IMG/VR virus record: IMGVR_UViG_3300031787_000074
Length of the DNA stretch: 64,000 nucleotides
Strand: one strand, 5' to 3'
DNA from: an uncultured virus (IMG/VR IMGVR_UViG_3300031787_000074)
Lineage: Duplodnaviria; Heunggongvirae; Uroviricota; Caudoviricetes
Shown here: positions 1 to 64,000 of the stretch, piece by piece
How the letters are laid out: every line of letters begins with the position of its first letter
Numbering within the stretch: the first letter of the stretch is position 1
Notes under the pieces: generated by a model
Databases searched by the model: none
The model's input: the letters and a program-made list of their open reading frames with translations, nothing else
What the model was told of the DNA's origin: nothing
Translations under genes and position numbers: made by a program

Positions 1-27
1 AACCTGTGCAATTAAAAGACTGCGTTG

Positions 28-840
28 TCATGATTGGTACTGCACAATCAGTTGGTTGCCCTGACAATAAACACCAGTAACTATAGAACCATAATAGGTT
101 TGAGGGCAACAGGCCATAGGTGTCTCTGTGCCGTCGCTGCCGTCCGCTCCGTCTGAACCATCGTCTCCTTTTATATTTGTATCACGAGGCCCCCAGTTTC
201 CATTCTTTTTCTTATAAACATCACCTCTACCAACATTTCCGTAAACTCCTGACCCTAGATAAGTTTCTCCTCTGTTTAGGTAAAAGTCGTTGTCTCTACC
301 TATTGAGTTTGACGGAGGACCGTAACCGGATAGCCAGATACTTGGCTTGGGCACACCAAATTTAAAAGTAAGTACGCTGCCACACTTGTCTTCAGACGGA
401 TACTTATCTCTTTTCTTAACAGAGGCTGTAGGTATCTCAGCAGCTGGTAGAGAAGAAGCTGAAGCTTCAAAGTCAAAATCTGGACAAGGCAGCGATAGGC
501 TTATCTGAAAATCATTGTCGTATTCGCATATGGACGAGCTAGAACTTTTATCAAGATTTACTATGAATCTTGGATTTGTAGCTTTCTTGGAGTATTCAAT
601 CTTTGACCCTGTGACGTTTAGATTGACTCTAGGGCAGGGTCCGTCCAGACCAGGCAAGCCTGCAACTCCGGCTGGCCCTACAGGGCCTATCTGCGGAAGG
701 TCTATGTCTAAAACAGGGCAGTCCATTATAGGGGGCGGAATAAACGGTATTTCGCAGTCATCAACATAGGCAAAGGCATCAGCCGGTATTGCTGCTATGG
801 ATGAGATGCTGCATTTGCTTGTGTCAAAAATAGCTGGCAT
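28..840 (-). CDS. Collagen-like tail fibre/appendage protein
   Basis: 270 aa. Gly-X-Y runs (GPVGPAGVAGLPGLDGP; KGDDGSDGADGSDG) and a WLSGYGPPS..G..NDFYLN...GDVYKK segment of the kind seen in phage collagen-like fibres. Distal end of the tail operon. Confidence 0.6.
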   Translation of the reverse strand: MPAIFDTSKCSISSIAAIPADAFAYVDDCEIPFIPPPIMDCPVLDIDLPQIGPVGPAGVAGLPGLDGPCPRVNLNVTGSKIEYSKKATNPRFIVNLDKSSSSSICEYDNDFQISLSLPCPDFDFEASASSLPAAEIPTASVKKRDKYPSEDKCGSVLTFKFGVPKPSIWLSGYGPPSNSIGRDNDFYLNRGETYLGSGVYGNVGRGDVYKKKNGNWGPRDTNIKGDDGSDGADGSDGTETPMACCPQTYYGSIVTGVYCQGNQLIVQYQS

Positions 841-860
841 GTCTGGTTTCCTCAGGATAC

Positions 861-1877
861 TTACGCAGGGCAGCCAGCTAGTCCGTGACTGTCGCCTGAT
901 ATGATTATCGTGTGCGCGTCGTTTCCTGGTTTTACCTCAACTCCTTGTCCGCCCACTATCCGCACTACCTTACCGCTAACTCCGTTTATTGATTGAAATA
1001 TTTCTTTGCAGGCGGGTCCGCCTGTGTAGAACAAGCCTCCGTCTGGAGAAACTTCTTCTGGATAAAATTTAAACTCAGAACAAGGCTCTCCTTCTCCTGC
1101 GCCTACTTCTCCACCTATTGTCATGGAATTATCGTTAGAGTTTAACCTGAGGGTGCAGTTGAATCCTGGTTTTATTTTAACGTCTCCAAACAAGCACTCA
1201 GACTGCACATACACTAAATCGTCTACAGGCTCTACGTTGTCGCATCCAGCGACATTTGTTACCACGGTCCTAGACCTGTTAGCCACGTTTATTGTTCTAA
1301 CGTAGCCATCTGACAAATTTTGAATCAAAGCAGGCTCTACGTATATACCTTTAGTATTGTCAGCTACGGATTCTCCGTCAGGAGCCGCGTCAGCATAAAG
1401 AATAAAATTTTCTCCAGACTTGTGCAGCAAACCGTCATACACGGTTTTCCAAGTCAAAATAGTAGTGGGTATAAAAGAAAGATCGGCATAAGCCAGCTTT
1501 CCTATAACCATGAAGCCTTCCCATTTCACATCGTCGTTGCAGTACCCTTCCACCTGCGACTGCGTAAGATACTCTTCAGAAACAATCTCGTTTGAAAATT
1601 GAGTAGCGTATTCAGGATCGCCAGTTCTGAACCTAAAAACCAAAGACTTACCAACTAATCCTGGAGCATCGCATTTAAAATGAAAAGTATAGTCGTCAGA
1701 AACTTTAGTTATTTGGTACAGCCATACTTTATGCGTTCCTGGAACAAACCCAGAGTTAGCCCGCATGGTACAGCCAAAGTCCACTATGGCTTTGTTTGAT
1801 AGAACAAAAGCTCCAGAGTCCTTTACAAAAGGATAAGCCCTAAACTCGTTATCAGAATAAAAACCTGCTCTGCTCAT
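861..1877 (-). CDS. Baseplate/tail-appendage protein, paralogue family member
   Basis: 338 aa. N-terminal NEFRAYPF and C-terminal SINGVSG motifs shared with neighbouring genes; Cys-rich. Confidence 0.55.
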   Translation of the reverse strand: MSRAGFYSDNEFRAYPFVKDSGAFVLSNKAIVDFGCTMRANSGFVPGTHKVWLYQITKVSDDYTFHFKCDAPGLVGKSLVFRFRTGDPEYATQFSNEIVSEEYLTQSQVEGYCNDDVKWEGFMVIGKLAYADLSFIPTTILTWKTVYDGLLHKSGENFILYADAAPDGESVADNTKGIYVEPALIQNLSDGYVRTINVANRSRTVVTNVAGCDNVEPVDDLVYVQSECLFGDVKIKPGFNCTLRLNSNDNSMTIGGEVGAGEGEPCSEFKFYPEEVSPDGGLFYTGGPACKEIFQSINGVSGKVVRIVGGQGVEVKPGNDAHTIIISGDSHGLAGCPA

Positions 1878-2647
1878 TAGTTTCCTCCCAGCTGCTGACC
1901 GGCCAGTTCGATTCTTATCGAGTTTCCTCCGGCTTCTGGGTAAATCCTAAGAATAGTGTCTGCTGCTATTTCGTTATTAACAGATAGCTGGAAGTCTCCG
2001 TAGCTGTTTGGCGGTATGTTATTTATTGTCTTTACAAAATTAGGAGTTGTGAAGAACTCTGTGCTTGAGCACAGCTTTCTTTTAAAGAGCGGATCACCTA
2101 TCAAATCTATTCGTATAGAGTCGTCAGTGTCTTGCCTGACAGCTACTCCATTTTCTCCAACAAGCCAGATGTCGCCTGTAACCACCGACCCGTCTGGAAG
2201 CAAAAATCCACTAACGTGATTTTGTGGCATAGGTATTACGGTAGAAGCCACAAACTCGGCGTTTATACCAAAGTCATGATCTCCGCTTTGCCAACTTTGA
2301 AAAACAGACAGTCTTTGTTCATCACTAACTATTATTCCCGCAGACCTTCCGTGTTTGTCGTAGAGAGGAACTTCTCCCACATCTCCAAGAGGGTCGAATG
2401 TTCCTGTTATTAAAACAGTGCCTGACGAGTTTCCTATAGTTAATATAACTTCCCGTATTTGAACTGATATTTTTTTAAGATACATAGGAGACGCTAACCC
2501 AGCAGGGTATATGGCAGCGTCCAAAAAAATATCTTTGGGTAGGTCGTATCCGGTGTCTGCTTTAAGGCTTGAGGAGTCAGAAAACGGATATCTGGTATCA
2601 GCCAGCTCGTCCCTATACTCAAGACCAAAGACTCTTTCTACTGACAT
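1877..2647 (-). CDS. Baseplate/tail-appendage protein, paralogue family member
   Basis: 256 aa. ELADTRYPF and KTINNIPPNSYGDFQL motifs; stop overlaps the next start (TAATG). Confidence 0.55.
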   Translation of the reverse strand: MSVERVFGLEYRDELADTRYPFSDSSSLKADTGYDLPKDIFLDAAIYPAGLASPMYLKKISVQIREVILTIGNSSGTVLITGTFDPLGDVGEVPLYDKHGRSAGIIVSDEQRLSVFQSWQSGDHDFGINAEFVASTVIPMPQNHVSGFLLPDGSVVTGDIWLVGENGVAVRQDTDDSIRIDLIGDPLFKRKLCSSTEFFTTPNFVKTINNIPPNSYGDFQLSVNNEIAADTILRIYPEAGGNSIRIELAGQQLGGN

Positions 2648-2659
2648 GGCTGTCTCCGG

Positions 2660-4894
2660 TCATGCCTTCTCAATGTGAAAATAAGAAAACAGGGCAGGGC
2701 TCTTGTCTGACCCTACGCCAGAAACACCAACAGCTTTACCGTAAAGTGACGTTTGCGTAGTGACGGTCATCAGCCTTTCTGCTGAGGATGTATCTTCAAG
2801 AGCTACATTTATTTTTGCAGACTCGCTGTCTTCTCCAGGCTTTACTGACACAGACAGCCTGTACCATTTGTTCTTTTCTATCTTTATTTCAGAGGACGAA
2901 CTTATTGGGTAAGCAGACTCCCCCGATATCTTTGAAATATTTACCTTTCCGTTCTCTTGGTCTAGTTCTACAAAAATGAACTCGTTATTTTTTGTTTCCA
3001 AATTAAACTTACTGTTAAGGACTATTCCGGCGTTGCTGCCTTCTTCAGGTATCAATATTTCTGAAGATATTAGTAAATTACTTGAAGATGTGTAACCGCA
3101 GTCGTGCCACAATGCTGAATTGAAATAAGTTGTGCTCAAAGCTCTATAGACAGTCTCCATAGACAAGAACCCAGAGTCTATCTCTGGAGGCTTTACTGTG
3201 TTGAATTCTCCTGAGTCTATGTACCACTTATCCGCAGTGTCATTGTTGAAATACAAAGTCACAGGTAAATCTTGACAGTCAAGAGTTATTACAGAAACAC
3301 TTTCGTCTAACAAAGCGGCAGGTGTTGGAGTTGTCGTAGGCTTAGGTTCCCACTCTATGCTCATCTGGCCAGCAGGGTCGCAAGGCTTGGTCATGTCTGC
3401 AATAGCCGGGCAGTCATTATGAGTTGATAGCCTGACAGAAAGAGAAGTGCTGTGGTCATTTATAGCGTAAAGCTCAACTTTAAAAGTGCTGTTAGATTTA
3501 AAAGCGGTTCCTCCAAATTTTTGATTTATTTCTGTACTCTTTCCGTATTCAAGTTTAACTTTTTTAGAAGTAAAAATAAGCCTTTCTTTTAATGAGTCAA
3601 ACAAGACTCTGTAGACCTTAACGTATATACGAACTTTTTTATATATTTCCAGAAGAGTCCCAGACGGTAGACTTACTTTAAAATAAAAAAACCAATTACT
3701 TACAGGTAAATTAAAATCATGAGGAATAGGGTTAGGATCGCAAGGCACGTTAGAACAAAACTGTAGAAAAGGGACATCCCCGCAATCAGTGTATGTATGT
3801 ACATACGTTTCTAACTTTATTTCTTTTTTGGGGGCTATAGCTTTTTCGTAATAGCTTGGACCTCCCGGACAACAACAGTCTGCCCCAGGAGGACAGTCGC
3901 ATCCGTGATAGCTTACTCTGCCATATTCGCCTATATGCCCAAAAGGCCTACCGGGAAGAAGTGGATAATAATGTCTGACTAGTTCACACTGAGGGTCTTT
4001 ACTTCCTCCAAAATCTCCTGCGTCATCTGGAAGTCTGTTGGTAGCCGCGCAAGTATCTATAAGACCCAGCGGGTAATCTACGGCTATTCCTCCTATTTCA
4101 TTTTCATCTTCATCAACATATTTGGCTGTTTCAAAAGGTTCTTCAAATATTATGTTTATATTCCCTGCGCAGTCTGGCACAGCAGAGTTTATGAACTGAA
4201 TACCTTCCTTGTTGCACGTGTTGCTTTCAGGTCTTCCAGAGCAACTACCTCTGTACTTATCAAATACGTTAGTGTTAGGGTCTTCTTTCAATGCGACGAC
4301 TATGGCTTGCCTTTCTATCCCGTCTATTAACTTTGTTTGTTTTGTTATTGATACATTGGTTCCTTCCTTTAGCTCTATCAGACCTTTAAACAATATGGAG
4401 CTATTTACTTTAGACAAAGAAGTCACGGGAAAGTTAGAATAGAACCTAGAAGTTTTTGGATTCAAAGACGACTGGCTAGAACTACTAAACCTTCCGCTAT
4501 ACTCAGTGTTGGTGCCTTCTCCAAATACTATCCAGCCGCCAACTCCTTCGCTGAGAGGATTGACAGAATAAGGCTTACCTATCTGAAGAGGTTTTTTTAC
4601 AGTCACGGCACAAACAGGAGAATACGTTTCTACGGCTACAGGTTGATCTGTGTCTGAATAGTTGGCCGGATGCTTTACTGCCACAAGAGTAACTGTTACT
4701 AAAGTTTTAGTTACGTTTACGCCGCTGACCATTACCAGTGAGCCTAAAGACTTCGGCAGCCTAAGATTTATATCTGTAATTATAGTGTCAGACATGTTGA
4801 CGCCGTTGTCGTCAACGCCCGTGACTCCATCGTCCAGAGGATACTGCCTGGTCGAATTAAGGTTATACCAGTTGTTGTTTACAACCGAACCCAT
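2660..4894 (-). CDS. Tail-appendage/putative receptor-binding protein with C-terminal beta-sandwich (lectin/ConA-like) domain
   Basis: 744 aa. NWYNLNSTRQYPL and FINSAVPDCAGNINI family motifs, central Cys cluster, PKPTTTPTP linker, beta-rich C-terminus (KNKWYRLSV...LFSYFHIEK). Confidence 0.5.
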   Translation of the reverse strand: MGSVVNNNWYNLNSTRQYPLDDGVTGVDDNGVNMSDTIITDINLRLPKSLGSLVMVSGVNVTKTLVTVTLVAVKHPANYSDTDQPVAVETYSPVCAVTVKKPLQIGKPYSVNPLSEGVGGWIVFGEGTNTEYSGRFSSSSQSSLNPKTSRFYSNFPVTSLSKVNSSILFKGLIELKEGTNVSITKQTKLIDGIERQAIVVALKEDPNTNVFDKYRGSCSGRPESNTCNKEGIQFINSAVPDCAGNINIIFEEPFETAKYVDEDENEIGGIAVDYPLGLIDTCAATNRLPDDAGDFGGSKDPQCELVRHYYPLLPGRPFGHIGEYGRVSYHGCDCPPGADCCCPGGPSYYEKAIAPKKEIKLETYVHTYTDCGDVPFLQFCSNVPCDPNPIPHDFNLPVSNWFFYFKVSLPSGTLLEIYKKVRIYVKVYRVLFDSLKERLIFTSKKVKLEYGKSTEINQKFGGTAFKSNSTFKVELYAINDHSTSLSVRLSTHNDCPAIADMTKPCDPAGQMSIEWEPKPTTTPTPAALLDESVSVITLDCQDLPVTLYFNNDTADKWYIDSGEFNTVKPPEIDSGFLSMETVYRALSTTYFNSALWHDCGYTSSSNLLISSEILIPEEGSNAGIVLNSKFNLETKNNEFIFVELDQENGKVNISKISGESAYPISSSSEIKIEKNKWYRLSVSVKPGEDSESAKINVALEDTSSAERLMTVTTQTSLYGKAVGVSGVGSDKSPALFSYFHIEKA

Positions 4895-6660
4895 TACGGC
4901 ACCTTGAGGTACGTAGTGTTTGAAATTATTCCTTTAGGTATCACAGTTCCGTTTGTTCTAGCTGTCAGCTGTATAGTCACAAAATCAGAATCAGTTATAG
5001 GATGCCCAGGAGTGTGCGGTATTTTATAATCCGCGTACAGAGGACCGCTGTAAACTATTTCTTGTTTTCTTTTGTAATTAGTCGCGTAATAGTCCGTGTT
5101 GTTCTCATACTTCACATGCAATGACTTCATGTTCACAGAGTAAGGGTTAGGATCGTCGACTAGTTTTATTGAGAAGCTGCCTATATCTGTAAAGGTAGTA
5201 CTGTTTAATGCCCCAGCAGCTCCTGTTGTGCTTTCAGACGGTATGTAGGTAACGATTCCCTTGTCGGCAAATCTTGCTTGATCTATGAAACCTATCCAAG
5301 CTCCAAAGTTTCCTCCTATTAGTCCTATGAAAGCTTTAGTGACAAAGTTTCCGTTAGGAGCGTCTAGTAGAGGAATTTCTCCTATCCAAGTAAGGTCTTG
5401 GCTCTTGTAGAAAGATATATCGAATTTTACTTGAGCCAACCTTTGTTGGTTTATGGCGTTCCACTCCACATAATGGTTTGGCCACTCTCCTCCTATGGAA
5501 TAGCTAGTAGGTTTGTTGCCTTTACCGTCATATATAAAAAGGCTGTCTGGATTAATTCTTCCAACCAAGTCAGTCGACCCTGAAAAGTCTAAGTTTACTT
5601 TTACTGTACTTTTGCAAGCTTCTGAAGAGTTACACAGACCAAAAGCCACTTTGGCGCAAACGCTGTCTTTGAACCTGTACGGTATTACAGATATGCTCAA
5701 AGGGCTGTAGCTGTCTCTACATAATTTAAATTGCTCAAGCCTGGCCACATTAGACGAATGATTAGTCCGAACTCTAGCCGCTGCCTCGCTTATTGTTTTA
5801 TATATCTCATGAACTTTCTTTAGAGCTCTATACGTGTTAACGAAATCGTCGCAAGAACAACAAGGCAGGCAGTTGTTTCTAAGGCTGAATCCGTTGTTGT
5901 TTCCTATAAGTATTTTCTTGTTTTCTCCTGTTCCAGATGTTGTGCCAGTTCTTGCTGTCCAAAAGCAGTCTTTAGCTTGAACCACGAAATTCCCATTAGC
6001 GTCTGGTCCAACACCGTTTATTCTTTTCAACTCAGCGTAAGTATCTACGCATCCTGGGTATTGTCCTTGCCCGTACCCTGGCACAGCTTCAATGTATACT
6101 TTGTTTACCCTAGCTTTTCCTGCGGTTGTTACTGTTTCGGTATTATCTAGTTTGAAGTTATAGCCTGCTACAAACTCAACAGCGTTTTTTATAGTGTTAC
6201 CGTTTACTATCAGACTAGTTACAGTTTTTGGTAAAAGCTCAGAAACCCTTTCGTCCAATATCGCGTTTTCTGGCTCTATGAATGAAGGGTAAGAAATTAC
6301 GTCTTCCAAGTCATGTTGGCCATTATGCTGCACTATTCTGCATATTGCGTCTTCTGCTTTCCACTCGTGAATTGTAAAACGGTCTGACCAAGTATCTACT
6401 CTATATTCAGTCTCATCTGATACGAATACCGTAGAGCCGTTAGCGTCTACTACCCAGACCTCCGCTCTTTCTTCTGAAGGAGGCTGAGTTATATTTAGTA
6501 CTGTTTTTATTTTTAAAGGTAAGACCGCGCTTTCTACGTTATGACACAAGTACATATCGGCCAAAAGCCGTGGCATCTCTGCGACTTCATGAATAAATGG
6601 AAAGTGCTGCCCGTAAGGGTTAACGGCTATTCCATATCCTCCTTCCGCAACGACGCCCAT
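4894..6660 (-). CDS. Baseplate/tail-appendage protein, paralogue family member
   Basis: Start moved to ATG 6660 (AGGAG upstream, TAATG overlap with the HNH stop). KRINGVGPDANGNFVV and NCLPCCSCDD motifs. Confidence 0.55.
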   Translation of the reverse strand: MGVVAEGGYGIAVNPYGQHFPFIHEVAEMPRLLADMYLCHNVESAVLPLKIKTVLNITQPPSEERAEVWVVDANGSTVFVSDETEYRVDTWSDRFTIHEWKAEDAICRIVQHNGQHDLEDVISYPSFIEPENAILDERVSELLPKTVTSLIVNGNTIKNAVEFVAGYNFKLDNTETVTTAGKARVNKVYIEAVPGYGQGQYPGCVDTYAELKRINGVGPDANGNFVVQAKDCFWTARTGTTSGTGENKKILIGNNNGFSLRNNCLPCCSCDDFVNTYRALKKVHEIYKTISEAAARVRTNHSSNVARLEQFKLCRDSYSPLSISVIPYRFKDSVCAKVAFGLCNSSEACKSTVKVNLDFSGSTDLVGRINPDSLFIYDGKGNKPTSYSIGGEWPNHYVEWNAINQQRLAQVKFDISFYKSQDLTWIGEIPLLDAPNGNFVTKAFIGLIGGNFGAWIGFIDQARFADKGIVTYIPSESTTGAAGALNSTTFTDIGSFSIKLVDDPNPYSVNMKSLHVKYENNTDYYATNYKRKQEIVYSGPLYADYKIPHTPGHPITDSDFVTIQLTARTNGTVIPKGIISNTTYLKVP

Positions 6661-7166
6661 TACTTCTCCTCGTTTGTATACCTCTTGAGCCAATTACAGT
6701 TAGCGCACAGCAGCTGATAGTTTTCAGGATTCTTGAGCACCTTTCTATACCTTTGCAGAGAGTTAGCATTCCTTCTTTCCTTGGAGCCTCCTCCGGCTAT
6801 GTGGTCTATGTGCAGCACGTCTCTTAACGATATTCCGCAAGACTTGTTTGCACACTTTCCTCCCAACAGCTCTATGACTTTTGCTCTCTCTGCCGCGCTC
6901 CTTTCCCTGAACGACTTACTCTCTACCCTTCTTTTTTCTTGCCTAATTTTTTTAAAGTCTTCCAGCTGCGTTCTCTTTAAGATTGCCCTGCTCCTGTCTG
7001 ACATGCCTCCTCTTCTTTTTGGTATTTTCTTTATGCTCAAGCATACTTTGCATGTCTTCTTGTAATTGATTACTCCCCTGTATGTAAAAGTATCAAACTC
7101 AGACAGCGGTTTTTCTTTATTGCATACATTACAACGGGGCGCTGGAACTTTCGCATCCTGTGTCAT
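6660..7166 (-). CDS. HNH endonuclease (free-standing, homing-type)
   Basis: 168 aa. CNVC...KPLSEF...CKVC zinc finger, then GGKCANKSC...LHIDHI...QLLCANCNWLK HNH core; strongly basic. Confidence 0.85.
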   Translation of the reverse strand: MTQDAKVPAPRCNVCNKEKPLSEFDTFTYRGVINYKKTCKVCLSIKKIPKRRGGMSDRSRAILKRTQLEDFKKIRQEKRRVESKSFRERSAAERAKVIELLGGKCANKSCGISLRDVLHIDHIAGGGSKERRNANSLQRYRKVLKNPENYQLLCANCNWLKRYTNEEK

Positions 7167-8097
7167 TTAGCTTGCTCCCCAGGACTGTGGTAGTCATGGC
7201 TGTCACGCTACCATCAAGCCTGCTGATGTAGTTACTTAGACTCAGGGCAGAATTTTGCAAAGACTGCAAGTCATTTGTTACGGCCTCCAGCTCTTGACAA
7301 CCACAACAAGGTTTTGAGTAAAGATCGTTTACTTGAAGCCCGTTAACTTTTGCGTCTAGGCTTACATTCGTGTCAGTCTGGAGAGTAAAGTTTCCTTCTG
7401 GAGTAGGCGCTATTCCGTTTATTGTTCTTATGCAAGGAGATTGAGATGCTTCATCGGTACAGACGCAGTCTTTTGTAAGACCCTCTCCGCTAACGGCATC
7501 AAATCTTATTTTTGGAGCATCTGTTCCTTGCTGAGAATAGGTTAAGGATACATTCGTTCCAGCTATAAGTTCTATTGCCCCAGTAAGCTTTTCTGATCTG
7601 TCGTTTCCATTCACTAAAGTTATTGAAGTGACGCCTCTTATTATTGGCCGGATACAGTCTGTATCTAGCTTACCGCCAGAGTAGTCAAAAAAGTATTGCC
7701 CAGCAGGCAGAGCTTTTATTTCTTCTAGTTTTCCAAAAACTATTTTACCAACAGAGTCTGAATAACTATCTATTCCTACTAACGCGTAGCTCTTGTTTTC
7801 TGTATGCGCGGAAAAAGCCATAGACGTGCTGGCTACGGCGGTTACTGAATTGTTGCTTCCTAAGTATCCCAAAACCAAAGTAAGCCCTGTGCTGAACATG
7901 GACATGGAGTAAATAAAGAAATTTTCAGGAACTACGTTTACGCCGGCATTTACAGGAAAGTATAAAGATAAAATTATCGTGTCTGGGATACGAAATGACG
8001 AGCTCTGATCTAGCTTTGTGGCGCTGTCAGCTAAAGGATAACTTCTTAGGGCATTGGCATTTAGCCACTCTAAACCCCATACTGCTGGTGATGGCAT
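7129..8097 (-). CDS. Baseplate/tail-appendage protein, paralogue family member
   Basis: 322 aa. EWLNANALRSYPL, RTINGIAPTPEGNFTL and KPCCGCQELE followed by a coiled-coil-like segment. Confidence 0.55.
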   Translation of the reverse strand: MPSPAVWGLEWLNANALRSYPLADSATKLDQSSSFRIPDTIILSLYFPVNAGVNVVPENFFIYSMSMFSTGLTLVLGYLGSNNSVTAVASTSMAFSAHTENKSYALVGIDSYSDSVGKIVFGKLEEIKALPAGQYFFDYSGGKLDTDCIRPIIRGVTSITLVNGNDRSEKLTGAIELIAGTNVSLTYSQQGTDAPKIRFDAVSGEGLTKDCVCTDEASQSPCIRTINGIAPTPEGNFTLQTDTNVSLDAKVNGLQVNDLYSKPCCGCQELEAVTNDLQSLQNSALSLSNYISRLDGSVTAMTTTVLGSKLNDTGCESSSAPL

Positions 8098-8105
8098 TTG
8101 GCACC

Positions 8106-9902
8106 TTAAGCTGAGTACAACACGGCTACGGCATCAATTATTCCTATCTCTCCCAAATACCCGTCTGTAGCACTTCTCTCTACAGTAAACAGTACTTCAG
8201 CCGACTCTGTTACCACAATAGCCGCAGTTTCAACTTCCTTGTATTGTCCTGAGGTTATTGTCACAGAGACGCTGCCGTGAATAGTGTCAGAGGTTGGAAG
8301 AGCCGTGGCAGCCACAGGCCTGGGCAGTAGCCTATAAGATACATTTAGACTTGGAGAGCCTGAAGCGTCTCCATATAGCCACAGTCTTAGTTTTATCCTA
8401 GGGTTGGTTGGAAAGTTGCTAGCGCCAGGCATTCTAAACTTATACCTGACTGATGATGTTTTTTCGGCTTGAAACCCTAGGTACATTATTTCAGATTCAT
8501 ATCTTTCCTTAGCGTCTATTACTCTGACTACTTGAGGAGTTATGAATCTTTCAAGGCCTTCAACATCAGCACGTATGCTGACTACCCCTTGGTGAACTGT
8601 GTCTGAGTCTCCATTTACAAAAGAGTGAGTGCTGGTGATGACCACAGAGTCGTCAGCGGCTATTAGCCCTTCTGTGACGTAACCCCTTTTAAACTTATTG
8701 TTAACTATGTTTTTTAGCGCCAAGCTACCAGATACATTTTCCTGGTCTATCTGATAAGTGCTATCAAACTTTAATATTACGTCGCCAGCGGTGACGTTGT
8801 TTCCGTCTTGATCTACTACCCTTATTGGAGTGGCGTCGTTGTAAGGCCTTATGCTTGTTACTACAGAGCTGTCGTTACCGTATCTAACTTTAGAAAAATA
8901 AAGTACAAGCTTGCTCTCAGCGTTTCTTGGACACTCTGGGTAACTTGTAGCGCTTTGAACAGAAGAAGAGCTGTAGTATTCTTGCCACGGAGCCTCTCCG
9001 TTACAGTTGCTCATCCACCATATGCCATTCCTGTCGACAATAACTAAACCGTTAGGTCCGGTAGGCACCTCTAATCCAAAATTTTGTAACGCTGCTCCTA
9101 TCTCTAAATCCATAAAAACAGTCAACGACGCACTAGATTCAGGAAGAGGCGGCCAGAGTGGAGCCAGCTTTGTGTCCTTATCTAGGTTATAACCGAAAGC
9201 CGATCCGTACGGAGCCAGGCCATTAAAAACTTCATGGTCTGCTGGCAGCCAACCCATTAAGTCAGGGTCTGGAGATGTGATTACAGCCCTATCCGCTCCA
9301 TTAACGTTTTGTACGGTAGCCGTACCGGCTGGCTTCATGTAAAGCTCAGCCTTGTAATGAACATGCGCCTCTAAAAGATTTTTAGATTGAATGCTTACGT
9401 AAACAACGCCATTTCCGTCAGCGTACAGTACTGATATTGATAAGCCTGGAGACTGTTTTAGTATTTTTCCAGCTTCCTGTCCTGATAAATAATACCTGCC
9501 TGGAGTTACAGACCCTACTACCGCTGGAGATATGTCTAACGATACTTTTCCTGAAAGAACAAGCGTGGCAACAGTAGCTGAAGCCTTGCTGTACACAACT
9601 CCAACAACTTCAGTTCTGGAGGTTGTTTCGAACGAGCCGTTTGTTGTTGAGTAGACCTCAGCCAGAGCTTTCTCAAACCTCTGGTTGGCCACATTCCAAT
9701 AAACAGCGTTGCCTACAACAACGGTCTCGTCCACGGCCACATCAAACGCAAACGTAGCTTGTCCGTTGTCTATGGCGTCTATTCTATCTTTAAGATATAC
9801 AGTCCTATCTGCCAAAGACCTGTCTGGACGCCCAGAGATATTTGCGTCTACGCGTTCGCCGTCTTGAATAAATTTTACGTTGTCTGTCCAGTTTCCAGCC
9901 AT
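8106..9902 (-). CDS. Virion structural protein (tail/baseplate-associated)
   Basis: 598 aa. N-terminal DGERVDA...LADRTVYLKDRI resembles tail-fibre attachment segments; beta-rich; lies in the tail operon. Confidence 0.5.
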   Translation of the reverse strand: MAGNWTDNVKFIQDGERVDANISGRPDRSLADRTVYLKDRIDAIDNGQATFAFDVAVDETVVVGNAVYWNVANQRFEKALAEVYSTTNGSFETTSRTEVVGVVYSKASATVATLVLSGKVSLDISPAVVGSVTPGRYYLSGQEAGKILKQSPGLSISVLYADGNGVVYVSIQSKNLLEAHVHYKAELYMKPAGTATVQNVNGADRAVITSPDPDLMGWLPADHEVFNGLAPYGSAFGYNLDKDTKLAPLWPPLPESSASLTVFMDLEIGAALQNFGLEVPTGPNGLVIVDRNGIWWMSNCNGEAPWQEYYSSSSVQSATSYPECPRNAESKLVLYFSKVRYGNDSSVVTSIRPYNDATPIRVVDQDGNNVTAGDVILKFDSTYQIDQENVSGSLALKNIVNNKFKRGYVTEGLIAADDSVVITSTHSFVNGDSDTVHQGVVSIRADVEGLERFITPQVVRVIDAKERYESEIMYLGFQAEKTSSVRYKFRMPGASNFPTNPRIKLRLWLYGDASGSPSLNVSYRLLPRPVAATALPTSDTIHGSVSVTITSGQYKEVETAAIVVTESAEVLFTVERSATDGYLGEIGIIDAVAVLYSA

Positions 9903-9910
9903 TACTCACC

Positions 9911-10477
9911 TCACTTGAATTTTTCAATCCAGCTAACGCCTATTTGGCTGGAAGCCTGCTTGGCTACCTGGTTTGCAGTAGCGTAATATTTTCTAGCGAA
10001 TACTACGTCTCTAGTGCTGTCACTCCAGGAAGGAGTGGCCACAAGGGCAAGACCGTATACTTTGCTGTTCGAGCCATTTGAAAAAGTTTTGCCGTGTACT
10101 CCTTGAGTACCGGCTGTCTGGGCTAAGAAAGTTAATTGATTGAAAGCTATGCCGTGATACCCTGAGGCCAAGCCTTTGGCCGGACTTGAAAGCAGAGGCA
10201 CTCTTAAAAAATCTTTTGTTGCCGACATGTACAAGGTGTCGTAATATTCTTTTCCTTCGTCTCTCGTGTAGCTTGGAGTTGTTGGAGTTCCAGAAGTGTT
10301 CTCAAACTCTACATACATGGCTGAGATTTTATAGTCCGGGTTTCCGTCACCAAAAAGATGACAAGCTATTTCGCCCCAGCTCCACTGTATTTGGTTGCTT
10401 TCAGTAGATCGGATAGTCCACAAGCCGTGCTTGTTGATATCGTAAAGTGATACTGTTCCCTGCACTTCTGCGTTCAT
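9911..10477 (-). CDS. Baseplate wedge-associated structural protein
   Basis: Start moved to ATG 10477 (GAGGTG upstream). Follows the wedge gene and ends in a beta-strand (QIGVSWIEKF). Confidence 0.45.
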   Translation of the reverse strand: MNAEVQGTVSLYDINKHGLWTIRSTESNQIQWSWGEIACHLFGDGNPDYKISAMYVEFENTSGTPTTPSYTRDEGKEYYDTLYMSATKDFLRVPLLSSPAKGLASGYHGIAFNQLTFLAQTAGTQGVHGKTFSNGSNSKVYGLALVATPSWSDSTRDVVFARKYYATANQVAKQASSQIGVSWIEKFK

Positions 10478-10490
10478 CGCTACAAGCACC

Positions 10491-11987
10491 TCACAGCAAA
10501 TTTCCCCGCACAACGCGTGCGACTATTGTGTCTGACACATCGGTTGTGGTTATTTCTGTTTCAAAGGTTGTTCCCATACCTGTGAACGACCCTATCTCTT
10601 CAGTATCCTCGTAATCAGCTTGCAGCACTTCTTCTTCAATGTCTTGCAAGTCTATTAGAAGAAACATGGTTGTGTGAGGCGGTATCAGGTTTCTTAAATA
10701 AGTAATATTTTCTATTCCAGCGAAACCTGGCCTAACCGATCCTGCCTTTATTTTTACCAAAAAAGCGCCGTTTCTTAAAACGTTTTCGGCCAAAAATTTC
10801 AAAGGGTTGATTACTGAAGGTACGTTAGTGGGTCCTGGCTCTCCGTATTTCACAGGCCTATTATCGAATGCGTCTGCAAGGGTCATGGCCATAGCCAAGC
10901 CCCTCTTGTGCGTGTCATCCCAGAAAGCTTCCACATCAAAAGGATGCCCGCCAAGATAAAAGCTCATCTTGGCTTTTCCATTACTGTCGTACTCAAAATC
11001 TACCGGCACTTCTTCGTTATTAAATCCTATGTCGCCTATGTATTGTATTCCCATGTATCTTTTTGAAAGGTTTAGACCCTTCAAAGATTCTGGCACCTCT
11101 CCTCTGTTAAACTCATGCACTAAAATTCCATCAGTCATTTCCTGGTCTACTCTTAACGAGTCACCGATAGAAACAACGGCTTGAGAATTTTTGTTAAACT
11201 TGTAAACATTTTTATTTGTAATGACAAGTAAGTTATTTCTGTCGTAAGTTATGTCTTCTACGGTTTCATTTCCTTTTGCCAGAGGTATGCCGGTAGTGGC
11301 GGCTATCCCGTCCAAAGTTTTTCCCATGGACGTGCCTAAAACCATTGAATCGTATACGTTGTTCAACAAATCTTTGTATGGCTGACTAGACTTAGCCCAC
11401 AGTCCTATAACGTAGCCAAAATGGCTGTACAGGTATTCTTTGTCTATTCTTGGCAATTGAAGCCATAAAACTATCTCTTCGTCTCCTTCTGTGGTTTGAT
11501 GCGCAAAACTGTCATTATTGAAAGGGTTCTCAGCGAAGAATAAACGATGATTGGCTGAGTCTATATAAAAATCAAGGTTTCTAAATAGAACAGTTGAAGG
11601 GCTGGATATTCTATTTGTGATTATGGGGCAATCTACTATTTCTTCAGGCAGAGGATAAAAAAAAGAAAATCCTGAAGACCTTCTTCCGTAACTGGCAGCG
11701 GTTGTTCCGTAATAGCTTTCTTCGCCATAATTATTAGCCAGGCCGGATATTACTGACTTTTTCATAGTCAGCTCTAACCAGTATTCTTTTCTAAATACTG
11801 GAATGTCCAATCTGCTTCTGCAATCTATGGCTTCTTGAAGCCTTTCAAAAGTTTGCTTTGTTAGATTGCATCGTCCTTTTAATGCTTCGGCCAGGTAGTC
11901 GTTGCCGGTATAAACTTCCTCCCAGAATCCTCCAAGGAGTCGGAGGATCTGACCCTTGTCATCCAGCTGGGTAGGAAAATTTATCAT
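10491..11987 (-). CDS. Baseplate wedge protein (tail protein I/gp7-like)
   Basis: 498 aa. LYSHFGYVIG and LRNLIPPHT motifs resemble wedge proteins; position after baseplate J. Confidence 0.5.
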   Translation of the reverse strand: MINFPTQLDDKGQILRLLGGFWEEVYTGNDYLAEALKGRCNLTKQTFERLQEAIDCRSRLDIPVFRKEYWLELTMKKSVISGLANNYGEESYYGTTAASYGRRSSGFSFFYPLPEEIVDCPIITNRISSPSTVLFRNLDFYIDSANHRLFFAENPFNNDSFAHQTTEGDEEIVLWLQLPRIDKEYLYSHFGYVIGLWAKSSQPYKDLLNNVYDSMVLGTSMGKTLDGIAATTGIPLAKGNETVEDITYDRNNLLVITNKNVYKFNKNSQAVVSIGDSLRVDQEMTDGILVHEFNRGEVPESLKGLNLSKRYMGIQYIGDIGFNNEEVPVDFEYDSNGKAKMSFYLGGHPFDVEAFWDDTHKRGLAMAMTLADAFDNRPVKYGEPGPTNVPSVINPLKFLAENVLRNGAFLVKIKAGSVRPGFAGIENITYLRNLIPPHTTMFLLIDLQDIEEEVLQADYEDTEEIGSFTGMGTTFETEITTTDVSDTIVARVVRGNLL

Positions 11988-13075
11988 TATGCATGTTTAC
12001 CTGGCTTAGCGTTAATATCCATGGCCAGCTCTACTATAACCCTCGAGCCTTCACCAAAGAGTTGCCTAAATTTAAGCTTGCTGGCGCTTACAAAGTCTTT
12101 TTCTTCTATGACTACTTGAGTGCAGTTTTTCTTTTTTACTAAAGCTACTTTAGGCTCTTTTAAAACCAGCCTCTTAGGGTTTAAAAGACCCCAGCCATAG
12201 TCATTGTCAAATCCGTTTGTTCCGGCATCTGTAGCGCTGGCTTTGACTGCTTCTATGAAATCTCTTGAAGACTTCAAAGAGCGAGACTTTTTCTTCCGGT
12301 CATACTCTAAAGCCAAAGCGGCTACGCCTGCAACAAAAGGAGTAGCCATAGAAGTACCAGAAAGTTTGGCGTAGTTCTTAGGAGGGTATGCTGACAAGAT
12401 GTCTACCCCAGGGGCCGCTACGTCTACTTGCGGACCTCTGCTTGAGAACTTAGCTATTCTGTTGTTAGAGTCTACAGCGGCTACGGATAGAACCGTCTCA
12501 TACCTTGCCGGGTATCCAACAGTTTCAGGGTCAGGGCCTTCGTTACCAGCAGCTGCGATTAGGATAACTCCTTTACTAGCCGCGTATTTCAAAGCTGCTT
12601 CAATGTCAGGGCAAGAAGACGGAGAGCCAAAACTCATAGAAATTATGTCAGCCTTTTGAGACACGGCCCACTTGATACCAGCGACTATATTTTTGGTAGA
12701 GCCTCCTCCTGAGTCAGACAAAACTTTTCCAACTATAAGGCAGGCATCAGGAGCCACTCCTACTATTCCTACCCCATTCTTCTTAGCCGCGATTACTCCA
12801 CAGCAGTGTGTGCCGTGTCCGTTTGAATCTCCAGGGCCTACAGGACTTTTTGTAAAATCTTTATGGGCGCATATCTGTTCTTTTAAATCTGGATGCAGCA
12901 TGGCGCATCCGGTGTCCAGAACGGCAACCTTTATACCTTTGCCTGTGGCGTGCTGCCACAATTCAGGTATGCCAAAAGCCGTTAAACTCCAGTCCATAGT
13001 TTCTGAGCACGTCGATACGAAATGCTCAACCGAAAAGGATGGAATTTTAAAATCTGGAACACCGGGCCTAGCCAT
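11987..13075 (-). CDS. Subtilisin-like serine protease (peptidase S8)
   Basis: Complete triad motifs VAVLDTG, NGHGTHCCG and SGTSMATPFVAG, plus oxyanion AAAGNEG. No signal peptide. Confidence 0.95.
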   Translation of the reverse strand: MARPGVPDFKIPSFSVEHFVSTCSETMDWSLTAFGIPELWQHATGKGIKVAVLDTGCAMLHPDLKEQICAHKDFTKSPVGPGDSNGHGTHCCGVIAAKKNGVGIVGVAPDACLIVGKVLSDSGGGSTKNIVAGIKWAVSQKADIISMSFGSPSSCPDIEAALKYAASKGVILIAAAGNEGPDPETVGYPARYETVLSVAAVDSNNRIAKFSSRGPQVDVAAPGVDILSAYPPKNYAKLSGTSMATPFVAGVAALALEYDRKKKSRSLKSSRDFIEAVKASATDAGTNGFDNDYGWGLLNPKRLVLKEPKVALVKKKNCTQVVIEEKDFVSASKLKFRQLFGEGSRVIVELAMDINAKPGKHA

Positions 13076-13085
13076 TTTGCTTATC

Positions 13086-13406
13086 TCACTTTTTGGTAAG
13101 CCAGATAGTAATCAACTTAACTATCACGGGCAGCAACCAAAGAGGAATGGCTTTGGCGGAATGACCGCCGTCCAACACGCCTTGCAGCGCATCGGCAACC
13201 TTCTTCTTGGTAACTCTTCCTTCAGGAACCTTGTTTTGCAGGGTTACTTGGGAATCACCAAAAGTTTCAACTAGCCATTGGGCTACCTTAAGCCCCAAAT
13301 TAATAGCTTTCCACTTATCGAATCCGTCCTTGCTATTGAGAAGGTCGATGAACTCTTTTATGAGTTCTGTTGGAATAGCCACCTTGGTCTCAAACTCTGC
13401 TGACAT
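13086..13406 (-). CDS. Small protein with C-terminal hydrophobic helix (possible holin-like/membrane protein)
   Basis: 106 aa. Ends AIPLWLLPVIVKLITIWLTKK; strong GGGAGG SD. Confidence 0.45.
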   Translation of the reverse strand: MSAEFETKVAIPTELIKEFIDLLNSKDGFDKWKAINLGLKVAQWLVETFGDSQVTLQNKVPEGRVTKKKVADALQGVLDGGHSAKAIPLWLLPVIVKLITIWLTKK

Positions 13407-13482
13407 AACTAACCTCCCTATTCTGCAGCTAAAGCTGCTTTACAATCCTAGCACAGCCAGCAAACGATTTCTAGCCTTGTTA

Positions 13483-15135
13483 TTACGCTAATGAAGTATC
13501 AGAGTTTTTAATGTAAATACCTATGTCGTCTGGACTTAGAATAAAAACAACAGTTTTAGCCGATATCATGTTTTCATGATCTTCAGGAATTATTAGTGAT
13601 TCAAAGCTTCTTAAGTATTTTTTTGTTAAGTCAGACTTTTGTATTGCGCCAAACATTTCTATAGCGCTAACCGTTTGGTTTTGAGCCAAATAACTATGAA
13701 TGGTGGACTGGAGTATTGAAGCCGATAGTTTTCCGCAAAACCCCAGCTTGTTAACTCTATTAGCTAAAGCGTTTTTAATTGCTGATTCGTCTATGTTAGA
13801 GTCGGTTGACTTTTTAAATATTGTAAAAGATAACTTTAGATCGCACGGTATTGCAGCTTTTACTAGAACGTCTCCTCCGGCAGGCCTAACATCACGACTG
13901 CTCAAAAAACTCTGTATGTTCTGTAAAAGATTCATTCCCCGAGCGTATATTGAATATTCAGCAGTAGCGCCTTCTGTTAAGCCAGGCGCAGTCTCTAAGT
14001 CTATAAACCTTATAATTGCAGTTTGATAAGGAGAATAGGCAGCCTCCTTGCTATTAACTATGTCAGGCACAAAAGAAGAACCGTCTTCGGATATGTCGTA
14101 ACCTCTGATGTCTTCGTACACCCCTAAACCTGTTTCTGAAGCACTGTCTACCACAGTTGCTTTTATTATTTTTTCTATGTTGTAAAACCCAGGCACGTCA
14201 TTCCTGGATATGGATACTTGCCACAAGCCTCCGCCGCCTTCTCTTCCTATTAGAGTAGCCGTCTTTGTTATTTTTCTTGAGGTTGGCAGCTGTTGGCTTC
14301 TTATATAAACATCAAGTCTGTTGCCAGTAGCCGTGGGAAGAATGCTGTGGTAGCGAATTTGTTCTGGATCACCAAATCCTATAGTCGATACGTCTAGAAC
14401 CGTTTTGAAAGAAGTGTTTTCTTTTATGCAAGATTCTATTGTTGCCCTGTTTGACAAATCCCTAGCAGATATCCCTGTCTGAAGTCTCTTTACAAAATCT
14501 GAGTTAGACTCATAATCTGAACCGCCTGAAAAGTCAGACTCTGCATAGGCAGTTAAGAAGTAAGGTATAGCCGAGTCTGACTCTAAAGAAGTGTTTCTTT
14601 TTATGTTTGCCGTTACAGAATTAGTAGTAGACACGGCGTCGATCACATAATAGTATGTGCCGTCTCCAACAGGCTTTATAAGCCTGTCGTTGAAATTAAC
14701 TACCTGGTCTGCAGAAGTCCTAGCGAAGAAAGACTGCAGAGGCGCATAAGTGTTACCCAGAGATGAAAAGGTATTTGATGTAGACACACTAGACGGTACT
14801 AGCGCGCTTATCACTATGACTATTTTTCCTGAAGCCGGAGAACCTTCAAACCTTACTGCTCTAAAGTTTGAGGCCAGTTGATCAACAACGTCGTCAACAG
14901 CGAGAGTTGGGTCGTTGTTTATAGCTAGAAGAGAGCCTGACTTCCTAAGCCTGTCAGCATACTCGTCCTGAGCTGTTTGCAGTATTGCCTCAAAATGAAA
15001 AAGGATATCGTGCAGAACGCCTCTCTTGCTGTCTATGCTTGGGGCGTACTCAGTAATTTTTTGCGCTATGTAAGCGTGCGCCTGGTTTACGGCATCTGAG
15101 TTTAAAGTTGTCAGATCAGGTAAAGTTATAGCCAT
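13483..15135 (-). CDS. Baseplate J-like protein (T4 gp6-like)
   Basis: 550 aa. VVDQLASNF...R, FSGGSDYESNSDFVKR (J-type GG.D.E...R) and GNRLDVYI motifs; follows the gp25-like gene. Confidence 0.8.
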   Translation of the reverse strand: MAITLPDLTTLNSDAVNQAHAYIAQKITEYAPSIDSKRGVLHDILFHFEAILQTAQDEYADRLRKSGSLLAINNDPTLAVDDVVDQLASNFRAVRFEGSPASGKIVIVISALVPSSVSTSNTFSSLGNTYAPLQSFFARTSADQVVNFNDRLIKPVGDGTYYYVIDAVSTTNSVTANIKRNTSLESDSAIPYFLTAYAESDFSGGSDYESNSDFVKRLQTGISARDLSNRATIESCIKENTSFKTVLDVSTIGFGDPEQIRYHSILPTATGNRLDVYIRSQQLPTSRKITKTATLIGREGGGGLWQVSISRNDVPGFYNIEKIIKATVVDSASETGLGVYEDIRGYDISEDGSSFVPDIVNSKEAAYSPYQTAIIRFIDLETAPGLTEGATAEYSIYARGMNLLQNIQSFLSSRDVRPAGGDVLVKAAIPCDLKLSFTIFKKSTDSNIDESAIKNALANRVNKLGFCGKLSASILQSTIHSYLAQNQTVSAIEMFGAIQKSDLTKKYLRSFESLIIPEDHENMISAKTVVFILSPDDIGIYIKNSDTSLA

Positions 15136-15611
15136 TAGATAATACCTGCCGTTACTTTTATGGGTAGAGTCAACTTTCTTGAAAAACCCATCAAGTTAAA
15201 TAACGAGACGTTTAAAACCAAAGACACTCCAGGTCTTACGGCAAAACTATCTAAGTGAGCGTCTCTATACCTGTCTTCTGGGTCGTCTGTCTCTGACTCT
15301 TCTATAAGCAGATTAGTTGCTACCTGTGACCTAGCTTCAGCAAAATAAGTATTTACAGCCAAGTCGTTTCGTATGAATCCGGCAGAGAAATTGTTTATGA
15401 AAGAAGATCCTCTGTTTGGCAGATAGGGTATTGAACCTCTTGGCGTCAAGAATTCTATAGTCCATCTTTGCGCCAACTTTTCTATTCCAGTACAGATGTA
15501 GCCGCTATTGGTATTGTCCGACAACACTTGGCTCAGCTGTCTGTTTGCGGCAGAAGGCTGAAAAGCCAATATGTCTATGGTCTTACCGACATAGTCAGCG
15601 ACTGTGCTCAT
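15135..15611 (-). CDS. Baseplate wedge/sheath initiator (gp25-like)
   Basis: 158 aa. GIEKLAQR...FLTPRGS.PY.P.RGS matches the gp25/W family pattern; precedes the J-like gene. Confidence 0.75.
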   Translation of the reverse strand: MSTVADYVGKTIDILAFQPSAANRQLSQVLSDNTNSGYICTGIEKLAQRWTIEFLTPRGSIPYLPNRGSSFINNFSAGFIRNDLAVNTYFAEARSQVATNLLIEESETDDPEDRYRDAHLDSFAVRPGVSLVLNVSLFNLMGFSRKLTLPIKVTAGII

Positions 15612-15613
15612 TC

Positions 15614-16048
15614 TTACTGGCCTCTAGCGAGCTTTTCGTTTGCGTACTCTATGGAAGACTCTCTCAACACATACTTTGCCGCGTTCTTCCTTCTATTAGC
15701 CGCAAATAGCTCAGCCCTTATTGAGTTAGCGTGCCTTGTTCTAAACGCTCTGTCCATGGCAGCCATGTAGTCGTTTTGAAACCTTAAAACCATAGACGAG
15801 GCTTTTGTTCCTGGATCGTCTATGTCTAAAGCTTTTGAAAATAAAGAGTTTGTATGCTCCCTGTTAAAAGCGCTTTTCATTCCAGATACATCAGACATGT
15901 CTCCTTCCCAGCTGCCAGACATCCACACCCTGCCAACTCCCGTCAGGCTAGCCTCGTAACATTTCTGGTTTTGTTCTGACAACTTATCTATTTGATTAAC
16001 CAAGTCCTGGCTAATAGAGCCCACGTTGGTGCCTGTTTTTGAAGACAT
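15614..16048 (-). CDS. Hypothetical protein
   Basis: 144 aa ORF with GAGGA SD in an uninterrupted operon. Confidence 0.6.
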   Translation of the reverse strand: MSSKTGTNVGSISQDLVNQIDKLSEQNQKCYEASLTGVGRVWMSGSWEGDMSDVSGMKSAFNREHTNSLFSKALDIDDPGTKASSMVLRFQNDYMAAMDRAFRTRHANSIRAELFAANRRKNAAKYVLRESSIEYANEKLARGQ

Positions 16049-16055
16049 GCTATCC

Positions 16056-16889
16056 TCACATGAGTCTTATGTCTGATTGCTTGTCTAGTTCAGCTTGAAT
16101 CTTTTTCTTTCTAATGCTTACAGCTGCTGGCGTCACTCTAAGTTTTTTAGCTATAGCTTCATTAGACAACACAGGACTTCCGAACATTCCAAAAGCGCCT
16201 TCCATAATTATTTTATCAGTATCAGATGCTCCATAATAAACTAACTGCCTCCACCCATCCGCGCTGCTGGTATCCTTCATTAGCCTTACGCCTGGATCGT
16301 TGAAGTCTTCGCTTTCTGATCCGGCCATAGGCTTCAAAACTGTTCCTTCGCTAGAAGGCATCCTTAACTTTCTTACGTACTCAATTCTTTTTGGAGAAAG
16401 CCCTGTCTTGTCAGCCAGCTCACTTAAAGACGGGTGTCTTCCCAATTCTTCTTTTAATTCATCCTCTGCTTTGAAAAGACCTACGTAGTCTAACTGCACT
16501 TGTTCAGGAATACTTATTATCTGATTGCTTTGCAGAGTAAATCTTTTCAATCCTTGCAGCTGATTAAACACAAATGTTTTTAACTTAGTCTTTGACGGGT
16601 CGTACCTGTGAAGAGAGTCTATGACTATTTGTTTAGCCTTGCTCCCAACCATAGGGTTTGACGAGCTTCCAGCGTAAGTTTTAACGGCTGTATCTATTAC
16701 GGGTTTCAAAGCCTTTAAAACTCTGTCGTTGTTAGCTATGTCAGGATTTCTTTTCCAATCTTCATATATTTTATTATATTCAGGCTCAAGGCTTATAGTC
16801 GGCTGAGCGGGCGCAGTTCCAGGAGGCCTAGGTCCGCCTGTTGGCTGACTAGGGTTACCTACTCCAGGTATGTTGTACATCCCAGGCAT
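16056..16889 (-). CDS. RNA polymerase sigma-70 family factor (regions 2, 3, 4; SigB/F/FliA-like size)
   Basis: RYDPSKTKLKTFV (region 2), IISIP, ELGRHPSLSELADKTGLS (region 3), SNEAIAKKLRVTPAAVSIRKKK (region 4 HTH). Start moved to ATG 16889 (AGGA upstream). Confidence 0.85.
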   Translation of the reverse strand: MPGMYNIPGVGNPSQPTGGPRPPGTAPAQPTISLEPEYNKIYEDWKRNPDIANNDRVLKALKPVIDTAVKTYAGSSSNPMVGSKAKQIVIDSLHRYDPSKTKLKTFVFNQLQGLKRFTLQSNQIISIPEQVQLDYVGLFKAEDELKEELGRHPSLSELADKTGLSPKRIEYVRKLRMPSSEGTVLKPMAGSESEDFNDPGVRLMKDTSSADGWRQLVYYGASDTDKIIMEGAFGMFGSPVLSNEAIAKKLRVTPAAVSIRKKKIQAELDKQSDIRLM

Positions 16890-16900
16890 AGGTCCATCCT

Positions 16901-18550
16901 TTAAACAAGAGAAGTACCGCTCCAAACCGTATCATAAAGCGGATTGGAATCAAAAACTAGATCCGTGTCGTTATTCTCTGATTCTGTCCTTACGCTACTT
17001 AAAGAAAATGAAGTCATTGCCGTAGCTGAAGTTGAATCAAGGATAAGATTCACTTCATTGACCATACCTAGAAAGTCATTAACGTTAGTAGTATCGTTTT
17101 GTATGCCTCTTGCTCCTGAAGCTTCAATCTTAACTATGGAGCCTGGAGATATATCCATTCTAAACTTTCCAGAAAAGGTGCCGGCTCTAAATTTAAGAAC
17201 TTCATTGCCATAAGACAGTTTGGCGAACCTAGCGGCTGTAGACTCTATAGCTTGTAGGTTATTTTTTATTCCATCGTTATTTATTTCAGGAGCAGACCCG
17301 TCTATTCTAACTTGACCAGGTCCTTGTTTAGTTGCTTCAGCTGGATCTACTATGTTGTCTAGCCAAGTAGGTCTCTTGTGTATTACGAAAGTTCCTGTTC
17401 CCTTATCTGATTTAAAGTGAGCAGCTCCTAATAACCTTTCTCCTAAAAAAGCTCCAGCTTCGCTAACGTGGCTTACTGGCATTAGCACGCCTCGTATAAG
17501 CCTAGGCATTGATGTAGTTATATCAAAGTTAGTTATTTCTGTAGCTTTTACGGTTATAAGAGAATTTTTATAATTTGGAAGTTTGGGCGTCAGTACAGCT
17601 CTAGACACTAGAGGAACTACATTGAACATGAAAGAAGCGCCCGCAGACACCAGTATGTCCCAAAAAGTTTGACCGTCTATTCCGCCTATGGCTGTTTTCT
17701 TTAAAGTGTTTACTATATTTATTTGAATTTGTTGAGACGTAGCAGTTTTTGAAGATAAGCTCAAAGCCACATATCCGTCTTCTCCTGGCTTTAAAAATCT
17801 TTCTACAGCTTTAAGCCCTATGTTGTTTACATCCGTATTAGCGGGAACGGCAAACAACGCGGCTAAGTCAGGAGGTAAGCTGCTAGTAGCTGTATAAAAG
17901 TCGTTTTGACCGATTATTACACTTCCAGCTATTCCATTGAAAAACCTATACAGGCCCTTAGCCCATAAGTCAGAAGGGGTCTCGCTTATTGAAAAATACT
18001 TGTCAGCCCTGTTACTGAGCACTCCAGCGCTTGAAGCTCTTGTTTCACAAGGGAATAAATGAGTGAAAGGAGTTCCAGGCTGTAGTTCTGGCGTAAGAGC
18101 TGTAGAAGCTGTCATGTCAGACAGCCAGTGTTCTAAAGATATAGTGTATTCTACGCTAGCAGAGCCTCTTCTATACCCAGCTCCAGAAGTATAACCTTCA
18201 AAAGCAACAAAATATCCTATGTCAGTTATCTTGTCTTTTGTAACGTCTAAACCAGCTGACTCGTATCCCTTATTCAGTTTTACAAAAACTTTAGCTTTTT
18301 TCTTGTAAGTAAGGTTTTGAAATACCTCATGTATCTTTGCCGTCTTACTGGGGTTCGACATGTCCAAACCCATGGACACGCCGCATGACGCTGTAGGTAT
18401 TCCGTTCAAAGAATAATTAGCCGTAAACCTTATTATGTCTAATTGAACTAAGTTAGGCGCTGGAGCAGCTCCGCCTATGGGATAGTCAGCCAAGTCTATT
18501 TCTAAGTAAGCTTCAAATAGTACTTGTTGAATTGCTTGATTACTTGACAT
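16901..18550 (-). CDS. Baseplate hub protein (gp27/late-control D-like)
   Basis: 549 aa. YSLNGIPTASCGV, VAFEGY and GKFRMDISPGSIVKI...GMVNEV fit the hub fold pattern; downstream of the tape measure. Confidence 0.6.
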   Translation of the reverse strand: MSSNQAIQQVLFEAYLEIDLADYPIGGAAPAPNLVQLDIIRFTANYSLNGIPTASCGVSMGLDMSNPSKTAKIHEVFQNLTYKKKAKVFVKLNKGYESAGLDVTKDKITDIGYFVAFEGYTSGAGYRRGSASVEYTISLEHWLSDMTASTALTPELQPGTPFTHLFPCETRASSAGVLSNRADKYFSISETPSDLWAKGLYRFFNGIAGSVIIGQNDFYTATSSLPPDLAALFAVPANTDVNNIGLKAVERFLKPGEDGYVALSLSSKTATSQQIQINIVNTLKKTAIGGIDGQTFWDILVSAGASFMFNVVPLVSRAVLTPKLPNYKNSLITVKATEITNFDITTSMPRLIRGVLMPVSHVSEAGAFLGERLLGAAHFKSDKGTGTFVIHKRPTWLDNIVDPAEATKQGPGQVRIDGSAPEINNDGIKNNLQAIESTAARFAKLSYGNEVLKFRAGTFSGKFRMDISPGSIVKIEASGARGIQNDTTNVNDFLGMVNEVNLILDSTSATAMTSFSLSSVRTESENNDTDLVFDSNPLYDTVWSGTSLV

Positions 18551-19425
18551 TATCGTTGCTCTCTTTCTTCTTCAATTTTATAAGCGAGAGCTAGTGACAC
18601 GGCAGCAACTCTATTTACGAACGAGTCGTCTTTAAACCATCTGGTTTTAAACTCTTCGTACTCAGGGTATTTTCCAGAGAATATGTAATTTAAAGATTCA
18701 AGCGGCAGAGCGTCTAAGTTAGCTACGACTGAGGCTATGTTTATTAAAGGTTTTGAAAAAACGTCTAAATTCCAGGTAGTATAATCGTACTCTCTTATCT
18801 TAACTGTCAAATCTGATTGTCTTAATGGTATAGCTTCAGATAACCCATTTTGAAAAGTTACAGTTCTGTTCTCTTCACTTACAGGAGCAGTCAAGCATTC
18901 TATGGTCATATAGTCAGAAGATTGGTAATACAAACGCCACTTATTTAAAGCTATGCCTTTGCCGTCATTAGGCTTAAAGTTTCCTGTGATAAATATAGCC
19001 AGGTCTTCTTCGTTATTTGCTCGTAAGAAATTTTCTTCGTTAGAGCTAAATACAAATGTGTTTTCTTTCTTTGTGTACGTTCCTTTTTTAGCCGTATTGT
19101 TTTGAATCTTGGTTACTTCTACTGAATCAAAACCCTTTATAAATTCTGACGCCTCGTAAGGGTCGTAAGTTATTCTTGAATCAAACTTAGTAACGTGTTG
19201 GGAAAGGTCACTGGTATCCAGGCATCTGACTATTTCAAAAAGCCTGTAGTTCAAATAAGCTCTATCCGGTTCTTTTCCAAAAATTGTCTGCCAAATGTTC
19301 TTACACAGGCCTGACATCTTTGCCGGTCTAAACCCTTCAGGCACGTATTCTTCTAGAGGGAAGTCTTCTCCAAAAGAGTTACTTCCAGACTGGTTTAACA
19401 ACAATGTTCTTATGTGGTTTATCAT
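18550..19425 (-). CDS. Hypothetical protein (baseplate region)
   Basis: 291 aa ORF, translationally coupled to the next gene. Confidence 0.6.
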   Translation of the reverse strand: MINHIRTLLLNQSGSNSFGEDFPLEEYVPEGFRPAKMSGLCKNIWQTIFGKEPDRAYLNYRLFEIVRCLDTSDLSQHVTKFDSRITYDPYEASEFIKGFDSVEVTKIQNNTAKKGTYTKKENTFVFSSNEENFLRANNEEDLAIFITGNFKPNDGKGIALNKWRLYYQSSDYMTIECLTAPVSEENRTVTFQNGLSEAIPLRQSDLTVKIREYDYTTWNLDVFSKPLINIASVVANLDALPLESLNYIFSGKYPEYEEFKTRWFKDDSFVNRVAAVSLALAYKIEEEREQR

Positions 19426-19434
19426 GTCCGCGCC

Positions 19435-20085
19435 TTAAACCTGATTTGTTGTCTTGTCTTGGATGTAATACATGGTCAGATTGAACGACCCAAGCATTTG
19501 TCTAGGATCCGTGATGCTTTGATTCAAGCTGCACAAGAAACATTTAAAGACTACGGTTTTGCCTCCTACAGAAGTAAGAGTTAGCGTGAGAGGATAATTG
19601 TAAGTTGAAATTCTGTAGGCTTGGTAGAACTCGTATACCCTATGGAAACCTGTAGTTGCAGCGGCAGTCGCGCTATTAGCGCAACCTACTAAAAAGCATA
19701 TACCGCTAACGCTCATCTGCCCTATTTTTTCACCGAAGGTGTATATGTAGTGCGTATTTCTCAGCGACGGCATGAACTGAACGTTGCATTCTTCATTTAA
19801 GTTTATTCCTGTGACGACAGAGGCCATTGTTCCAAACGCGCCTTCATTGCTAGAAAATACTACGTTGTTGTTTCCTCCTCCTCTATCTGCTGTGATCGTT
19901 ATAGTTAATACTTTGTCTTTTTCAGATACTGATCCTTGCATTACGCTACCTGGAGAACTAATAAATATATCTCCAGAAGGCTGAGCCTCTAAAAGACCTA
20001 GCAAAGTTTCAGCTACTTGTGCTTCTCCAGCAAGTACCTCTTCTATACCTCTTTGATTTATTTGGGCAGCGTCTAGAACAGCCAT
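19435..20085 (-). CDS. Tail tube initiator-like baseplate protein
   Basis: 216 aa. YIYTFGEKIGQMSVSG tube-fold-like motif; directly after the tape measure gene. Confidence 0.55.
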   Translation of the reverse strand: MAVLDAAQINQRGIEEVLAGEAQVAETLLGLLEAQPSGDIFISSPGSVMQGSVSEKDKVLTITITADRGGGNNNVVFSSNEGAFGTMASVVTGINLNEECNVQFMPSLRNTHYIYTFGEKIGQMSVSGICFLVGCANSATAAATTGFHRVYEFYQAYRISTYNYPLTLTLTSVGGKTVVFKCFLCSLNQSITDPRQMLGSFNLTMYYIQDKTTNQV

Positions 20086-20095
20086 GGCTTTATCC

Positions 20096-23000
20096 TCACA
20101 TAGCTCCTAGTTGAGCGTTTTCTAGATTTAGAGTTACTACTCCAGTGGATAACGCCAGTGAGCCAGTCAGGCCTCCAGACATTTGGAATTTTTGAGCAGA
20201 CGCTGTGGTGGTAGCTGCTTTTTCTTGTTCTTTTAGTTTATTTAAATAATCTGTTCCCACCGACCTTCCTTCCATCTTCAATTTTATTAACTGATTTTCT
20301 TTTCCTCCCAGCTCTTTTAACGCCGACTTCTTTTCTTCGTCGCTGCCTTTTTCTATAGCGTCCAGCTCGGCATCGGATAGCTTGTCTTTGTCTCCAAAAA
20401 CTTTGCTAACCAAATAAGCTTCTCTAGCCAACCGGCCTTTTGAAACCGGGTTCAAGTCTGTCCATTCTTTGCTACTTTTATCTATATCCTGCAGCAAACT
20501 TTTAGCCGCTTTGTTAGACACTTCCTTAGGGTCTGCTTCCATCTCTCGCATCAGATGGTCTATAGCGCTATCTCTTTCTCCTTGCTTTCTTATTTCTTCA
20601 GCTGTGCTGGCTGTTCCCTGGCTCTGCATTTGTCCAACAGCTGACGCCTCTCCTTCGGCAGTTCTAAGCATAGCTTCAGCCGCTCTTCTTCCTATTTCTC
20701 CGCTAGCTTCTCCTAGCCTTGAGTTAGGATCATTTATAGACCTTATCAAATTATTTTGAGCATTAACTAGTTGTTTAATTCCTACTCTAGCTTCTTCTTG
20801 TTGCTTTTGCGTTAAACTGCTTTTAAACCCAGCTTCTAGAGACTCTACGTTGTAACCTCCCTCTTGAGCTCTCTTTCTTAGCCTGCTTTCTACGTCTCTA
20901 TACTTATTTTGTAATTTTTTCCTTTCTTCCAAAGACGCTGGGTCTGTTTTTTCTCTAAGAGCCGCATCGGCTTTAAGTATGTTTTCACGCTCTGCTAAAT
21001 CAGCTGCTGCCTCTGCCTTTTGCGCGTCTGTCGCCCCTATTTCTTTTAGTATGTCTCCAATACTTCCTTTCTTTATACCAGACAAGTTTTTTTCTGCTCT
21101 TTCTACTTCAGACACTAAAGGCGCAAAAGCAGCTGTGCCTGCGTCGGTCTTGTTAGCATTTAAATAATCTTTTCCGGTAACGGCTTTCTCTCGGTCTGAG
21201 CCTGTAAATATCTTGGCTATCTTATCCAAAGCGGCTGCAGTCCCTGACAGCCTTTCCTGCGCTTCTTCTCTCTTTGCTTTAGACAGAGTAGTTCTAGCGC
21301 CCACAGTTCCTTCAGTAAACGATCTAGCCAAAGTGTTTATAAAGTCTACGCTTCCTCCGCTTTTTCTTTGTATTGAAGATATAACGTTATTAACTGCAGC
21401 TGGGCTTACTGTTGCTGCGTTATCTTCTAGTACAGACAATACTCCTGCATCTACTTTACTTAAAGCTTCTGCAAAATTTGTGCTAGCTCTTGTTCTTAAA
21501 TACCTAGAAATATTGTCTATAGATTTTCCTTGAATGTTCTTGGCGTATTCTTCTGGAGATACTCCGTATTTTTTCATTAAACCTTCGTCTTGAACGTCCT
21601 TCAGCTTTCCAGCATCTTGAATTAAATCTGATGTAGAAAACCTGGCTTTTATAGTACCGTCAGCTTCCAAGAACCCTGAGAAGGCTTGAGTAACGTATTG
21701 AAGCTGAGAAGCTGGTATTTCTCCTATGCCTCCTCGAATCAAATCTTTCAGGTTAGCTTTGGGTCCAGCGTTCATCAAAAGGTCTGCTGCCCTTTGCATA
21801 GCAGTTCCGCGACCAAGCCTTGAAAAAGCTTTTTGAACATTAGCTTCAGCGTTTCTTACGCCTTCTTCTGCTCTGATCGCGTCTGCTGCTCTGGCGTTGT
21901 ACTGAACTAGGAACGCGTTTCCGCTTTCATACCTGTTGTTTCTTGCAAAAGTGTCTATGTTTAATCTTCCAAGCGCCATTGAAGATTTAAATGTGTCTAC
22001 TTGGTCTTGTTTTATTAAGCCAGCCTTCAATGCCTCATCTGCCAAAAATCCAAAATCTCCTTTGTTATATCTCTGCAGCTGATCACTATTCATGTTCATA
22101 ACTTGCCCAGCGACGAAATCGCTAAGCTGTTTTGACTTTGCAGTTATTGCCTCTGTTTCTTGCTTTGTAGTTCCTTCTCCAAAAAGTCTATTGGTAAGAA
22201 TGGCGTTAGCAAGCTGGCTAGATACTCTACCCTGAGCTTCTCTTCCCTGGAACAGGGAAGCTACTTTTCCTCCAATGTTGTATTTCTCTGTGTATTCTTG
22301 AAGACCTTTATCGTTAGCTTTAAAAGCGTTAAATTTTACGATGTTGTTTCCTAGCTTTGATTTTATTTCATCTTCGCTAAGCATGACATCTGGGCCTGAT
22401 GCCGTTTTTAGCTTTTGAACATAAGAAGATAATTCTGGACCGAGATCTATGCCTGCTTCTTGCATGGCTATCAAAGCAGAGTGATTCTTGGCAAGATCGC
22501 TGCCTGCTGCGGAGGCTTGCGCTCTCATCTCGGTCATTGCCATGTTTTGCTTGGTAGGCATTCCAAAACCTTGGACGCCGCCAAATAGTTCTCCTCTTAC
22601 TGAAGCTCCAGTAGCTGCGGCTATGCCTATTTGAGGAGCCAGGTTTCTGTTCAAACCCATCTGGTCAGTAAGTTGACCGGCGTTTGCCATGAGCGTAGTC
22701 ATGGCTTGCATACTCATGCCCGCTCTCTTGGCGGCAAGACCCGCATTCCTTACAAGCATCTCTACTTCTTGAGGAGACTTCGAGGCTAATCCGTTTTGAG
22801 TAAGCAGCTCCAGGGCATTCATCAACTGACCTATTGGAGCGTCCGGTTGACCGGCTTCCCCAAATATGTCTTTCATAGCTGAAATAGCCCCAGCCATTCC
22901 TTCTAGCTTTTGAGATATTCTTTCAGCTTCAAATCCTTGTACTTTTGTGCTGAACTCAGTACTGGACATCTTAAGCAAATCATCTACAGACTTTCCTGTA

Positions 23001-23731
23001 GACGCTGCCATGGCCTGCATGTTTACTCCGCCACCGCCCATCAGTCCTCTTGAAACCATCTCAGAAAACATTGAACCAGCTTGTCCAGCGGTTATTCCGC
23101 GCATCCTAGACACGTCCGCTGTTTCTCCAAACAGCCTGTCAAATACTTGCTGCTGTATTCCTTTGAAGTTTTCCTTACCCATACCCAACATTCCTGAAGT
23201 TGGGTCCATGGCAAACCTAGCGCCTTCAGCCATCCTCTGGGCCATGATGACTGCAGAACCTCTTGACCCGTGCAAACGGTCAAAGAAGTCAGGATCAGCC
23301 ATGGCAAAAAACGGCATCATTGCCGACAAGTCTCTAGACATTGTCGCAGCGCCGGCTCTTTCTCTGTCTCCAAAGTTAGCGCCTGTAAGATTGGCCGCGC
23401 CTTGAAAAGCTTTTAAATAAGCTCGTTGATCTTGAGCTGCGGCGGCTCGCATAGCTTCTTGCTGCATCGCAAATGCTGCATTGTTTTGCAGTTGCGTGTG
23501 CAAGTTCATTGTTGGATTGAATTGCCCGAACACGCCTCCCTGCATGTTGAACACGCTAGGGATTATGCTCTGAACAGCGCTGTTGACCATCATTGCCATG
23601 GGGCCTTGAATACCAAGGGCTCCGGCAATGTTGAATGTAGGTACGGGCTGTATTGGAGGAGCGGCGAACAGATTTGAGTTCTGGGCCGCTAATCCGAAAA
23701 ACCCTTGGTCTAATGGTCCAGGCACATTCAA
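20096..23731 (-). CDS. Tape measure protein
   Basis: 1211 aa, Ala/Gly/Gln/Met-rich and predominantly helical; located after the tail chaperone pair and before baseplate genes. Confidence 0.75.
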   Translation of the reverse strand: MNVPGPLDQGFFGLAAQNSNLFAAPPIQPVPTFNIAGALGIQGPMAMMVNSAVQSIIPSVFNMQGGVFGQFNPTMNLHTQLQNNAAFAMQQEAMRAAAAQDQRAYLKAFQGAANLTGANFGDRERAGAATMSRDLSAMMPFFAMADPDFFDRLHGSRGSAVIMAQRMAEGARFAMDPTSGMLGMGKENFKGIQQQVFDRLFGETADVSRMRGITAGQAGSMFSEMVSRGLMGGGGVNMQAMAASTGKSVDDLLKMSSTEFSTKVQGFEAERISQKLEGMAGAISAMKDIFGEAGQPDAPIGQLMNALELLTQNGLASKSPQEVEMLVRNAGLAAKRAGMSMQAMTTLMANAGQLTDQMGLNRNLAPQIGIAAATGASVRGELFGGVQGFGMPTKQNMAMTEMRAQASAAGSDLAKNHSALIAMQEAGIDLGPELSSYVQKLKTASGPDVMLSEDEIKSKLGNNIVKFNAFKANDKGLQEYTEKYNIGGKVASLFQGREAQGRVSSQLANAILTNRLFGEGTTKQETEAITAKSKQLSDFVAGQVMNMNSDQLQRYNKGDFGFLADEALKAGLIKQDQVDTFKSSMALGRLNIDTFARNNRYESGNAFLVQYNARAADAIRAEEGVRNAEANVQKAFSRLGRGTAMQRAADLLMNAGPKANLKDLIRGGIGEIPASQLQYVTQAFSGFLEADGTIKARFSTSDLIQDAGKLKDVQDEGLMKKYGVSPEEYAKNIQGKSIDNISRYLRTRASTNFAEALSKVDAGVLSVLEDNAATVSPAAVNNVISSIQRKSGGSVDFINTLARSFTEGTVGARTTLSKAKREEAQERLSGTAAALDKIAKIFTGSDREKAVTGKDYLNANKTDAGTAAFAPLVSEVERAEKNLSGIKKGSIGDILKEIGATDAQKAEAAADLAERENILKADAALREKTDPASLEERKKLQNKYRDVESRLRKRAQEGGYNVESLEAGFKSSLTQKQQEEARVGIKQLVNAQNNLIRSINDPNSRLGEASGEIGRRAAEAMLRTAEGEASAVGQMQSQGTASTAEEIRKQGERDSAIDHLMREMEADPKEVSNKAAKSLLQDIDKSSKEWTDLNPVSKGRLAREAYLVSKVFGDKDKLSDAELDAIEKGSDEEKKSALKELGGKENQLIKLKMEGRSVGTDYLNKLKEQEKAATTTASAQKFQMSGGLTGSLALSTGVVTLNLENAQLGAM

Positions 23732-24147
23732 TTACCTCGCGAGTATGCCTGTTTAAGTATTTCCTCTACAGCTGCCTTGAACTTTGGATCCTCCATTCTT
23801 TTCATGCCTTCCTTGTATTGCTCAATCAAACTCAGGTTATTAGGCCTGCTATCACTTTCAATATTCTTTTCTTTCCAAGGCAGAGTCAATTCTTCAAATA
23901 GCTCTATTGCGGCTGTGGAGTTCTCCCAAGCCTTTCCAAACAATTCGGAAGACGAGGTGGAAAGGGCAGCTATGAATCTATGCAAATATAGCTTGGCCAT
24001 CTCTGCATTTTTCAAAGCCCTATACTGCTTCGATATAAGAAGCAGCCTTGCGTCCCATTTGCGATCAAATAGCCTTGTTTTCGAGAAGTCGATAACTCCT
24101 TCGGTTGCAAGGCTAACCAAAAGAGAGGCTATCCGATCGCTTTCCAA
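23728..24147 (-). CDS. Tail assembly chaperone, -1 frameshift extension (T-like segment)
   Basis: Starts at TTG overlapping the end of the upstream gene, in its -1 frame, exactly at a G GAT TTT heptamer. Confidence 0.65.
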   Translation of the reverse strand: MESDRIASLLVSLATEGVIDFSKTRLFDRKWDARLLLISKQYRALKNAEMAKLYLHRFIAALSTSSSELFGKAWENSTAAIELFEELTLPWKEKNIESDSRPNNLSLIEQYKEGMKRMEDPKFKAAVEEILKQAYSRGN

Positions 24148-25190
24148 AAATCCCGTGATTCCGCCATAGTCTGCAGTTTATCACATAGGGACTGGAACTC
24201 GGTATAGAGATGACTAATTGTGTTACGCATAACTTCGTTAGGCATTATCTGACTAACTAAGTCATCAAATAACGGAAACAACTTAGTATCCGGAATTTTA
24301 TAAGAGTCTTCTGGAACGTCTATTTCGTCTATAGTTGGTACTTCAATGATATCTTTTTCTGTCTCTATCCTTTCAACAGCCATTACGCATCTGTAAGACA
24401 TCAGCGTTCTCCAGTAGAAGCTGGTGTCTCCAATAATCTTAGATTGAACGTCTTTTTGCGCGTCTACCACTAGCTGCTTGTAAGCCAGGTCTGACTCTTT
24501 GGTAGTCAAAGACCTAAAGGTGACGATCATCCTTCCGCCAAAGATGCTGTATTTCTTTTTAAATCTGACATCGCCCAAAAGGCATTGGACAAAATTTACT
24601 TTGTCTTCTTCGTTTATTTCAACTAAGTCTTCTTTGGCCAGGTCCCAACCGCAATGCGGACAGGCCTTTGGTTCTTGTTTTGTTATTCCTGACTCAGACT
24701 TATTTTCGTCTACAGGCGGAGCTGGCTCTTCTACAGGAACAGCCGGAGCAGCCTTTGCCGCTTCTACAGCCTGAGGCTCTGGTAAGTCGTCTACTACAAA
24801 CGTATCGTTTATTGTTTCTTTAAAGTTAGCGGAGTCTAAAGCTGCTGCCGGGTTCTTAGCTGCGTTTAAAACTTCTGTTACTTTTTTACGTTGCTCCTCC
24901 GACAGCTGGCTAATGTCAACTGGCTCTGGAAGTTTCATGTTCTGTCTTGGAACTTGAGGCAAAGCTTCAGGAACAGCTTCGCTTATTCTCTGAGCTATGT
25001 TTGCCGGAAGAGTAGAAGGGTCTGCAACTACTCCGAGCTTCATCAGCCCGTCTCTTTCCATTTCAGTCAGAACTGTACCTGGAGGCATACTTCCTGGCGA
25101 GTCAGGAAGCTGGCTTATCGTAGGTTTGGCTGGTGGAGGAACTGGAGGAAGTTTTTTAAAAGATCCAACCCGTTTGATCGGTTTATCCAT
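24129..25190 (-). CDS. Tail assembly chaperone (G-like)
   Basis: 353 aa. Pro-rich N-terminus, CPHC, VTFRSLTTKE motif, ends ...RDFWKAIG; upstream of the tape measure. Confidence 0.65.
   Translation of the reverse strand: MDKPIKRVGSFKKLPPVPPPAKPTISQLPDSPGSMPPGTVLTEMERDGLMKLGVVADPSTLPANIAQRISEAVPEALPQVPRQNMKLPEPVDISQLSEEQRKKVTEVLNAAKNPAAALDSANFKETINDTFVVDDLPEPQAVEAAKAAPAVPVEEPAPPVDENKSESGITKQEPKACPHCGWDLAKEDLVEINEEDKVNFVQCLLGDVRFKKKYSIFGGRMIVTFRSLTTKESDLAYKQLVVDAQKDVQSKIIGDTSFYWRTLMSYRCVMAVERIETEKDIIEVPTIDEIDVPEDSYKIPDTKLFPLFDDLVSQIMPNEVMRNTISHLYTEFQSLCDKLQTMAESRDFWKAIG
24147..24153 (-). other. Predicted -1 ribosomal frameshift slippery site G GAT TTT
   Basis: Minus strand reads CGG GAT TTT TGG; a -1 shift gives ...RDF-LESDRIASLL, the downstream ORF. 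Confidence 0.65.
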
Positions 25191-25200
25191 GATCGCCCTT

Positions 25201-27810
25201 TCACTGAATCACTGGGTAGTTTCCGTTTGGAGACTCTGGACTTTCTTCTTCTATCGTAGCAGACGCGTATTCTTCTCCAGGCTTCTTTGCCATAAAGCCG
25301 TTAGATCCTTGTGCAGTGTACAGTTTGCTATTTAATTTTCTATAGCTAGTTCCAAGCCAAGCGTCTCTTCCTGGATACGGATAAGTCTCGTTTGAGTTTG
25401 TTACTACAGGCTTTTCTTTCCACTTATACGCTGTAAGCCCTGAAGCCCTAGCTCTTTGCGCCCATCGGCTCTCGAACAGCATGAACCCTTCTGCTTCGCA
25501 TTGCTTTGTTGTTCTAAAAGAAAAACCTGCTCCTTCAGCTACGCCTATTCCCTTATAAACTCCGTCAGCAAAATGATTTGAAAAGTTTTGAATCTTTTCT
25601 TCTTTTAAACCAGCGCCTAGATTCGATATGTCGTCCGCGTATTGATTTAAGATGTCCTTACCTTTCTGGTCTATTTCCCCGACATATTGAGTTCCGGCAG
25701 TAGTAGCTATATGACCATTATTTATTTGAACTGAGCTCTGAAATACGCCGCCTCCCAAAAAGTCTCCTCTGCCTGTCACGTACAGGCCTCCAGAGATGTA
25801 TGTGTTGTAAGCTGTGTACTGGTTAGTGGCTATCAGTTGATCTCCAGGACCAAAGTTGTCTGATATGTAAGAAGAAACATAATTGTTTATAGCTTGGCAG
25901 CTGGTAGTTATTGAGTTTGACGCTTCAAACGTCATTTTCCCGTTTCCGACAGTGCCAGCTCCTGACTTTATGTAAACTTCTCCGGCAAACACAGCAGCTT
26001 GATTTGCTGACTTTATTATCACACCATTTGATACGGTATCCGTGCCTATTTGCCCAAAGTCTTGAGTATCTCCTTCTCCTCGGCTTTCCAGAAGAAGTCC
26101 GCCTGTCTTTGAGTTTCCAGCTAGAAGCTGCATGTTCTTTTCAGCTTTTAGCCTAACATCGTTTTCTGAAGCGGATATTTCTACAGACTTCCTTGCCCTT
26201 ACTACAGTGTCTTTTCCAGTCAGAGCCACTAGGTTTCTTCCAGGCCTTAGCTGTATATCCCCAGGACAGCTTATTTCTATACTGCCTCCTCCCATTCTTA
26301 TTTCTTCGCCGCCAGGGCCTGCAATAACTACAGTACCGTCCCTAAGTATCGATATAAAACTTAAAGACGGATGGTAGTTTGCTGAAAACCTGTGGTCTAC
26401 ATCTTTTTCTTTAGCCTCTGGCCTAGGCAAGTAATGATTAGAAGAAAGGTTGGATATAGCGACAGCACTTTCTTTCTCCGGGTCATCAAATAATTTCCAA
26501 TCGTTCGTGTGCTTATAAAAAGGATGAGAAGACCTCCATTTCATGCCATAAGCAAGTTCATCGTCAGCAAGAAGCGCGGCTCCTGTACCGTCTGGAAAAT
26601 CGCCACTAAGGCCTGAAGCTATTCCATCTGATTGACTTCCTGTTGGAACGTATCCAGGCGATCTATCTCCGGTTCCGTCTTCAGGTCTTTTGAATTGAAC
26701 AGGGCTGTTGAATACCGGAACGTGGGCCAGGAATATTCCCTGAGACGACACCATGTGGTAGTTGCCGTCTAGAGCCAAATGCTCTTCCCAAACAGCAGGG
26801 ACGTTCGTAGGGCTGTCCATGCTGAAAATCTGTTTTCCCGGCGGAGGAAGCCTTAATTGCTTCTTGAAGCCTTGCCCAAGAAAACCTGCGTATTCCACAA
26901 GTCTATGAAAAGGTGTTTGAGTAAGTTCTTTTAGGTCTATCAAAGAAAATTCTGTAGAGTTTTTAAGCACAGCCTCTTGGGTTCTTTGCTTAAAAAGCTC
27001 GATACCTTTTACCAAGCCACCAAGAGATTCCCATAGATAAGGAGAGTGTCCTATTATTGAGGACAGCTCGCTCTCATCGTCAAAGAAATCCATACTTGTA
27101 GTTGCTGACCGTATTTGCAGATTGTGCCCGTGCATCCTAGCTAGCTGATCGTGCCAGAACGCCCAGAATCCGCAGTTTTCATCTGACCTTAGAAAAGCCA
27201 TGAAAGGGTCTAGGAATACGGAAGACCCTGTCTCGGTCATTCGACCCCATTCGCCCAAGCATGTCTCGTCTACAGGAGATCCGTAGGACAGCTTGGCTGG
27301 AGGTATAAAGTTTGGATTAAACCTAGCCGTGGTGACTTGTTCAGATATTGGAGTGTTAGTAGACGCCTGGCTTATGAAATCTCTTATGCTTTTTTCGTTT
27401 TCTACAGAGTAACCGTTATCTACTCCAATTATTGTTCCGGTAGTTTCTCCCAAGCCATAGATTACAAATACTCTTGAGCCTGGTCGTATTGTTCCTACTT
27501 TTTGAACACCTGACCCTTGAGTGCCTACTTCTGATAGACAAGAACAAACCAAGGACGCGTTCTTGCCGTCAAGAGTTACCTTGTACCAACCGTAAAAAGG
27601 AAGAGAGTCATCAACGAAACCGGCCAGCACCCGAGATGTAGTCTCAAGCGCCAGCCGGTTTATTGTTGAGTTTCCTGACTTGTCGTGCCTTGGCCTGTTA
27701 GGGTTCAAGGTCACTTGGTCTAAAGCGTTTATCCGGTTTGACAGTTCCCCTATAAGCCTTTCCATGCGTTGAAGGTAATCAACGACATTAAAATGCTCGG
27801 GACTCGGCAT
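25201..27810 (-). CDS. Baseplate central spike (gp5/VgrG-like)
   Basis: About 869 aa. N-terminal OB-fold-like segment (WYKVTL...IRPGSRVFVI) and beta-helix repeats (EIRMGGGSIEISCPGDIQLRPGRNLVALTGKDTVVRA). Confidence 0.65.
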   Translation of the reverse strand: MPSPEHFNVVDYLQRMERLIGELSNRINALDQVTLNPNRPRHDKSGNSTINRLALETTSRVLAGFVDDSLPFYGWYKVTLDGKNASLVCSCLSEVGTQGSGVQKVGTIRPGSRVFVIYGLGETTGTIIGVDNGYSVENEKSIRDFISQASTNTPISEQVTTARFNPNFIPPAKLSYGSPVDETCLGEWGRMTETGSSVFLDPFMAFLRSDENCGFWAFWHDQLARMHGHNLQIRSATTSMDFFDDESELSSIIGHSPYLWESLGGLVKGIELFKQRTQEAVLKNSTEFSLIDLKELTQTPFHRLVEYAGFLGQGFKKQLRLPPPGKQIFSMDSPTNVPAVWEEHLALDGNYHMVSSQGIFLAHVPVFNSPVQFKRPEDGTGDRSPGYVPTGSQSDGIASGLSGDFPDGTGAALLADDELAYGMKWRSSHPFYKHTNDWKLFDDPEKESAVAISNLSSNHYLPRPEAKEKDVDHRFSANYHPSLSFISILRDGTVVIAGPGGEEIRMGGGSIEISCPGDIQLRPGRNLVALTGKDTVVRARKSVEISASENDVRLKAEKNMQLLAGNSKTGGLLLESRGEGDTQDFGQIGTDTVSNGVIIKSANQAAVFAGEVYIKSGAGTVGNGKMTFEASNSITTSCQAINNYVSSYISDNFGPGDQLIATNQYTAYNTYISGGLYVTGRGDFLGGGVFQSSVQINNGHIATTAGTQYVGEIDQKGKDILNQYADDISNLGAGLKEEKIQNFSNHFADGVYKGIGVAEGAGFSFRTTKQCEAEGFMLFESRWAQRARASGLTAYKWKEKPVVTNSNETYPYPGRDAWLGTSYRKLNSKLYTAQGSNGFMAKKPGEEYASATIEEESPESPNGNYPVIQ

Positions 27811-27822
27811 CAAACCCTCGCT

Positions 27823-28344
27823 TTATGCCGCCGCTTGTTGCTTGTACATAGCGCCGGTCTGACAGGAAACATTTTCGCTAATCATCATATCAGCGGCCTG
27901 CACAGAGTAAGCAACGTTGCTAGCGATAACGTCGCGAGCAATCAGAGACATTACTCCCTGGCCCTGCCCTTGGCCTGGAACAGACCAGTTACAGGGAGCC
28001 GAGCCTAGTACGAAAGCTAGGGTGTGGTCTTCAGCTTTGCCGCTGCAAACATCACCAAGCTTTTGTAGCAGATCGGTCTGAACACTGATAGGTCCGACGA
28101 TACGCCCCAAGGTCATGGTGCCTTGAGTACGACCGACGACATAATAACGATAGGCGCTACCAACTTCAAAGATCTGATTGACTTGCTGTTGGTAGGTAGC
28201 TTGAAAACTTTGCACCAAGCTGCCTGCAGGCCCGTTAGCGCCAAGCAGACCACCGCCGAAGAGCAAAGCGTTGTCAGCCGTGAAGGCCCCACCCAATTGT
28301 GAGGGCCTTCTGCCTAGAACGTCAAAACCTGCACCCACACCCAT
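27823..28344 (-). CDS. Tail tube protein
   Basis: 173 aa. QQVNQIFEVGS...YVVGRTQGTMTLGRI; immediately after the sheath; GGGAGG SD. Confidence 0.75.
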   Translation of the reverse strand: MGVGAGFDVLGRRPSQLGGAFTADNALLFGGGLLGANGPAGSLVQSFQATYQQQVNQIFEVGSAYRYYVVGRTQGTMTLGRIVGPISVQTDLLQKLGDVCSGKAEDHTLAFVLGSAPCNWSVPGQGQGQGVMSLIARDVIASNVAYSVQAADMMISENVSCQTGAMYKQQAAA

Positions 28345-28367
28345 GTTATATACCTCCCCTCAGTTGA

Positions 28368-31130
28368 TTAGACGACCAACTTAAGTTCAATGTTGTTAAG
28401 AGGATAAGGAATGGTCAGGTTGATTTCGACCACAACCCTGTCCTTGTAGAGAGCGTGAGCTCTTACTACAGCAACAGTACCTTCCAGAAGCTGGGGACCT
28501 GCGGAGGTTCCAGCGACGGGAGCCTTCAGGGCGTCGACAGAGGAATCTACCAAGAACCTGATGGCCTGGATGGTGTCTCTGTTGACGTTAGACTTACCGA
28601 TGAATGGAGACAGGGCTTCCTTCAACACGTAAGCTATGGCGTCAACGTTCACGCGCACCATTTCTTCTCGGGTGTTTAGATCCGAGGGATCTGTGGTAAC
28701 AGCGTGACGGTTGAAGATTTGACCTGCGGCGTTCTTGGCGATTATCCAACCGCCAGAACCAGCGACTATGTTTAGCTGACTGCCGTTGAGGCTTCCAACC
28801 AAGCTGCCCACGTCATCGATACCAGATACCGTGACATTGGTTAGGCCTTGCTGGGGAAGTACGCCTGAACGAAGACCAGCTATAGCCGCTGCAGCGAAGT
28901 AACCTGCGAAGGTTAGCCCGTTTGCGCCTACAGTGTCGTTGGCGATAGCCACAACTCTTCTGTTTGCGTACTGAGCAACCTTGTCCTTGGCAGCGTTAGC
29001 CAAATCAGTTTTGTTCAGGTTACGCCAAATTTCTACGCGCTGAGCTACGGTCACTGCTGACGTATGCCCAGATACTAGGCGCAAGCTGCCTTCAGACAAC
29101 ACTTCGTCCACAACGAACTCAGAGTAGGATTCGTTGCCAAAACCATCGGTGCTGTATAGGAAGCGAACGATGTCGCCAGCTCTTACACCGTTTGTTTGGA
29201 ACTTAGCGTTGTTAGCTGGAACTGACAGCAGGGTGTACTGAGTTCCTGAGGTGAAAGGATCGTCGGCAATCTTGGCAAGAGCCGCGCTGCCGTTAGAGGT
29301 CAAGCTGGAATCAACTACAGCCTTTACTCTAGGTACTGTGATTCCGAATACTGCTCCCTTGTAGTTAGCAACTTCAGGAGCTGATTCGGCCAGAACCTGA
29401 GCCTTCCAGGCGTCAAGGACTGTTTCGTTATCTGTTAGAGGTACCAAGTTGTAAACTTGATTGTTACCTTCTACCAGCTCAAGAGCTTGCAGCCATGATT
29501 CTGTGTCAGAGGGATCAGCGATACCCGTGAAGTACACAGGCTGGCCGTTGGAGTTTTGCAAAGCCAAAGACACGCCCCAGAACAGGGGATTGTCAGGAGA
29601 GCTCTGCCCAAGCAAACCTGGAAGGTCAGCTATGTTTGTAACGCTTTCAAGAGCGCCAACATAATCAGACAACCAAGCTCGGTACTCTACAAACAGCGTT
29701 CCGCCCTTTAGAGGCAAAGGAAGCTTAACGCCGCCGTCTGTCCAGCTTGAGTCGTAAAGCTGGATTCCGGAATGCACTGTTATTTCAGTGTCTGTTGTTG
29801 TGTAAGAAAGATTTGGAGCGTCAGCCTCCAACTCTTGAGCGATCTGCAAGTTCTTTTTGATGTAAAGCTTAAGGTCTAGGTCCGTGGCTGATTGAATAGC
29901 CTCGGGTAGGTCGTCAGCTAAGATCAGGGTTTTGATAGCGCCCTGCTTAGCTGCAGTTACTAAGACGTAATACTTGTCGCCCTTGCATAGGGCTGTTTGG
30001 TTGAAAGCAGCCGTAACGCCGTAGTTGCCTACCGGCTTAGCTACGTTTGCAGCAGTTACAACGGTAGGACCGCTTACATCGTAACCAGTTGTTGTGGTCA
30101 CGGTGATTTCGGGGCCAGAGGCATAAGCTCCGCCCTTGGTCACTTCAATAATGTAAGTAGTATCCTGAGTTCCGCTGTAAGTGCCGGCGGCTGTAATTGT
30201 AGGAGCAACGAAAGCCTGGTTTACCGTAAAGCTCCACTTCTGTCCTACAACCAGATCGTTTTCGCTAATACCGTTTAGGTTAGCTATCGAGCTGGTTGAG
30301 TTAGTGTCTACAGCGTTAAATGTTACAAGCAGGCCTCTTGTGCCAATTTCTGTGGCGCTTCCTGCCGTAGCTGGCGTTATGCTAGCTTGGTTATCTCTAC
30401 CGCTAGCGCTTGTAACTCTAAAACGAGCAGTAGTAAAGTCTGCGTCTACTGAACTTTTGATGACTTCAACAGTGTAAGTTTCTGTTATGTCACCAGTCGG
30501 TCTGCCGTCATAGGCTGATGCGTTGGCAGAGACGGTTACAGCGTTCTTTAGACCTAGTGTTTGAGAAACTACACTCAAAGTCTGATTGGTCTTGTTAGAG
30601 GAGTCGTAAACTTCTGTTGTGTTAACAGCTCCTGCTATGGTCTCACCAGCAAACCCCTTGATTGAGGTAGTTAGCTCGTAAGGAGTTCCGGAGTTGATTC
30701 CGCGCACGTAAACCACGTCGCCAATTTGGGCATCGCGGTCGTACATGACTGCAGATCTTGGATAGGACGTTCCGTTAGACTTGAACGAGGTTCCAGCGTC
30801 ACGGACTCTGTTTTTGAATCCTGATACTGGTGCTACAGTTGAACCTACGCTTGAGTCATTTACGTAGTATTCAAGAAGAGCGTCTTCGGCATACAGCTTC
30901 ACAAAGCTGAAGTCCACCTGAGACCCGGCTGGGCGCTCAGGCCACAGGTATGGAGTGTCGCTTACAGAGTCGTACTCTCCAAGATTGATGACATCCTTTT
31001 CATCAGAATTGGAGTACCTGAAAAGCTTGGCTTGAGGTCCAGCGATGTGTGCCGATCTTGGCACAGCCGTGGCCGCAGGCGCGATATTGAATTCTTGGAA
31101 TACCAAAACCTGTGGAAGAACGTATGCCAT
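28368..31130 (-). CDS. Contractile tail sheath protein
   Basis: 920 aa. MAYVLPQVLVFQEF N-terminus; C-terminal sheath domain (RHAVTT...REEMVRVNVD...FIGKSN...IPYPLNNIELKLVV). Confidence 0.9.
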   Translation of the reverse strand: MAYVLPQVLVFQEFNIAPAATAVPRSAHIAGPQAKLFRYSNSDEKDVINLGEYDSVSDTPYLWPERPAGSQVDFSFVKLYAEDALLEYYVNDSSVGSTVAPVSGFKNRVRDAGTSFKSNGTSYPRSAVMYDRDAQIGDVVYVRGINSGTPYELTTSIKGFAGETIAGAVNTTEVYDSSNKTNQTLSVVSQTLGLKNAVTVSANASAYDGRPTGDITETYTVEVIKSSVDADFTTARFRVTSASGRDNQASITPATAGSATEIGTRGLLVTFNAVDTNSTSSIANLNGISENDLVVGQKWSFTVNQAFVAPTITAAGTYSGTQDTTYIIEVTKGGAYASGPEITVTTTTGYDVSGPTVVTAANVAKPVGNYGVTAAFNQTALCKGDKYYVLVTAAKQGAIKTLILADDLPEAIQSATDLDLKLYIKKNLQIAQELEADAPNLSYTTTDTEITVHSGIQLYDSSWTDGGVKLPLPLKGGTLFVEYRAWLSDYVGALESVTNIADLPGLLGQSSPDNPLFWGVSLALQNSNGQPVYFTGIADPSDTESWLQALELVEGNNQVYNLVPLTDNETVLDAWKAQVLAESAPEVANYKGAVFGITVPRVKAVVDSSLTSNGSAALAKIADDPFTSGTQYTLLSVPANNAKFQTNGVRAGDIVRFLYSTDGFGNESYSEFVVDEVLSEGSLRLVSGHTSAVTVAQRVEIWRNLNKTDLANAAKDKVAQYANRRVVAIANDTVGANGLTFAGYFAAAAIAGLRSGVLPQQGLTNVTVSGIDDVGSLVGSLNGSQLNIVAGSGGWIIAKNAAGQIFNRHAVTTDPSDLNTREEMVRVNVDAIAYVLKEALSPFIGKSNVNRDTIQAIRFLVDSSVDALKAPVAGTSAGPQLLEGTVAVVRAHALYKDRVVVEINLTIPYPLNNIELKLVV

Positions 31131-31162
31131 GGTTTCCTCCGTAAGAGCCCCTACTCGTTAAT

Positions 31163-31789
31163 TTAAGGGATGAACTTAGACAACACAATCCTTTTCAACA
31201 CTGGACTTTGCGTTACAAGCTGCCAATTTTCATCAGCAGCATACGACACTGTTACCGGTACGCCGTAATTCTCTTTCGATTCCTCAAGCTCAAAAAGTCC
31301 GCCGACTTGAGCTAAGGTGAATCGTTTAAGATCTAGTTCTTGTCTGATTATCGGGCCAAACTGCATCATTTCTCTGTAAACTTCAGCAGCCAATATTTCT
31401 GCTTCTGTACCCTTGCCCGATATGCAGAAGAAAGTGTGGCTGCCTGTAATCAATGCTGAATAATCTCTAGCTCCTGTTAATGGTACATTACCGAGGTACC
31501 TATCGTCTATACTGATTCTTTGCACTTGCCAGTCATTTCTTTTAATTATGATTGCAGGCCTTTTTTGGGTCAAGTCAGGCCTCCATTGAGTTATAGATTC
31601 AACAACTAAATCTGTTGAAGGTACAGCTTTCCATAACTTACCCCTTAACTCTTTTGCCTCTATATTGTTAGGGTCTGAAAAGTGATTTATAAACCACTCT
31701 CTAAAGAACCCAGTCATCAAATGGGGTCTTGGCGCTATTGAGCACCAGTTGCTTATCTTCTCTGGGTCATGCGTCTCTGGCGTGCTCAT
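31163..31789 (-). CDS. Tail completion/terminator-like protein
   Basis: 208 aa. QKRPAIIIKR motif; position between neck genes and sheath. Confidence 0.55.
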   Translation of the reverse strand: MSTPETHDPEKISNWCSIAPRPHLMTGFFREWFINHFSDPNNIEAKELRGKLWKAVPSTDLVVESITQWRPDLTQKRPAIIIKRNDWQVQRISIDDRYLGNVPLTGARDYSALITGSHTFFCISGKGTEAEILAAEVYREMMQFGPIIRQELDLKRFTLAQVGGLFELEESKENYGVPVTVSYAADENWQLVTQSPVLKRIVLSKFIP

Positions 31790-31925
31790 TATTCTTCTCC
31801 AAACCCAGAGACTTAGCTATAACTTTTTTAAGATTTTCGTCAGGTTCCCAATTAAGCAGACTTTTCTTGGGAAGAAGCGTTGTTCTCTTAGTGTTATCGT
31901 CAAGAGTTTTAGCGGGCTTGTCCAT
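31767..31925 (-). CDS. Small hypothetical protein (52 aa, below the ORF-track cutoff)
   Basis: ATG overlaps the upstream TAA (TAATG); reads MDKPAKTLDD...NEHARDA and fills the intergenic gap. Confidence 0.45.
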   Translation of the reverse strand: MDKPAKTLDDNTKRTTLLPKKSLLNWEPDENLKKVIAKSLGLEKNNEHARDA

Positions 31926-32742
31926 TAAGATCCCTCTAAAGGAATAGTATAAACTATATCAGAGAAATTAGCCTGTCTAACGTTTACTTTGGTGACAATA
32001 GGATAACCGCGCATTTCCGCAGCCGCCACCACTTCGTGAATTATAAATCTCCTGTCGCTTCCAGAGTCTACGAACACGTCGTAGCTGTCTGGTATTGGAT
32101 CTCCAAGCATTCGGCACTCTTGAAACACAACTTCTTTTTAGTGCCTACAGCCTGGACGTTGACCATCTCTTCTCTTGCTGCGTGCAAAGCTAGCTCTAGA
32201 TATGAAGGGACTGCTGCAAAATATCCTTGAGTTATTCCAGTACCTTTGCATACAGAGCAGTTGCTGTCAGTTACTTCTTCAGTCAAATAGTCCGTACAGG
32301 TAGTACATCGCGACCCGTAACGTTTCCTTTTTAAGAGAAATCCCTTCAATGAAGTGTACTTTTTATGCCTAAGGGTTTCTTTTCTAATTACGTCTCTAGA
32401 TAGACGCCAATCTCTAAATTGTAAGTTTTTACTAGCTGAAACTATCTCTGAATAGTAAGTGCGTACTGGAGTTACTAGCTTAACTCGGTAATAAAAATCT
32501 TGAGTTTGAGCGAATATCCTTTTTTCATCATCTTCCAAAAAATAAGTGTTAGTAGCCGATAAGCCTATGTTTGAAAACTGAGGATTGTTTGTAGAAGAGT
32601 AAGCGCCCTGCAGAGTAAACGTATGAGGCTGTTTGTCTGTAAACAGCCTGGACAATACCCATTCAACTCTAGTCGTTCCCTCGACAGAGTATTTTATAAA
32701 GACCCGTTCAAACGGACTGGCTATTTGTGACCTGTCGGTCAT
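31925..32742 (-). CDS. Neck/head-closure protein with CxxC..CxxC zinc finger, interrupted by a frameshift
   Basis: ORFs 32068-32742 and 31925-32128 join into one protein (...GTKK-EVVFQECRMLGDP...) via a -1 shift or one missing A at ACT AAA AAG. Confidence 0.55.
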
Positions 32743-32745
32743 GGC

Positions 32746-33672
32746 TTATCTCCAACGGCCACCGTAATCGTAGCCAGAGCCGAACGAGCCGTTCCAGTTT
32801 TGAGCGTTGTACTGGGCTTTCTTGTTCTTTACCCAAGCTTGGTATTCTCCAAGCATCTGAGCGCCCATCTGCTCGTATTCTGCGGCTTTGTTCTTGTCGT
32901 CTATCTGCATACCGCCAGCAGAGTAAGGAAGATGGTTTCTTCTGTAGTGCTTTGCAGCTATCTGGTACAGATATCCCATTATCCCGTTTAGTAGCATGAC
33001 GGGATTTGGAAAATTGGTGCTGTCAAACTTCTGGGTTATTGGAGGCTGAGCTGAATTGAAATGCTGCAAGCATCGTATAGCTGATTCTACAATTTCTGTA
33101 AGATCGAACTCTAGTTCAGACAACAAATAGTTATCTTCTGGAGAATTGTCCCTGAGAAACACTCTGATGTCTTCAGGGGAAGGAACTCCCTTGAAATTAA
33201 CGTTTGTTCCAAACTCGCCTCTATCTACCATCAAGAAAAAGGAAGAAGTAAACAGTATTGACGAGTCAGAGTCCATGAACGCAAACTGACCGCGCATTAT
33301 TCCATTCAGTTCAGTGGCGGCTGCAGGCACTCTAGCCCTAATTACTCCAGCCTCTGGGTTTATGACAATAGCTTCTAGTTCTACTGGAGCGTTTTCTTGT
33401 GATTCGCTTATAACCTCACGCATTTTTCCTATTATTCTTTGAGACCCGGATCCTTCGCTCATTGAGCTTGAAATGCTTGAGCTGAAACCGCACTCAGTAA
33501 GGTTTATAGGTCTGCCTTCGGAATCCCTCAGGACTAACTCCATTACCGGAGTAACTCCCTGACTGGTTAGCAAAGAAGGTATCTTGGCCAGTATAGGCTG
33601 ACCTTCAACTCGGGTTACTCTAGGTCTGATTATGATTTGTTCAGAACAATTGATTATCGAAGGATCAGGCAT
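32746..33672 (-). CDS. Head-tail adaptor/neck protein with N-terminal Ig-like domain
   Basis: 308 aa. LVLRDSEGRPINLT (BppU-like) followed by a helical domain (IRVFLRD...RNHLPYSAGG); first gene of the neck block. Confidence 0.55.
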   Translation of the reverse strand: MPDPSIINCSEQIIIRPRVTRVEGQPILAKIPSLLTSQGVTPVMELVLRDSEGRPINLTECGFSSSISSSMSEGSGSQRIIGKMREVISESQENAPVELEAIVINPEAGVIRARVPAAATELNGIMRGQFAFMDSDSSILFTSSFFLMVDRGEFGTNVNFKGVPSPEDIRVFLRDNSPEDNYLLSELEFDLTEIVESAIRCLQHFNSAQPPITQKFDSTNFPNPVMLLNGIMGYLYQIAAKHYRRNHLPYSAGGMQIDDKNKAAEYEQMGAQMLGEYQAWVKNKKAQYNAQNWNGSFGSGYDYGGRWR

Positions 33673-33748
33673 TTATTGACCCTCTGGGTAAATTTAGTTT
33701 ATAGCTTATTTGGTCATACTACCATACGTAACTTTATGCCTGATAGCT

Positions 33749-33787
33749 AAAAAAAACCCACCGCCAAGGCGCTAGCCTCAACGGTGG
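33749..33787 (-). terminator. Rho-independent terminator
   Basis: CCACCGTTGAGGC-TAGC-GCCTTGGCGGTGG stem followed by G and T8, just after the stop of 33794-34195. Confidence 0.85.
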
Positions 33788-33793
33788 TTCTGG

Positions 33794-34195
33794 TTAAACC
33801 AGCTTGAACGTCATAGCGGCCAGAGCCGCAAGGCTGGTTATGAGCCAGGCTCCTCCAAGCACCGCCGCTGAAAAGAATGCGGCCTTGAAAACTACAAACA
33901 GCGCTGTTTGTAGTTTTTTCTCCAATTCTTTCATGATGAGGAAAAAAACGGAGAAAACAGCAAAAGAAGCGGCTGCCTCAAAACAAACGCCATCCTTACC
34001 CTCAACTTCTGTTGAGAGTATAGGGCTCTGCTGATCCACCTCCACAACACTCTTGTGTCCTGGGAGGTGAAGCCAGCCGCCATCCGGCAGCTGGCTGAAA
34101 TGGTCGCCGTTTGCGGCGGCGGCCTTAGCGGCCCTGCTGGCCGCTTTGGCCTGGTCTGGGCCGAAGACTCTGAGGTTGTTGTGTTTAATTTCCAT
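33794..34195 (-). CDS. Membrane protein (two C-terminal hydrophobic helices)
   Basis: 133 aa. FEAAASFAVFSVFFLIM and LFVVFKAAFFSAAVLGGAWLITSLAALAA; GGAG SD; own terminator. Confidence 0.6.
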   Translation of the reverse strand: MEIKHNNLRVFGPDQAKAASRAAKAAAANGDHFSQLPDGGWLHLPGHKSVVEVDQQSPILSTEVEGKDGVCFEAAASFAVFSVFFLIMKELEKKLQTALFVVFKAAFFSAAVLGGAWLITSLAALAAMTFKLV

Positions 34196-34224
34196 GTTCG
34201 TCTCCAGAAATGCTAATTAGACAC

Positions 34225-34243
34225 CATATGAATATGACAGGTT
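34225..34243 (-). promoter_or_regulatory. Conserved upstream motif copy 1 (AACCTGTCATATTCATATG), candidate promoter
   Basis: 16/19 identical to 34972-34990; contains an extended -10-like TGnCATAWT; lies between a terminator and a gene start. Confidence 0.55.
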
Positions 34244-34271
34244 TAAAGCTCGACTTAAGTAACTGACGGCT

Positions 34272-34310
34272 AAAAAAAAGTCCCTCAATGCGCTTTGGCG
34301 TTGAGGGACT
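34272..34310 (-). terminator. Rho-independent terminator
   Basis: AGTCCCTCAA...TTGAGGGACT stem running into a T8 tract, after 34328-34918. Confidence 0.85.
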
Positions 34311-34327
34311 AATTGTGACACTAAAAA

Positions 34328-34918
34328 CTAACTAAAGTTTTTAGCATACCATGTCCAACCGTAGCCCGCTGCAACGCAGGCCACTATTGGAAAAACTACA
34401 GGTAGTTCTGAGTAAAAATATCTACAGGCGAAAAAGACGGCGATGCCGCCTACTACTGGCATCAGAGAGACACCTCCTGATGCCTTAGGCCTCTCTCTGA
34501 CGTTTCCTGAAGCCTCAGTATCGTAGTCTTCTTGCCGGAACTTGTCCGCCAATTCCATGACGGACTTGACGTTCCGTTCTAGCCTAGCAACTACCTCCTT
34601 CCCCAAATCATTTTTAGCCTCATCTTCTTTTATTGCTTTGATTATTTCTTCGTCGGACATACCTAGTTTGTTCCGTTCGTTGAAATATCTTTGTTTATTT
34701 ATCTGCACCGCCAACATCCTGTTGATCGCGTACGTCTGAGGCGACGGCTTATCCATCACCTCAAACTCAGCGTCAATAACGTCGTCAGAATCCTTTTCAG
34801 GTTTTCTGTCGTGCCTGCTGCTGTCTTGGCTTTTATGCCTCCTTTGTTGGCTACCGTTTTTCTTTTTACGATTACCGCCAATGGAAAAAGACTCACCTTC
34901 ACCAAGGTTCCAGCTCAT
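34328..34918 (-). CDS. Membrane-anchored protein (charged N-terminus, two C-terminal TM helices)
   Basis: 196 aa. DDVIDAEFEV motif, then LMPVVGGIAVFFAC and VVFPIVACVAAGYGW; GGGAG SD. Confidence 0.65.
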   Translation of the reverse strand: MSWNLGEGESFSIGGNRKKKNGSQQRRHKSQDSSRHDRKPEKDSDDVIDAEFEVMDKPSPQTYAINRMLAVQINKQRYFNERNKLGMSDEEIIKAIKEDEAKNDLGKEVVARLERNVKSVMELADKFRQEDYDTEASGNVRERPKASGGVSLMPVVGGIAVFFACRYFYSELPVVFPIVACVAAGYGWTWYAKNFS

Positions 34919-34971
34919 GGTAACACTCCCAACCCTTCAGCTGCCGCGAAAGCGAACAGATATACTGAGGG

Positions 34972-34990
34972 CATAGGATTATGACAGATT
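34972..34990 (-). promoter_or_regulatory. Conserved upstream motif copy 2 (AATCTGTCATAATCCTATG), candidate promoter
   Basis: Near-identical to 34225-34243; TGTCATAAT is extended -10-like. Confidence 0.55.
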
Positions 34991-34999
34991 TTTGAGTAC

Positions 35000-35039
35000 A
35001 AAATAAAACCACCGCTCCCTTTTGAGAGCGGTGGTTTTA
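35000..35039. terminator. Rho-independent terminator (likely bidirectional) closing the capsid operon
   Basis: TAAAACCACCGCTC / GAGCGGTGGTTTTA perfect inverted repeat with T runs on both strands. Confidence 0.85.
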
Positions 35040-35074
35040 AATATCTAGTCTCTGTTACTACTGACTTAGTTAAA

Positions 35075-35416
35075 TCAGGAGATAGAGCTAGAGTACGCGC
35101 CCCAGCAAGGATCGACGTCGTTGACCACGCTGTTTGCAACAGTGATGATCTTGGTGACGTCTAGGGTTGCGTCGTAGTAGTGTTGGGAAGGAGTGCTTAC
35201 GATCACTAGGTCGCCAGAGTTTACCGCAGCTTCAAACCCTGCCAGTTGACGGGCGCGGGTTCTGAAGTTGGGCTGACTTAGGCGAGTGACTAGGTCACCA
35301 GTGAACGTATACTCTTCACCAGGAGCAAGGCGCTTGCCATGAGCCCCGAGAAAACCAAAGAACTTGGTTGCCCCGGACATGTTGCGCACTTTTGTTTGAA
35401 GGCAAGTGATTGCCAT
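35075..35416 (-). CDS. Small virion protein (capsid operon)
   Basis: 113 aa; GGAGG SD; last gene before the terminator. Confidence 0.6.
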   Translation of the reverse strand: MAITCLQTKVRNMSGATKFFGFLGAHGKRLAPGEEYTFTGDLVTRLSQPNFRTRARQLAGFEAAVNSGDLVIVSTPSQHYYDATLDVTKIITVANSVVNDVDPCWGAYSSSIS

Positions 35417-35430
35417 TTAAAACCTCCGGT

Positions 35431-35829
35431 TTAGTTAGCGGCCAGGTGTTCAGCGATAGCTTGGTGGTACACGGCCACGGCTTCTCTGACGTTAGGATTT
35501 AAAGCTAGATTGGCTGCGGCTGCCTTTACCAGACTTTCTTGCTGGGCTGACTTAACCTGAGCTTCGTTACCTAGGCTCGAGGGATTAAGTACGCCTTCAA
35601 GGTTCTGAGCGGCTGCAGTAATCAGGCTGCTGTGAGCGCTGGCTTGCTTGGCCAGTTCCTGTTCCTGAATGCTAGTAATGCTGCTAGCAATTTTTAGAAG
35701 TTGTGCAACTTCTTCTTCAGTCTGAGGAACAATGCCGTAATCGCTTGCCAGCTTCTCTAGGAAGACAGGCACATACACTTCCTGCATGAGGAAAGCATGG
35801 GCAGCTTCTGGAGTAGCGTTGGTGGACAT
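35431..35829 (-). CDS. K-x-A-rich head protein (scaffold/core-like)
   Basis: 132 aa, helical. All five lysines occur in K-x-A (KLA, KIA, KQA, KSA, KAA). Confidence 0.6.
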   Translation of the reverse strand: MSTNATPEAAHAFLMQEVYVPVFLEKLASDYGIVPQTEEEVAQLLKIASSITSIQEQELAKQASAHSSLITAAAQNLEGVLNPSSLGNEAQVKSAQQESLVKAAAANLALNPNVREAVAVYHQAIAEHLAAN

Positions 35830-35853
35830 CTAAGTTGCTCCTTTCTTTGCACG

Positions 35854-35885
35854 ACAGGGTAGCGGCGGTTAAGCCGCTACCCTGT
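35854..35885. promoter_or_regulatory. Perfect 13-bp hairpin downstream of the major capsid gene
   Basis: ACAGGGTAGCGGC-GGTTAA-GCCGCTACCCTGT; no U-tract on the coding strand. Confidence 0.7.
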
Positions 35886-35896
35886 TACGATGCGGA

Positions 35897-36829
35897 TCAA
35901 GCGAAGTCGGCGCGGGCCAGAGAGTTGGTGTTGCCGATAGCGCCACCAATTGTCTCGTAAGCAAAGAACTCAAGCATGTAAGCCTTACGCTCGATGTACA
36001 TTGTGGTGTCTTCGAGGACGTAGGACTTGCCCATGAACTTGGGATCAGCAAACAAGTACATTGAGTCGCTGGGGACCAAGTCTTGCTTGATGGTGATGAT
36101 CCAGTTGGCGTTCATGAAGTTCTGCTCAGACCAGCCGTTCTTGAAGACGTCCTGGCTGAAGTCACCACCCATTTCTTCACGACCAAACTTCATGATCTCG
36201 CGGATCGTGAGGTTGTTCAGAAGAACTGTGCCGGTTTCTAGGCGGCTGATGGTGCGGGGCAGAATCTTGAAAGCCTCTTGGAGGTTATCACGAGTGATAC
36301 CGCCGTAGAGGGTTTCCCACTGAACAACGCCGGAGTTGGTGTTGGTGGCGTCGGCGGAGCCGCCCAAGCCAGCATCAACAGAGGCCAAGAACTTGCGGTC
36401 TTCTTCAGCCAGCATGTCCTTGATGGAGTTGTCAGAAAGAACCTGACGGATGTCGATGTAGTACGTCCGTAGTTCGTCAACGTCCTTGGTGAACCGAGGG
36501 GTGACGATACGATCGAAGCTAACGCGATAGCGCTGGCCGCGAATGTACAGGTTCATTGGTAGGGTGGCGAAGGGGATGCTGATCGCGGCGGGGGAATCCG
36601 GCTCGCGGTCAACAATCTTCACGGGCTTGTCGGTATCAACCTGACGATCGAGATCGTCATTGCTGATCTGGACGGGTGGAAGGATTCTGCGGTAGAAGCC
36701 TTCTTCACGCATCCTGTACCGGGTGAAGTCATTAACAGCGTCAAGTGCGCGCTTTTCCATGCCTGGGGTTTCCAGGTAGGACATGAAGGTCTCGTTGCGC
36801 AGCTTGACATCTTCGCTAACTGATGCCAT
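35897..36829 (-). CDS. Major capsid protein (HK97-fold)
   Basis: 310 aa. IKDMLAEEDRKFL spine-helix-like segment and LEFFAYETIGGAIGN C-terminus. Order protease-scaffold-decoration-MCP; GC3-rich codons. Confidence 0.8.
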   Translation of the reverse strand: MASVSEDVKLRNETFMSYLETPGMEKRALDAVNDFTRYRMREEGFYRRILPPVQISNDDLDRQVDTDKPVKIVDREPDSPAAISIPFATLPMNLYIRGQRYRVSFDRIVTPRFTKDVDELRTYYIDIRQVLSDNSIKDMLAEEDRKFLASVDAGLGGSADATNTNSGVVQWETLYGGITRDNLQEAFKILPRTISRLETGTVLLNNLTIREIMKFGREEMGGDFSQDVFKNGWSEQNFMNANWIITIKQDLVPSDSMYLFADPKFMGKSYVLEDTTMYIERKAYMLEFFAYETIGGAIGNTNSLARADFA

Positions 36830-36865
36830 GTCTAAATTCTCCTGCAGTTACCTTGGGGTTAAGAA

Positions 36866-37444
36866 TTAGTTACCAGTCTTGCCGGGTTTGTAAACGGGCC
36901 AGAACGCCAACACGGTGTTGCGGTCAGACTGACGCTTACGAGGAGCGCGGCTTACAACCCCTACAATCGCTGTGGGGTTGGTGCTGCTGCTTAGCGAAGA
37001 TGAGTTTTCCAGAGTTATGACGCTCTGGTTTGTCAAACGACCACCGGTTGTCTGGTTGCTGTTGCTAGCAACAGCGCGCAGGTAATCGTTAGGGTAGTAA
37101 GTCTGAGCGGTGTCGAACTCGGTTGTTTCGAGTTCATAAGCGCCCTTGGCTACCAAACCCGTCAAGTTACCGTCAGGTCCGATGGGATACCAGAGAGCTC
37201 CGCCGTTTCCGTTGGAGTCGCCAGAATTAGCCACATCGCTATCGGTACTGTTCTGCAGCAAGAAGATAGGCATCTGGGAACCCAGAACACCCATTTCAAA
37301 CTCACCGTCGTTGTTCAGGTGAACGCAACGACCAGCGTAAGCTGTGATCGTGACGTTGTCGCTGAGCTTAGCGGTGAAGTCCAGGGCGGCCATGTGGAAC
37401 CAGCCCTTAACCGCATCCAAGGTGTGAGCAAACATCTGAGCCAT
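36866..37444 (-). CDS. Capsid decoration/cement protein
   Basis: 192 aa, beta-rich (YELETTEFD..QTY.PND.L...G.LT); directly upstream of MCP; AGGAGG SD. Confidence 0.6.
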   Translation of the reverse strand: MAQMFAHTLDAVKGWFHMAALDFTAKLSDNVTITAYAGRCVHLNNDGEFEMGVLGSQMPIFLLQNSTDSDVANSGDSNGNGGALWYPIGPDGNLTGLVAKGAYELETTEFDTAQTYYPNDYLRAVASNSNQTTGGRLTNQSVITLENSSSLSSSTNPTAIVGVVSRAPRKRQSDRNTVLAFWPVYKPGKTGN

Positions 37445-37468
37445 GTCAAAAACCTCCTAAGGTTAGAA

Positions 37469-37852
37469 TTAACCGTTAAGACCAAGAACTTCATCGAACC
37501 TCAGATCGCTGGCGCGGGCCTGAGAAGAACGCAGGCCAACGTAAGGAGAAGGGGCTGAAGCCTTCTTTTCCTGCACGGCATGGCCTAGCTGCCGTGGCCT
37601 AATGGTGCGATTGGTGTCAGCGGTCTTCTCAAGGATTTCCAGCACTTTGACTGGGTCCTTTAGAAGGGCAGCGCACTTTTCGCGATCTTTGGGATCAATC
37701 CTCTCATGGGCGACTAGGGCGTCGACCACGGCGGGGATGAGCTCAGATGCCTTCTTAGTGGCAGCTTCGCTCTGCTTGATCAGCTTATCGGCTGCGTCAA
37801 GAGCAGCGGCGCTGCACTCGACATAATCAACTACTGCAAGAAGATTGCTCAT
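37469..37852 (-). CDS. K-x-A-rich head protein
   Basis: 127 aa, helical; KKAS, KCAA, KTAD, KKAS; AGGAGG SD. Confidence 0.6.
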   Translation of the reverse strand: MSNLLAVVDYVECSAAALDAADKLIKQSEAATKKASELIPAVVDALVAHERIDPKDREKCAALLKDPVKVLEILEKTADTNRTIRPRQLGHAVQEKKASAPSPYVGLRSSQARASDLRFDEVLGLNG

Positions 37853-37872
37853 GATTACCTCCTAGTTTCGTA

Positions 37873-39153
37873 TCAACCAACGATGTCAGCGATGCATTTC
37901 TTGATCTCTTCGCGAAGTTGCCGTTGTCCAGCAGTCTTAGCATCAGAGATTCTGAATTTGCCGCTTTTCTGCCTGGCTTTGGCGGCTTTCATCAAAGTCA
38001 CAATTTGGTTATTGGACTTGTCAGAAGCCATCTTTGGAGCAGCGCCCATTTCAGGAGGCATAGCCCCTGCACCTTCGCCGCCAGCAGCCGCTTGCATGAT
38101 CTCTTCTGGGCTTACACCCATTTCAGCCAAAGCTGACAAGAGTTCATCTACAGCTGCTTGGTCACCACCAGGAACTTCGGCAGAACCGGCTTCGGGACCT
38201 GCTTCTTCGCCTAGCCCACCGGCCATAGCGGCCATGTCGGCATCAGTTAGACCAAGGTCACCGCCGGCTTCGTGAGACTCTTCGCCGCCTGGAGCGTGCT
38301 CAGCAGTCTCCTCAGCGGGGCTCTCCGCAGCTTCGTGCTTTTCTGATTCTTCTGCGCTCTTTACTAGCTGGCGATTAAACTCAGCTACATAAGCACCAGT
38401 CAAATCAGCGGCTTGAAGAGCCCCTCTGATGATATTTTCTGAAGCGGTCTTGAAGAACTCTTCAATCTCGGCTTCGTTGGCTTCGGCAGGCTGGCCTGCT
38501 TGAACAGCTTGGTCGTAACCTACAGCTGCTGCAGTCTTAGCCGCTTCTTCCTTAGTTTCTTTTTGTTCCGTTACCCCTTTCTTTTTTTTTAAGAGGGGAA
38601 AGTCGGCAGAATCAATTTTGCCGTTCTTGTTAGCGTCAATCTTATGCTGATCGCCAACTAATTCAGATTGCTTGGTCAAAGCAACTGAAATGTCAGCAAT
38701 AAGAGCGTTAGCCTTCTTCTCAGTCAAAGACTTTAGCTTTGAGAAGTTCATTGAGCTGTACTTCTCGCCGTCTTCGGTCTTGGCTGGATGGCTTGTGCCT
38801 GGGTCTTCCTTTTCACCCTTGTAGTCGTCTTCGTGGGCTGGGTCTTCGCCAGTCGAAGTAGACTTTAGACCAACATCAAACTGCTGGTCTTCTTGGTCTG
38901 GTGTTGAGTCGGTAGCGGAATCAACGCCGCCGCCAGGAACCTGTGCTTTTACGTCGGCGGTGTTCTCAGAAGAACGAGTGCCTTCGTGAGCGTCGGCGGT
39001 TTGATCGTCCACGCTCTTAACAGGATGGCTGGTTCCGCCTTCGTAGCTACCAGCTTCGGTGTTAGCTTCAGCTTTCTTTTTGCTAGCTGCAGCCTTCTCC
39101 TGCTGTCCTTCTACTTCGGCCAAGAAAGACCTTAGCTCGTCAAATAAAGCCAT
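37873..39153 (-). CDS. Capsid scaffold-like protein (acidic, low-complexity, EF-hand-like loop)
   Basis: Start moved to ATG 39153 (GAGGAG). Very acidic, many K-x-A sites, DANKNGKIDSAD loop; lies between protease and capsid genes. Confidence 0.6.
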   Translation of the reverse strand: MALFDELRSFLAEVEGQQEKAAASKKKAEANTEAGSYEGGTSHPVKSVDDQTADAHEGTRSSENTADVKAQVPGGGVDSATDSTPDQEDQQFDVGLKSTSTGEDPAHEDDYKGEKEDPGTSHPAKTEDGEKYSSMNFSKLKSLTEKKANALIADISVALTKQSELVGDQHKIDANKNGKIDSADFPLLKKKKGVTEQKETKEEAAKTAAAVGYDQAVQAGQPAEANEAEIEEFFKTASENIIRGALQAADLTGAYVAEFNRQLVKSAEESEKHEAAESPAEETAEHAPGGEESHEAGGDLGLTDADMAAMAGGLGEEAGPEAGSAEVPGGDQAAVDELLSALAEMGVSPEEIMQAAAGGEGAGAMPPEMGAAPKMASDKSNNQIVTLMKAAKARQKSGKFRISDAKTAGQRQLREEIKKCIADIVG

Positions 39154-39214
39154 TTCAGGACTCCTCGCTAATGGATACAAACCCGCCGTTCGGTAATGTA
39201 TACCCTCTATTTAA

Positions 39215-39260
39215 AATTATCCAAATCACGCACTAAGTCTGCAAGAGTAAATCTTGCAGA
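39215..39260 (-). promoter_or_regulatory. Candidate sigma70-like promoter overlapping an inverted repeat
   Basis: TTGCAG-17 bp-GATAAT on the minus strand; the -35 lies within TCTGCAAGA-N5-TCTTGCAGA (39238-39260). Confidence 0.45.
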
Positions 39261-39262
39261 TT

Positions 39263-40741
39263 TCAAGATAGGTAATTGGAGCGTACGGCGTGCTCCTTAT
39301 ACCAACTGAAATTCGGTTCGCTCTTGAGCTCATTTAAGAAATATAGCTGGTAAGCAGCATAACGTCTAGCTAGTTGTTCGCTATCGTCTGTAGCTGCTGT
39401 TTTAACCAGTTCAGAATTTCTAGCTCTAAAACTTGCTTGCTTAGTATTTCCAGACAAAACTTGCTTGAAAATACGCTTTTCAAACAAATTAGGTCTTATC
39501 GACTTTGAAACTGCTACCTTGTGAGCCCATTGCTGAATCTTTTCGCTTGGGAAAGCCATAGACGGGTCACAAGTTCTTTCTTCCAAACACTGCTCAAAAC
39601 TTGCAGAATCACTTATAAGTCTAGAAAAAACGCCTGGAAGCCTTGCTTCTACGTCTTTATAGGACGCAGACTTCAAAATTATGCTGTTTGAGTCTTTTCC
39701 TACCAGGTCTAGCCAGTCTTTTACGCTCAAAGCCACTTTTTCGCGGCTCAAAGCCCTCCAAATCTGCACTCCGGCCATTTTTCCCATAGGAACGTCGGTC
39801 AAAGCCGTTTTCTTATCGTCAAGAATGGTTGAGTCCTTCTGAGACACTCCAAACTTGCCGTTTTCTAGAGAACTTTCCATTTCTGCAAGTTCGTAGGCAA
39901 GTTTGAGCAAAGAAGCTGACCTTTCAGGCATATTTTCAAAACACAGCCTGAAAGGAGCTGTCACACCCATTTCTTCAGCTAAAAGAGCTCCTCCAGCCAC
40001 TTGACTGGCGTTAGCCGCCTTCATGTGGCCAAAAACGTAAGCAATTCTGTCGGCGGGTCGATAAACGTCAGAAATATCAAACCAAGTAGGGTCAGGGTTG
40101 TCCACATGCAGTACATGACCATCAGCGGCCACTTTTGTCAGGTTGTTATAGCATCCGCCGTACTTACAGTTTCTTTCTGTGCAGTAAGTAGACCTGTTAG
40201 CGGCTTTGTTGCCACAACCGCTGCAAACGTCAAAAGGAACCCTACAAGCCATGGAAACGCCCCAGTCATTTGAACCGGAGGCTATTTTTTGCATTTCCTT
40301 GTCAGCAACCAGGCCTTTGTTGCGGTCAGCTGCTTCTTTAGTGCCGTTAAGCGCTACAAGCAGCTCAATACGCTTCATCGCCTCGTTGAACGCCGACATT
40401 TTGATAATGCCATAACTTTTCGCTTCATCTTTATTTTGGTGGTTGCGGTACCACCTAGCGTGTTTGACGAACGTAGGATGGTATTTGCGGCAAGTCGCAG
40501 ACTTGAAACCGTCTCCGTTACGGTTTGGACCGTATGACTCCGTAGCTCCAATAGCAATAAGGTGAACGAGCTGCTCACCTGGCGCGACGTTGACATCGCG
40601 AAGTTTATCAGCGAATTCATGCCCAGCTCTTTTTATAAATGACTTAAGATCGTCGCCGCGAAGCCCGCGACTTGATTGCTTTACCATCTCTACAGCTGGT
40701 ACGCCAAAGTCTTGGGAGTCTGGAGAAGTTATCTTTATCAT
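39263..40741 (-). CDS. Prohead maturation protease (assemblin/HK97-type serine protease with Zn-finger insert)
   Basis: GPNRNGDGF, WYRNHQNK (His), GVSMACRVPFDVCSGCGN (Ser plus CxxC), FDISDV.RPADR.A; upstream of scaffold and MCP. Confidence 0.75.
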   Translation of the reverse strand: MIKITSPDSQDFGVPAVEMVKQSSRGLRGDDLKSFIKRAGHEFADKLRDVNVAPGEQLVHLIAIGATESYGPNRNGDGFKSATCRKYHPTFVKHARWYRNHQNKDEAKSYGIIKMSAFNEAMKRIELLVALNGTKEAADRNKGLVADKEMQKIASGSNDWGVSMACRVPFDVCSGCGNKAANRSTYCTERNCKYGGCYNNLTKVAADGHVLHVDNPDPTWFDISDVYRPADRIAYVFGHMKAANASQVAGGALLAEEMGVTAPFRLCFENMPERSASLLKLAYELAEMESSLENGKFGVSQKDSTILDDKKTALTDVPMGKMAGVQIWRALSREKVALSVKDWLDLVGKDSNSIILKSASYKDVEARLPGVFSRLISDSASFEQCLEERTCDPSMAFPSEKIQQWAHKVAVSKSIRPNLFEKRIFKQVLSGNTKQASFRARNSELVKTAATDDSEQLARRYAAYQLYFLNELKSEPNFSWYKEHAVRSNYLS

Positions 40742-40750
40742 GGCATCCTC

Positions 40751-42232
40751 TTATTCGTCAAAAAGTGGGAATCCGCCTTTAGTTGTGGCTCTCTGTATGT
40801 CGCCAACTATGGCTTCCAGCTTGTCTCTGCTTAAAGGCTTGGTGTAAAGACCATACCAGTCTTGTTTAGGGTTTTGTTCAAGAATATTTTGCAAGAAACT
40901 TCCCTGCTCTTTAGCTTTTTCAGGCGTTATTTCCCCACTAGCCAGCTCTGCCTCGGTTCTACCTTTATAAATATTCAATAAATTATGCAATTGCCGCATT
41001 CTTTCTTGATCTGGACTAGCGTCAACCAGGCTGGGATTAACAGCAGTTGTTCCAGCTAGGGTTAGACCTATTAGCCCAGCTTTGCTTCCAGCATTTCTAG
41101 TTAATCTTGTAATTAAAGGCTCAGACACGTGCGAAGACGACGGCTGAGTGGCTTTTGAGTCTACTAACCTTTGTTTGTGTGTAGGAGCTCGTCCGCCATA
41201 AGCAACGTACTCTCCTACAGTTTGAGGTAGCCGTAATAATGATCCTGCGTTTATTTTAGGGCTTGGAGCTTTAAGATAGCTTTTTACTAAACCCTCCCTT
41301 TCTCCAGAGCCTACTTCTGATAAGCTTTTTACAAAACTTTGTCTTTGAGTTTGATCCATACTTTCAAAGAATTCAGATAATGGCGAACCGCCCAGCGCTG
41401 TTCTTGGATCTTCAACCAATTTTTTCATTTGTTTAGGGTCTGTTATAAATTTTCTAAAACCGCTAGACGGGGATTCCATGTATGAAACAAATTCTTTTAT
41501 TCCTTTATTAAAGTTTGCTTCAGTATTAGGGTTGTTTGGTATTGCACTAGTGGCTGGAAGAGCGTTTTTAAGCGCGGGCCAAAAAGCCTGTAAGTTTTTC
41601 TGAAAGTCAGGCCTAAACATGTATTTCATGTTAGCCTGGCCTCTGTTGAAACCTTCAACACCTTCACCAATGGTCGCAGCGCCTCCAAACAAGGCAGAAC
41701 CTAAAGCTGCGGTTGGAGCCAACCTTGCTCTAAAAAAGTTATTAATTATGTTTGTATCCCTTGAAACATCTCTAGCTATTGTTGCTGTGTCTCTAGCTAT
41801 TGAGCTATTAGCTGGTCTAGCAGAAGGTAAAATATTTTCTTCTGCTTTCCTTTTTAGCTCTTCAGCAGATTCTGAAGACCTGTCATACAAAGCTCCGCCG
41901 CCGGCACCTAGAGCTGAGCCAAGAAGCCCGAACAAGGCGGCGTCAGAAATAGCCCGCATTTTCTTTTTCTTATGCCGGCTAAGTCCCAGCAAACCGCCGC
42001 CCAAAGCGCCTGCTCCCAGTCCAAGAAGAGCTCCTGGCAATACACTGCTTTTTGCTGCAGGCTTGTTGTCTTCTGCTTCTTTTGTTAAACCAATTTTTTC
42101 ATAATAAGCAGCGGCGGAAGTTCTAACACCGTCAGCCCAGTCTGGATAAACTCCGGCTTTCTCCAAAGTGTTAGATTTTTCAGCAAAAGCTTTCTTTTCA
42201 AAAAGAGCTTCTACCGCTTGCTTTACTTCCAT
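40751..42232 (-). CDS. Putative head-internal protein with glycine-zipper hydrophobic hairpin
   Basis: 493 aa. VKQA..EKKA leader; GALLGLGAGALGGGLLGL-basic linker-ALFGLLGSALGAGGGAL. Confidence 0.55.
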   Translation of the reverse strand: MEVKQAVEALFEKKAFAEKSNTLEKAGVYPDWADGVRTSAAAYYEKIGLTKEAEDNKPAAKSSVLPGALLGLGAGALGGGLLGLSRHKKKKMRAISDAALFGLLGSALGAGGGALYDRSSESAEELKRKAEENILPSARPANSSIARDTATIARDVSRDTNIINNFFRARLAPTAALGSALFGGAATIGEGVEGFNRGQANMKYMFRPDFQKNLQAFWPALKNALPATSAIPNNPNTEANFNKGIKEFVSYMESPSSGFRKFITDPKQMKKLVEDPRTALGGSPLSEFFESMDQTQRQSFVKSLSEVGSGEREGLVKSYLKAPSPKINAGSLLRLPQTVGEYVAYGGRAPTHKQRLVDSKATQPSSSHVSEPLITRLTRNAGSKAGLIGLTLAGTTAVNPSLVDASPDQERMRQLHNLLNIYKGRTEAELASGEITPEKAKEQGSFLQNILEQNPKQDWYGLYTKPLSRDKLEAIVGDIQRATTKGGFPLFDE

Positions 42233-43623
42233 CAGATAACTCCAAGCGTAGGAGACCCTTCGACTTTTCTCTGTAAGGAAGAGTCGGTATCGCGGTCCTT
42301 AAGCTTAGACTCAATACTTAGCAGCTGGTCTATTTCGTAAGGGTCTACGTTATTACCAGAAGCTAGCCTTTTTCTAAGTATTGACCGCACTAAAGACTCT
42401 TGAGTTGAAGCCCTTGGAGCCAACTCGCTAATTTGGTTGTAGTGATCCAGAACTGCGTCAGGATCATAAGTGCTTATCACATCGTCGTTTGCCATCAGAT
42501 CTGTAAGCATCGACTGAGCTTCTATGTTGCGAAGTGTCGCTGCCTGTATTGGATCTGATGTTCTCTTGGCCCAGCTTAGTCTGGCGTCTGCTGTGCTAGG
42601 CACAGACGTAGACATAGCCAGCTCTTTGCCAGCCGCTGTAGCCCCTGCCGCAGGAGAAAGAATATAACCTGCGGCAAGAGCTCCTAGATTAGACTTCTTT
42701 TCAAACGACCCCAGGACCCCAAGGCTCGTTGCTTGGTCCTGGGGTACGACAAAAGGGAGGAGGGTTTCCTCCGACAAGGCAGAAGCTTTCTTTTGAAATT
42801 CTTCAAAAGAAGCCTGCTTTTTCAAATAGTCTTCTGCGTTTTCCAAGCATTCTTTTACTAGGCTGTAAGGCTGCTTGGAGAATTCGACCAAAGAAAAGAA
42901 TTCTTTTCCTGATCCGGCTTGCTTGGTCAAAGACCTGTTTCTTTTCTCAAGTATCGAGAACAGGGCTTCAGCTTTCTTGCCGAAGATCCTGGTCATGTTG
43001 CCTTTTACGCCAAGGAAAGGCTCGCAGTCAGTTTTTCTAAAGTATTCGCCAAGCTTTGTTATAGATCCAACAAGCTTGTCGTGTGCGGCGGAAGCTACAC
43101 CTCTTTGGTTATCCAACTCTCTGGCTGCGTCTAGCATTCGGCAGTGAGCTTTCTTCATAGCTTCCACAGGATCTGTGGGAAGAGGCTCAACGCCAGTGAT
43201 AGCTTTACCGGCTTTTGTCACAAGAGGTGGCAGCTCAAGTTTTGCGGCTGCCGCTTTCACGTGTCTCTTGTACCAAGTAGGCGGAGCAGAATATTCTTCT
43301 GACACCGCTGTCTCGGTATGAATTTGACTAGCCGTCTTTACAGACTTGGGAAACATTTTCCCAAGAATGTTTTCAGCGTCGGCTAAATCAAACTCAGCGG
43401 CTTTTTCGAATATATCGCCGCCTATTTTTCTTTGAGTTTCGGCTCTGCCTGTATTGAACGCGTTAACCATAAGGTTAACGTGTCCAGCGGGTAGAGACCT
43501 TTCAGAAGCCACTTTTACAATAGCTTCGTCTGGATGCGATCCGTCCGCAACCATCTCAGCTACTTTCTCAAGTGCTTCAGTTATGTTTCGCTCAGCTTCT
43601 TTGCTAAGCCTATTTATGGCCAT
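42232..43623 (-). CDS. K-x-A-rich putative head/core protein
   Basis: About 463 aa. KEA, KVA, KVAS, KAA, KTAS, KQAG, KQAS, KKAS sites; start at the second Met (GGAGGGTG SD). Confidence 0.6.
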   Translation of the reverse strand: MAINRLSKEAERNITEALEKVAEMVADGSHPDEAIVKVASERSLPAGHVNLMVNAFNTGRAETQRKIGGDIFEKAAEFDLADAENILGKMFPKSVKTASQIHTETAVSEEYSAPPTWYKRHVKAAAAKLELPPLVTKAGKAITGVEPLPTDPVEAMKKAHCRMLDAARELDNQRGVASAAHDKLVGSITKLGEYFRKTDCEPFLGVKGNMTRIFGKKAEALFSILEKRNRSLTKQAGSGKEFFSLVEFSKQPYSLVKECLENAEDYLKKQASFEEFQKKASALSEETLLPFVVPQDQATSLGVLGSFEKKSNLGALAAGYILSPAAGATAAGKELAMSTSVPSTADARLSWAKRTSDPIQAATLRNIEAQSMLTDLMANDDVISTYDPDAVLDHYNQISELAPRASTQESLVRSILRKRLASGNNVDPYEIDQLLSIESKLKDRDTDSSLQRKVEGSPTLGVI

Positions 43624-44560
43624 TATCACCCTCCGGCTCAGGCAAGCGCATCTCTTGAATAGGTTCTTCAGTTACCCCGCCGTTTAAAATTAACCCTATT
43701 TCTCTAATCCTCGGTTCAGCAGACCAGCCATCCATATCTTTCATGCAATCAAGTACAGGATGCTTTATCGTACCGTTACCGCTTGACCAAGGCAAACTAA
43801 GCATAACCTCAGTAAGCTTTTTACCTACTAAACCTTCTGATCCAGGTGCCGCGCTAGCCAGCTCTGCCTTCTTATATTCAAGCGCGATACTCTTTATGTT
43901 GTGGGCAGTAAATCCGTTTATTGGTTCAACTATGTTGGCAACTGCGGCTCTCACCGAATTAACCAAACCGTGAGCGTCGTCCAAAATTCCTTTAATATCA
44001 TCTTTGGATATTGGATTACGCCCTAGACCTACTAATCCTGTTCTGTTTATGAACGCGCTCAAAATGTCAGGACCGCCGTGATAGCCATACATCTTCCAGA
44101 TAAGGTCATAGTCTCTGTCAGAAACCCCTTGGTGTATGGATCTGCCCATCACCACCTGGATTATGTAGCTGGAGCTATCTAGCCTGTCCCTCACGTTGAA
44201 AAATACTTTTTCGTAAAGGTCTATAACTTCAGGGCTGGCAGAAGTCAGCTTAGCTATTTCCTCGTCTGTCTGCCCGCTTAGAAGCCTGGCTTCTACTTCC
44301 CATCTAAGATCAGAAGCCCCATCTTTTGAATACAAAGTATAAGCTTGATGCATCAAAGGATAATCTTCGTATATATCAAGCTCGTCAAACGTGTCCGATT
44401 CTCTTCTGGCAAAGTACTCGTTAGAAAACCGCAAAGCCTCAACTAGAAAAGAATCCGAGTCTGCTGGCTTTAGCCTTTTTCTTTTTTCTCTGCAGTGGGT
44501 AGCTCTCTTCCAACGCCAGTCTGGCGCTCTTAGAAAGCTTTCCTTTACGAGTTCAAGCAT
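43610..44560 (-). CDS. Hypothetical protein with HTH-like segment
   Basis: 316 aa. EARLLSGQTDEEIAKLTSASPEVIDLYEKVFF resembles an HTH. Confidence 0.5.
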   Translation of the reverse strand: MLELVKESFLRAPDWRWKRATHCREKRKRLKPADSDSFLVEALRFSNEYFARRESDTFDELDIYEDYPLMHQAYTLYSKDGASDLRWEVEARLLSGQTDEEIAKLTSASPEVIDLYEKVFFNVRDRLDSSSYIIQVVMGRSIHQGVSDRDYDLIWKMYGYHGGPDILSAFINRTGLVGLGRNPISKDDIKGILDDAHGLVNSVRAAVANIVEPINGFTAHNIKSIALEYKKAELASAAPGSEGLVGKKLTEVMLSLPWSSGNGTIKHPVLDCMKDMDGWSAEPRIREIGLILNGGVTEEPIQEMRLPEPEGDNGHK

Positions 44561-45000
44561 CAGCCTACGTCCACATCACCACCGATTACCAAATCCCAGG
44601 TAGCGTCACCGCTGCCTACAGGAGTGATTTGGACATAAATTTTCTTAACTGGCAATGTGTATGTTCCGTCTTGGTTACGGAATGCGCGTCCAAAGTTGTC
44701 TGATATTTCCATAAGCTCTCCGGCTGTTCCGGCAGTTGGAGGAAATACCACATACATGTCTGGAGAAGCTATGCACTTGGCTGGACCTGAAGGTCCGTCA
44801 GAATCTCCAATAGAAGATGAGTTAGGCTGACAAGCGGCCAGAGAGTTATAGACGGTTACTGTAAAGTTAGCCGTCGATCCTCCAGTCTGCTTGACCAACA
44901 ACCTCTTTATCTGAGCTTCTGGAGGAAAGCCTATCTGCCAGCAGGTTGTTTGCCCGCATGGCGCACTTAGGCTGCAGACCCTACGTTCGTATATACGCAT
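44560..45000 (-). CDS. Hypothetical beta-rich protein (possible virion component)
   Basis: 146 aa; AGGAG SD; coupled to the next gene. Confidence 0.55.
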   Translation of the reverse strand: MRIYERRVCSLSAPCGQTTCWQIGFPPEAQIKRLLVKQTGGSTANFTVTVYNSLAACQPNSSSIGDSDGPSGPAKCIASPDMYVVFPPTAGTAGELMEISDNFGRAFRNQDGTYTLPVKKIYVQITPVGSGDATWDLVIGGDVDVG

Positions 45001-45013
45001 CGTTAGCTCCTAA

Positions 45014-47893
45014 TCAATCGGCTGTATCTGACAGGTCTGCGCTGAACCCTTCGTCAGGGAATGGCTCAACAGTCTTTTGCTTGAGGAACAAGACCACATC
45101 CCCTACGGCTTCAAAAGCATTCCTGAGAGATTCTTCCAACTCAGGCATGTCTTTCTTTCCGTAGCGATCTTGCATCTCGTCTCCGTGCCAGTAGAAGGAG
45201 AACATAATTCTGCCAATTCTGTCCAGGCCCTTCATCAGATCACCGAGGTGCTGATCTATCATGCTATCACTTCTTACGTTTTTAAGAAGTGAACCCATCA
45301 TAGCAGTATCAAACACTTCTTTTTGCCCAGACTGTGCGGCGTTGTAGCCGATAGCCATAGTCTTGGGGTCAGGAAGCCTTGGGTCATAAAGCTGTTCGTT
45401 ACCAACCAGCTGGCTGGAAGACGGCATGACAGGCAGAGCTTCTTGCTGGGGATACAGCGACTGAACGCTGCCCAACATTGTCTGCTCTAGGCCTGAAGGA
45501 GGAGAGGGGAAAGGAGGAACGCTGGTTGTTCCGCCCATTCTTGGATCGATAGGATCTCCAGGAGCAGCTTCCTTTACTAAGGTTTCAAGCCACTCAGGAG
45601 GAGATACCACAAAGTCCACAGACTTTTTGGCAGCCGCCTTTTCAATTATGGCTCTTGCCTGCTTTTCCCTTAGAGACCAGTCGCGAACAAGGTGAATGAC
45701 TGCTGTCTTTGGTGTAAGCCTTACGTCATTAACAAGAACTTCCGTTCCGTTATGCTTGACGTTAAGAGAAGCTGTCTTTTCGTAGATGGCCTTCTGAAGG
45801 TCAAGAAGATTGCCATAGGCTACTGGAGACTTCTCGCTACGGTCAGCGTGATGGTCTCCAGGCTCTTCTAGCTTGATTACCTTAAAGCCCTCAGGAACAT
45901 AAACTTCGTTGTTCATGTTCCTGAGCCGACCGCCGGTCTTATTGGTCAGGTGTAGGATGGATGAGCATCCGCAACCCCAGCCAATATTGTGACCGTCGCG
46001 TCCATAACCCCAATAGCTGTCCTTGTTTCCTTCCATCTTTGGAAGATAGCCAGGACGATCTGTTGAGGCGTAGTCCATAAAGTGGACTTTGAAAGAAGCG
46101 CCAGCGTCGTCTTCTTCAAGTTTCTCCACAACCCTGAAAGGAAGCGTTCCTTCCCTTCCATGGCAGAAGATTATGTAGCAGCCGTCTTCCTTTAGGGCAG
46201 ATGGCTTGGCTTCTGGAAGACTTTCGCACAATTTAACGCAATCGTCTTCCTGAGTCTCTCTTTCACGAGACCAGAGATGACCAGCGTGAATGTTTGTCCA
46301 TGACTTCTTTTCATCGTCTAGGTCTACGATGGTAGCAAAGTTGGCTGTTCCCTTAGGACCTACTGGTCCGTGGATAACCAAAGACTTGCAGAAAGAAGAT
46401 GGGCGGCAAAGTATGTCATAAACGCCAGTTTGAGGAGGATTGGTTAGCTTCAGAGGCGTTTGAACCTCGTAAGCTATTCCGGTCTCTGGCCTTTCGTCAC
46501 GGATCGAGAATCCTTCAGACAAGATTTTTTCTTTTTCCTTGTCAGTAGGCTCAAAAGCCACACCGCGCTGCACCACGGTCTTCATAGTAAGTACAGCTAC
46601 AGTGCCTGCCTTCTTGGTCATGTCGCCATTCTTGGCTTCAAGAACTCCCTTGCCGGCAGTTGGAGACTTCTGCTTTGGCTTCTTTTTCTTATCGATACTT
46701 TCCATCATTTCCTGGAAAGGACCTTTCTTGGCTGCTCCTTCCTTGTAGTATTCGTCGTCATCGTCTCTACGACGCCTTTTGGAAGTAAGCGCGTTGTAAA
46801 GAGCGTAAGCTCCGCCTAGGCCTAGACCTACGGCTGGAATTCTAAATCCTTGAGGTATGTAGTTCAGACCTGGGATAACTCCAGCGTAATCTTCTACAGC
46901 GTTGTAGCCAGATACGATAGGGTCGTACCAGTTTTCTTGTTTTTTTGCGGGCGGCGGAGGAGCAACTTTTGGCTCTTCAGCCTTTGGCTGATTAACTGCC
47001 TTAGGTTGTTTTGGTCCAGTCAATGGGTTAGCGACAGAGCTAGTTAAAGCTCCTAGAGGGCCTGCGGAGCTAGCTCCTACTAAGCTGGCAGCCTGATTAG
47101 CACGCGCCTTATTGACTGCATCTATAGAAACAAGTCCAGTATTGTTTGAATGATCGGCGGCTTCCTTGACAGCTTCTTTTAGCTCGCTGCTTTTATAAAA
47201 CTTGCCGATAGAGTCCATGATGGCTGGATACTTTTCCATGCCGTCTAGAAGGGCCAGTACCGTTTCTTTTCCGGCAGCCTTCAAAAAGCCAGGCAAGTCT
47301 TTTATACCTTCGTACTTGCTGTCATTCAGAGGATTGCTGGTGGCAAAATGGGCAAAAGCAATCTTTCCGTCCAACATGCTTCCACGATTGTCAGAAGCAA
47401 ACTTGGCTGGAGGCCTTGAAAATGCCTGCAGGTCTGGAGATAGAACGCCTAGAGCCTGAAGGTTTCTGTTTGTCTCGCTGCCAAGGCTCATAGGCTTGCG
47501 GCGAAGAATATAGTTCAGCCAGTTTTCCTTTAGAGGAACGAACTGATCCTGATCTTTGATATACAGAAGCTCCGTTCCCTTTAGATCGCCGTTTAGAAAG
47601 AAGACTGGGCAGTATAGCCACTGAGAACCAATCTTAAATCCAAATACGCCAACGGCTTTAGTGTTGTCGTCATTTCTGTCCATCAGCTGGAAGCCAACTT
47701 CGTAATCAAGCAACGAAGGTGCTTTGTCCTTGATGAACGCATGAGCCAAGTTGCTAAAAGCTTGCTCAAACTGCGTATCGTTACCGTCGCCGCCAAGAGC
47801 TGCAGACTTTTCGCTGCCCCAACCGGCAAGGTATTCGCGCATTAGTGAACGGCATTCTTTTAGATGCTGTAGAGTCTTGCTAGACATCGACAT
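45014..47893 (-). CDS. Large putative head protein/polyprotein with internal TM segment
   Basis: 959 aa. Globular blocks separated by K-x-A sites (KSAA, KFAS, KEAA, KKAG, KTAS, KEAA); AVGLGLGGAYALYNAL followed by KRRRRDDDD. Confidence 0.6.
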   Translation of the reverse strand: MSMSSKTLQHLKECRSLMREYLAGWGSEKSAALGGDGNDTQFEQAFSNLAHAFIKDKAPSLLDYEVGFQLMDRNDDNTKAVGVFGFKIGSQWLYCPVFFLNGDLKGTELLYIKDQDQFVPLKENWLNYILRRKPMSLGSETNRNLQALGVLSPDLQAFSRPPAKFASDNRGSMLDGKIAFAHFATSNPLNDSKYEGIKDLPGFLKAAGKETVLALLDGMEKYPAIMDSIGKFYKSSELKEAVKEAADHSNNTGLVSIDAVNKARANQAASLVGASSAGPLGALTSSVANPLTGPKQPKAVNQPKAEEPKVAPPPPAKKQENWYDPIVSGYNAVEDYAGVIPGLNYIPQGFRIPAVGLGLGGAYALYNALTSKRRRRDDDDEYYKEGAAKKGPFQEMMESIDKKKKPKQKSPTAGKGVLEAKNGDMTKKAGTVAVLTMKTVVQRGVAFEPTDKEKEKILSEGFSIRDERPETGIAYEVQTPLKLTNPPQTGVYDILCRPSSFCKSLVIHGPVGPKGTANFATIVDLDDEKKSWTNIHAGHLWSRERETQEDDCVKLCESLPEAKPSALKEDGCYIIFCHGREGTLPFRVVEKLEEDDAGASFKVHFMDYASTDRPGYLPKMEGNKDSYWGYGRDGHNIGWGCGCSSILHLTNKTGGRLRNMNNEVYVPEGFKVIKLEEPGDHHADRSEKSPVAYGNLLDLQKAIYEKTASLNVKHNGTEVLVNDVRLTPKTAVIHLVRDWSLREKQARAIIEKAAAKKSVDFVVSPPEWLETLVKEAAPGDPIDPRMGGTTSVPPFPSPPSGLEQTMLGSVQSLYPQQEALPVMPSSSQLVGNEQLYDPRLPDPKTMAIGYNAAQSGQKEVFDTAMMGSLLKNVRSDSMIDQHLGDLMKGLDRIGRIMFSFYWHGDEMQDRYGKKDMPELEESLRNAFEAVGDVVLFLKQKTVEPFPDEGFSADLSDTAD

Positions 47894-47922
47894 GAGACAC
47901 CTCTCTGGCTGCTGCTATCGAA

Positions 47923-47951
47923 ATTATGTCACGTTGTCTAAAATGAATCAA
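47923..47951 (-). promoter_or_regulatory. Candidate sigma70-type promoter
   Basis: TTGATT-17 bp-CATAAT with extended TGn, upstream of the GAGGTG SD of the 959-aa gene. Confidence 0.6.
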
Positions 47952-47959
47952 TTACAATG

Positions 47960-48490
47960 CTATTTACCAGGCTTTTGGCCGTGCCACCAGTTGCTAATAT
48001 AACCTTTGGCTTGATTGAAGGCTGGTTGAACATAGTTGTTAGCAATGTATTTATTAGTCATATCTGTTTTAATTTTGTTAAATTGACCACTTATATTGTT
48101 AGCTAAGTTTTCATAAGCTGGACCGCCTAAAGACTTAGCGTCTTCTCCGCCTCTAAGCGCCAGATTAGCTAAAGCTCCAACTCCAGCCAAGCCTCCAACA
48201 GAACCTACAGCTTTAAATATTGGAGAACCTAGACTAGCTACCAACCCGTAGGCATTTTCTGGATTCATGTAATTACTCAAAGCCCAAGGAGGTGTTCCTG
48301 GAGGCGGAGTATACTTTGGCTGAGCTGGCTGTTGCGGCTGAGCTGGAGCCGCCGGAGCTGTAGGCTTTTGAATTGGTTTAGCTGTTTGATTTGCAGCGTC
48401 CAGCATTGGATTGCCGCCAGCTGGTTGCTGTAAGGCAGACTTTACAAAGCTAATTGCAGCCTTTTGAGCTAATAGCTGTGCTATCCGCAT
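47960..48490 (-). CDS. Putative head-internal protein (K-x-A leader, Pro/Gln linker, Gly-rich hydrophobic segment)
   Basis: 176 aa. QKAAISFVKSA leader; AVGSVGGLAGVGALANLAL. Confidence 0.55.
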   Translation of the reverse strand: MRIAQLLAQKAAISFVKSALQQPAGGNPMLDAANQTAKPIQKPTAPAAPAQPQQPAQPKYTPPPGTPPWALSNYMNPENAYGLVASLGSPIFKAVGSVGGLAGVGALANLALRGGEDAKSLGGPAYENLANNISGQFNKIKTDMTNKYIANNYVQPAFNQAKGYISNWWHGQKPGK

Positions 48491-48498
48491 GTCTCACC

Positions 48499-49989
48499 TT
48501 AAGAATGATGGCTTCCAACTTGTTTTAGGATTTCTCTGAACTTGTTGTTCAGGTCTTCCTTTTCTCTAGCTATTCCTTCTATTATCTCATCGCCAGTTCT
48601 ATATTTTTTAGCTCCAAGCATTTTAGAGAAGAAGCTGGGCTCTTCAGCCTGACTTATATACTTTTGTATAATAACGTCTTTCAGCTCTTCAGGTAAACCT
48701 ACGTGAGAATCGAACCTTAGGCCTCTTCCTTTAGCCTGTTGAGTTCTCGACTCATGGAAGTGAGGGTCAAGTATTTGTATAAGACTGGTGCCCTTGGTGC
48801 TTAAACCTTCTGCTCCAGCGGGACCAATCAATAAAGCTCTTAATTTACCAGCGTTGTAAGCATCTACGGCTTTCTTACGCTCTCTTTCCTTTACTCCTCC
48901 ATGGAAAAACCCGTAAGGAATTTTCTCTTTGGCTAGAGCCGCAGCGTATGGGTCTAATCCTGCGCCTATATAGTTAGAGTATATCAAAGCTTTTTTACGC
49001 TTATCTTCTTGTAGAACTTGTTTTAAGTTTTTTAAAGCTTCAGTCAACTTACCTGACTGCTGGAAAGACTTTATAAGATTCTTGTCTGCTCTAAACGGCG
49101 AAGTAGACAGACCTACTTGTCTAAGACCTGTCATGAAGCTGTTCAGCCTCTTTGACTCTTCTGCAGATAGGGGAAACTCTCTGTCTAGTTTCCATAAAAA
49201 CTTAAGAGGAATCTTTTCCCTGATAGCGCTTTGAATTCTTTGCTGTTCTTGAGTTAGAGGAACTTTTATTAGCTGCTCGTTTATGCTGACGCCTTCTGGA
49301 AGCTTTCCTGGCTGGTAATCAACTTTATTTTCAAGAAGCTTACGAAGTATGTGTTCGTTTCTTATTGTTTCTCTTTCGCCTGGCATGATGCCTCTAAGTT
49401 TGGCGAAGAAACCTGGGTCTACTCTTTTCTTTCGTATAAAAGCTTTGTTGAAATCTTCAGGATCTATCTTGAAACCGGTAAGCATTGATAGCGGAGTAGC
49501 CAAATCAGATGGTTCGTTGACTATTGGAGACCCAGACAAGAGCATCAGCTGATTGGCTCTATTAGCGGCTCTGGCTATAGCCTCAGTTGCGGCTGAAGTT
49601 GGGCTTCTGAGCCTATGCGCTTCATCTACGATTATTGTTTTAGGAGGCTGTTTGAACTTTTTGCCTAAAGCCGCGCCTGTGTAAGAGAGTATTTCAGGCT
49701 CGCTACCGGTGGTGAATCTGTCTACTTCTTTCTGGAAGTTTTCTCTTAGGCTTGCTGGGGCTATTACGCCGTAATCGTCACCGAATTTCTTTTTGGCGGC
49801 TTCGGCTGCAAGTATTGAAGCTAAAGTTTTGCCGGTTCCTAAGCCGTGGTAGACCAACATCTTAGGACTTTTTGTAACTAATTTCTTAGCGACTCTAAGC
49901 TGATGAGCCTGAGGAATTACCTCAGGCTTCATCTCCGCGCTCTTCCCAATCTCTGAGAAGAGCGCTATTAGCTTGGAGTATTGATTCAT
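48499..49989 (-). CDS. SF2 (SNF2-related) helicase/ATPase resembling NCLDV NPH-I/VETF (D11/D6-like)
   Basis: MLVYHGLGTGKT, IIVDEAH, LLSGSPIVN, GAEGLSTKG and ILDPHFHESRTQQAKGRGLRFDSH..LP motifs. Confidence 0.85.
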   Translation of the reverse strand: MNQYSKLIALFSEIGKSAEMKPEVIPQAHQLRVAKKLVTKSPKMLVYHGLGTGKTLASILAAEAAKKKFGDDYGVIAPASLRENFQKEVDRFTTGSEPEILSYTGAALGKKFKQPPKTIIVDEAHRLRSPTSAATEAIARAANRANQLMLLSGSPIVNEPSDLATPLSMLTGFKIDPEDFNKAFIRKKRVDPGFFAKLRGIMPGERETIRNEHILRKLLENKVDYQPGKLPEGVSINEQLIKVPLTQEQQRIQSAIREKIPLKFLWKLDREFPLSAEESKRLNSFMTGLRQVGLSTSPFRADKNLIKSFQQSGKLTEALKNLKQVLQEDKRKKALIYSNYIGAGLDPYAAALAKEKIPYGFFHGGVKERERKKAVDAYNAGKLRALLIGPAGAEGLSTKGTSLIQILDPHFHESRTQQAKGRGLRFDSHVGLPEELKDVIIQKYISQAEEPSFFSKMLGAKKYRTGDEIIEGIAREKEDLNNKFREILKQVGSHHS

Positions 49990-49995
49990 CTGTGA

Positions 49996-50928
49996 TTACT
50001 TCTTCTTTGGAAGATTGTCCATCACATCGATCTTGGAATAAGGCTTCTTTGAGCTCTTATCCTTGTAGTTCATACCCTCTGACCCGCAAGAAGAAGCGGC
50101 TTGCTTGAGGGTGTTGAGCATCCTTATTACTCTGTACTTCCTGTCTAGGCTTTCTTTTACGCTAGCCGTAGTTGTTTTAAACTCAGACTTTCCACTTTCA
50201 GTGTTTTTAGTCTGAGCCTTTGAAGTATCTTCTTTAGGCTTGGCTGCTTCAGGCTTGGGAGCTTCAGCCGCAGGTGGTTTAGCTGGAGAAGAAACATCTC
50301 CTCCGGCTATTGCGTTACCTACGTTTGTACCCCTACGCTTTACTTCTTTAAAATTAGCTTTTGCGTTATCTAAAGCTTTAGACCCAAGTTCTTGAATTTT
50401 GCTCAATCCCTGAGTTGCTAATTCTTTTCCTTTTCCGTAGCTGGAATCTGCAAACTGCCCTGGAACTCTTGTCGCATAGCCTAGGTAACCGCCTAAGCCT
50501 TTTGCTCCTCGGGCAGCAGCAGCGTGCCTGCTTTTCTGTTGTTCTAGAAGACCTGGTAGCTCAGATATTTGTTCAGGAGAAAGCCCACCTTGTTCAAGAG
50601 CCTCTTGATATTTTTTTAGATCTGCTTCTGTAGGCTCTTGCCCCATCATCGACAATTCTGTGGCTCCGCCTAAAAGGCCCGCGCCCGCAGTGCCGCCAAG
50701 TAGCCCATACAGAAGAGCATTACGTAAACGGTTCTTCTTTGATAGCGCTAGACCGCCTAGACCGCCCAAAGCCAGTCCAGGAACGCCGCCAGCAATTGCT
50801 GAAGCGACAGTCGGGTCTAGGTTAGAGGTACTTATCTCTTTTGGATCTACTATCGTGGATAGATCTCCTTCGGCAGCCAATTTCTTTAGTGCGGCGGCTT
50901 TCAGGCTAAGCTCTGTCAAATTGCTCAT
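49996..50928 (-). CDS. Putative head-internal protein with glycine-zipper hairpin
   Basis: 310 aa. LKAAALKKLAA leader; AIAGGVPGLALGGLGGLAL-KKNRLRN-ALLYGLLGGTAGAGLLGG. Confidence 0.55.
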   Translation of the reverse strand: MSNLTELSLKAAALKKLAAEGDLSTIVDPKEISTSNLDPTVASAIAGGVPGLALGGLGGLALSKKNRLRNALLYGLLGGTAGAGLLGGATELSMMGQEPTEADLKKYQEALEQGGLSPEQISELPGLLEQQKSRHAAAARGAKGLGGYLGYATRVPGQFADSSYGKGKELATQGLSKIQELGSKALDNAKANFKEVKRRGTNVGNAIAGGDVSSPAKPPAAEAPKPEAAKPKEDTSKAQTKNTESGKSEFKTTTASVKESLDRKYRVIRMLNTLKQAASSCGSEGMNYKDKSSKKPYSKIDVMDNLPKKK

Positions 50929-50978
50929 GATACACCTCGGTGTGGGTCTTGAAATAAATACTATCGTAACTGTTACCT

Positions 50979-53489
50979 TTATGCTAGCTCTTCGTCAGCA
51001 TCTTCCTTTTTCTTACGCCTATCTTCTTTTAACTTAGTTAAATAGTCATATAGCTTATATATACCGTAAGCACCGCCGCCAAGAGCGGCTGTTGCGCCCA
51101 AGCCTTGAACCCATGGAGCAACCTTGTGAGAAGTGGCAGTAATATTGCCAGGCTGCTCAAGAGCCTTGACTATACCCATGTACAAAGGCCCGATTGTCGC
51201 AGGGTTAACCCCCTGGTGAGGCTGAGCAGCTGACATGGCGTGAGCAGCGGCAGCCGTTGTCGGATCTTTTGTCAGAGCTTCGTAAATAAGCTTGGATTGT
51301 TCCCTGTCTGGAGTTGGATGGGCTTTCTGTACATCCTGCACTATCTGATGCATCCTGCTCATGGTGTCCACGACGCCCTGACGCCCAGATCCGTATCCTA
51401 GAAGCCTTTGCATAGCTGCGTTTTGCTTTGAGGCGGCTTCTGGAGTAGCGGCTGACTGCGCAAAAGCCGATTCTATGTCTTGTCTTTCTGCATCCGAAAG
51501 ACTGGCTTTGCGCTTGCTGATCAAATCAAACAGTTTTTCAGCTGTGGCTTTGCTCTGAAGCCTGTTGTACTTGGTATCTTTTGAGAAGAATCGCATGGGG
51601 TTGGCGTGAGCCAAGTATCCGCCGAGTGTAGCTTCTTCTTCTGGCTTGTCTGTGCTCTTTAGCTCTGCCTGCGGAGCTATGATGCCGGTAAGTTCTTCAA
51701 TCCAGTCTTTCTTGTACTTATCCTCAGGCGAAATATTCTTATCAAAGTCAGGCTGGGGATAAGTAGGCTTTCTATTCATGCCAGCTCGAGATTTAATCTC
51801 TACTGTGGCTATTCTTTTGATCAAGTCTTCAAGAGGGTTAACTCCTTCTACAGTTTGCTGCATAAAAGCTGAAGACGGGTCTTTAGCGTAATAGTTGTAG
51901 TGAGAATAATGCCCGCCTTCTGGCTGAGGAACTCCTTCTCTTGTCTCTAGCTTGGGCTGTCCGTGAGTTTGAACTCCCTGAGCGCGTAGAGCTTCAAGAA
52001 TATTCTTTCTCTGAGTGTTCAGCTCTGCGCTGCCTGGCTTGTTTACATCTTTGAACAAAGGTTCAAGAAAAGCGGAGGCAGCTTCTGGAGTTATGCCCCT
52101 AGCCTTAGCTAGTTCTTGTACAGCAAAGTCTTTCTTTGTTTCTATATCCCGGAATCTTTCGTCAAAATCTCTTCTACCTAGATAGTTGGTGCCAGGAATT
52201 CTCTCCCATTCACCTTTTGAGTTCTTTCTGTACTCTGATCCCTCTGTTCCTGGCCTTGGAGGAGGTCCTCCAACATTCATAAGCGGCCCAACCCAGTTTT
52301 CATTACGCGGGCTACGCATCCAGTTCATTATGTCTAAGGCTTTTGTGTTGCCATAAGCTATTGTCGGCAATAGGTTATTGGCTTCTCTGATATATGCAAG
52401 CTGGGCTGTAAGCTTGTCTGGTGCGCTGAACAAATCTTTTACAGCTTCTGATCCGGCTCCAAACCCTTTTGTTCTACCTGGGTTTAAATCCCTAAGTTTG
52501 AAATTAGGCATTACCTGTATGGCGTCTTGCTTAGCATCATGCTCTCTTTTCATTCTCTCTATGACAGCTTTCTCTTCTGGCGTAGCTCCGCCTCTTAGAG
52601 AGCTTGAAAGAATGCCAAACCATCCTGGTCTTTCATCTTTTGGTAGGTTTCCGCGCAACTCGGCTCTAGCAGAAGCCAAGTCTATCTGATTCTGAACGTC
52701 CTCAAGGGTCAGATTCCCTAGTTGCCTGAGTTTCGTACCGCCGTATATTCCAGCGGCACCAGCACCACCTAGCAGGGCAGATCCCAGCAAACCGGCAGTC
52801 GGAAATGAGGCTGTCGAGGGTCTTTTCTTTTTTTTAGCGGTCCTGCTGGGTGATTGCCCAATGTCGAGGTACTCTTTACCTTCTGCATCTTCAAATTGAA
52901 GATTTTCTAGCTCTTCACGATTTGCCTGATTAGCCAACAAATCATTTGCTTCTGCATTAAGTTGCCAGTTTTCAAGCTCATTAAGTCTATTTTTATTTAA
53001 ATCAGGCAGCTCCGCCTTTTTCTCTGACTCTCTAGTTACTTTCTTCCAGTTCTTTGCTGTTGGGTATCCTTTCTCTCCAGGCTTTGCTGGAGCTTCTCCA
53101 CGCTCTTTCTTGGCGTGAATGTTTGCCCAGAGGCCTGGTTTTCCGCCTGCTTCTTTCTGATTTTCTGTCTCAGCTCGCTTACTAAGAGACTGTAGTATCT
53201 CGGCTAGTTTTTCATGAGCGCTGCCACACTTCCATTTACGAAGAGACTTGTTTATTCGGCTATCTGGGTCGTTTGCCGTAGCTTTTGAAGTTAGCTTGGA
53301 CTTCATGCCTTTCATTCTGGCGCAGAAGCTATCTTTTCTTGGACCTCCTTCTGGCTGAGGCCTTTTTATGTCATGGCCTTGGGCTTTTAGGCTCTTACGG
53401 CCTTTCTCGTTCAGACCGCCTTCTGGGTTCTTGCCTTCAGAACGCTGCCAAGCTGGTGATGCGGACTTTTCTGTATCTTCAAGGCTCAT
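50979..53489 (-). CDS. Modular putative head-internal protein (small basic phage modules plus Gly-rich TM segments)
   Basis: 836 aa. AWQRSEGKNPEGGLN...SFCARM...RKWKC module (DUF6321-like, from recall), GLWANIHAKK module, two Gly-rich hydrophobic stretches. Confidence 0.6.
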   Translation of the reverse strand: MSLEDTEKSASPAWQRSEGKNPEGGLNEKGRKSLKAQGHDIKRPQPEGGPRKDSFCARMKGMKSKLTSKATANDPDSRINKSLRKWKCGSAHEKLAEILQSLSKRAETENQKEAGGKPGLWANIHAKKERGEAPAKPGEKGYPTAKNWKKVTRESEKKAELPDLNKNRLNELENWQLNAEANDLLANQANREELENLQFEDAEGKEYLDIGQSPSRTAKKKKRPSTASFPTAGLLGSALLGGAGAAGIYGGTKLRQLGNLTLEDVQNQIDLASARAELRGNLPKDERPGWFGILSSSLRGGATPEEKAVIERMKREHDAKQDAIQVMPNFKLRDLNPGRTKGFGAGSEAVKDLFSAPDKLTAQLAYIREANNLLPTIAYGNTKALDIMNWMRSPRNENWVGPLMNVGGPPPRPGTEGSEYRKNSKGEWERIPGTNYLGRRDFDERFRDIETKKDFAVQELAKARGITPEAASAFLEPLFKDVNKPGSAELNTQRKNILEALRAQGVQTHGQPKLETREGVPQPEGGHYSHYNYYAKDPSSAFMQQTVEGVNPLEDLIKRIATVEIKSRAGMNRKPTYPQPDFDKNISPEDKYKKDWIEELTGIIAPQAELKSTDKPEEEATLGGYLAHANPMRFFSKDTKYNRLQSKATAEKLFDLISKRKASLSDAERQDIESAFAQSAATPEAASKQNAAMQRLLGYGSGRQGVVDTMSRMHQIVQDVQKAHPTPDREQSKLIYEALTKDPTTAAAAHAMSAAQPHQGVNPATIGPLYMGIVKALEQPGNITATSHKVAPWVQGLGATAALGGGAYGIYKLYDYLTKLKEDRRKKKEDADEELA

Positions 53490-55390
53490 AGTACACCACC
53501 GTTATCAGTTGGCTTTATCACACCTTTTGGGTCGTATCCTTTTATCTTGCCTGTACTGCCAAAACCGACAGACTTAGCCAAAGAAGGCACGAACGAAGTA
53601 CCAGTCTCGTCAGAGATAGCTCCACTCCACGTGCCCTTCAATAAACCCTTTTGAAGATTTGACCCAAGCATTCTTGTCATCCAGTCTGGATCATACTGCA
53701 GGTTATCCAAACCTCGCAAGAAGTGAGGCTCTATTGGAGGAGGCTCATGGTGAGCTATCACTTCATTAATTCCGAAATCAGATAGTGTGTTTATAACTTT
53801 AGGAGTTACCCTGGTTCCTATCGTGTAGTGAAGGACAGGCCTTTCCAGGTACTTACCTTTTGCCGATTTTGTTGAAAGTTTCTGGTGTCCTGGCCTTGGC
53901 TGAAAAGTTTTCTCAAATAGATCGTAAGGAATAATGTCGTCAGGCATGAACTCTTCCAACTCGTCATTTAGCCTGACGTGGTTGATAAGCCCTCTAGATA
54001 GCATTTCAATATTTCTTCTATGCGCGCCCAGCCCAGCTTCTTTCATTGCGTCTCTAAAACTTAGAACAAACTGCCTTCTTCCTTCGCCTATTCCCTTGAA
54101 CTTTACAAATTCAGCAGGGTTTGGAAGGCCGTCACTAAGCACATCTCCAGCTTCTACCTCATCTCCTATTTTGAACTTCATCCCGGCTTCTGGATTTATG
54201 TAGTGAGGAACTTGTTTGATAAATATGAACTGCCCGCCGCTAGGAGCTTCGCGAACAGATTCTATTTTTCCATCTACTTGAGCATGAGTTGCCCAGTAAG
54301 GAGACTGCTTGGGACTTTGAATCAACTGATTTAGCTGCTTGAAGCCTGATATGGACTTACCGCCAGCAACTCCGCCGCTGTGTTTTGAGCTCAGGGTTCC
54401 TTGTGAGATTGGTTCGCTGAGTGCTTGCACCGCTGCAATGCCCACAAAGTCCCCAACAGCAGGTAAACCGCCACGCTCACGAACTCCAACATCTCTTGCA
54501 TACAAGCCTCCGTCAGGAGCTCCTGTGGCTACAGGACTTCTGACTACCATCTTGGTTATTCCACGGCTGAGAAGGTCTTTCATGACCTTTGGAGTTATCA
54601 GCGTGTTTTTCTTATAGCCGCCTACTGGAACAGACAGAAGTGATCCTTCGTTGTCAGAATCGTCAACATCAACAGGCATTCCTCTGCTGTCCGTATGCCC
54701 AGGATCTTCAGCGTCTCTGGCTGTGACTATGAGCCTGTGCCCTAACTGGTTTAGCTGTTTGGAAAAGAACCCAGAGTGTTGAACAGAGAACTTGGTATCA
54801 ACAACTCCCTTTCTGGCTCCGAAGCTTCCAGCAAAATACTCTGCTGGAGTTAGGCCTTTGGAGAAAGAGTTCAAAACTGGAATAGGAATAGGCCTGTCTC
54901 TGTGGTCTGTGTACAGTAAGTCTCCGCCTCTCAAAGACTTAAGGTTTGAAGGCTTGCCTCTTGAACCAGACAAAACCTGCAGAGCCAAAGGGCTGTGCTC
55001 AGCTTTGGACTCGTTAAGAATGGCGTCTTCTAGAGGCTTCTGATAACTAAGAACAGTTTTGACAATCTCGTCGTTCTTTTCTTTCTCTGGAAGGTTTCTT
55101 GCCTGTATGGCTTGTATTCTTTTCTTTATTTCTAAAGCAGCTTCCTTGCCTGATACTGACGTCCTTAGAGAATCAAGTCCGAAAGAGAATCCTCCGGTCT
55201 TGTAAGCTACATCTCTACCAACGTCAAATAACTTCTTAAGCACATCCCTGTAGCTGTCTGGATCCTTCTCAGCTATCTGCTGCATCACTTTTTGAACAGT
55301 CTTACCGTCAAGAATACGATTATAGTCTCGATAGCTCTGAGGAAGAGCTTCGTTAACTAGCAGCTGACCTACAGTAGTTCTGATAGACAT
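53486..55390 (-). CDS. rpoC: DNA-directed RNA polymerase beta' subunit, C-terminal half
   Basis: TTVGQ, SGSRG, SFSKGLTPAEYF..SFGARKGVVDT (bridge helix), GIAAVQALSEPISQGTLSSKHSGG (trigger loop), RNIEMLSR. Confidence 0.95.
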   Translation of the reverse strand: MSIRTTVGQLLVNEALPQSYRDYNRILDGKTVQKVMQQIAEKDPDSYRDVLKKLFDVGRDVAYKTGGFSFGLDSLRTSVSGKEAALEIKKRIQAIQARNLPEKEKNDEIVKTVLSYQKPLEDAILNESKAEHSPLALQVLSGSRGKPSNLKSLRGGDLLYTDHRDRPIPIPVLNSFSKGLTPAEYFAGSFGARKGVVDTKFSVQHSGFFSKQLNQLGHRLIVTARDAEDPGHTDSRGMPVDVDDSDNEGSLLSVPVGGYKKNTLITPKVMKDLLSRGITKMVVRSPVATGAPDGGLYARDVGVRERGGLPAVGDFVGIAAVQALSEPISQGTLSSKHSGGVAGGKSISGFKQLNQLIQSPKQSPYWATHAQVDGKIESVREAPSGGQFIFIKQVPHYINPEAGMKFKIGDEVEAGDVLSDGLPNPAEFVKFKGIGEGRRQFVLSFRDAMKEAGLGAHRRNIEMLSRGLINHVRLNDELEEFMPDDIIPYDLFEKTFQPRPGHQKLSTKSAKGKYLERPVLHYTIGTRVTPKVINTLSDFGINEVIAHHEPPPIEPHFLRGLDNLQYDPDWMTRMLGSNLQKGLLKGTWSGAISDETGTSFVPSLAKSVGFGSTGKIKGYDPKGVIKPTDNGGVL

Positions 55391-55614
55391 CAGATATTGA
55401 TCTCTTGGACATCGACGTCTGATTTAATGCCAAGTTTAGAGAGAATAGAATCAAACAAACCATTATCGCCTTTCTTGGCCTTGTACAAAGTGATTGTCCC
55501 AGGAGCTAGCTCAAGAACAACGATAATAGGCTGGCCAAAGCTATCGCGAATGACCAGCCTAGTAGCTTCTGCTTCTCCTGAAGATTGAAAACCGTTGTGA
55601 TATTCCAGCTTCAA
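55390..55614 (-). CDS. Small hypothetical protein coupled to the beta'(C) gene
   Basis: 74 aa; TTG start with GGGG SD; its stop overlaps the beta'(C) start (TGATG). Confidence 0.55.
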   Translation of the reverse strand: MKLEYHNGFQSSGEAEATRLVIRDSFGQPIIVVLELAPGTITLYKAKKGDNGLFDSILSKLGIKSDVDVQEINI

Positions 55615-55624
55615 AGCTTCCCCT

Positions 55625-56356
55625 TTATCGTTTGAATCCCATTGCGTTGATCAAGCAGCGAACAGCTTCGGTTTTGTCTTTCAAGCTTGCTTCCTTCTTT
55701 CCGCCGATTGGATCAATTGGCTTGATAGGAGGAATGCCGCCAACGCTGGCATCGCTTCCTTGTTCTTTTGAAGGAACAACCGGCTCTTGAGCGTCTTCGC
55801 CTTCTGGTGCGGGCTTATCGAGAATGTCGTAAGGAAGATTTAGGCCTAGGCTTTCGTACAGATTGATTAGCAACTTTTGTTGCCTTTCCATGTACTCAAG
55901 CATCTGCGCGGGATCTACCTTGCCGCCGCCTTTTGCCTTTGGCTTTGCTGCCCCGTCAGGAGAAGCTCCGCCGAGAGCTGCCTGCACGGCATCAGTAACC
56001 ATTTTCTTTATGTCATCAGGAGAAGGGGCTGGAGGAGCGCCGCCCATAGCCGCTGGATCCATAGGCGGAGCACCGCCCATCATAGCTGGGTCCATAGGAG
56101 GAGCTCCGCCGCCACCCATGGCAGCCATCATTGCTGGATCCATAGGAGGAGCACCGCCCATCATGGAAGGATCCATTGGTGGAGCGCCTGGAGGAGCAGC
56201 TCCCATCATGGCTGGGTCCATAGGAGGAGCTCCGCCGGCAGCGGCTTGGTCCATGGGAGGAGCGCCAGGAGGAGCGCCACCGCCAGGAGGAACAAAAGCG
56301 TTCTTCAGAGCCATAGCCCTTTTGACTTCTTGTAGCAAAATTGGATTGATAGGCAT
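55625..56356 (-). CDS. Pro/Gly/Met-rich repeat protein with K-x-A leader
   Basis: Start moved to ATG 56356 (GGAG). VKRAMALKNA leader, six APPMD repeats, C-terminal KKEAS. Confidence 0.65.
   Translation of the reverse strand: MPINPILLQEVKRAMALKNAFVPPGGGAPPGAPPMDQAAAGGAPPMDPAMMGAAPPGAPPMDPSMMGGAPPMDPAMMAAMGGGGAPPMDPAMMGGAPPMDPAAMGGAPPAPSPDDIKKMVTDAVQAALGGASPDGAAKPKAKGGGKVDPAQMLEYMERQQKLLINLYESLGLNLPYDILDKPAPEGEDAQEPVVPSKEQGSDASVGGIPPIKPIDPIGGKKEASLKDKTEAVRCLINAMGFKR
56030..56290 (-). repeat. Imperfect coding tandem repeat (GG)APPMDP(A/S)MM x6
   Basis: Six APPMD units in the translation; synonymous variation between units at DNA level. Confidence 0.85.
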
Positions 56357-56375
56357 TGATAGCTCCGTATTTAAA

Positions 56376-57341
56376 TTATCTAGCTCCCGCGCCGATCGGC
56401 CCAGAATGACCTTTTTCAAACTTATCAAGAAAATGACTCATAGCCCAGTTGTATTCGTCGCTAGACAAAGGCCGTCCGTACATTTGATTGAATACTTGCC
56501 GAGCTGGAGCCATAGGAACTCTGTTAGCGTAAGTCCTATTCCTTGGATCAGGAGCGCTGACGCCAGCATAGAAGTTAGGAATCATAAAATCGTTATCTTT
56601 GTCCTGAAACTTGTCAGGCATCTTAGAGTTTTTAAGCGCAGAAGATTCAAACATCTGCCTATGAGGGTGATAGCTCAAAGAAGCCCCGTAGCTGCCTTCA
56701 GGAAAGGGCTGAGGCTCAAGAGTTGTGCCTCCGGCATTGACCGTAAGCATCTGAGACAAGTTCTTATTTGAGCTAGGAGCTCTTCTGCTCTGGCTAAGCA
56801 TAGCCTTGTTGTTTGCTGAAGCCATCTCCTGAGGGCTCATGGTTGGAGGAACCATGTTTGGAACGCCTCTATTGCCTGCAGGGGCTACAGCCGAAGGAGG
56901 ACGGCTTGGAGTGGTTACAGGCCTACTGGGCGTTGGAGCAGATATAGCTCCAGGAAGACTAGCTGGACTTACAGCTGGGCTAGGCGCTGCTGGAGTCATT
57001 CCTGGAACTGTGGGAGATACTGACCCAGGAAGGGCAGATGGAGTAACTGGAGGAGTAGGAGCTGGAAGGCTGCTACTCCTCAGATGGTTTTGCAAAGAAG
57101 CCAAGGCGTCTTGGTTCATCCTGGCCATATGTGCCACTTCTGCGTCTTGCCTAGCCCTGTGCGCGGTAGCACTGGATTGGGCATTTCTAAGATGGCCAGC
57201 TATGGTGTTACCAGACACGTCGGTTAGAGGAGCCGTTGACGGAGTTGCCGGAGTGGCTGGAGTTCCTGAGTCTTGAGCCGCTTTAATCATGTGTTTGGCT
57301 AAAGCGGCCTTAACCATAATCAACTTAAATGTGTCAATCAC
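56376..57341 (-). CDS. Leader-bearing Pro/Ser/Thr-rich low-complexity protein
   Basis: 321 aa; GTG start with GGAG SD; FKLIMVKAALAKHMIKAA leader. Confidence 0.65.
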   Translation of the reverse strand: MIDTFKLIMVKAALAKHMIKAAQDSGTPATPATPSTAPLTDVSGNTIAGHLRNAQSSATAHRARQDAEVAHMARMNQDALASLQNHLRSSSLPAPTPPVTPSALPGSVSPTVPGMTPAAPSPAVSPASLPGAISAPTPSRPVTTPSRPPSAVAPAGNRGVPNMVPPTMSPQEMASANNKAMLSQSRRAPSSNKNLSQMLTVNAGGTTLEPQPFPEGSYGASLSYHPHRQMFESSALKNSKMPDKFQDKDNDFMIPNFYAGVSAPDPRNRTYANRVPMAPARQVFNQMYGRPLSSDEYNWAMSHFLDKFEKGHSGPIGAGAR

Positions 57342-57364
57342 GGCTTCTCCTTGTTCTTATAAAC

Positions 57365-58123
57365 TTATTTGTTTCTAGCTACGCCTGGCATGTCTACGTT
57401 TAGCTTCGATGGAGACGTGCTAAAAGGAGTTTGAACTGGAGGGAAGACAGAGGATGGTCTAGAGGATGCTATGTTTCTCTGCCCTTGCGCAGCCCTGCCT
57501 TGCTGATAGTTGGCGTATTCATTTGGCATTATACTTCTGCCACCTGCAGCCACGCCCACAGGATTTTGAAAAGCCTCTGGGTCAATCAAAGCTGTTCCCA
57601 TTCGGTCTAGCATGGGAGAACCGCTATTCTGCCCCAAAGAAGCTAAGTAGCCTAGAGGACTGGAGCTAGCGTGTTCCACGTGCTTCTTTATGGTCGCAGC
57701 GTTATCTATTGCTGACCTTCCAAAGTTAGCTGCGCCAGAAGCCGCGTTAGCCAGATAGCTTCCAGCATCTCTCATGCTGTTTCTTACATTCTCAGACCTA
57801 GTTAAGTCGTCTAGAGCTCTGGCCGTAGCGTAATCCGGAGCAGCCATGCTGGCTCCGGGTTTTAGACCTGTTACAAGCTGCCCTCTTCCTAGAGCCTGCT
57901 GTCTACGATTGGCTTGAATAGCCAAGTCGGCAGAAGTAGGACCAGAAGTAGGAGGCACTCTAGAAGAAGCTATAGCCTTGTCTACAGAAGTAGGAGCGGG
58001 CTTAGGCGCATTAACGCTAGCAGGGTTAGGTCCTTCTGGAGGAAAAACAGGAGGAGCGGCCTGTTTAATTAACTTAGCCGCTGCCTCTTTTACCTGCTGA
58101 ATAGCCTTGTAGTTGAAAGCCAT
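57365..58123 (-). CDS. Leader-bearing low-complexity protein (MAFNYKAI family)
   Basis: 252 aa; MAFNYKAIQQVKEAAAKLIKQAA. Confidence 0.7.
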   Translation of the reverse strand: MAFNYKAIQQVKEAAAKLIKQAAPPVFPPEGPNPASVNAPKPAPTSVDKAIASSRVPPTSGPTSADLAIQANRRQQALGRGQLVTGLKPGASMAAPDYATARALDDLTRSENVRNSMRDAGSYLANAASGAANFGRSAIDNAATIKKHVEHASSSPLGYLASLGQNSGSPMLDRMGTALIDPEAFQNPVGVAAGGRSIMPNEYANYQQGRAAQGQRNIASSRPSSVFPPVQTPFSTSPSKLNVDMPGVARNK

Positions 58124-58131
58124 CTTAGTAT
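58100..58131. repeat. 32-bp direct repeat copy 1 (gene start and leader)
   Basis: AATAGCCTTGTAGTTGAAAGCCATCTTAGTAT, identical to 58580-58611. Confidence 0.9.
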
Positions 58132-58165
58132 CCTCAGGGTTAGAGCTTTAAAAACTACTAAAAAA

Positions 58166-58603
58166 TTACTTAGATAACCTAGCTTTAGGTAATCCGTACA
58201 ACTCATCTTCTATATTTTTTGGCATGGGCAGCGCGAAATTGCTAGTTGGAACCGAATAAACTCCTCTTGGCTGGTAGTGCATGGCTCTGCGAGCCATGTC
58301 CAGGGTAGTAGGCGATGTTAGCATGTTCTCTACTTGAGCTCTATCTTTACCTATGGACACCGCGTCTTCTTTTTTCCCAGACTCCAAAGCTTTAATTTGC
58401 TTTTCTAAAAGTCTCTTAGCGAAGTCTTTTTGAATATCAATAAAGTTACTCATACCCTGGTCATTTGGATAATTTCTAGCGGCAAGACCGGCGTCTCCTG
58501 GAGCTCCTAGAGTAGATTTAAGTTTTACTGCTTCATTTTTATCTGCAGATAATTTAACTGCAGCTTTTTTAACTTGTTCAATAGCCTTGTAGTTGAAAGC
58601 CAT
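58166..58603 (-). CDS. Leader-bearing protein (MAFNYKAI family)
   Basis: 145 aa; MAFNYKAIEQVKKAAVKLSA. Confidence 0.7.
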   Translation of the reverse strand: MAFNYKAIEQVKKAAVKLSADKNEAVKLKSTLGAPGDAGLAARNYPNDQGMSNFIDIQKDFAKRLLEKQIKALESGKKEDAVSIGKDRAQVENMLTSPTTLDMARRAMHYQPRGVYSVPTSNFALPMPKNIEDELYGLPKARLSK

Positions 58604-58611
58604 CTTAGTAT
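58580..58611. repeat. 32-bp direct repeat copy 2
   Basis: Identical to 58100-58131. Confidence 0.9.
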
Positions 58612-58658
58612 TCCTAACTTTAAAACTGCGTTGGCTACGGAAGTAAAACGTATCTAGA

Positions 58659-58687
58659 AGTATAAACTGCTTTATAGCTTACAGCAA
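58659..58687 (-). promoter_or_regulatory. Candidate sigma70-type promoter
   Basis: TTGCTG-17 bp-TATACT upstream of 58603. Confidence 0.5.
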
Positions 58688-58726
58688 TCAGCCTTTTACT
58701 AACAATTTTTACCTTGGCTTTTACCA

Positions 58727-59197
58727 TTAATACCCGTAGTTAACTTTACCTGTGCCAAGACTTGGCAAACCTACGCCTTTTAGAAAAGCTTGCCTATGCA
58801 AATTGTTGAATGGAGTTTTTGACAATTCTGTCGGTAACGTTTGATAAGTAGGGTATGGAACAATTTGACGATAGTTTTCTGATCCAGGCATGGAGTATTG
58901 ATACGGGTTTACGGGTTTATTTAGCGCCTCTGTACTGGCTGCGTGTCGCGTTTCTGGAAGATTTCTAGAGCCTTCCAACATTTTTTGTTTTCTTTCTGTT
59001 TCAGAAAGCCACTTTATGCCAGGCTCAGGCGCTTTTTGATAAGTAGGAAGACCTATAGCGTCTCCTCCGTAACCTGGAGGAATAATTTGCGGTTTAGTCG
59101 CACTGCTGGCAGTAGGTTTTAAAGTAGCCGCAGATTCAGCAGCCCTTTTTGCCAGAGCTTCTTTAACCATTGAAATAGCTTTGTAATTAAAAGGCAT
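58727..59197 (-). CDS. Leader-bearing protein (MPFNYKAI family)
   Basis: 156 aa; MPFNYKAISMVKEALAKRAA. Confidence 0.7.
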   Translation of the reverse strand: MPFNYKAISMVKEALAKRAAESAATLKPTASSATKPQIIPPGYGGDAIGLPTYQKAPEPGIKWLSETERKQKMLEGSRNLPETRHAASTEALNKPVNPYQYSMPGSENYRQIVPYPTYQTLPTELSKTPFNNLHRQAFLKGVGLPSLGTGKVNYGY

Positions 59198-59200
59198 GGC

Positions 59201-59246
59201 TTCACCCTAGTTTACACCCTAGTTTTCACCCTAGTTTTCACCCTAG
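59201..59246. repeat. 12-bp tandem repeat (TTTTCACCCTAG), about 4 copies
   Basis: ttcaccctag tttacaccctag ttttcaccctag ttttcaccctag fills the space between the RNAP stop and the next start. Confidence 0.9.
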
Positions 59247-62200
59247 CTGTTTAGAATTACCACTTTCTGATCAGGCCCAATTTCTCCTGACTTATAAGCC
59301 CTGATTGCGTCGGCTTTTGTGGCAAAATACCGTTCTGGTTTATTAGACACGAAGGCCGTTGCCTGATAAAGACCGCCTTGATACTCGTTCTTTGGCAGCT
59401 GGTGAACTTTAAACGTTTTAGTTGATAGCAAATTCTTGCTAGGCAACATCTTTTCAAGAGCGTCTTTGACAGCTCCATCAGACACAGGAACGTGGTAGTT
59501 CATGGTGTCGCCATCAAAGTCGGCACCAAATCCCGTAACCACAGCTGGGCATAACTGCATTGTTTCGTTGTCTACAAGTATTGGCTTGAAGGCCATAACG
59601 CCATACCTGTGAAGAACTGGAGCTCTGTTGATAATCACAGGCCTGTCGTTCATCTCTTGCTGCATAGCTGTCAGAGCTAACTTGTCTTTGTTCTGCACAA
59701 GTTCTGCTGCCCTAATCGGAGAAACTCCTTGTCTGGCCAGTCTTCTTACAATAAATGGTTTATATATTTCCCAAGCTTTGTTGATAGGAATGCCTACTTG
59801 ATCTAAATCCAGATTGGCGTTTGGAGAGATAACGCCTCTGCCAACAACGTCTACTGTCGTGCTTAGCAACTTGCGCTGCATAACAGAGAACTTAGGATTA
59901 TCGCCAAACACGTATTTGAGAACGCCTTTGACTCCGCGCTCTTGGTTCTTGGGACTTATTGGATCACCAAGTCCCGTGACTGCTTTGAATGACCTATATA
60001 GAGCTAAGCGCTCATCTCCAACTTCGTTGGATATTCTTCTGGTTTCTTTCAAAGCCTGGTTAGCTTCAAAAGCTTCCTTATACAGGTAATTAGGATCAGC
60101 CACCAAAGGTCTGTCGCCAGATCCCATAACAGCCACAGGGCGGAATATTGGTGGAAGGACTGGAATCTTGTCCATCATCCAATCTTTTGGATGCATCTTC
60201 AGCCTTTGGGTGTGTTTCAGAATCGCCCAGCGCTTTAGAGCTGCATCTTTCGATGACTTCTTCGAGTTTCTCCATTCTGTTTCTGCTCTCTTTGTTGCCT
60301 CGTTGATGTCAATTCTTTCCAAAGACTTCTTTATAGCCTCTGGACCGGACATTTCATTGAACGTCTCTTTTCCAGAAAGTATGGCGTTGAACCTGTTTTG
60401 AGTCAGGCCGAGTATTCTGCGAATAGGCTCTTCCATGACAGGATTGGGCAAAGGCTCAGCTAACTTTATGTAGCTCCATCTATTTCCTCCATGTCCTCCT
60501 GTTGTTGATTCGTCAAACAATCCTCCCTTTATGGGCTTCAAGCCTTCCTTCCAGTCCACAGTTTCAGGAGAAGTTATTTCCCTTCCTGCAGCTAATTGGT
60601 CTATATCCTTGTTGGTCAAGGCCATGATCTGAATTCTTGGCCCAGTTCTTATTGGGTTTATGCCTGCAGACCTGAGTTGTTCAAAGAACTTATGGTATAC
60701 GAGAGGAATTCTTGGCTCAGGAGGAGTTCTACCGGACATGAATGCTGCCCAGTAGTCTTGATTTTTTTGTCCTCTAATAGCTCCGGCATCGGTAAGAACA
60801 TCCAAAGCTCCATGGGAAAGAAGGGCGTTGTTGTCAGCAAGGCTTACGCGCTTGCTTCCCATTGGACCGCCTTTAGCTGGAGATTCCTCAGAGGTGTAAG
60901 AACCCAAACCACGACCAGAGCCTTTGCTCTCAGCCATGTGGTGCAACTTCATGAAGAAGCGATTTCCTGTGAATACGTCCCTTATTTTTGTGCTGTCTAT
61001 TGGATCCAGTATGTCTTCCCTGTCAGACATGTTGTGCTTGGATAGTTCTTTTTTGGCGAACTCTATCATGTCTTCTATGTCAGAAAAGTCTTTTACGGCG
61101 TATCTCTTACCGTGCTTTTCAGCTATTTTTCCCAGAACCGCTTCTACCATCTGACCAGGATTTGTTCTGGAAATAATGCCCAAGGGGTTTACCAGAACCT
61201 CAAAAGGTCTTCCGTCGCTATCTACAGGCATGTGGTTGTCTGGAACTATCTCAGAAATTACTCCCTTGTCTCCATACCTTCCAGAAAGCTTGTCGCCAAC
61301 CTGCATTTGGGAGTAGCTCTTTACTGTTACGACTACGCCTTTCCTGGTTTTCTCTACGTCTGTAACCACTCCTTTGTCGTGATGATCCCAAGTTACAGTG
61401 CTGTCTGAAAAAGTAGGAGCCTTGCCTCTGGTTATTTGATTGTGCGCCAGCTCTTTCTGCTTAACCTGAAGAATAAGAGGAGTATCGGCATTTACTATTG
61501 AGCCCTTCTTGATTACTCCGTCCTCATCCATGTTGTCCAGGATGGCTTTGTCGTAAGTGCCTGGGAACATGGATATAAAAGTTTTCTTTCCGTATTTGGC
61601 GTTATCCTCAAACTCCACGTCGTTTTGATACATGTGTTCTGAGGAAAGACGCTTGGCAGCTGCCTCAGATATAACTATGGCGTCTTCAAAGTTCTGACCT
61701 TTATAGGGAATGTAGGCAGTACGCATGTTCAGACCCAAAGCCGTAGCGCCTTTGGCGTCTGTAAAGTTAGACCTGGCAATAAGAGTATTCTTCTTTACCA
61801 TGTCTCCAGGCATAACTACAGGCGTGTTATGAAGATAAGTCTTTCTGTTGTAAGGAAGGTTGTCATGTATTTCTTTAACATGCACCTTGCCATCAGATCC
61901 CTTTATGTGAATCTCTTCTGGAGTAACCTTAACAACTTGTCCTTCTACGTCGGAATGTACCGCGCCCATGTACTTGCCGTATCTTTCCTCATACGACTCG
62001 TCATCAGGACCTGGAACACCTGACTGAACAAACGGGGATTCGGCGTTTGCAATAGGCAAAGCCTGTGTAAGCATTCTCGCGCCCATCATCACGCGCTGGC
62101 CTTTGATGGTGGATTTGAGAGGAATCATGTTTACCAGAGGATTGAACGAGTCTTCCATGTGTGGAAGAACGTATTCAACCTGGTTCTTTGGAACATATTT

Positions 62201-63679
62201 GATTTTGCCGCTAACCAAAGCAGCCACTACGTTTGAATTCTTGTTTTCAAGCTCTTTGGGGAAAGCTATTACAGAGTCAGCAATATCCTGAGGAGTTTTC
62301 CATACAGGTTTATTTCCATTCTTTACGTCAAGAAACTTGGCATAGACCTTTCCATCCTTACCTTTCATGGAAGATTGAGCCAAACGGCTATCAACACCTA
62401 CCTTTAGAGATTCAGGAGTGAGTAGAGGATCGACATAACCAAAGTGAGAAGGCTGAACCGACCTGGCTTCGTCTGGAACAGCGTCCAGAGAAGGAATACC
62501 GCCTTCGCCAAGACGACTCATTCTGGTCAGCTGGCCAAGAATCTCAGCGTTGTTCACTTCTTCAGAAGGCTGTCCAAGTCCAGAACTTGTAATTGCAGCA
62601 TTCAAATGCTTGCCAAGGAAGTTAGTTCCCAGAGGACTGAGATTATTTTTGAATGTGGCTTTCCACAGTAAAGGCCTCATGACCTTGTAGGCTGAGCGCA
62701 TCTTCTCAGAAAACAGATCCTCAGGACCCATGATCATCTGATAGGCCATGGCATCGCGGTCGTCTGGATCTGCTTCTCTCTTGTTTATGGCCACGATCTT
62801 CTTTGTGGCATCAATAATGGCATCTACTGACAAGTTTTTATACGGTTTGCCTAGTGTTCTTGACGTTACAACACCATCTAAATGCATGTTCTCAAAGAAG
62901 TTACGAAGCTTTTGATACTTGCTTTCCTTGTCTCCTTCCTGATCAGCCTTCCTAAGAGTTCTTTGGATTAGCTTTTCCAGAACCTGCGGGTCGTTTTGCC
63001 TGGCGTTTACTTCGTACAGCTCGTTTCCCCAAGAGTCTCTAAGCTGTTTGTCTGTTGCACCCATGGCTTTGAGCAGGGGAAACAGAGGCATGGACGCTTG
63101 GCCCATGGAAACTTTGAATACGCCGCGAGCTGGATCTAGAGAATATCTGTGAGAAACACCTTTACCAGGAAGTACGTTAACGTGAGATTCTATTTCACCG
63201 TTCTGCTTTTCTCTCGTATATATCCCTGGGCGCAATCTGGCTTGGTTGGCAAGTGTGTATTCAACACCATTAAGTACGAAAGTGCCGCCATTTGTCATCT
63301 TGGGAATACGAGCCATGGTTATGGCTTTTTCATCAACGATGTTTCCCTGCGTGTCCTGAAGCTGCCATATGCCCTGAAGCCTTCTTTCAAGGCTTTCTTT
63401 TCTAAGAATGGCTTTCTTTCGTTCTTTTATGGAAGGAACTGGGCTATCTAGATAGCTAGCGCTGACTAGCTTTAGCTTATACCTATTGTTTTCAAATACA
63501 GGAATTTCTTTCGTAGCGTTTAAAACACCGTCGTATATGGAGTTACGAGTCTTATCTATGTCAGAAAAAGACCGCATCTCTTCCTGAGGTTTATTTAAAA
63601 TAGGCGCGGCCAGATTGCCAAGAACTCCTGCAGGCTTGTTTGGTCCCGCAGGAGTTCCACCGTCTAGGACAGAAGCCAT
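59243..63679 (-). CDS. rpoBC: DNA-directed RNA polymerase beta-beta'(N-terminal) fusion
   Basis: Beta motifs IPKMTNGGTFVLNG, TPESLKVG, GQNFEDAI, GDKLSGRYGDKGVIS, NPLGIISRTNPGQ, MKLHH. Then beta' motifs PVLPPIFRP, NRAPVLHR and catalytic GADFDGD (59507-59527). Confidence 0.97.
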   Translation of the reverse strand: MASVLDGGTPAGPNKPAGVLGNLAAPILNKPQEEMRSFSDIDKTRNSIYDGVLNATKEIPVFENNRYKLKLVSASYLDSPVPSIKERKKAILRKESLERRLQGIWQLQDTQGNIVDEKAITMARIPKMTNGGTFVLNGVEYTLANQARLRPGIYTREKQNGEIESHVNVLPGKGVSHRYSLDPARGVFKVSMGQASMPLFPLLKAMGATDKQLRDSWGNELYEVNARQNDPQVLEKLIQRTLRKADQEGDKESKYQKLRNFFENMHLDGVVTSRTLGKPYKNLSVDAIIDATKKIVAINKREADPDDRDAMAYQMIMGPEDLFSEKMRSAYKVMRPLLWKATFKNNLSPLGTNFLGKHLNAAITSSGLGQPSEEVNNAEILGQLTRMSRLGEGGIPSLDAVPDEARSVQPSHFGYVDPLLTPESLKVGVDSRLAQSSMKGKDGKVYAKFLDVKNGNKPVWKTPQDIADSVIAFPKELENKNSNVVAALVSGKIKYVPKNQVEYVLPHMEDSFNPLVNMIPLKSTIKGQRVMMGARMLTQALPIANAESPFVQSGVPGPDDESYEERYGKYMGAVHSDVEGQVVKVTPEEIHIKGSDGKVHVKEIHDNLPYNRKTYLHNTPVVMPGDMVKKNTLIARSNFTDAKGATALGLNMRTAYIPYKGQNFEDAIVISEAAAKRLSSEHMYQNDVEFEDNAKYGKKTFISMFPGTYDKAILDNMDEDGVIKKGSIVNADTPLILQVKQKELAHNQITRGKAPTFSDSTVTWDHHDKGVVTDVEKTRKGVVVTVKSYSQMQVGDKLSGRYGDKGVISEIVPDNHMPVDSDGRPFEVLVNPLGIISRTNPGQMVEAVLGKIAEKHGKRYAVKDFSDIEDMIEFAKKELSKHNMSDREDILDPIDSTKIRDVFTGNRFFMKLHHMAESKGSGRGLGSYTSEESPAKGGPMGSKRVSLADNNALLSHGALDVLTDAGAIRGQKNQDYWAAFMSGRTPPEPRIPLVYHKFFEQLRSAGINPIRTGPRIQIMALTNKDIDQLAAGREITSPETVDWKEGLKPIKGGLFDESTTGGHGGNRWSYIKLAEPLPNPVMEEPIRRILGLTQNRFNAILSGKETFNEMSGPEAIKKSLERIDINEATKRAETEWRNSKKSSKDAALKRWAILKHTQRLKMHPKDWMMDKIPVLPPIFRPVAVMGSGDRPLVADPNYLYKEAFEANQALKETRRISNEVGDERLALYRSFKAVTGLGDPISPKNQERGVKGVLKYVFGDNPKFSVMQRKLLSTTVDVVGRGVISPNANLDLDQVGIPINKAWEIYKPFIVRRLARQGVSPIRAAELVQNKDKLALTAMQQEMNDRPVIINRAPVLHRYGVMAFKPILVDNETMQLCPAVVTGFGADFDGDTMNYHVPVSDGAVKDALEKMLPSKNLLSTKTFKVHQLPKNEYQGGLYQATAFVSNKPERYFATKADAIRAYKSGEIGPDQKVVILNS

Positions 63680-63682
63680 GGC

Positions 63683-63994
63683 TTATTCCTCGTTATCTTC
63701 TTCCTGGTCTTCAGACTCTTCTACTTTTTTCTTCTTTTCATGAATTGGAAGAGCCATAAGCTTTGGAGGAGAAGCAGCCTGCCTTGCAGCAGCTCTTTCT
63801 CTGGCTATTTCGCCAAGGAGCTTGGAAGGATCTCTCTTGCTGAAGTATTCGTATCCAAGGGTTGTTCCAAGAACAGGCAAACCAGCCAAAGCTGTAAGCC
63901 CCAAACCTCCAATTATGTTACCGGCGGATTCTAAAGAAGCTCTTGCCGCATTAGGGTCAATGCCTGCTTGCTCATAAATAGGGTCTGTAATCAT
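63683..63994 (-). CDS. Small protein with Gly-rich hydrophobic helix (true start may lie beyond the window edge)
   Basis: 103 aa; IIGGLGLTALAGLPVLGTTLGY followed by a charged tail. Confidence 0.55.
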   Translation of the reverse strand: MITDPIYEQAGIDPNAARASLESAGNIIGGLGLTALAGLPVLGTTLGYEYFSKRDPSKLLGEIARERAAARQAASPPKLMALPIHEKKKKVEESEDQEEDNEE

Positions 63995-64000
63995 TCTGCT

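Follow-up and report, generated by a model that had tools for sequence, protein, structure and literature searches.

The phage DNA analysed here encodes an RNA polymerase (RNAP) in which the boundaries between the large subunits have moved: beta is fused to the N-terminal half of beta' in one open reading frame (ORF), P0001, and the remainder of beta' is encoded by a second ORF, P0002. The best reading of the two sequences is that together they specify a complete catalytic core, that of a compact multisubunit RNAP of the bacterial type with shifted chain boundaries, and we predict that this core is active. To our knowledge, no bacterial-like multisubunit RNAP has a simpler layout: there are two chains, neither alpha nor omega is matched, and the zinc sites are missing. 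Positions refer to the window, which is the whole 64,000-nucleotide stretch of DNA that was analysed, and the features discussed below are collected in Table 1.

Table 1. Features of the RNAP locus and its candidate partner genes in the window.
Feature	Position	Strand	Size or residues	Basis and remarks
Fused gene P0001 (chain 1)	59243..63679	-	1478 aa	ORF list and translation, Pfam, PDB alignments
Beta part of P0001	60656-63679	-	residues ~1-1008	
Joint in P0001	60584-60655	-	residues ~1009-1032 (~24 aa)	
Beta' N-terminal half in P0001	59246-60583	-	residues ~1033-1478	
Catalytic Mg-binding motif ADFDGD, beta' double-psi barrel	59507..59524	-	P0001 residues 1386-1391	Translation
Four tandem 12-nt units, TAGGGTGAAAAC-like	59198..59245	-		Sequence
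Six small spacer ORFs between the RNAP genes	55390..59197	-		ORF list
Spacer ORF	58727-59197	-	156 aa	
Spacer ORF	58166-58603	-	145 aa	
Spacer ORF	57365-58123	-	252 aa	
Spacer ORF	56376-57341	-	321 aa	
Spacer ORF	55625-56428	-	267 aa	
Spacer ORF	55390-55614	-	74 aa	
Beta' C-terminal half, P0002 (chain 2)	53486..55390	-	634 aa	Begins MSIRTTVGQ; ORF list, Pfam, PDB alignment
P0273	50979..53489	-	836 aa	ATG overlaps the beta'-C stop (ATGA)
SNF2-family helicase	48499..49989	-	496 aa	Pfam SNF2-rel_dom and Helicase_C
Sigma-70-family protein	16056..16925	-	289 aa	phmmer, Pfam, PDB, Foldseek; amid baseplate genes

Pfam profiles placed domains of both large subunits in P0001: Rpb2_3 (residues 373-437) and Rpb2_6 (582-929, E 8.8e-53) are followed in the same chain by Rpb1_2 (1338-1409, E 4.1e-25), with Rpb1_1 (1123-1214) matching below the cut-off. 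In alignments to solved structures, residues 91-1055 of the 1104 residues of a cyanobacterial beta matched P0001 residues 113-1008, and Thermus aquaticus beta' residues 24-51 and 454-829 matched P0001 residues 1033-1061 and 1109-1475. Because the beta alignment stops at residue 1007-1008 and the beta' alignment begins at 1033, we placed the joint in the short segment between them. An earlier note on this DNA had described beta as running into beta' near 60620-60670, and the two do lie in one ORF, with the joint mapped to the interval in Table 1. The C-terminus of beta is thus covalently connected to the N-terminus of beta', which is what defines an rpoB-rpoC fusion, but the fused chain does not contain the entire beta'. 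It ends in ...VVILNS*, about 85 residues beyond the catalytic ADFDGD, at a point corresponding approximately to residue 831 of 1524 in T. aquaticus beta'. The ADFDGD motif aligns with the NADFDGD of solved beta' chains, and all six columns were invariant among 37 aligned fused relatives. Upstream, a Shine-Dalgarno-like GAGGAA lies 8 nt 5' of the P0001 ATG. At the other end of the gene, the first TAG of the 12-nt repeat array is the fused-gene stop, the other three TAGs share its frame, and so does the ATG with which the next ORF begins after the array; a pattern search of the window found the unit elsewhere only as three scattered sites with two mismatches each.

The second chain begins 3.85 kb downstream of P0001. 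It opens with an ATG that shares bases with the stop codon of the preceding ORF (TGATG), and this start lies 3-4 residues ahead of a TTVGQ motif (P0002 residues 5-9). P0002 contains Rpb1_5 (179-361, E 2.8e-18), and its residues 4-490 aligned to residues 664-1185 of the 1317 residues of a mycobacterial beta' (E 1.5e-34). The note's claim that the fusion stops and beta' resumes 3.85 kb on at MSIRTTVGQ was therefore upheld, with P0001 and P0002 both confirmed as ORFs. It had also placed the phage cut before the TT(P/V)GR motif, unlike that of cyanobacteria, and the alignment agrees: since residue 12 of cyanobacterial rpoC2 aligns to P0002 residue 24, phage beta' is broken some 12 residues earlier than its cyanobacterial counterpart, preceding TTVGQ and not following a TTPGR-type motif. 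The catalytic elements of a bacterial-type two-barrel core (Rpb2 domain 6, the NADFDGD-type Mg site and Rpb1 domain 5) are present across the two chains, which total 2112 residues, whereas beta and beta' of E. coli together have 2749. With best PDB E-values for P0001 of 4.6e-68 (beta) and 3e-48 (beta'/gamma), the description of a distinct two-chain viral RNAP that aligns readily with the bacterial enzyme also holds.

The earlier note had recognised that an assembly artefact could mimic such a layout. Contigs from three DNA runs of three studies, which are possibly sources of the window DNA, cover 53300-63800 with zero mismatches and zero indels, and in each run a single contig spans 58582-63800. 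The stretch is present in 19 runs from 11 studies. Conservation provides stronger support than these matching contigs. All 120 fused relatives listed end within 0-13 residues of the P0001 end and none matches P0002; conversely, the starts of all 150 beta'-C representatives lie no more than 7 residues from that of P0002, and none matches P0001. PF00562 and PF00623 occur in each of the 120 fused matches listed, and PF04998 (Rpb1_5) in none. Clustered at 50% identity, the clade forms at least 150 groups, with contigs of up to 239 kb; a related-locus search with a single protein returned four close relatives, and the wider sampling comes from separate homologue searches. With these results, the layout is confirmed as real and as common to a large, barely described group of phages.

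The group has cultured members. Gp206 (1525 aa) and gp216 (606 aa) of Salmonella phage Arash have the same chain boundaries as the window proteins, and Vibrio phages D69, D148 and D181 have the same fused-and-split layout, at 25-31% identity to the window. In both Arash and D69, Pfam assigns Rpb2_3/Rpb2_6 and Rpb1_1/Rpb1_2 to one chain and Rpb1_5 to the other. The Arash record labels both RNAP proteins 'subunit beta', and the D69 proteins are each a 'hypothetical protein'. The accessible text of the Arash paper names the two 'beta' and 'beta'', with no mention there of a fusion or a cut (PMC10585845). A description of the layout was not found in the literature searched, from which subscription journals were excluded and which included accessible parts of PMC7481178, PMC10585845, PMC7824862, PMC7598289 and PMC13282480. 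Because the annotations read only 'beta', 'beta'' or hypothetical, the sequences are public and the architecture is undescribed in that literature. Such labels conceal the architecture, and trees built from concatenated "beta" and "beta'" proteins could be led astray by them. Two other phage enzymes differ from this pattern. Rhizobium phage RHph_Y65 has a homologue by tblastn, but its beta' is undivided (1127 aa). Cobetia phage Carin-5, likewise found to be homologous by tblastn, has a sigma factor and a pair of RNAP genes (1083 aa and 927 aa), each annotated 'subunit beta', which from their matches we take to be beta' and beta, respectively. Since both enzymes differ, the fused-and-split layout is specific to the lineage of Arash, D69 and the window.

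The earlier note had found no alpha gene in the window, and this absence extends to omega and to the nearest record, which is 189.7 kb long and 91% complete. Profiles for alpha (PF01000, PF01193) and omega (PF01192) had no match at E<=1 in that record and matched 14 of 14 control genomes, although a small alpha- or omega-like gene may sit in the missing part or escape Pfam by divergence. The phage itself, which is uncultured, comes from freshwater and has a genome of about 190 kb. Rpb2_6 has a single match in the nearest record, and no further RNAP families were found among the 117 plus 43 additional ORFs scanned; the enzyme is the only recognisable RNAP of the phage in this 91%-complete record. 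Both chains are also depleted of cysteine. From the genome frequency, 19.8 cysteines would be expected in the 1478 residues of P0001 and 8.5 in the 634 of P0002, versus one and zero observed; the SNF2 helicase has none in 496 residues (6.6 expected), and three of the six spacer ORFs lack cysteine. Beta' normally has two zinc sites of four cysteines each. Neither site is present here, as the beta' part of chain 1 contains only Cys1377, so that the fused chain is not strictly cysteine-free, and chain 2 contains no cysteine.

The six ORFs of the spacer belong to no Pfam or PHROG family (zero of six in each case), and none was matched by 55 Arash proteins used as queries. Likewise, seven Arash spacer proteins (gp207c-gp211c, gp213 and gp214c) had no match in the nearest record. 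The spacer differs in content among relatives as well as in size, which is 0.64 kb in D69, 3.07 kb in L006, 3.85 kb here and 4.8 kb in Arash. On the other side of P0002, P0273 has DUF6321 at its N-terminus and two hydrophobic glycine-rich segments, and occupies the place of the long beta'-C C-terminal tail carried by most relatives; such tails, hypervariable in sequence, are found on 110 of 150 beta'-C representatives. P0273 may be a detached counterpart of these tails, although there was no significant match by BLASTP against three long relatives or between the G001 ORFs and the 110 tails.

Two further genes may encode partners of the enzyme, and both accompany the RNAP in relatives as well. 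The SNF2-family helicase is a homologue of Arash gp217 (phmmer E 3.2e-73) and shares 40% identity with the helicase portion of P0220, a protein of a relative that combines beta'-C, NUDIX and SNF2 in a single chain. In Arash, as here, the helicase gene is downstream of beta'-C and a sigma-like gene (gp10) lies amid baseplate genes. The Arash helicase gene adjoins beta'-C with no ORF between them, whereas in the window the distance is 3.5 kb and two ORFs (836 and 310 aa) intervene. We consider the helicase a likely RNAP partner. The window sigma-70-family protein, called as 274 aa (16056-16880) in the database, is a homologue of Arash gp10 (phmmer E 1.5e-16). Sigma70_r3 scored 28.3 bits against a cut-off of 25.3, and PDB sigma 8x6g_H matched with E 2.5e-5 over residues 50-181. 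An AF2 model (pLDDT 78.4) searched against the PDB with Foldseek gave 104 matches at E<=0.001 with about 240-300 columns aligned, and all 48 rows listed (ranks 1-50, two left out) were sigma factors (best E 2.8e-7). The assignment is supported by 51 relatives. Pfam sigma region 2 (PF04542) had no match in the nearest record, and only region 3 of the protein was above the cut-off; because Pfam misses region 2, we regard the protein as a divergent sigma-70 member. Homologues of the Arash sigma gp196 and of the D69 sigma were not detectable here. As a candidate promoter we examined the 11-mer TTAGCTATYRG, which has seven copies in the record, all in gene sense and five directly after a hairpin and T-run. 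Its spacing to -10-like hexamers is unlike that of sigma-70 promoters and the loci of the four close relatives contain only one further copy, and we do not put it forward as the promoter of this enzyme. In one metatranscriptome run, 0.07 of sampled words were found, with three contigs of 40-255 nt (55912-56166, 57133-57368 and 59201-59240); this is too little to prove transcription, and DNA carry-over could account for it.

What might such an enzyme do? We think it reasonably probable that it is an alpha- and omega-less, cysteine-poor, sigma-dependent two-chain RNAP that is packed in the virion and injected. Chain 1 supplies beta, the joint and beta' to shortly past the Mg-binding loop, and chain 2 the remaining beta' from the bridge helix and trigger loop onwards; the cut falls in a loop immediately ahead of the TTVGQ motif. 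The covalent beta-beta'N link could substitute for cellular alpha in holding beta and beta' to each other. Promoter recognition would come from the sigma-70-family protein that the phage itself encodes, the SNF2 helicase may assist the enzyme in the way RapA assists bacterial RNAP, and the enzyme would enter the cell with the DNA. Packaging appears probable because of the Arash homology, the position within the virion gene block, and the near absence of cysteine together with the loss of both zinc sites. Twelve window ORFs are homologous to Arash virion-module proteins, mostly detected by mass spectrometry and including the major capsid protein, and are collinear with Arash gp216-gp236 and gp10-gp14. 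Spectra from Arash virions numbered 3516 for Gp206, the highest of all, 1210 for Gp216, 1148 for helicase Gp217 and 467 for sigma Gp10 (PMC10585845). We infer packaging by analogy with this single proteome, which is that of a relative about 25-30% identical. An injected enzyme could begin transcription without host RNAP. An extended form of this model is possible, but we propose it only tentatively. In it, the enzyme would be a self-contained injected kit with a zinc-free, almost cysteine-free core; the fusion would replace alpha, and the head would also contain the phage sigma and an SNF2 motor. The kit would travel down the tail together with the DNA, one polymerase would serve the whole programme with no host RNAP at any time, and the beta'-C tails, whose place is taken here by the separate 836-aa ORF resembling head cargo, would act as adaptors for packaging or ejection or as additional effectors that are injected.

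Alternatively, the same two-chain enzyme could be made during infection for middle and late genes and not be a virion enzyme, so that its position among structural genes and its detection in Arash particles would reflect high late expression and carry-over. The Arash authors themselves caution that abundant enzymes in purified particles may be contamination, and ribonucleotide reductases, which are metabolic enzymes, were likewise detected (PMC10585845). The RNAP genes also lie on the late-gene strand and share the operon-like packing of late genes. Nevertheless, Gp206 exceeded even the capsid protein in detection, with the sigma and helicase alongside (PMC10585845), and depletion of cysteine with loss of both zinc sites is hard to square with a purely cytoplasmic enzyme. 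A sole RNAP made late would moreover leave early genes dependent on host RNAP, and we regard this alternative as unlikely, if still a serious competitor. It is considerably harder to accept that the phage core takes alpha, and perhaps omega, from the host to form a phage-host hybrid. Alignment to bacterial RNAP does span most of beta and beta', and all cellular RNAPs have alpha-like assembly subunits (PMC7598289). Conserved alpha contacts are doubtful because the enzyme is only about 27-30% identical to any bacterial one, and the hosts of the clade are distant from one another: Salmonella and probably Vibrio for cultured members, and freshwater hosts here. A virion enzyme would need host alpha packaged as well, and phiKZ/AR9-type RNAPs function without alpha (PMC7598289).

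Could the layout itself be misleading? In principle, a mobile insertion could have split beta', with a split intein or RNA splicing restoring a single beta-beta' chain. Mobile elements are common in this clade: insertions of more than 100 residues occur in 61 of 150 beta'-C representatives, intein or LAGLIDADG domains in many fused relatives, a homing endonuclease within the fused gene of D148 and D181, and an intein-C-like leader of about 40 residues ahead of a serine in beta in some relatives. At the break, however, there is no space for intein halves: in chain 1 the beta' alignment continues up to residue 1476 of 1478, and in chain 2 it opens at residue 2-4. Every relative examined retains the break whatever separates the two genes (0.64-4.8 kb), and the spacer here consists of six ordinary ORFs on the same strand. 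Gp206 and Gp216 are separate entries in the Arash table, each with its own peptide counts (PMC10585845), and we give a fractured gene very little weight. We give even less to an error of assembly or sequencing or to a pseudogene in decay. The metagenomic origin of the window and its one-base difference from the nearest record, in a T-run at 32135-32140, would be compatible with error, but the contigs of three studies and the recurrence across runs described above argue otherwise, as do invariant catalytic residues and the same boundaries in hundreds of diverged relatives and four cultured phage genomes.

We compared the predicted two-chain, probably packaged enzyme with known systems. A clade of metagenomic Caudovirales whose multisubunit RNAP branches deeply, termed mReC (Weinheimer and Aylward 2020, PMC7481178), resembles the window in consisting of large tailed phages, uncultured and drawn from aquatic and other environments, with beta and beta' alignable to cellular homologues and RNAP genes amid structural genes. 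Unlike the window, beta and beta' are handled there as two subunits, and some mReC contigs have two beta genes versus one in the nearest record (PMC7481178). In the accessible text of that paper, 'fused' or 'fusion' is used for crAssphage only and 'split' never, and six supplements do not contain 'fused'. The contig-name numbers of our four close relatives are absent from its supplements, whose tables give no protein lengths (PMC7481178). It is plausible that the window phage belongs to this published lineage.

In cyanobacteria the boundary between gamma and beta' falls beyond the catalytic double-psi barrel, close to where the phage chain is cut, and gamma residues 186-549 align to P0001 1110-1467 and rpoC2 residues 12-352 to P0002 24-346. 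The cyanobacterial cut follows the motif, whereas that of the phage precedes it; the roughly 50 gamma residues before the cyanobacterial cut have no counterpart in the phage chain, and cyanobacterial beta is a separate chain, unlike the phage fusion. Plastids have the cyanobacterial cut, and both cyanobacterial and plastid enzymes retain alpha and omega. Bacterial rpoB-rpoC fusions join the beta C-terminus to the beta' N-terminus in one polypeptide, as in the phage. In Helicobacter and Wolbachia, the fused beta' is whole and alpha and omega are still used; the phage chain instead ends soon after the active-site loop.

In phiKZ/AR9-type virion and non-virion RNAPs, beta' is cut after the double-psi barrel, which coincides with the cyanobacterial cut (PMC7598289). 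The phage cut lies in a known hot spot, and only its combination with the beta-beta'N fusion is unusual. These enzymes too are multisubunit phage RNAPs without alpha or omega, one form of which is virion-packaged, and an SNF2-type helicase is linked to their beta'-C gene (PMC7598289, PMC7824862). A standing question about them is how the large subunits stay together without alpha (PMC7598289). The two-chain layout, still well alignable to solved bacterial enzymes, makes this question testable; the covalent beta-beta'N link may be the simple answer, and experiments are feasible because the clade has cultured members in Salmonella and Vibrio. Unlike the window enzyme, phiKZ/AR9-type RNAPs have four to five highly diverged chains, with beta split too and beta and beta' unfused, and occur as two enzyme sets without a sigma factor (PMC7598289, PMC7824862). 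The window has a single set with a sigma-70-family candidate partner, and its two chains align well to bacterial RNAP.

The phage RNAP is encoded by two ORFs, P0001 (chain 1) and P0002 (chain 2). The earlier note had claimed that beta runs directly into beta' in one chain and that the rest of beta' restarts 3.85 kb downstream, and both claims were borne out. By Pfam, P0001 carries domains of both subunits, Rpb2_3 and Rpb2_6 of beta and Rpb1_1 and Rpb1_2 of beta', and P0002 carries Rpb1_5. Residues 91-1055 of the 1104-residue cyanobacterial beta align to P0001 residues 113-1008, and residues 24-51 and 454-829 of Thermus aquaticus beta' align to residues 1033-1061 and 1109-1475, the latter alignment containing the catalytic ADFDGD (residues 1386-1391). 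The alignment ends place the beta/beta' joint at P0001 residues ~1009-1032 (window 60584-60655) and the end of chain 1 ~85 residues past the active-site loop. P0002 aligns to the C-terminal half of beta', with residues 664-1185 of 1317 in the mycobacterial protein paired to its residues 4-490. A GAGGAA site precedes the P0001 ATG, and that of P0002 overlaps the preceding ORF's stop (TGATG). We conclude that a complete catalytic core is encoded in two chains with conserved boundaries, and we are nearly certain of the architecture itself, a beta-beta'N fusion plus a separate beta'-C.

Features of the RNAP genes and their putative partners in the window
Feature	Coordinates	Strand	Details
P0001, fused RNAP ORF	59243-63679	-	single 1478-aa ORF
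P0002, beta'-C ORF	53486-55390	-	634 aa
Spacer between P0001 and P0002		-	3.85 kb; six small ORFs, same strand
Sigma-like ORF, homologue of Arash gp10	16056-16925		phmmer E 1.5e-16
SNF2 helicase, homologue of Arash gp217	48499-49989		phmmer E 3.2e-73

The earlier note had allowed that the fusion or split could be an assembly artefact. All of the best 120 matches to P0001 residues 700-1478 (4 of them N-terminally short pieces) contained PF00562 and PF00623 and none contained PF04998; by BLASTP, all 120 ended 0-13 residues from the end of P0001, and none matched P0002. A search of 1.84 billion representatives with P0002, without length limits, gave 4139 matches at E<=0.001, and the best 150 of these (45-56% identical) all started within 7 residues of the P0002 start, with no match to P0001. 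Window 55000-61000 was present completely in 19 runs from 11 studies. Contigs of three runs, one per study, showed zero differing letters and zero indels across 53300-63800, and one contig in each spanned 58582-63800. All three carry a flag as possible sources of the DNA and so count for little as independent support; conservation is the stronger evidence against an artefact. With identical boundaries in every relative compared, we consider the chance of an artefact or a pseudogene negligible. A fractured gene rejoined by splicing is also highly improbable, because the beta' alignment reaches residue 1476 of 1478 in chain 1 and begins at residue 2-4 in chain 2, which leaves no room for split-intein halves at the break.

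The RNAP genes of relatives are intein-rich, with apparent split-intein C-halves in some. Proteins of 578-587 aa in some relatives (P0377, P0379, P0388, P0390, P0393, P0399, P0411, P0418, P0424, P0429 and P0432; contigs 30-239 kb) begin with a ~40-aa leader, MKV..V.PY.G...VYDITV...VVSN, after which SKR... aligns to Ser941-Lys-Arg of the window's beta (P0001 residue ~941; window ~60857). The leader resembles the C-terminal half of a split intein, and the gene would then be a fractured beta with its beta-beta'N joint intact. A second class of relatives starts exactly at a Met aligned to P0001 Met817.

A C-terminal tail longer than 100 aa was found on 110 of the 150 beta'-C representatives (P0123-P0272; median 484, maximum 1156), and in only 35 of the 150 does the chain finish within 30 aa, like the window's beta'-C. 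The tails are hypervariable: the 110 fall into 50 similarity groups, and DUF5661, DUF4269 or NUDIX plus SNF2 is present in a few. The window's 836-aa ORF with DUF6321 (50979-53489) starts on the beta'-C stop (ATGA) and has no similarity to any of the relatives' beta'-C tails. Four tandem 12-nt units, TAGGGTGAAAAC, lie at 59198-59245 (-), two exact and then with 1 and 2 mismatches; they occupy the gap from the fused-gene stop to the ATG that opens the next ORF in frame, and give four consecutive in-frame TAGs. The unit terminates in a Shine-Dalgarno-like AGGGTGA. The array is absent from L006, a 76%-identical metagenomic relative, where the next ORF begins 2 nt past the stop. In all three DNA runs compared, contig ends fall at 58100-58131 and 58582-58609; the intervening 508-nt piece (58102-58609) covers a 145-aa spacer ORF (58166-58603) and has lower depth (83 vs ~149, 10.4 vs ~16-20 and 13.5 vs ~16), which suggests a variant or a presence/absence polymorphism of this gene among co-occurring strains.

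Cultured relatives were sought by tblastn against 50,697 phage records. Matches were found in 58 records, 4 of them covering at least 80% of P0001: Salmonella phage Arash (98% covered, 29.9% identity) and Vibrio phages D69, D181 and D148 (94%, ~30.7%). Arash gp206 (1525 aa) has the same domain set as P0001 (Rpb2_3, Rpb2_6, Rpb1_1, Rpb1_2), and gp216 (606 aa), 4.8 kb downstream, has Rpb1_5 like P0002. The same gene pair lies only 0.64 kb apart in D69 and 3.07 kb apart in the 76%-identical metagenomic relative. The cut is fixed and the spacer is fluid among relatives.

The nearest record to the window, G001 (189,675 bp, 91% complete), differs from the window only in the length of one T-run and in a single nearby base substitution. 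The run at window 32135-32140 is T5, vs T6 in G001, and the substitution ~25 nt on is the sole other difference in a 500-nt block; the T-run difference shortens a tail-module ORF, homologous to Arash structural protein gp234, from 272 aa in G001 to 224 aa in the window (32068-32742). It is either a homopolymer sequencing error or a strain difference. Six-frame family searches of G001 gave a single Rpb2_6 locus and no match to alpha (PF01000, PF01193), omega (PF01192) or sigma region 2 (PF04542), and Pfam detected no further polymerase or RNAP subunit in 117 ORFs from beyond the window or in another 43 within it. For alpha, these searches extend the earlier claim on the window to the 91%-complete record, at the level of family matches.

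Outside the window, G001 (loci L014-L017) carries an intein-containing ribonucleotide reductase gene with matches to ATP-cone and class II insertion domains. It also has genes for ThyX, a dCTP deaminase, two very long collagen-repeat proteins, numerous glycosyltransferases and methyltransferases, and a family A DNA polymerase joined to a uracil-DNA-glycosylase-like domain. Of the 208 ORFs called, 195 lie on one strand. A subtilisin-family protease gene (Peptidase_S8, E 4.6e-63; window 11987-13075, -) lies between baseplate-like genes, among them Baseplate_J at 13483-15135. TTAGCTATYRG occurs seven times in the 189.7-kb record, always gene-sense (30082, 71267, 109628, 110314, 111672, 112164 and 157064; one copy at window 33740-33750, -), with a GC-rich hairpin and T-run directly before 5 of the 7 and only 1 further copy in the loci of four 76% relatives. 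This element could serve as a terminator-promoter unit or as a processing site. TTTTAGCTAT is ~19-fold enriched in intergenic gaps.

Two candidate partners of the core were found. The homologue of Arash gp10, which is annotated as a sigma factor, exceeds the Pfam cut-off for Sigma70_r3, matched a solved sigma structure at E 2.5e-5 and has 51 relatives. When its AF2 model (pLDDT 78.4) was compared with the PDB by Foldseek, each of the 48 matches listed was a sigma factor (E down to 2.8e-7), which makes this sigma-fold protein a candidate partner of the RNAP core. The SNF2 helicase is linked to beta'-C by gene order, Arash gp217 being directly 3' of gp216, and by one fusion, P0220, in which beta'-C, a NUDIX domain and a helicase 40% identical to the window's form a single chain. 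A similar association of SNF2 with the beta'-C gene has been noted in phiKZ-like phages and compared with RapA (PMC7824862).

Cysteine is depleted in the two RNAP chains and the helicase: P0001 has 1 in 1478 residues (19.8 expected at the record's frequency of 0.0134), P0002 0 in 634 (8.5 expected) and the helicase 0 in 496 (6.6 expected). Bacterial beta' has two zinc sites with four cysteines each, and neither is possible in the phage RNAP because its chains hold one cysteine together. Such depletion fits, though does not prove, a protein that has to pass through particle and tail. Cysteine-free ORFs make up 16 of the 126 record ORFs of at least 150 aa, and 9 of the 16 are found in ~20 kb of sequence surrounding the RNAP genes. 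They are beta'-C, the helicase, three ORFs of the spacer, a pair immediately upstream of the fused gene, a 176-aa ORF (47960-48490) and a 493-aa ORF (40751-42232).

When 55 Arash proteins were queried, 14 record ORFs matched. Homologues of the Arash virion module are 12 window ORFs, 10 annotated structural or capsid, collinear with Arash gp216, gp217, gp218, gp222, gp226 (the major capsid protein), gp233-236, then gp10, gp13 and gp14. In the particle data of the Arash paper, Gp206 had 3516 spectra, the highest of any protein, with 1210 for Gp216, 1148 for helicase Gp217 and 467 for sigma Gp10 (PMC10585845). According to its authors, these proteins may act in early transcription once injected, or they may be abundant enzymes carried over with the particles (PMC10585845). 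Carry-over would suit a non-virion enzyme expressed late, which we consider unlikely given the rank of Gp206, the company of sigma and helicase in the particles (PMC10585845) and the cysteine depletion. From homology with Arash, gene context and cysteine depletion together, we think that the RNAP is probably a virion enzyme. The covalent beta-beta'N link would replace alpha in holding the core together; that the core borrows host alpha instead seems improbable. The sigma-like protein would supply promoter specificity, the helicase would act on the transcription complex, and the set would be packaged and injected, so that early transcription could proceed without host RNAP. With no second RNAP in the record, this one enzyme may be used throughout infection. 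Taken as a whole, a packaged and injected two-chain core lacking alpha and omega, with sigma and helicase, is our favored and reasonably probable proposal.

The earlier note had left open whether characterised phages already document this architecture. The sequences of Arash, D69, D148 and D181 are public, but we found no text describing the layout in the literature searched, subscription journals lying outside it. The Arash paper, in its text consulted, names the proteins beta and beta' (PMC10585845). The searched text on mReC, the metagenomic Caudovirales clade with deep-branching multisubunit RNAP, uses "fused" or "fusion" solely for crAssphage and lacks "split", and its six supplements lack "fused" (PMC7481178). 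Jumbo-phage reviews, in the portions covered, describe only phiKZ-type RNAP architectures (including PMC7598289, PMC7824862).

The fused-and-split layout is not shared by other phages that carry bacterial-like RNAP genes. Unlike the window phage, Rhizobium phage RHph_Y65 has an undivided beta' (1127 aa). In Cobetia phage Carin-5 a sigma gene precedes two RNAP genes, of 1083 and 927 aa; each bears the annotation "subunit beta", and we take them to be beta' and beta. The alignments agreed with the earlier note that cyanobacterial beta' is cut after its TT(P/V)GR motif, whereas the phage cut precedes the corresponding TTVGQ. Residue 12 of rpoC2 aligns to P0002 residue 24, so the phage cut lies ~12 residues upstream; gamma residue 549 of 624 aligns to P0001 residue 1468 of 1478, and the ~50 gamma residues (35 in Mycobacterium) immediately before the motif are without counterpart in the phage chains. 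In phiKZ/AR9-type virion and non-virion RNAPs, beta' is described as cut after the DPBB, coinciding with the cyanobacterial cut (PMC7598289). Since all three cuts fall in the same part of beta', this is a recurrent place for division, and the unusual feature of the phage enzyme is the combination of a beta' cut with a beta-beta'N fusion.

Follow-up and report, generated by a model that had tools for sequence, protein, structure and literature searches.

The large, uncultured phage whose DNA was analysed (here called the window, a stretch of 64,000 nucleotides) encodes a bacterial-type, two-chain RNA polymerase (RNAP) that has lost the cysteines of both beta' zinc sites, along with nearly all others. 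It is the sole multisubunit RNAP of the phage. By analogy with phage Arash, whose orthologous polymerase was detected in purified particles, the enzyme is very probably a virion component that is ejected. A fairly probable explanation of its composition is that the polymerase is packaged and ejected together with the DNA, and that selection for cysteine-free proteins removed the zinc sites.

Gene organization and identity of the polymerase

The genes and motifs placed below all lie on the minus strand. The larger chain (59243..63679; 1478 residues, one cysteine) is a fusion of beta to the N-terminal part of beta' (beta-beta'N). It matches the Pfam families Rpb2_6 (8.8e-53), Rpb2_3, Rpb1_1 and Rpb1_2 (4.1e-25), as well as PDB chains of beta (to 4.6e-68) and beta'/gamma (to 3e-48). 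The smaller chain, beta'C (53486..55390; 634 residues, no cysteine), is the C-terminal part of beta' and matches Pfam Rpb1_5 (2.8e-18) and PDB beta' chains (1.5e-34). Structure prediction and superposition, which had been proposed as a check, gave a beta'C model (pLDDT 85.2) whose top Foldseek match was bacterial beta' (TMq ~0.7). Relatives also have beta and beta'N in fused form. There was one match to Rpb2_6 across the phage record, and no match to alpha or omega in a search that scored in 14/14 control genomes. The original prediction had placed the RNAP at 54500-60530. That interval does hold RNAP parts, from mid-beta'C to the ribbon-less junction within the fusion, but it spans more than one gene: ~3.8 kb of it consists of six small ORFs unrelated to RNAP that lie between the two polymerase genes, and the trigger loop and flap tip fall just beyond it.

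The phage enzyme shares 26-30% identity with the bacterial RNAP core, and the two are alike in domain order, both double-psi barrels, the DFDGD motif, the bridge helix, and the trigger loop. They differ in that the phage enzyme has beta joined to beta', a beta' cut close to where gamma and beta' are divided in cyanobacteria, and a trimmed flap tip. The phage enzyme also lacks the zinc ribbon, the second zinc site, the trigger-loop Arg, and Asn458 (Gly in the phage), and alpha and omega genes were not found in the phage. The three catalytic Asp residues, the arginine of NRAPVLHR, and the trigger-loop His are conserved in the alignment. Because the catalytic core is intact, the predicted polymerase should be active.

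Neighbouring genes, sigma factor, and helicase

A conserved 74-residue ORF (55390..55614) ends in a stop that shares one base with the beta'C start. Homologues lie directly upstream of beta'C in the related loci L004-L007 and L020-L022, an ORF of this size is absent from that position in L031, and the protein has no Pfam or PHROG match. It is followed, at higher coordinates, by a Pro/Ala/Met-rich protein with APPMDP-like repeats (55625..56428), whose true start is likely the internal MPINPILLQEVK and which has counterparts in all of these loci, L031 included. Next come four Ala/Pro-rich, cysteine-free ORFs of 321, 252, 145, and 156 residues (56376..59197); three of them have the N-terminus M(A/P)FNYKAI..VK.A in common, and their number ranges from 2 to 5 among close relatives. 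No family match was found for the Pro/Ala/Met-rich protein or the Ala/Pro-rich ORFs. On the other side of beta'C, an 836-residue protein (50979..53489; two cysteines) has a start that shares 4 bases with the beta'C stop. It consists of an N-terminal DUF6321 module (Pfam, 5e-16) and Gly/Ala-rich hydrophobic stretches, and it matches PHROGs whose function is not annotated.

The same region encodes a cysteine-free SNF2-type helicase (48499..49989; 496 residues; Pfam SNF2-rel_dom and Helicase_C), orthologous to Gp217 of Arash (34.5% identity, E 6e-78). In many relatives, beta'C carries long cysteine-free tails as fusions, and in one, P0269, beta'C, NUDIX, and the SNF2 helicase form a single protein. 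A divergent sigma-70-family factor with one cysteine is encoded in the baseplate module (16056..16925; Pfam Sigma70_r3 1.9e-6, TIGR02980 1.4e-6; 274 residues in its database form). A profile of its family hits SigA (8h3v_G; 1.9e-13) across regions 2 to 4.2, and the factor is orthologous to Arash Gp10 (32% identity). The polymerase probably works with this phage-encoded sigma.

Zinc ribbon, catalytic motif, and flap tip

The clean deletion of the N-terminal beta' zinc ribbon is borne out by alignment to Salmonella beta'. The junction GGLFDESTTGGHGGNRWSYIKL (fusion residues 1052-1073; 60461..60526) aligns to both flanks of the four-Cys ribbon (C70, C72, C85, and C88, within residues 64-100), with a 32-column gap between the flanks and no cysteine. 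The junction is modelled confidently (pLDDT blocks 83-93). The ribbon is also deleted in 70/70 relatives aligned to Salmonella beta'. In other words, the deletion is, judging by this distribution, an old family trait, which contradicts the idea that it arose as an adaptation of the phage studied. Nor is ribbon loss a marker of packaging, because the non-virion polymerase of phage AR9 is also ribbon-less. Loss of the catalytic Asn and depletion of cysteine are likewise family-wide, and the family includes the cultured Salmonella phage Arash.

The remaining peculiarities of the active site and flap had also been read correctly from the sequence. GADFDGD (fusion residues 1385-1391; 59507..59527) replaces NADFDGD (458-464), with the three Asp residues kept and Asn changed to Gly; the Asn is lost in 54/56 relatives (Ala in 44, Gly in 9, Ser in 1, and Asn in the other 2). 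The trigger loop reads TLSSKH (54380..54397) instead of TMRTFH (931-936). It keeps the catalytic His, and the Arg is missing in the window, L007, Arash, and Vibrio phage D69. Alignment to Salmonella beta shows a trimmed flap tip, QKELAHNQITRGKAPTFSDS (61400..61459), in a stretch of 48 residues; Salmonella has 56 there (8 more), and most relatives have 53. All 10/10 relatives at >=55% identity have the short form, as does L030. Trimming is confined to one large subclade; the tip itself is modelled as coil (pLDDT <50). In bacteria, the flap-tip helix docks sigma region 4. Since the phage sigma has regions 2 to 4.2 while the flap-tip helix is trimmed, non-standard contacts with sigma region 4 or with terminators are plausible in this subclade.

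The second zinc site

None of the four ligand positions of the second zinc site (0/4) holds a cysteine when the phage enzyme is aligned to Salmonella beta', as had been claimed. TARDAED (54704..54724) aligns to the C814 ligand, with Cys changed to Ala and a 5-residue insertion, and RSPVATGAPDGGLYARDVG (54485..54541) aligns to C888, C895, and C898, which are now Thr, Tyr, and Asp. A C-x5-8-C-x2-C motif was found in 0/150 cluster representatives. This loss is confined to one large subclade of the family; all four cysteines are kept in 25/25 relatives at <=38% identity, Arash included. Conservation of the losses in homologues, which had been proposed as a check, extends to the whole family for the ribbon and to the subclade for the second site.

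Does the second site still bind metal? Asp, His, and Tyr could take the place of the cysteines, giving an enzyme that is cysteine-free but not metal-free. Consistent with this idea, the C898-aligned residue is Asp in 120/120 homologues and the C895-aligned residue is Tyr in 114/120, a His is present in the window's insertion near the C814 position, and the high-confidence model of the RSPVATGAPDGGLYARDVG region (pLDDT 89-96) suggests that the fold is kept. However, the C814-aligned position varies across the 120 homologues (Ala 50, Asp 31, His 16, Ser 13, others), the C888-aligned position is not conserved, and the His-bearing insertion differs among close relatives. With two of the four one-time ligand positions variable, no substitute set of three or four ligands is conserved, and a metal-bound site appears very improbable. 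We infer from the alignments that the enzyme is free of metal; in principle, His, Asp, and Glu could bind it.

Cysteine depletion

The whole enzyme has 1 cysteine in the 2112 residues of its two chains, whereas the 212 ORFs of the phage record together contain 1.33% cysteine (binomial P = 1.5e-11). The Pfam-assigned enzymes of the same phage hold 207 cysteines in 10602 residues (Fisher P = 1.8e-15 for the polymerase versus these), and its Pfam-assigned structural proteins, such as baseplate and fibre-like proteins, hold 21 in 5091 (0.41%). Thirteen consecutive ORFs at 47960-63994 contain 5 cysteines in 5248 residues. Cysteine is also absent from beta'C in 111/120 database homologues and from the beta'C part in 86/89 uninterrupted representatives (of 150 clusters in total). 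Since structural proteins are cysteine-poor too, the bias may reflect life outside the cell and not ejection. Habitat alone fails to explain it, because the replication and nucleotide enzymes of the phage stand at 1.95% cysteine.

A model of a packaged and ejected polymerase

In the favoured model, the polymerase would be packed in the capsid, enter the cell with the DNA, and start transcription without the host enzyme; the sigma, the SNF2 helicase, and the neighbouring low-complexity proteins would be co-ejected with it. The route from capsid to cell would select for proteins carrying no cysteine, and Cys4 zinc staples would then become a liability. The N-terminal ribbon would have been deleted early in the family. 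In the large subclade, the second zinc cluster would later have been remodelled so as to lack metal ligands, and the flap-tip helix would have been trimmed after the ribbon deletion. We infer both packaging and ejection in the window phage and the selective reason for the loss of cysteine and zinc. Suppression of cysteine has been described as conserved among ejection proteins, with passage through the periplasm cited (PMC11445570); such a setting may not apply to the host here.

The link to the virion comes from Arash, whose Gp206, Gp216, Gp10, and Gp217 are orthologues of the window's fusion, beta'C, sigma, and helicase. The particle data of the Arash report give 3516, 1210, 467, and 1148 spectra, respectively, for these proteins (PMC10585845). 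Gp206 has 1 cysteine, Gp216 has 4 (the zinc ligands), and Gp10 and Gp217 have none; the Arash terminase has 13. A different reading is that the polymerase is not packaged but made after infection for middle or late genes, with the host polymerase reading the early genes. The lack of cysteine and zinc would then stem from a cysteine-poor ancestor, from zinc-poor or oxidising habitats, or from drift after the ribbon had lost its partners. Such a reading would suit the placement of the polymerase genes among structural genes in a long block read in one direction, resembling late genes, and the ribbon-less state of the non-virion AR9 enzyme (PMC7618050). It would also suit the length of the Arash particle list, whose 116 proteins include evidently non-structural enzymes such as ribonucleotide reductases and for which the authors allow for carry-over of abundant proteins (PMC10585845). 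Yet no protein of those particles was detected more than Gp206, not even the major capsid protein (PMC10585845), the cysteine content of the phage's own replication and nucleotide enzymes is far from depleted, and a cysteine contrast between virion and non-virion polymerases recurs within phiKZ and within N4. On this evidence, a non-packaged polymerase is unlikely.

If the polymerase is packaged and ejected, why would it lose zinc? In the specific form of the original prediction, the need to unfold fully for passage through the tail would have caused the loss of metal-stapled domains, as zinc sites would block unfolding or refolding. The ribbon is indeed absent from the family, including the particle-borne Arash polymerase, and from the virion enzyme of phiKZ, and the window's subclade is without any zinc site. 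However, the Cys4 second site is retained by most family members and by the virion enzyme of phiKZ, which fits poorly with a strict need for complete unfolding. The same retention, in Arash-like enzymes and in the beta'C-like virion protein of phiKZ, indicates that a zinc staple is compatible with packaging and that packaging does not require a zinc-free enzyme. Moreover, all other cysteines were removed as well, which points to cysteine as such. The proposed fit to tail ejection is partly supported, as regards the virion link and the shedding of cysteine, but not as a requirement for zinc loss; zinc loss through unfolding is improbable. The data are explained no less well by avoidance of cysteine itself.

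Comparison with known systems

The mReC phages (Weinheimer and Aylward 2020, PMC7481178) are, like the window phage, uncultured and tailed, with beta and beta' similar enough to the cellular subunits for detection by COG models. Most of the entries examined in their contig table have separate beta (~1150 residues) and beta' (~1410 residues) proteins, and 1/6 IMG sample numbers of the family loci occurs in the mReC files, on another contig. AR9 has a phage multisubunit enzyme that likewise lacks the beta' zinc-binding domain (PMC7618050). The AR9 enzyme differs in being non-virion and highly diverged, with gp226 replacing a helix-turn-helix-bearing sigma (PMC9209446); the words zinc and Zn2+ are absent from the main text of that paper. 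N4 gp50 is an injected polymerase with 0 cysteines in 3500 residues, compared with 4 in 269 and 9 in 404 for N4 RNAP II. In Schitoviridae, the whole block of ejection genes is described as cysteine-suppressed (PMC11445570); the 13 consecutive ORFs here have 5 cysteines between them. However, the gp50 enzyme is of the single-subunit, T7-like kind, lies within a giant protein, and has a fold unrelated to beta/beta'.

The phiKZ-type virion RNAP is multisubunit, carried in the particle, and injected (PMC7598289). Its beta' is split near the same place, and its beta'N chain is ribbon-less and cysteine-poor (2 cysteines in 491 residues in phiKZ), while the non-virion paralogue retains a CxC...CxxC ribbon. 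There, too, the polymerase genes are linked to an SNF2 helicase (PMC7824862). On the other hand, the phiKZ chains are too diverged for Pfam RNA_pol_Rpb1_2, beta is also split and not joined to beta', and a second, non-virion set is present. The phiKZ virion beta'C-like protein keeps its Cys4 site, unlike the window's beta'C. The window phage has a sigma, whereas none was found in phiKZ-type phages according to PMC7824862.

There is a close likeness to Arash (Gp206 and Gp216) and the Vibrio phages D69, D148, and D181, which have the same two-chain layout of a beta-beta'N fusion plus beta'C, the 32-residue ribbon deletion, no catalytic Asn, near-zero cysteine, and orthologous sigma and helicase. 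The Arash report refers to Gp206 and Gp216 as subunits beta and beta', and its description of them makes no mention of the fusion or the zinc sites (PMC10585845). The Arash polymerase was detected in particles. The polymerases share about 30% identity with that of the window. Arash and D69 carry the motif AADYDGD and keep all four second-site cysteines and a near-bacterial flap tip, TETDMVLGRLHK, whereas the window enzyme has neither.

Layout of the RNA polymerase genes

The window comes from a virus record of the IMG/VR type that is 189,675 bases long and has an estimated completeness of 91%. Nearly all genes of this phage record are located on the minus strand, including both RNA polymerase genes. 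The first gene (59243–63679, minus strand) encodes a 1478-aa protein in which the beta domains Rpb2_3 and Rpb2_6 of Pfam are followed in frame by Rpb1_1 and Rpb1_2, the N-terminal part of beta' (beta-beta'N fusion). The second gene (53486–55390, minus strand) encodes a 634-aa protein with Rpb1_5, the back of beta' (beta'C). In other words, the two proteins display the canonical order of beta and beta' domains, with a break in beta' near the position of the cyanobacterial gamma/beta' split. Bacterial chains in the PDB match the window proteins with best E values of 4.6e-68 for beta and 1.5e-34 for beta', and Rpb2_6 has a single match in the phage record. The interval 54500–60530 given in the original prediction is not a single RNA polymerase gene: it takes in pieces of two genes, with 3.8 kb of other genes inserted between them. 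Six small ORFs separate the fusion from beta'C, and none of them has a family match. Alpha (PF01000) and omega (PF01192) had no match in the 189,675-base, ~91% complete record, and 14 of 14 control genomes scored in the same search; the host could possibly supply these subunits.

A profile-guided scan of viral contigs identified 72 related loci (28–76% identity); the contigs that carry them reach 193 kb in length. With ~30% identity, the cultured Salmonella phage Arash and Vibrio phages D69, D148, and D181 are members of this family too, and the Arash proteins Gp206 and Gp216 are the orthologues of the fusion and beta'C, respectively. The window matches the Arash-like layout, with the beta'C gene located a few kb downstream of the fusion on the same strand. 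In some relatives beta' is split additionally after approximately the first 100 residues. Many distant relatives (L032–L087, for example L077 with genes at 9995–13351 and 13348–14499) have beta' cut once more in this way: gene 1 encodes beta and approximately the first 100 beta' residues including the ribbon-less junction, gene 2 encodes a catalytic part of ~385 aa that is sometimes located several kb off, and gene 3 encodes beta'C. In a relative with 76% identity (L004), the fusion at 10001–14405 lies in two overlapping frames (487 and 987 aa) and beta'C at 19709–21435 is in two pieces (156 and 397 aa), with extra ORFs of 525 and 136 aa before it; a frameshift, an assembly error, or an insertion may account for these split genes. 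The idea that the polymerase is a pseudogene or an inactive relic was rejected because of the open frames, which are conserved across hundreds of clusters, and of the retained catalytic residues. The window starts at base 37517 of the whole phage record, and the two are not letter-identical across the 64 kb: ORF coordinates are offset by one base between the window start and the polymerase genes, implying at least one small indel.

Loss of zinc sites and changes in the active center

Salmonella rpoB and rpoC, obtained from a contig in the phage collection, served as alignment references together with the relatives. The alignment bore out the sequence features on which the original prediction of a zinc-free, trimmed enzyme was based. 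The N-terminal zinc-binding domain of beta' (ribbon) is deleted: the region of C70, C72, C85, and C88 (Salmonella beta' numbering) is reduced to GHGGN with a 32-column gap and no cysteine. The second zinc site, located in beta'C, has no cysteines either, as C814, C888, C895, and C898 correspond to A, T, Y, and D. At residues 1385–1391 of the fusion, the catalytic motif reads GADFDGD, which keeps the Asp triad and has Gly for the Asn of NADFDGD. In cellular enzymes this Asn touches the sugar of the incoming nucleotide. The trigger loop reads TLSSKH, with its His retained, and the flap-tip stretch is shortened to 48 residues versus 56 in Salmonella.

Structure prediction and superposition had been proposed as a check of the zinc claim. 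The AlphaFold model of beta'C (61 sequences) had a mean pLDDT of 85.2, with 89–96 in the former zinc region, and matched the bacterial beta' fold with a query TM-score of ~0.7. No conserved substitute ligand set was found among the homologues. Among the best 120 homologues, the residue aligned to C814 is A in 50, D in 31, H in 16, S in 13, and another residue in 10; the position aligned to C888 is not conserved; and the positions aligned to C895 and C898 are Tyr in 114/120 and Asp in 120/120, respectively. It seems from the model that the fold of the former second site is kept without a conserved ligand set. A second model, covering fusion residues 640–1478, was of moderate quality (pLDDT 69.8, pTM 0.40) and was used for local confidence at the junction and flap tip alone. 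In this model, the junction without the ribbon is tight and confidently predicted, and the flap tip is a coil of low confidence.

Two layers of trait distribution among relatives

The ribbon deletion is common to the entire family. Among relatives whose ORF spans the junction, beta was joined in frame to a ribbon-less beta' start with the same gap in 70 of 70. The catalytic Asn was found in only 2 of the 56 ORFs covering the motif, which read AGDFDGD (17), AADYDGD (15), AGDYDGD (11), or GADFDGD (8), with single cases of AADFDGD, NADFDGD, NMDFDGD, GADLDGD, and SADFDGD. The beta-containing chains of relatives have 0–4 cysteines, except for a 1938-aa ORF (L030) with 10.

The second zinc site is distributed differently. 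It is kept in all 25 beta'C proteins at ≤38% identity, in 19 of which its four cysteines are the only ones, and it is absent in 7 of 7 at 57–75% identity. Of the best 120 database homologues of beta'C (51–100% identity), 111 have no cysteine at all; four have six to eight, and these probably carry inteins, judging from their lengths and intein Pfam labels. Likewise, the C-x5-8-C-x2-C motif is absent from all 150 top-ranking representatives of clusters at 50% identity, and 86 of the 89 uninterrupted ones have no cysteine in the beta'C part. Inteins or homing-endonuclease domains (PF14528, PF05203) interrupt beta'C in database proteins P0015, P0016, P0067, P0113, and many of P0172–P0321, and the ribonucleotide reductase of the phage (106228–109611 in record numbering) also bears an intein. 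All 10 relatives at ≥55% identity have the short flap tip, as does L030, and the remaining 63 relatives have a 53-residue flap stretch with the bacterial-looking helix motif TPEDKMLGRLHK.

By this distribution, ribbon loss, the missing Asn, and cysteine depletion are old family traits, and the fully zinc-free state together with the trimmed flap tip marks one very large derived subclade that includes the window. Retention of the cysteines in homologues, an outcome that would have spoken against the original prediction, was thus found for the second site only, in the 25 proteins at ≤38% identity, while the ribbon is absent family-wide.

The sigma factor, helicase, and neighboring ORFs

A Pfam scan of all ORFs surfaced a divergent 289-aa sigma-70-family factor in the baseplate module (16056–16925, minus strand; Sigma70_r3 1.9e-6, SigB/F/G family 1.4e-6). 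A profile built from 34 members of this sigma family matched SigA from region 2 through region 4.2 (1.9e-13). Its Arash orthologue is Gp10 (32% identity, E 2.8e-16). Pfam Sigma70_r2 and the second sigma of Arash (gp196) had no match in the phage record. The phage sigma is a candidate partner of the window core. The sigma gene adjoins a Baseplate_J gene (13483–15135), and Arash Gp10 is likewise placed among structural genes. Fifty further homologues of this sigma are present in the protein database, mostly of ~240–280 aa, several of them on 125–221 kb contigs.

What would the loss of the ribbon and flap tip mean for transcription? In bacteria, the flap-tip helix is the docking point of sigma region 4, and the zinc ribbon, part of the lining of the RNA exit channel, serves termination and antitermination factors. 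In the subclade, the sigma keeps the region 4.2 helix-turn-helix, and both the ribbon and the flap-tip helix are absent. Because region 4.2 is kept while these two elements are lost, the subclade enzymes likely differ from the Arash-type sister enzymes in promoter geometry and in how they respond to hairpin signals.

A Cys-free SNF2 helicase is encoded near beta'C (48499–49989, minus strand) and is orthologous to Arash Gp217 (34.5% identity, E 6e-78). One database relative (P0269) joins beta'C, NUDIX, and an SNF2 helicase in one 1774-aa protein, which suggests that the helicase may act on the polymerase in a RapA-like way. In many other relatives, beta'C continues into long Cys-free tails that are rich in Ala, Pro, and Gly and contain small DUF modules. 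In the window, an 836-aa protein (50979–53489, minus strand) has a module of this kind (DUF6321) at its N-terminus and two hydrophobic stretches rich in Gly and Ala; its start overlaps beta'C by four bases, and it is translationally coupled to beta'C. A 74-aa ORF (55390–55614, minus strand) has a one-base overlap with the beta'C start. Seven relatives in the subclade that has lost the second site have a homologue of this ORF at the same position, and a relative that keeps the second site (L031) has no ORF of similar size at that position.

Five Ala/Pro-rich, nearly Cys-free ORFs are located between the polymerase genes (56376–59197 and 55625–56428, minus strand), and their number in close relatives is 2 to 5. 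One of them, an ORF with APPMDP-like repeats, is conserved down to a 40%-identity relative. Three begin with M(A/P)FNYKAI..VK.A. This start was considered as a capsid-targeting or protease signal and set aside as a lead only, because 4 of the 212 ORFs have it, 3 of which lie between the polymerase genes, versus 1 of 124 in a control stretch, and these numbers are too small. A candidate head-maturation protease of the subtilisin family (11987–13075, minus strand; Peptidase_S8 4.6e-63) with 8 cysteines is encoded in the structural block.

Cysteine depletion and probable capsid cargo

The entire window enzyme has 1 Cys in 2112 residues (0.05%), and close relatives have none. By comparison, 809 of the 60777 residues encoded by the 212 ORFs in the record are Cys (1.33%). 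The difference from the polymerase is strong for the Pfam-assigned enzymes of the phage (207 Cys in 10602, 1.95%; Fisher P = 1.8e-15) and is also found for the Pfam-assigned structural proteins (21 in 5091; P = 0.008). The depletion reaches beyond the polymerase: 13 consecutive window ORFs (47960–63994) have 5 Cys in 5248 residues, and the Cys-poor block extends in the record to 106085 (8 Cys in 6772 residues). Outside the window, the record also encodes very long, almost Cys-free proteins (128506–132402, 141297–144713, and 145303–149337 in record numbering), two of which have collagen-like repeats (1298 and 1138 aa); the same stretch holds Laminin_G-type proteins and many glycosyltransferase and methyltransferase genes.

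Cysteine depletion is known from ejected phage proteins. N4 gp50 and DEV gp71 lack cysteine, and cysteine suppression is conserved over the Schitoviridae ejection operon (PMC11445570). The proposed cause is the passage through the periplasm, where disulfide-forming enzymes are active (PMC11445570). In our counts, the injected N4 gp50 has 0 Cys in 3500 residues, and the chains of N4 RNAP II have 4 in 269 and 9 in 404. The phiKZ enzymes present a similar contrast, with the genes presumably assigned correctly to the virion and non-virion polymerase. The virion beta'N (gene at 188 kb) lacks the ribbon, and only 2 of its 491 residues are Cys; the non-virion beta'N (47.9 kb) contains 8 Cys, among them those of a CxC...CxxC ribbon. 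Both beta'C-like proteins of phiKZ retain the Cys4 cluster. Pfam RNA_pol_Rpb1_2 had no match in phiKZ, and PHROG families were used instead. The ribbon in the non-virion beta'N agrees with PMC7618050. Thus, in the window as in N4 and phiKZ, the cysteine suppression of the polymerase stands out against the other proteins of the same phage.

In purified Arash particles, no protein was detected more often than Gp206 (3516 spectra); Gp216 gave 1210 spectra, Gp217 gave 1148, and Gp10 gave 467 (PMC10585845). The authors considered that abundant enzymes were possibly carried over, and their particle list of 116 proteins (PMC10585845) is probably contaminated. Cysteine counts for six named Arash proteins include 1 in Gp206, 4 in Gp216 (all of them zinc ligands), 0 in Gp10 and Gp217, and 13 in the terminase. 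So far it is the ~30%-identical Arash orthologues that are known from particles. The chief alternative, a middle or late polymerase that is not packaged and owes its composition to something else, is regarded as unlikely.

We lean towards the reading that the polymerase, sigma, helicase, and low-complexity neighbors are capsid cargo ejected with the DNA, and that selection against cysteine probably removed the Cys4 staples. Under such selection on ejected proteins, the ribbon would have been lost early and the second cluster later. The core idea of the original prediction, that an ejected enzyme sheds its metal-stapled domains, is kept; its explanation by unfolding during passage through the tail is not, because one zinc cluster persists in most of the family and in the phiKZ virion enzyme, because the non-virion enzyme of AR9 lacks the ribbon like the window enzyme (PMC7618050), and because all other cysteines are gone too.

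A more far-reaching picture is offered tentatively, as it is on balance doubtful. A cellular-type holoenzyme (two-chain core and sigma, with the SNF2 helicase) might be carried inside the capsid and reach the host by way of the tail and the cell envelope. The subclade version would need neither metal staple nor cysteine, and its RNA exit channel and region 4 docking would be rebuilt, so that it would use promoters of different geometry and ignore host factors and terminators acting via the ribbon or flap tip.

Significance and comparison with known polymerases

To our knowledge, both beta' zinc sites are regarded as near-universal in cellular-type RNA polymerases. The subclade is a large natural clade (at least 150 clusters at 50% identity) that lacks both zinc sites as well as cysteine and retains a sigma and an intact catalytic center. 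For transcription biology, it provides a natural experiment on the need for the ribbon, the second cluster, the flap-tip helix, and the catalytic Asn. For phage biology, the N4-like cysteine-free signature of ejected proteins is extended to a multisubunit polymerase and its companions, and cysteine depletion offers a simple sequence criterion for predicting capsid cargo. On the practical side, a compact two-chain polymerase without cysteine or metal might prove a robust enzyme.

There is precedent for multisubunit polymerases in phages, for virion polymerases, and for ejection proteins free of cysteine. A narrow literature search, with subscription journals outside its reach, found no published account of the fused layout or of a zinc-free multisubunit polymerase. 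New here are the two-layer trait distribution, the finding that flap-tip trimming goes together with loss of the second site, the contrasts seen inside phiKZ and inside N4, and the tie to the published cysteine rule.

Compared with the cellular beta/beta' core, the window enzyme is without ribbon, second site, and catalytic Asn, and no alpha or omega genes were found. The N-terminal beta' zinc-binding domain has been described as common to all such enzymes (PMC7618050, citing Lane and Darst 2010). The non-virion enzymes of jumbo phages have a Zn-ribbon, and an SNF2 helicase accompanies the polymerase genes (PMC7824862). Most of the entries examined in the mReC contig table are unfused subunits of ~1150 and ~1410 aa, whereas the window has beta fused to beta'N; the T4-type capsid family PF07068, an mReC trait, had no match in the phage record. 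The passages on the Arash polymerase name its two proteins as beta and beta' subunits and mention neither the fusion nor zinc sites (PMC10585845). The second site and the flap tip persist in Arash and D69, whereas the window enzyme has lost the former and has a trimmed version of the latter, and these sister lineages are usable as controls.
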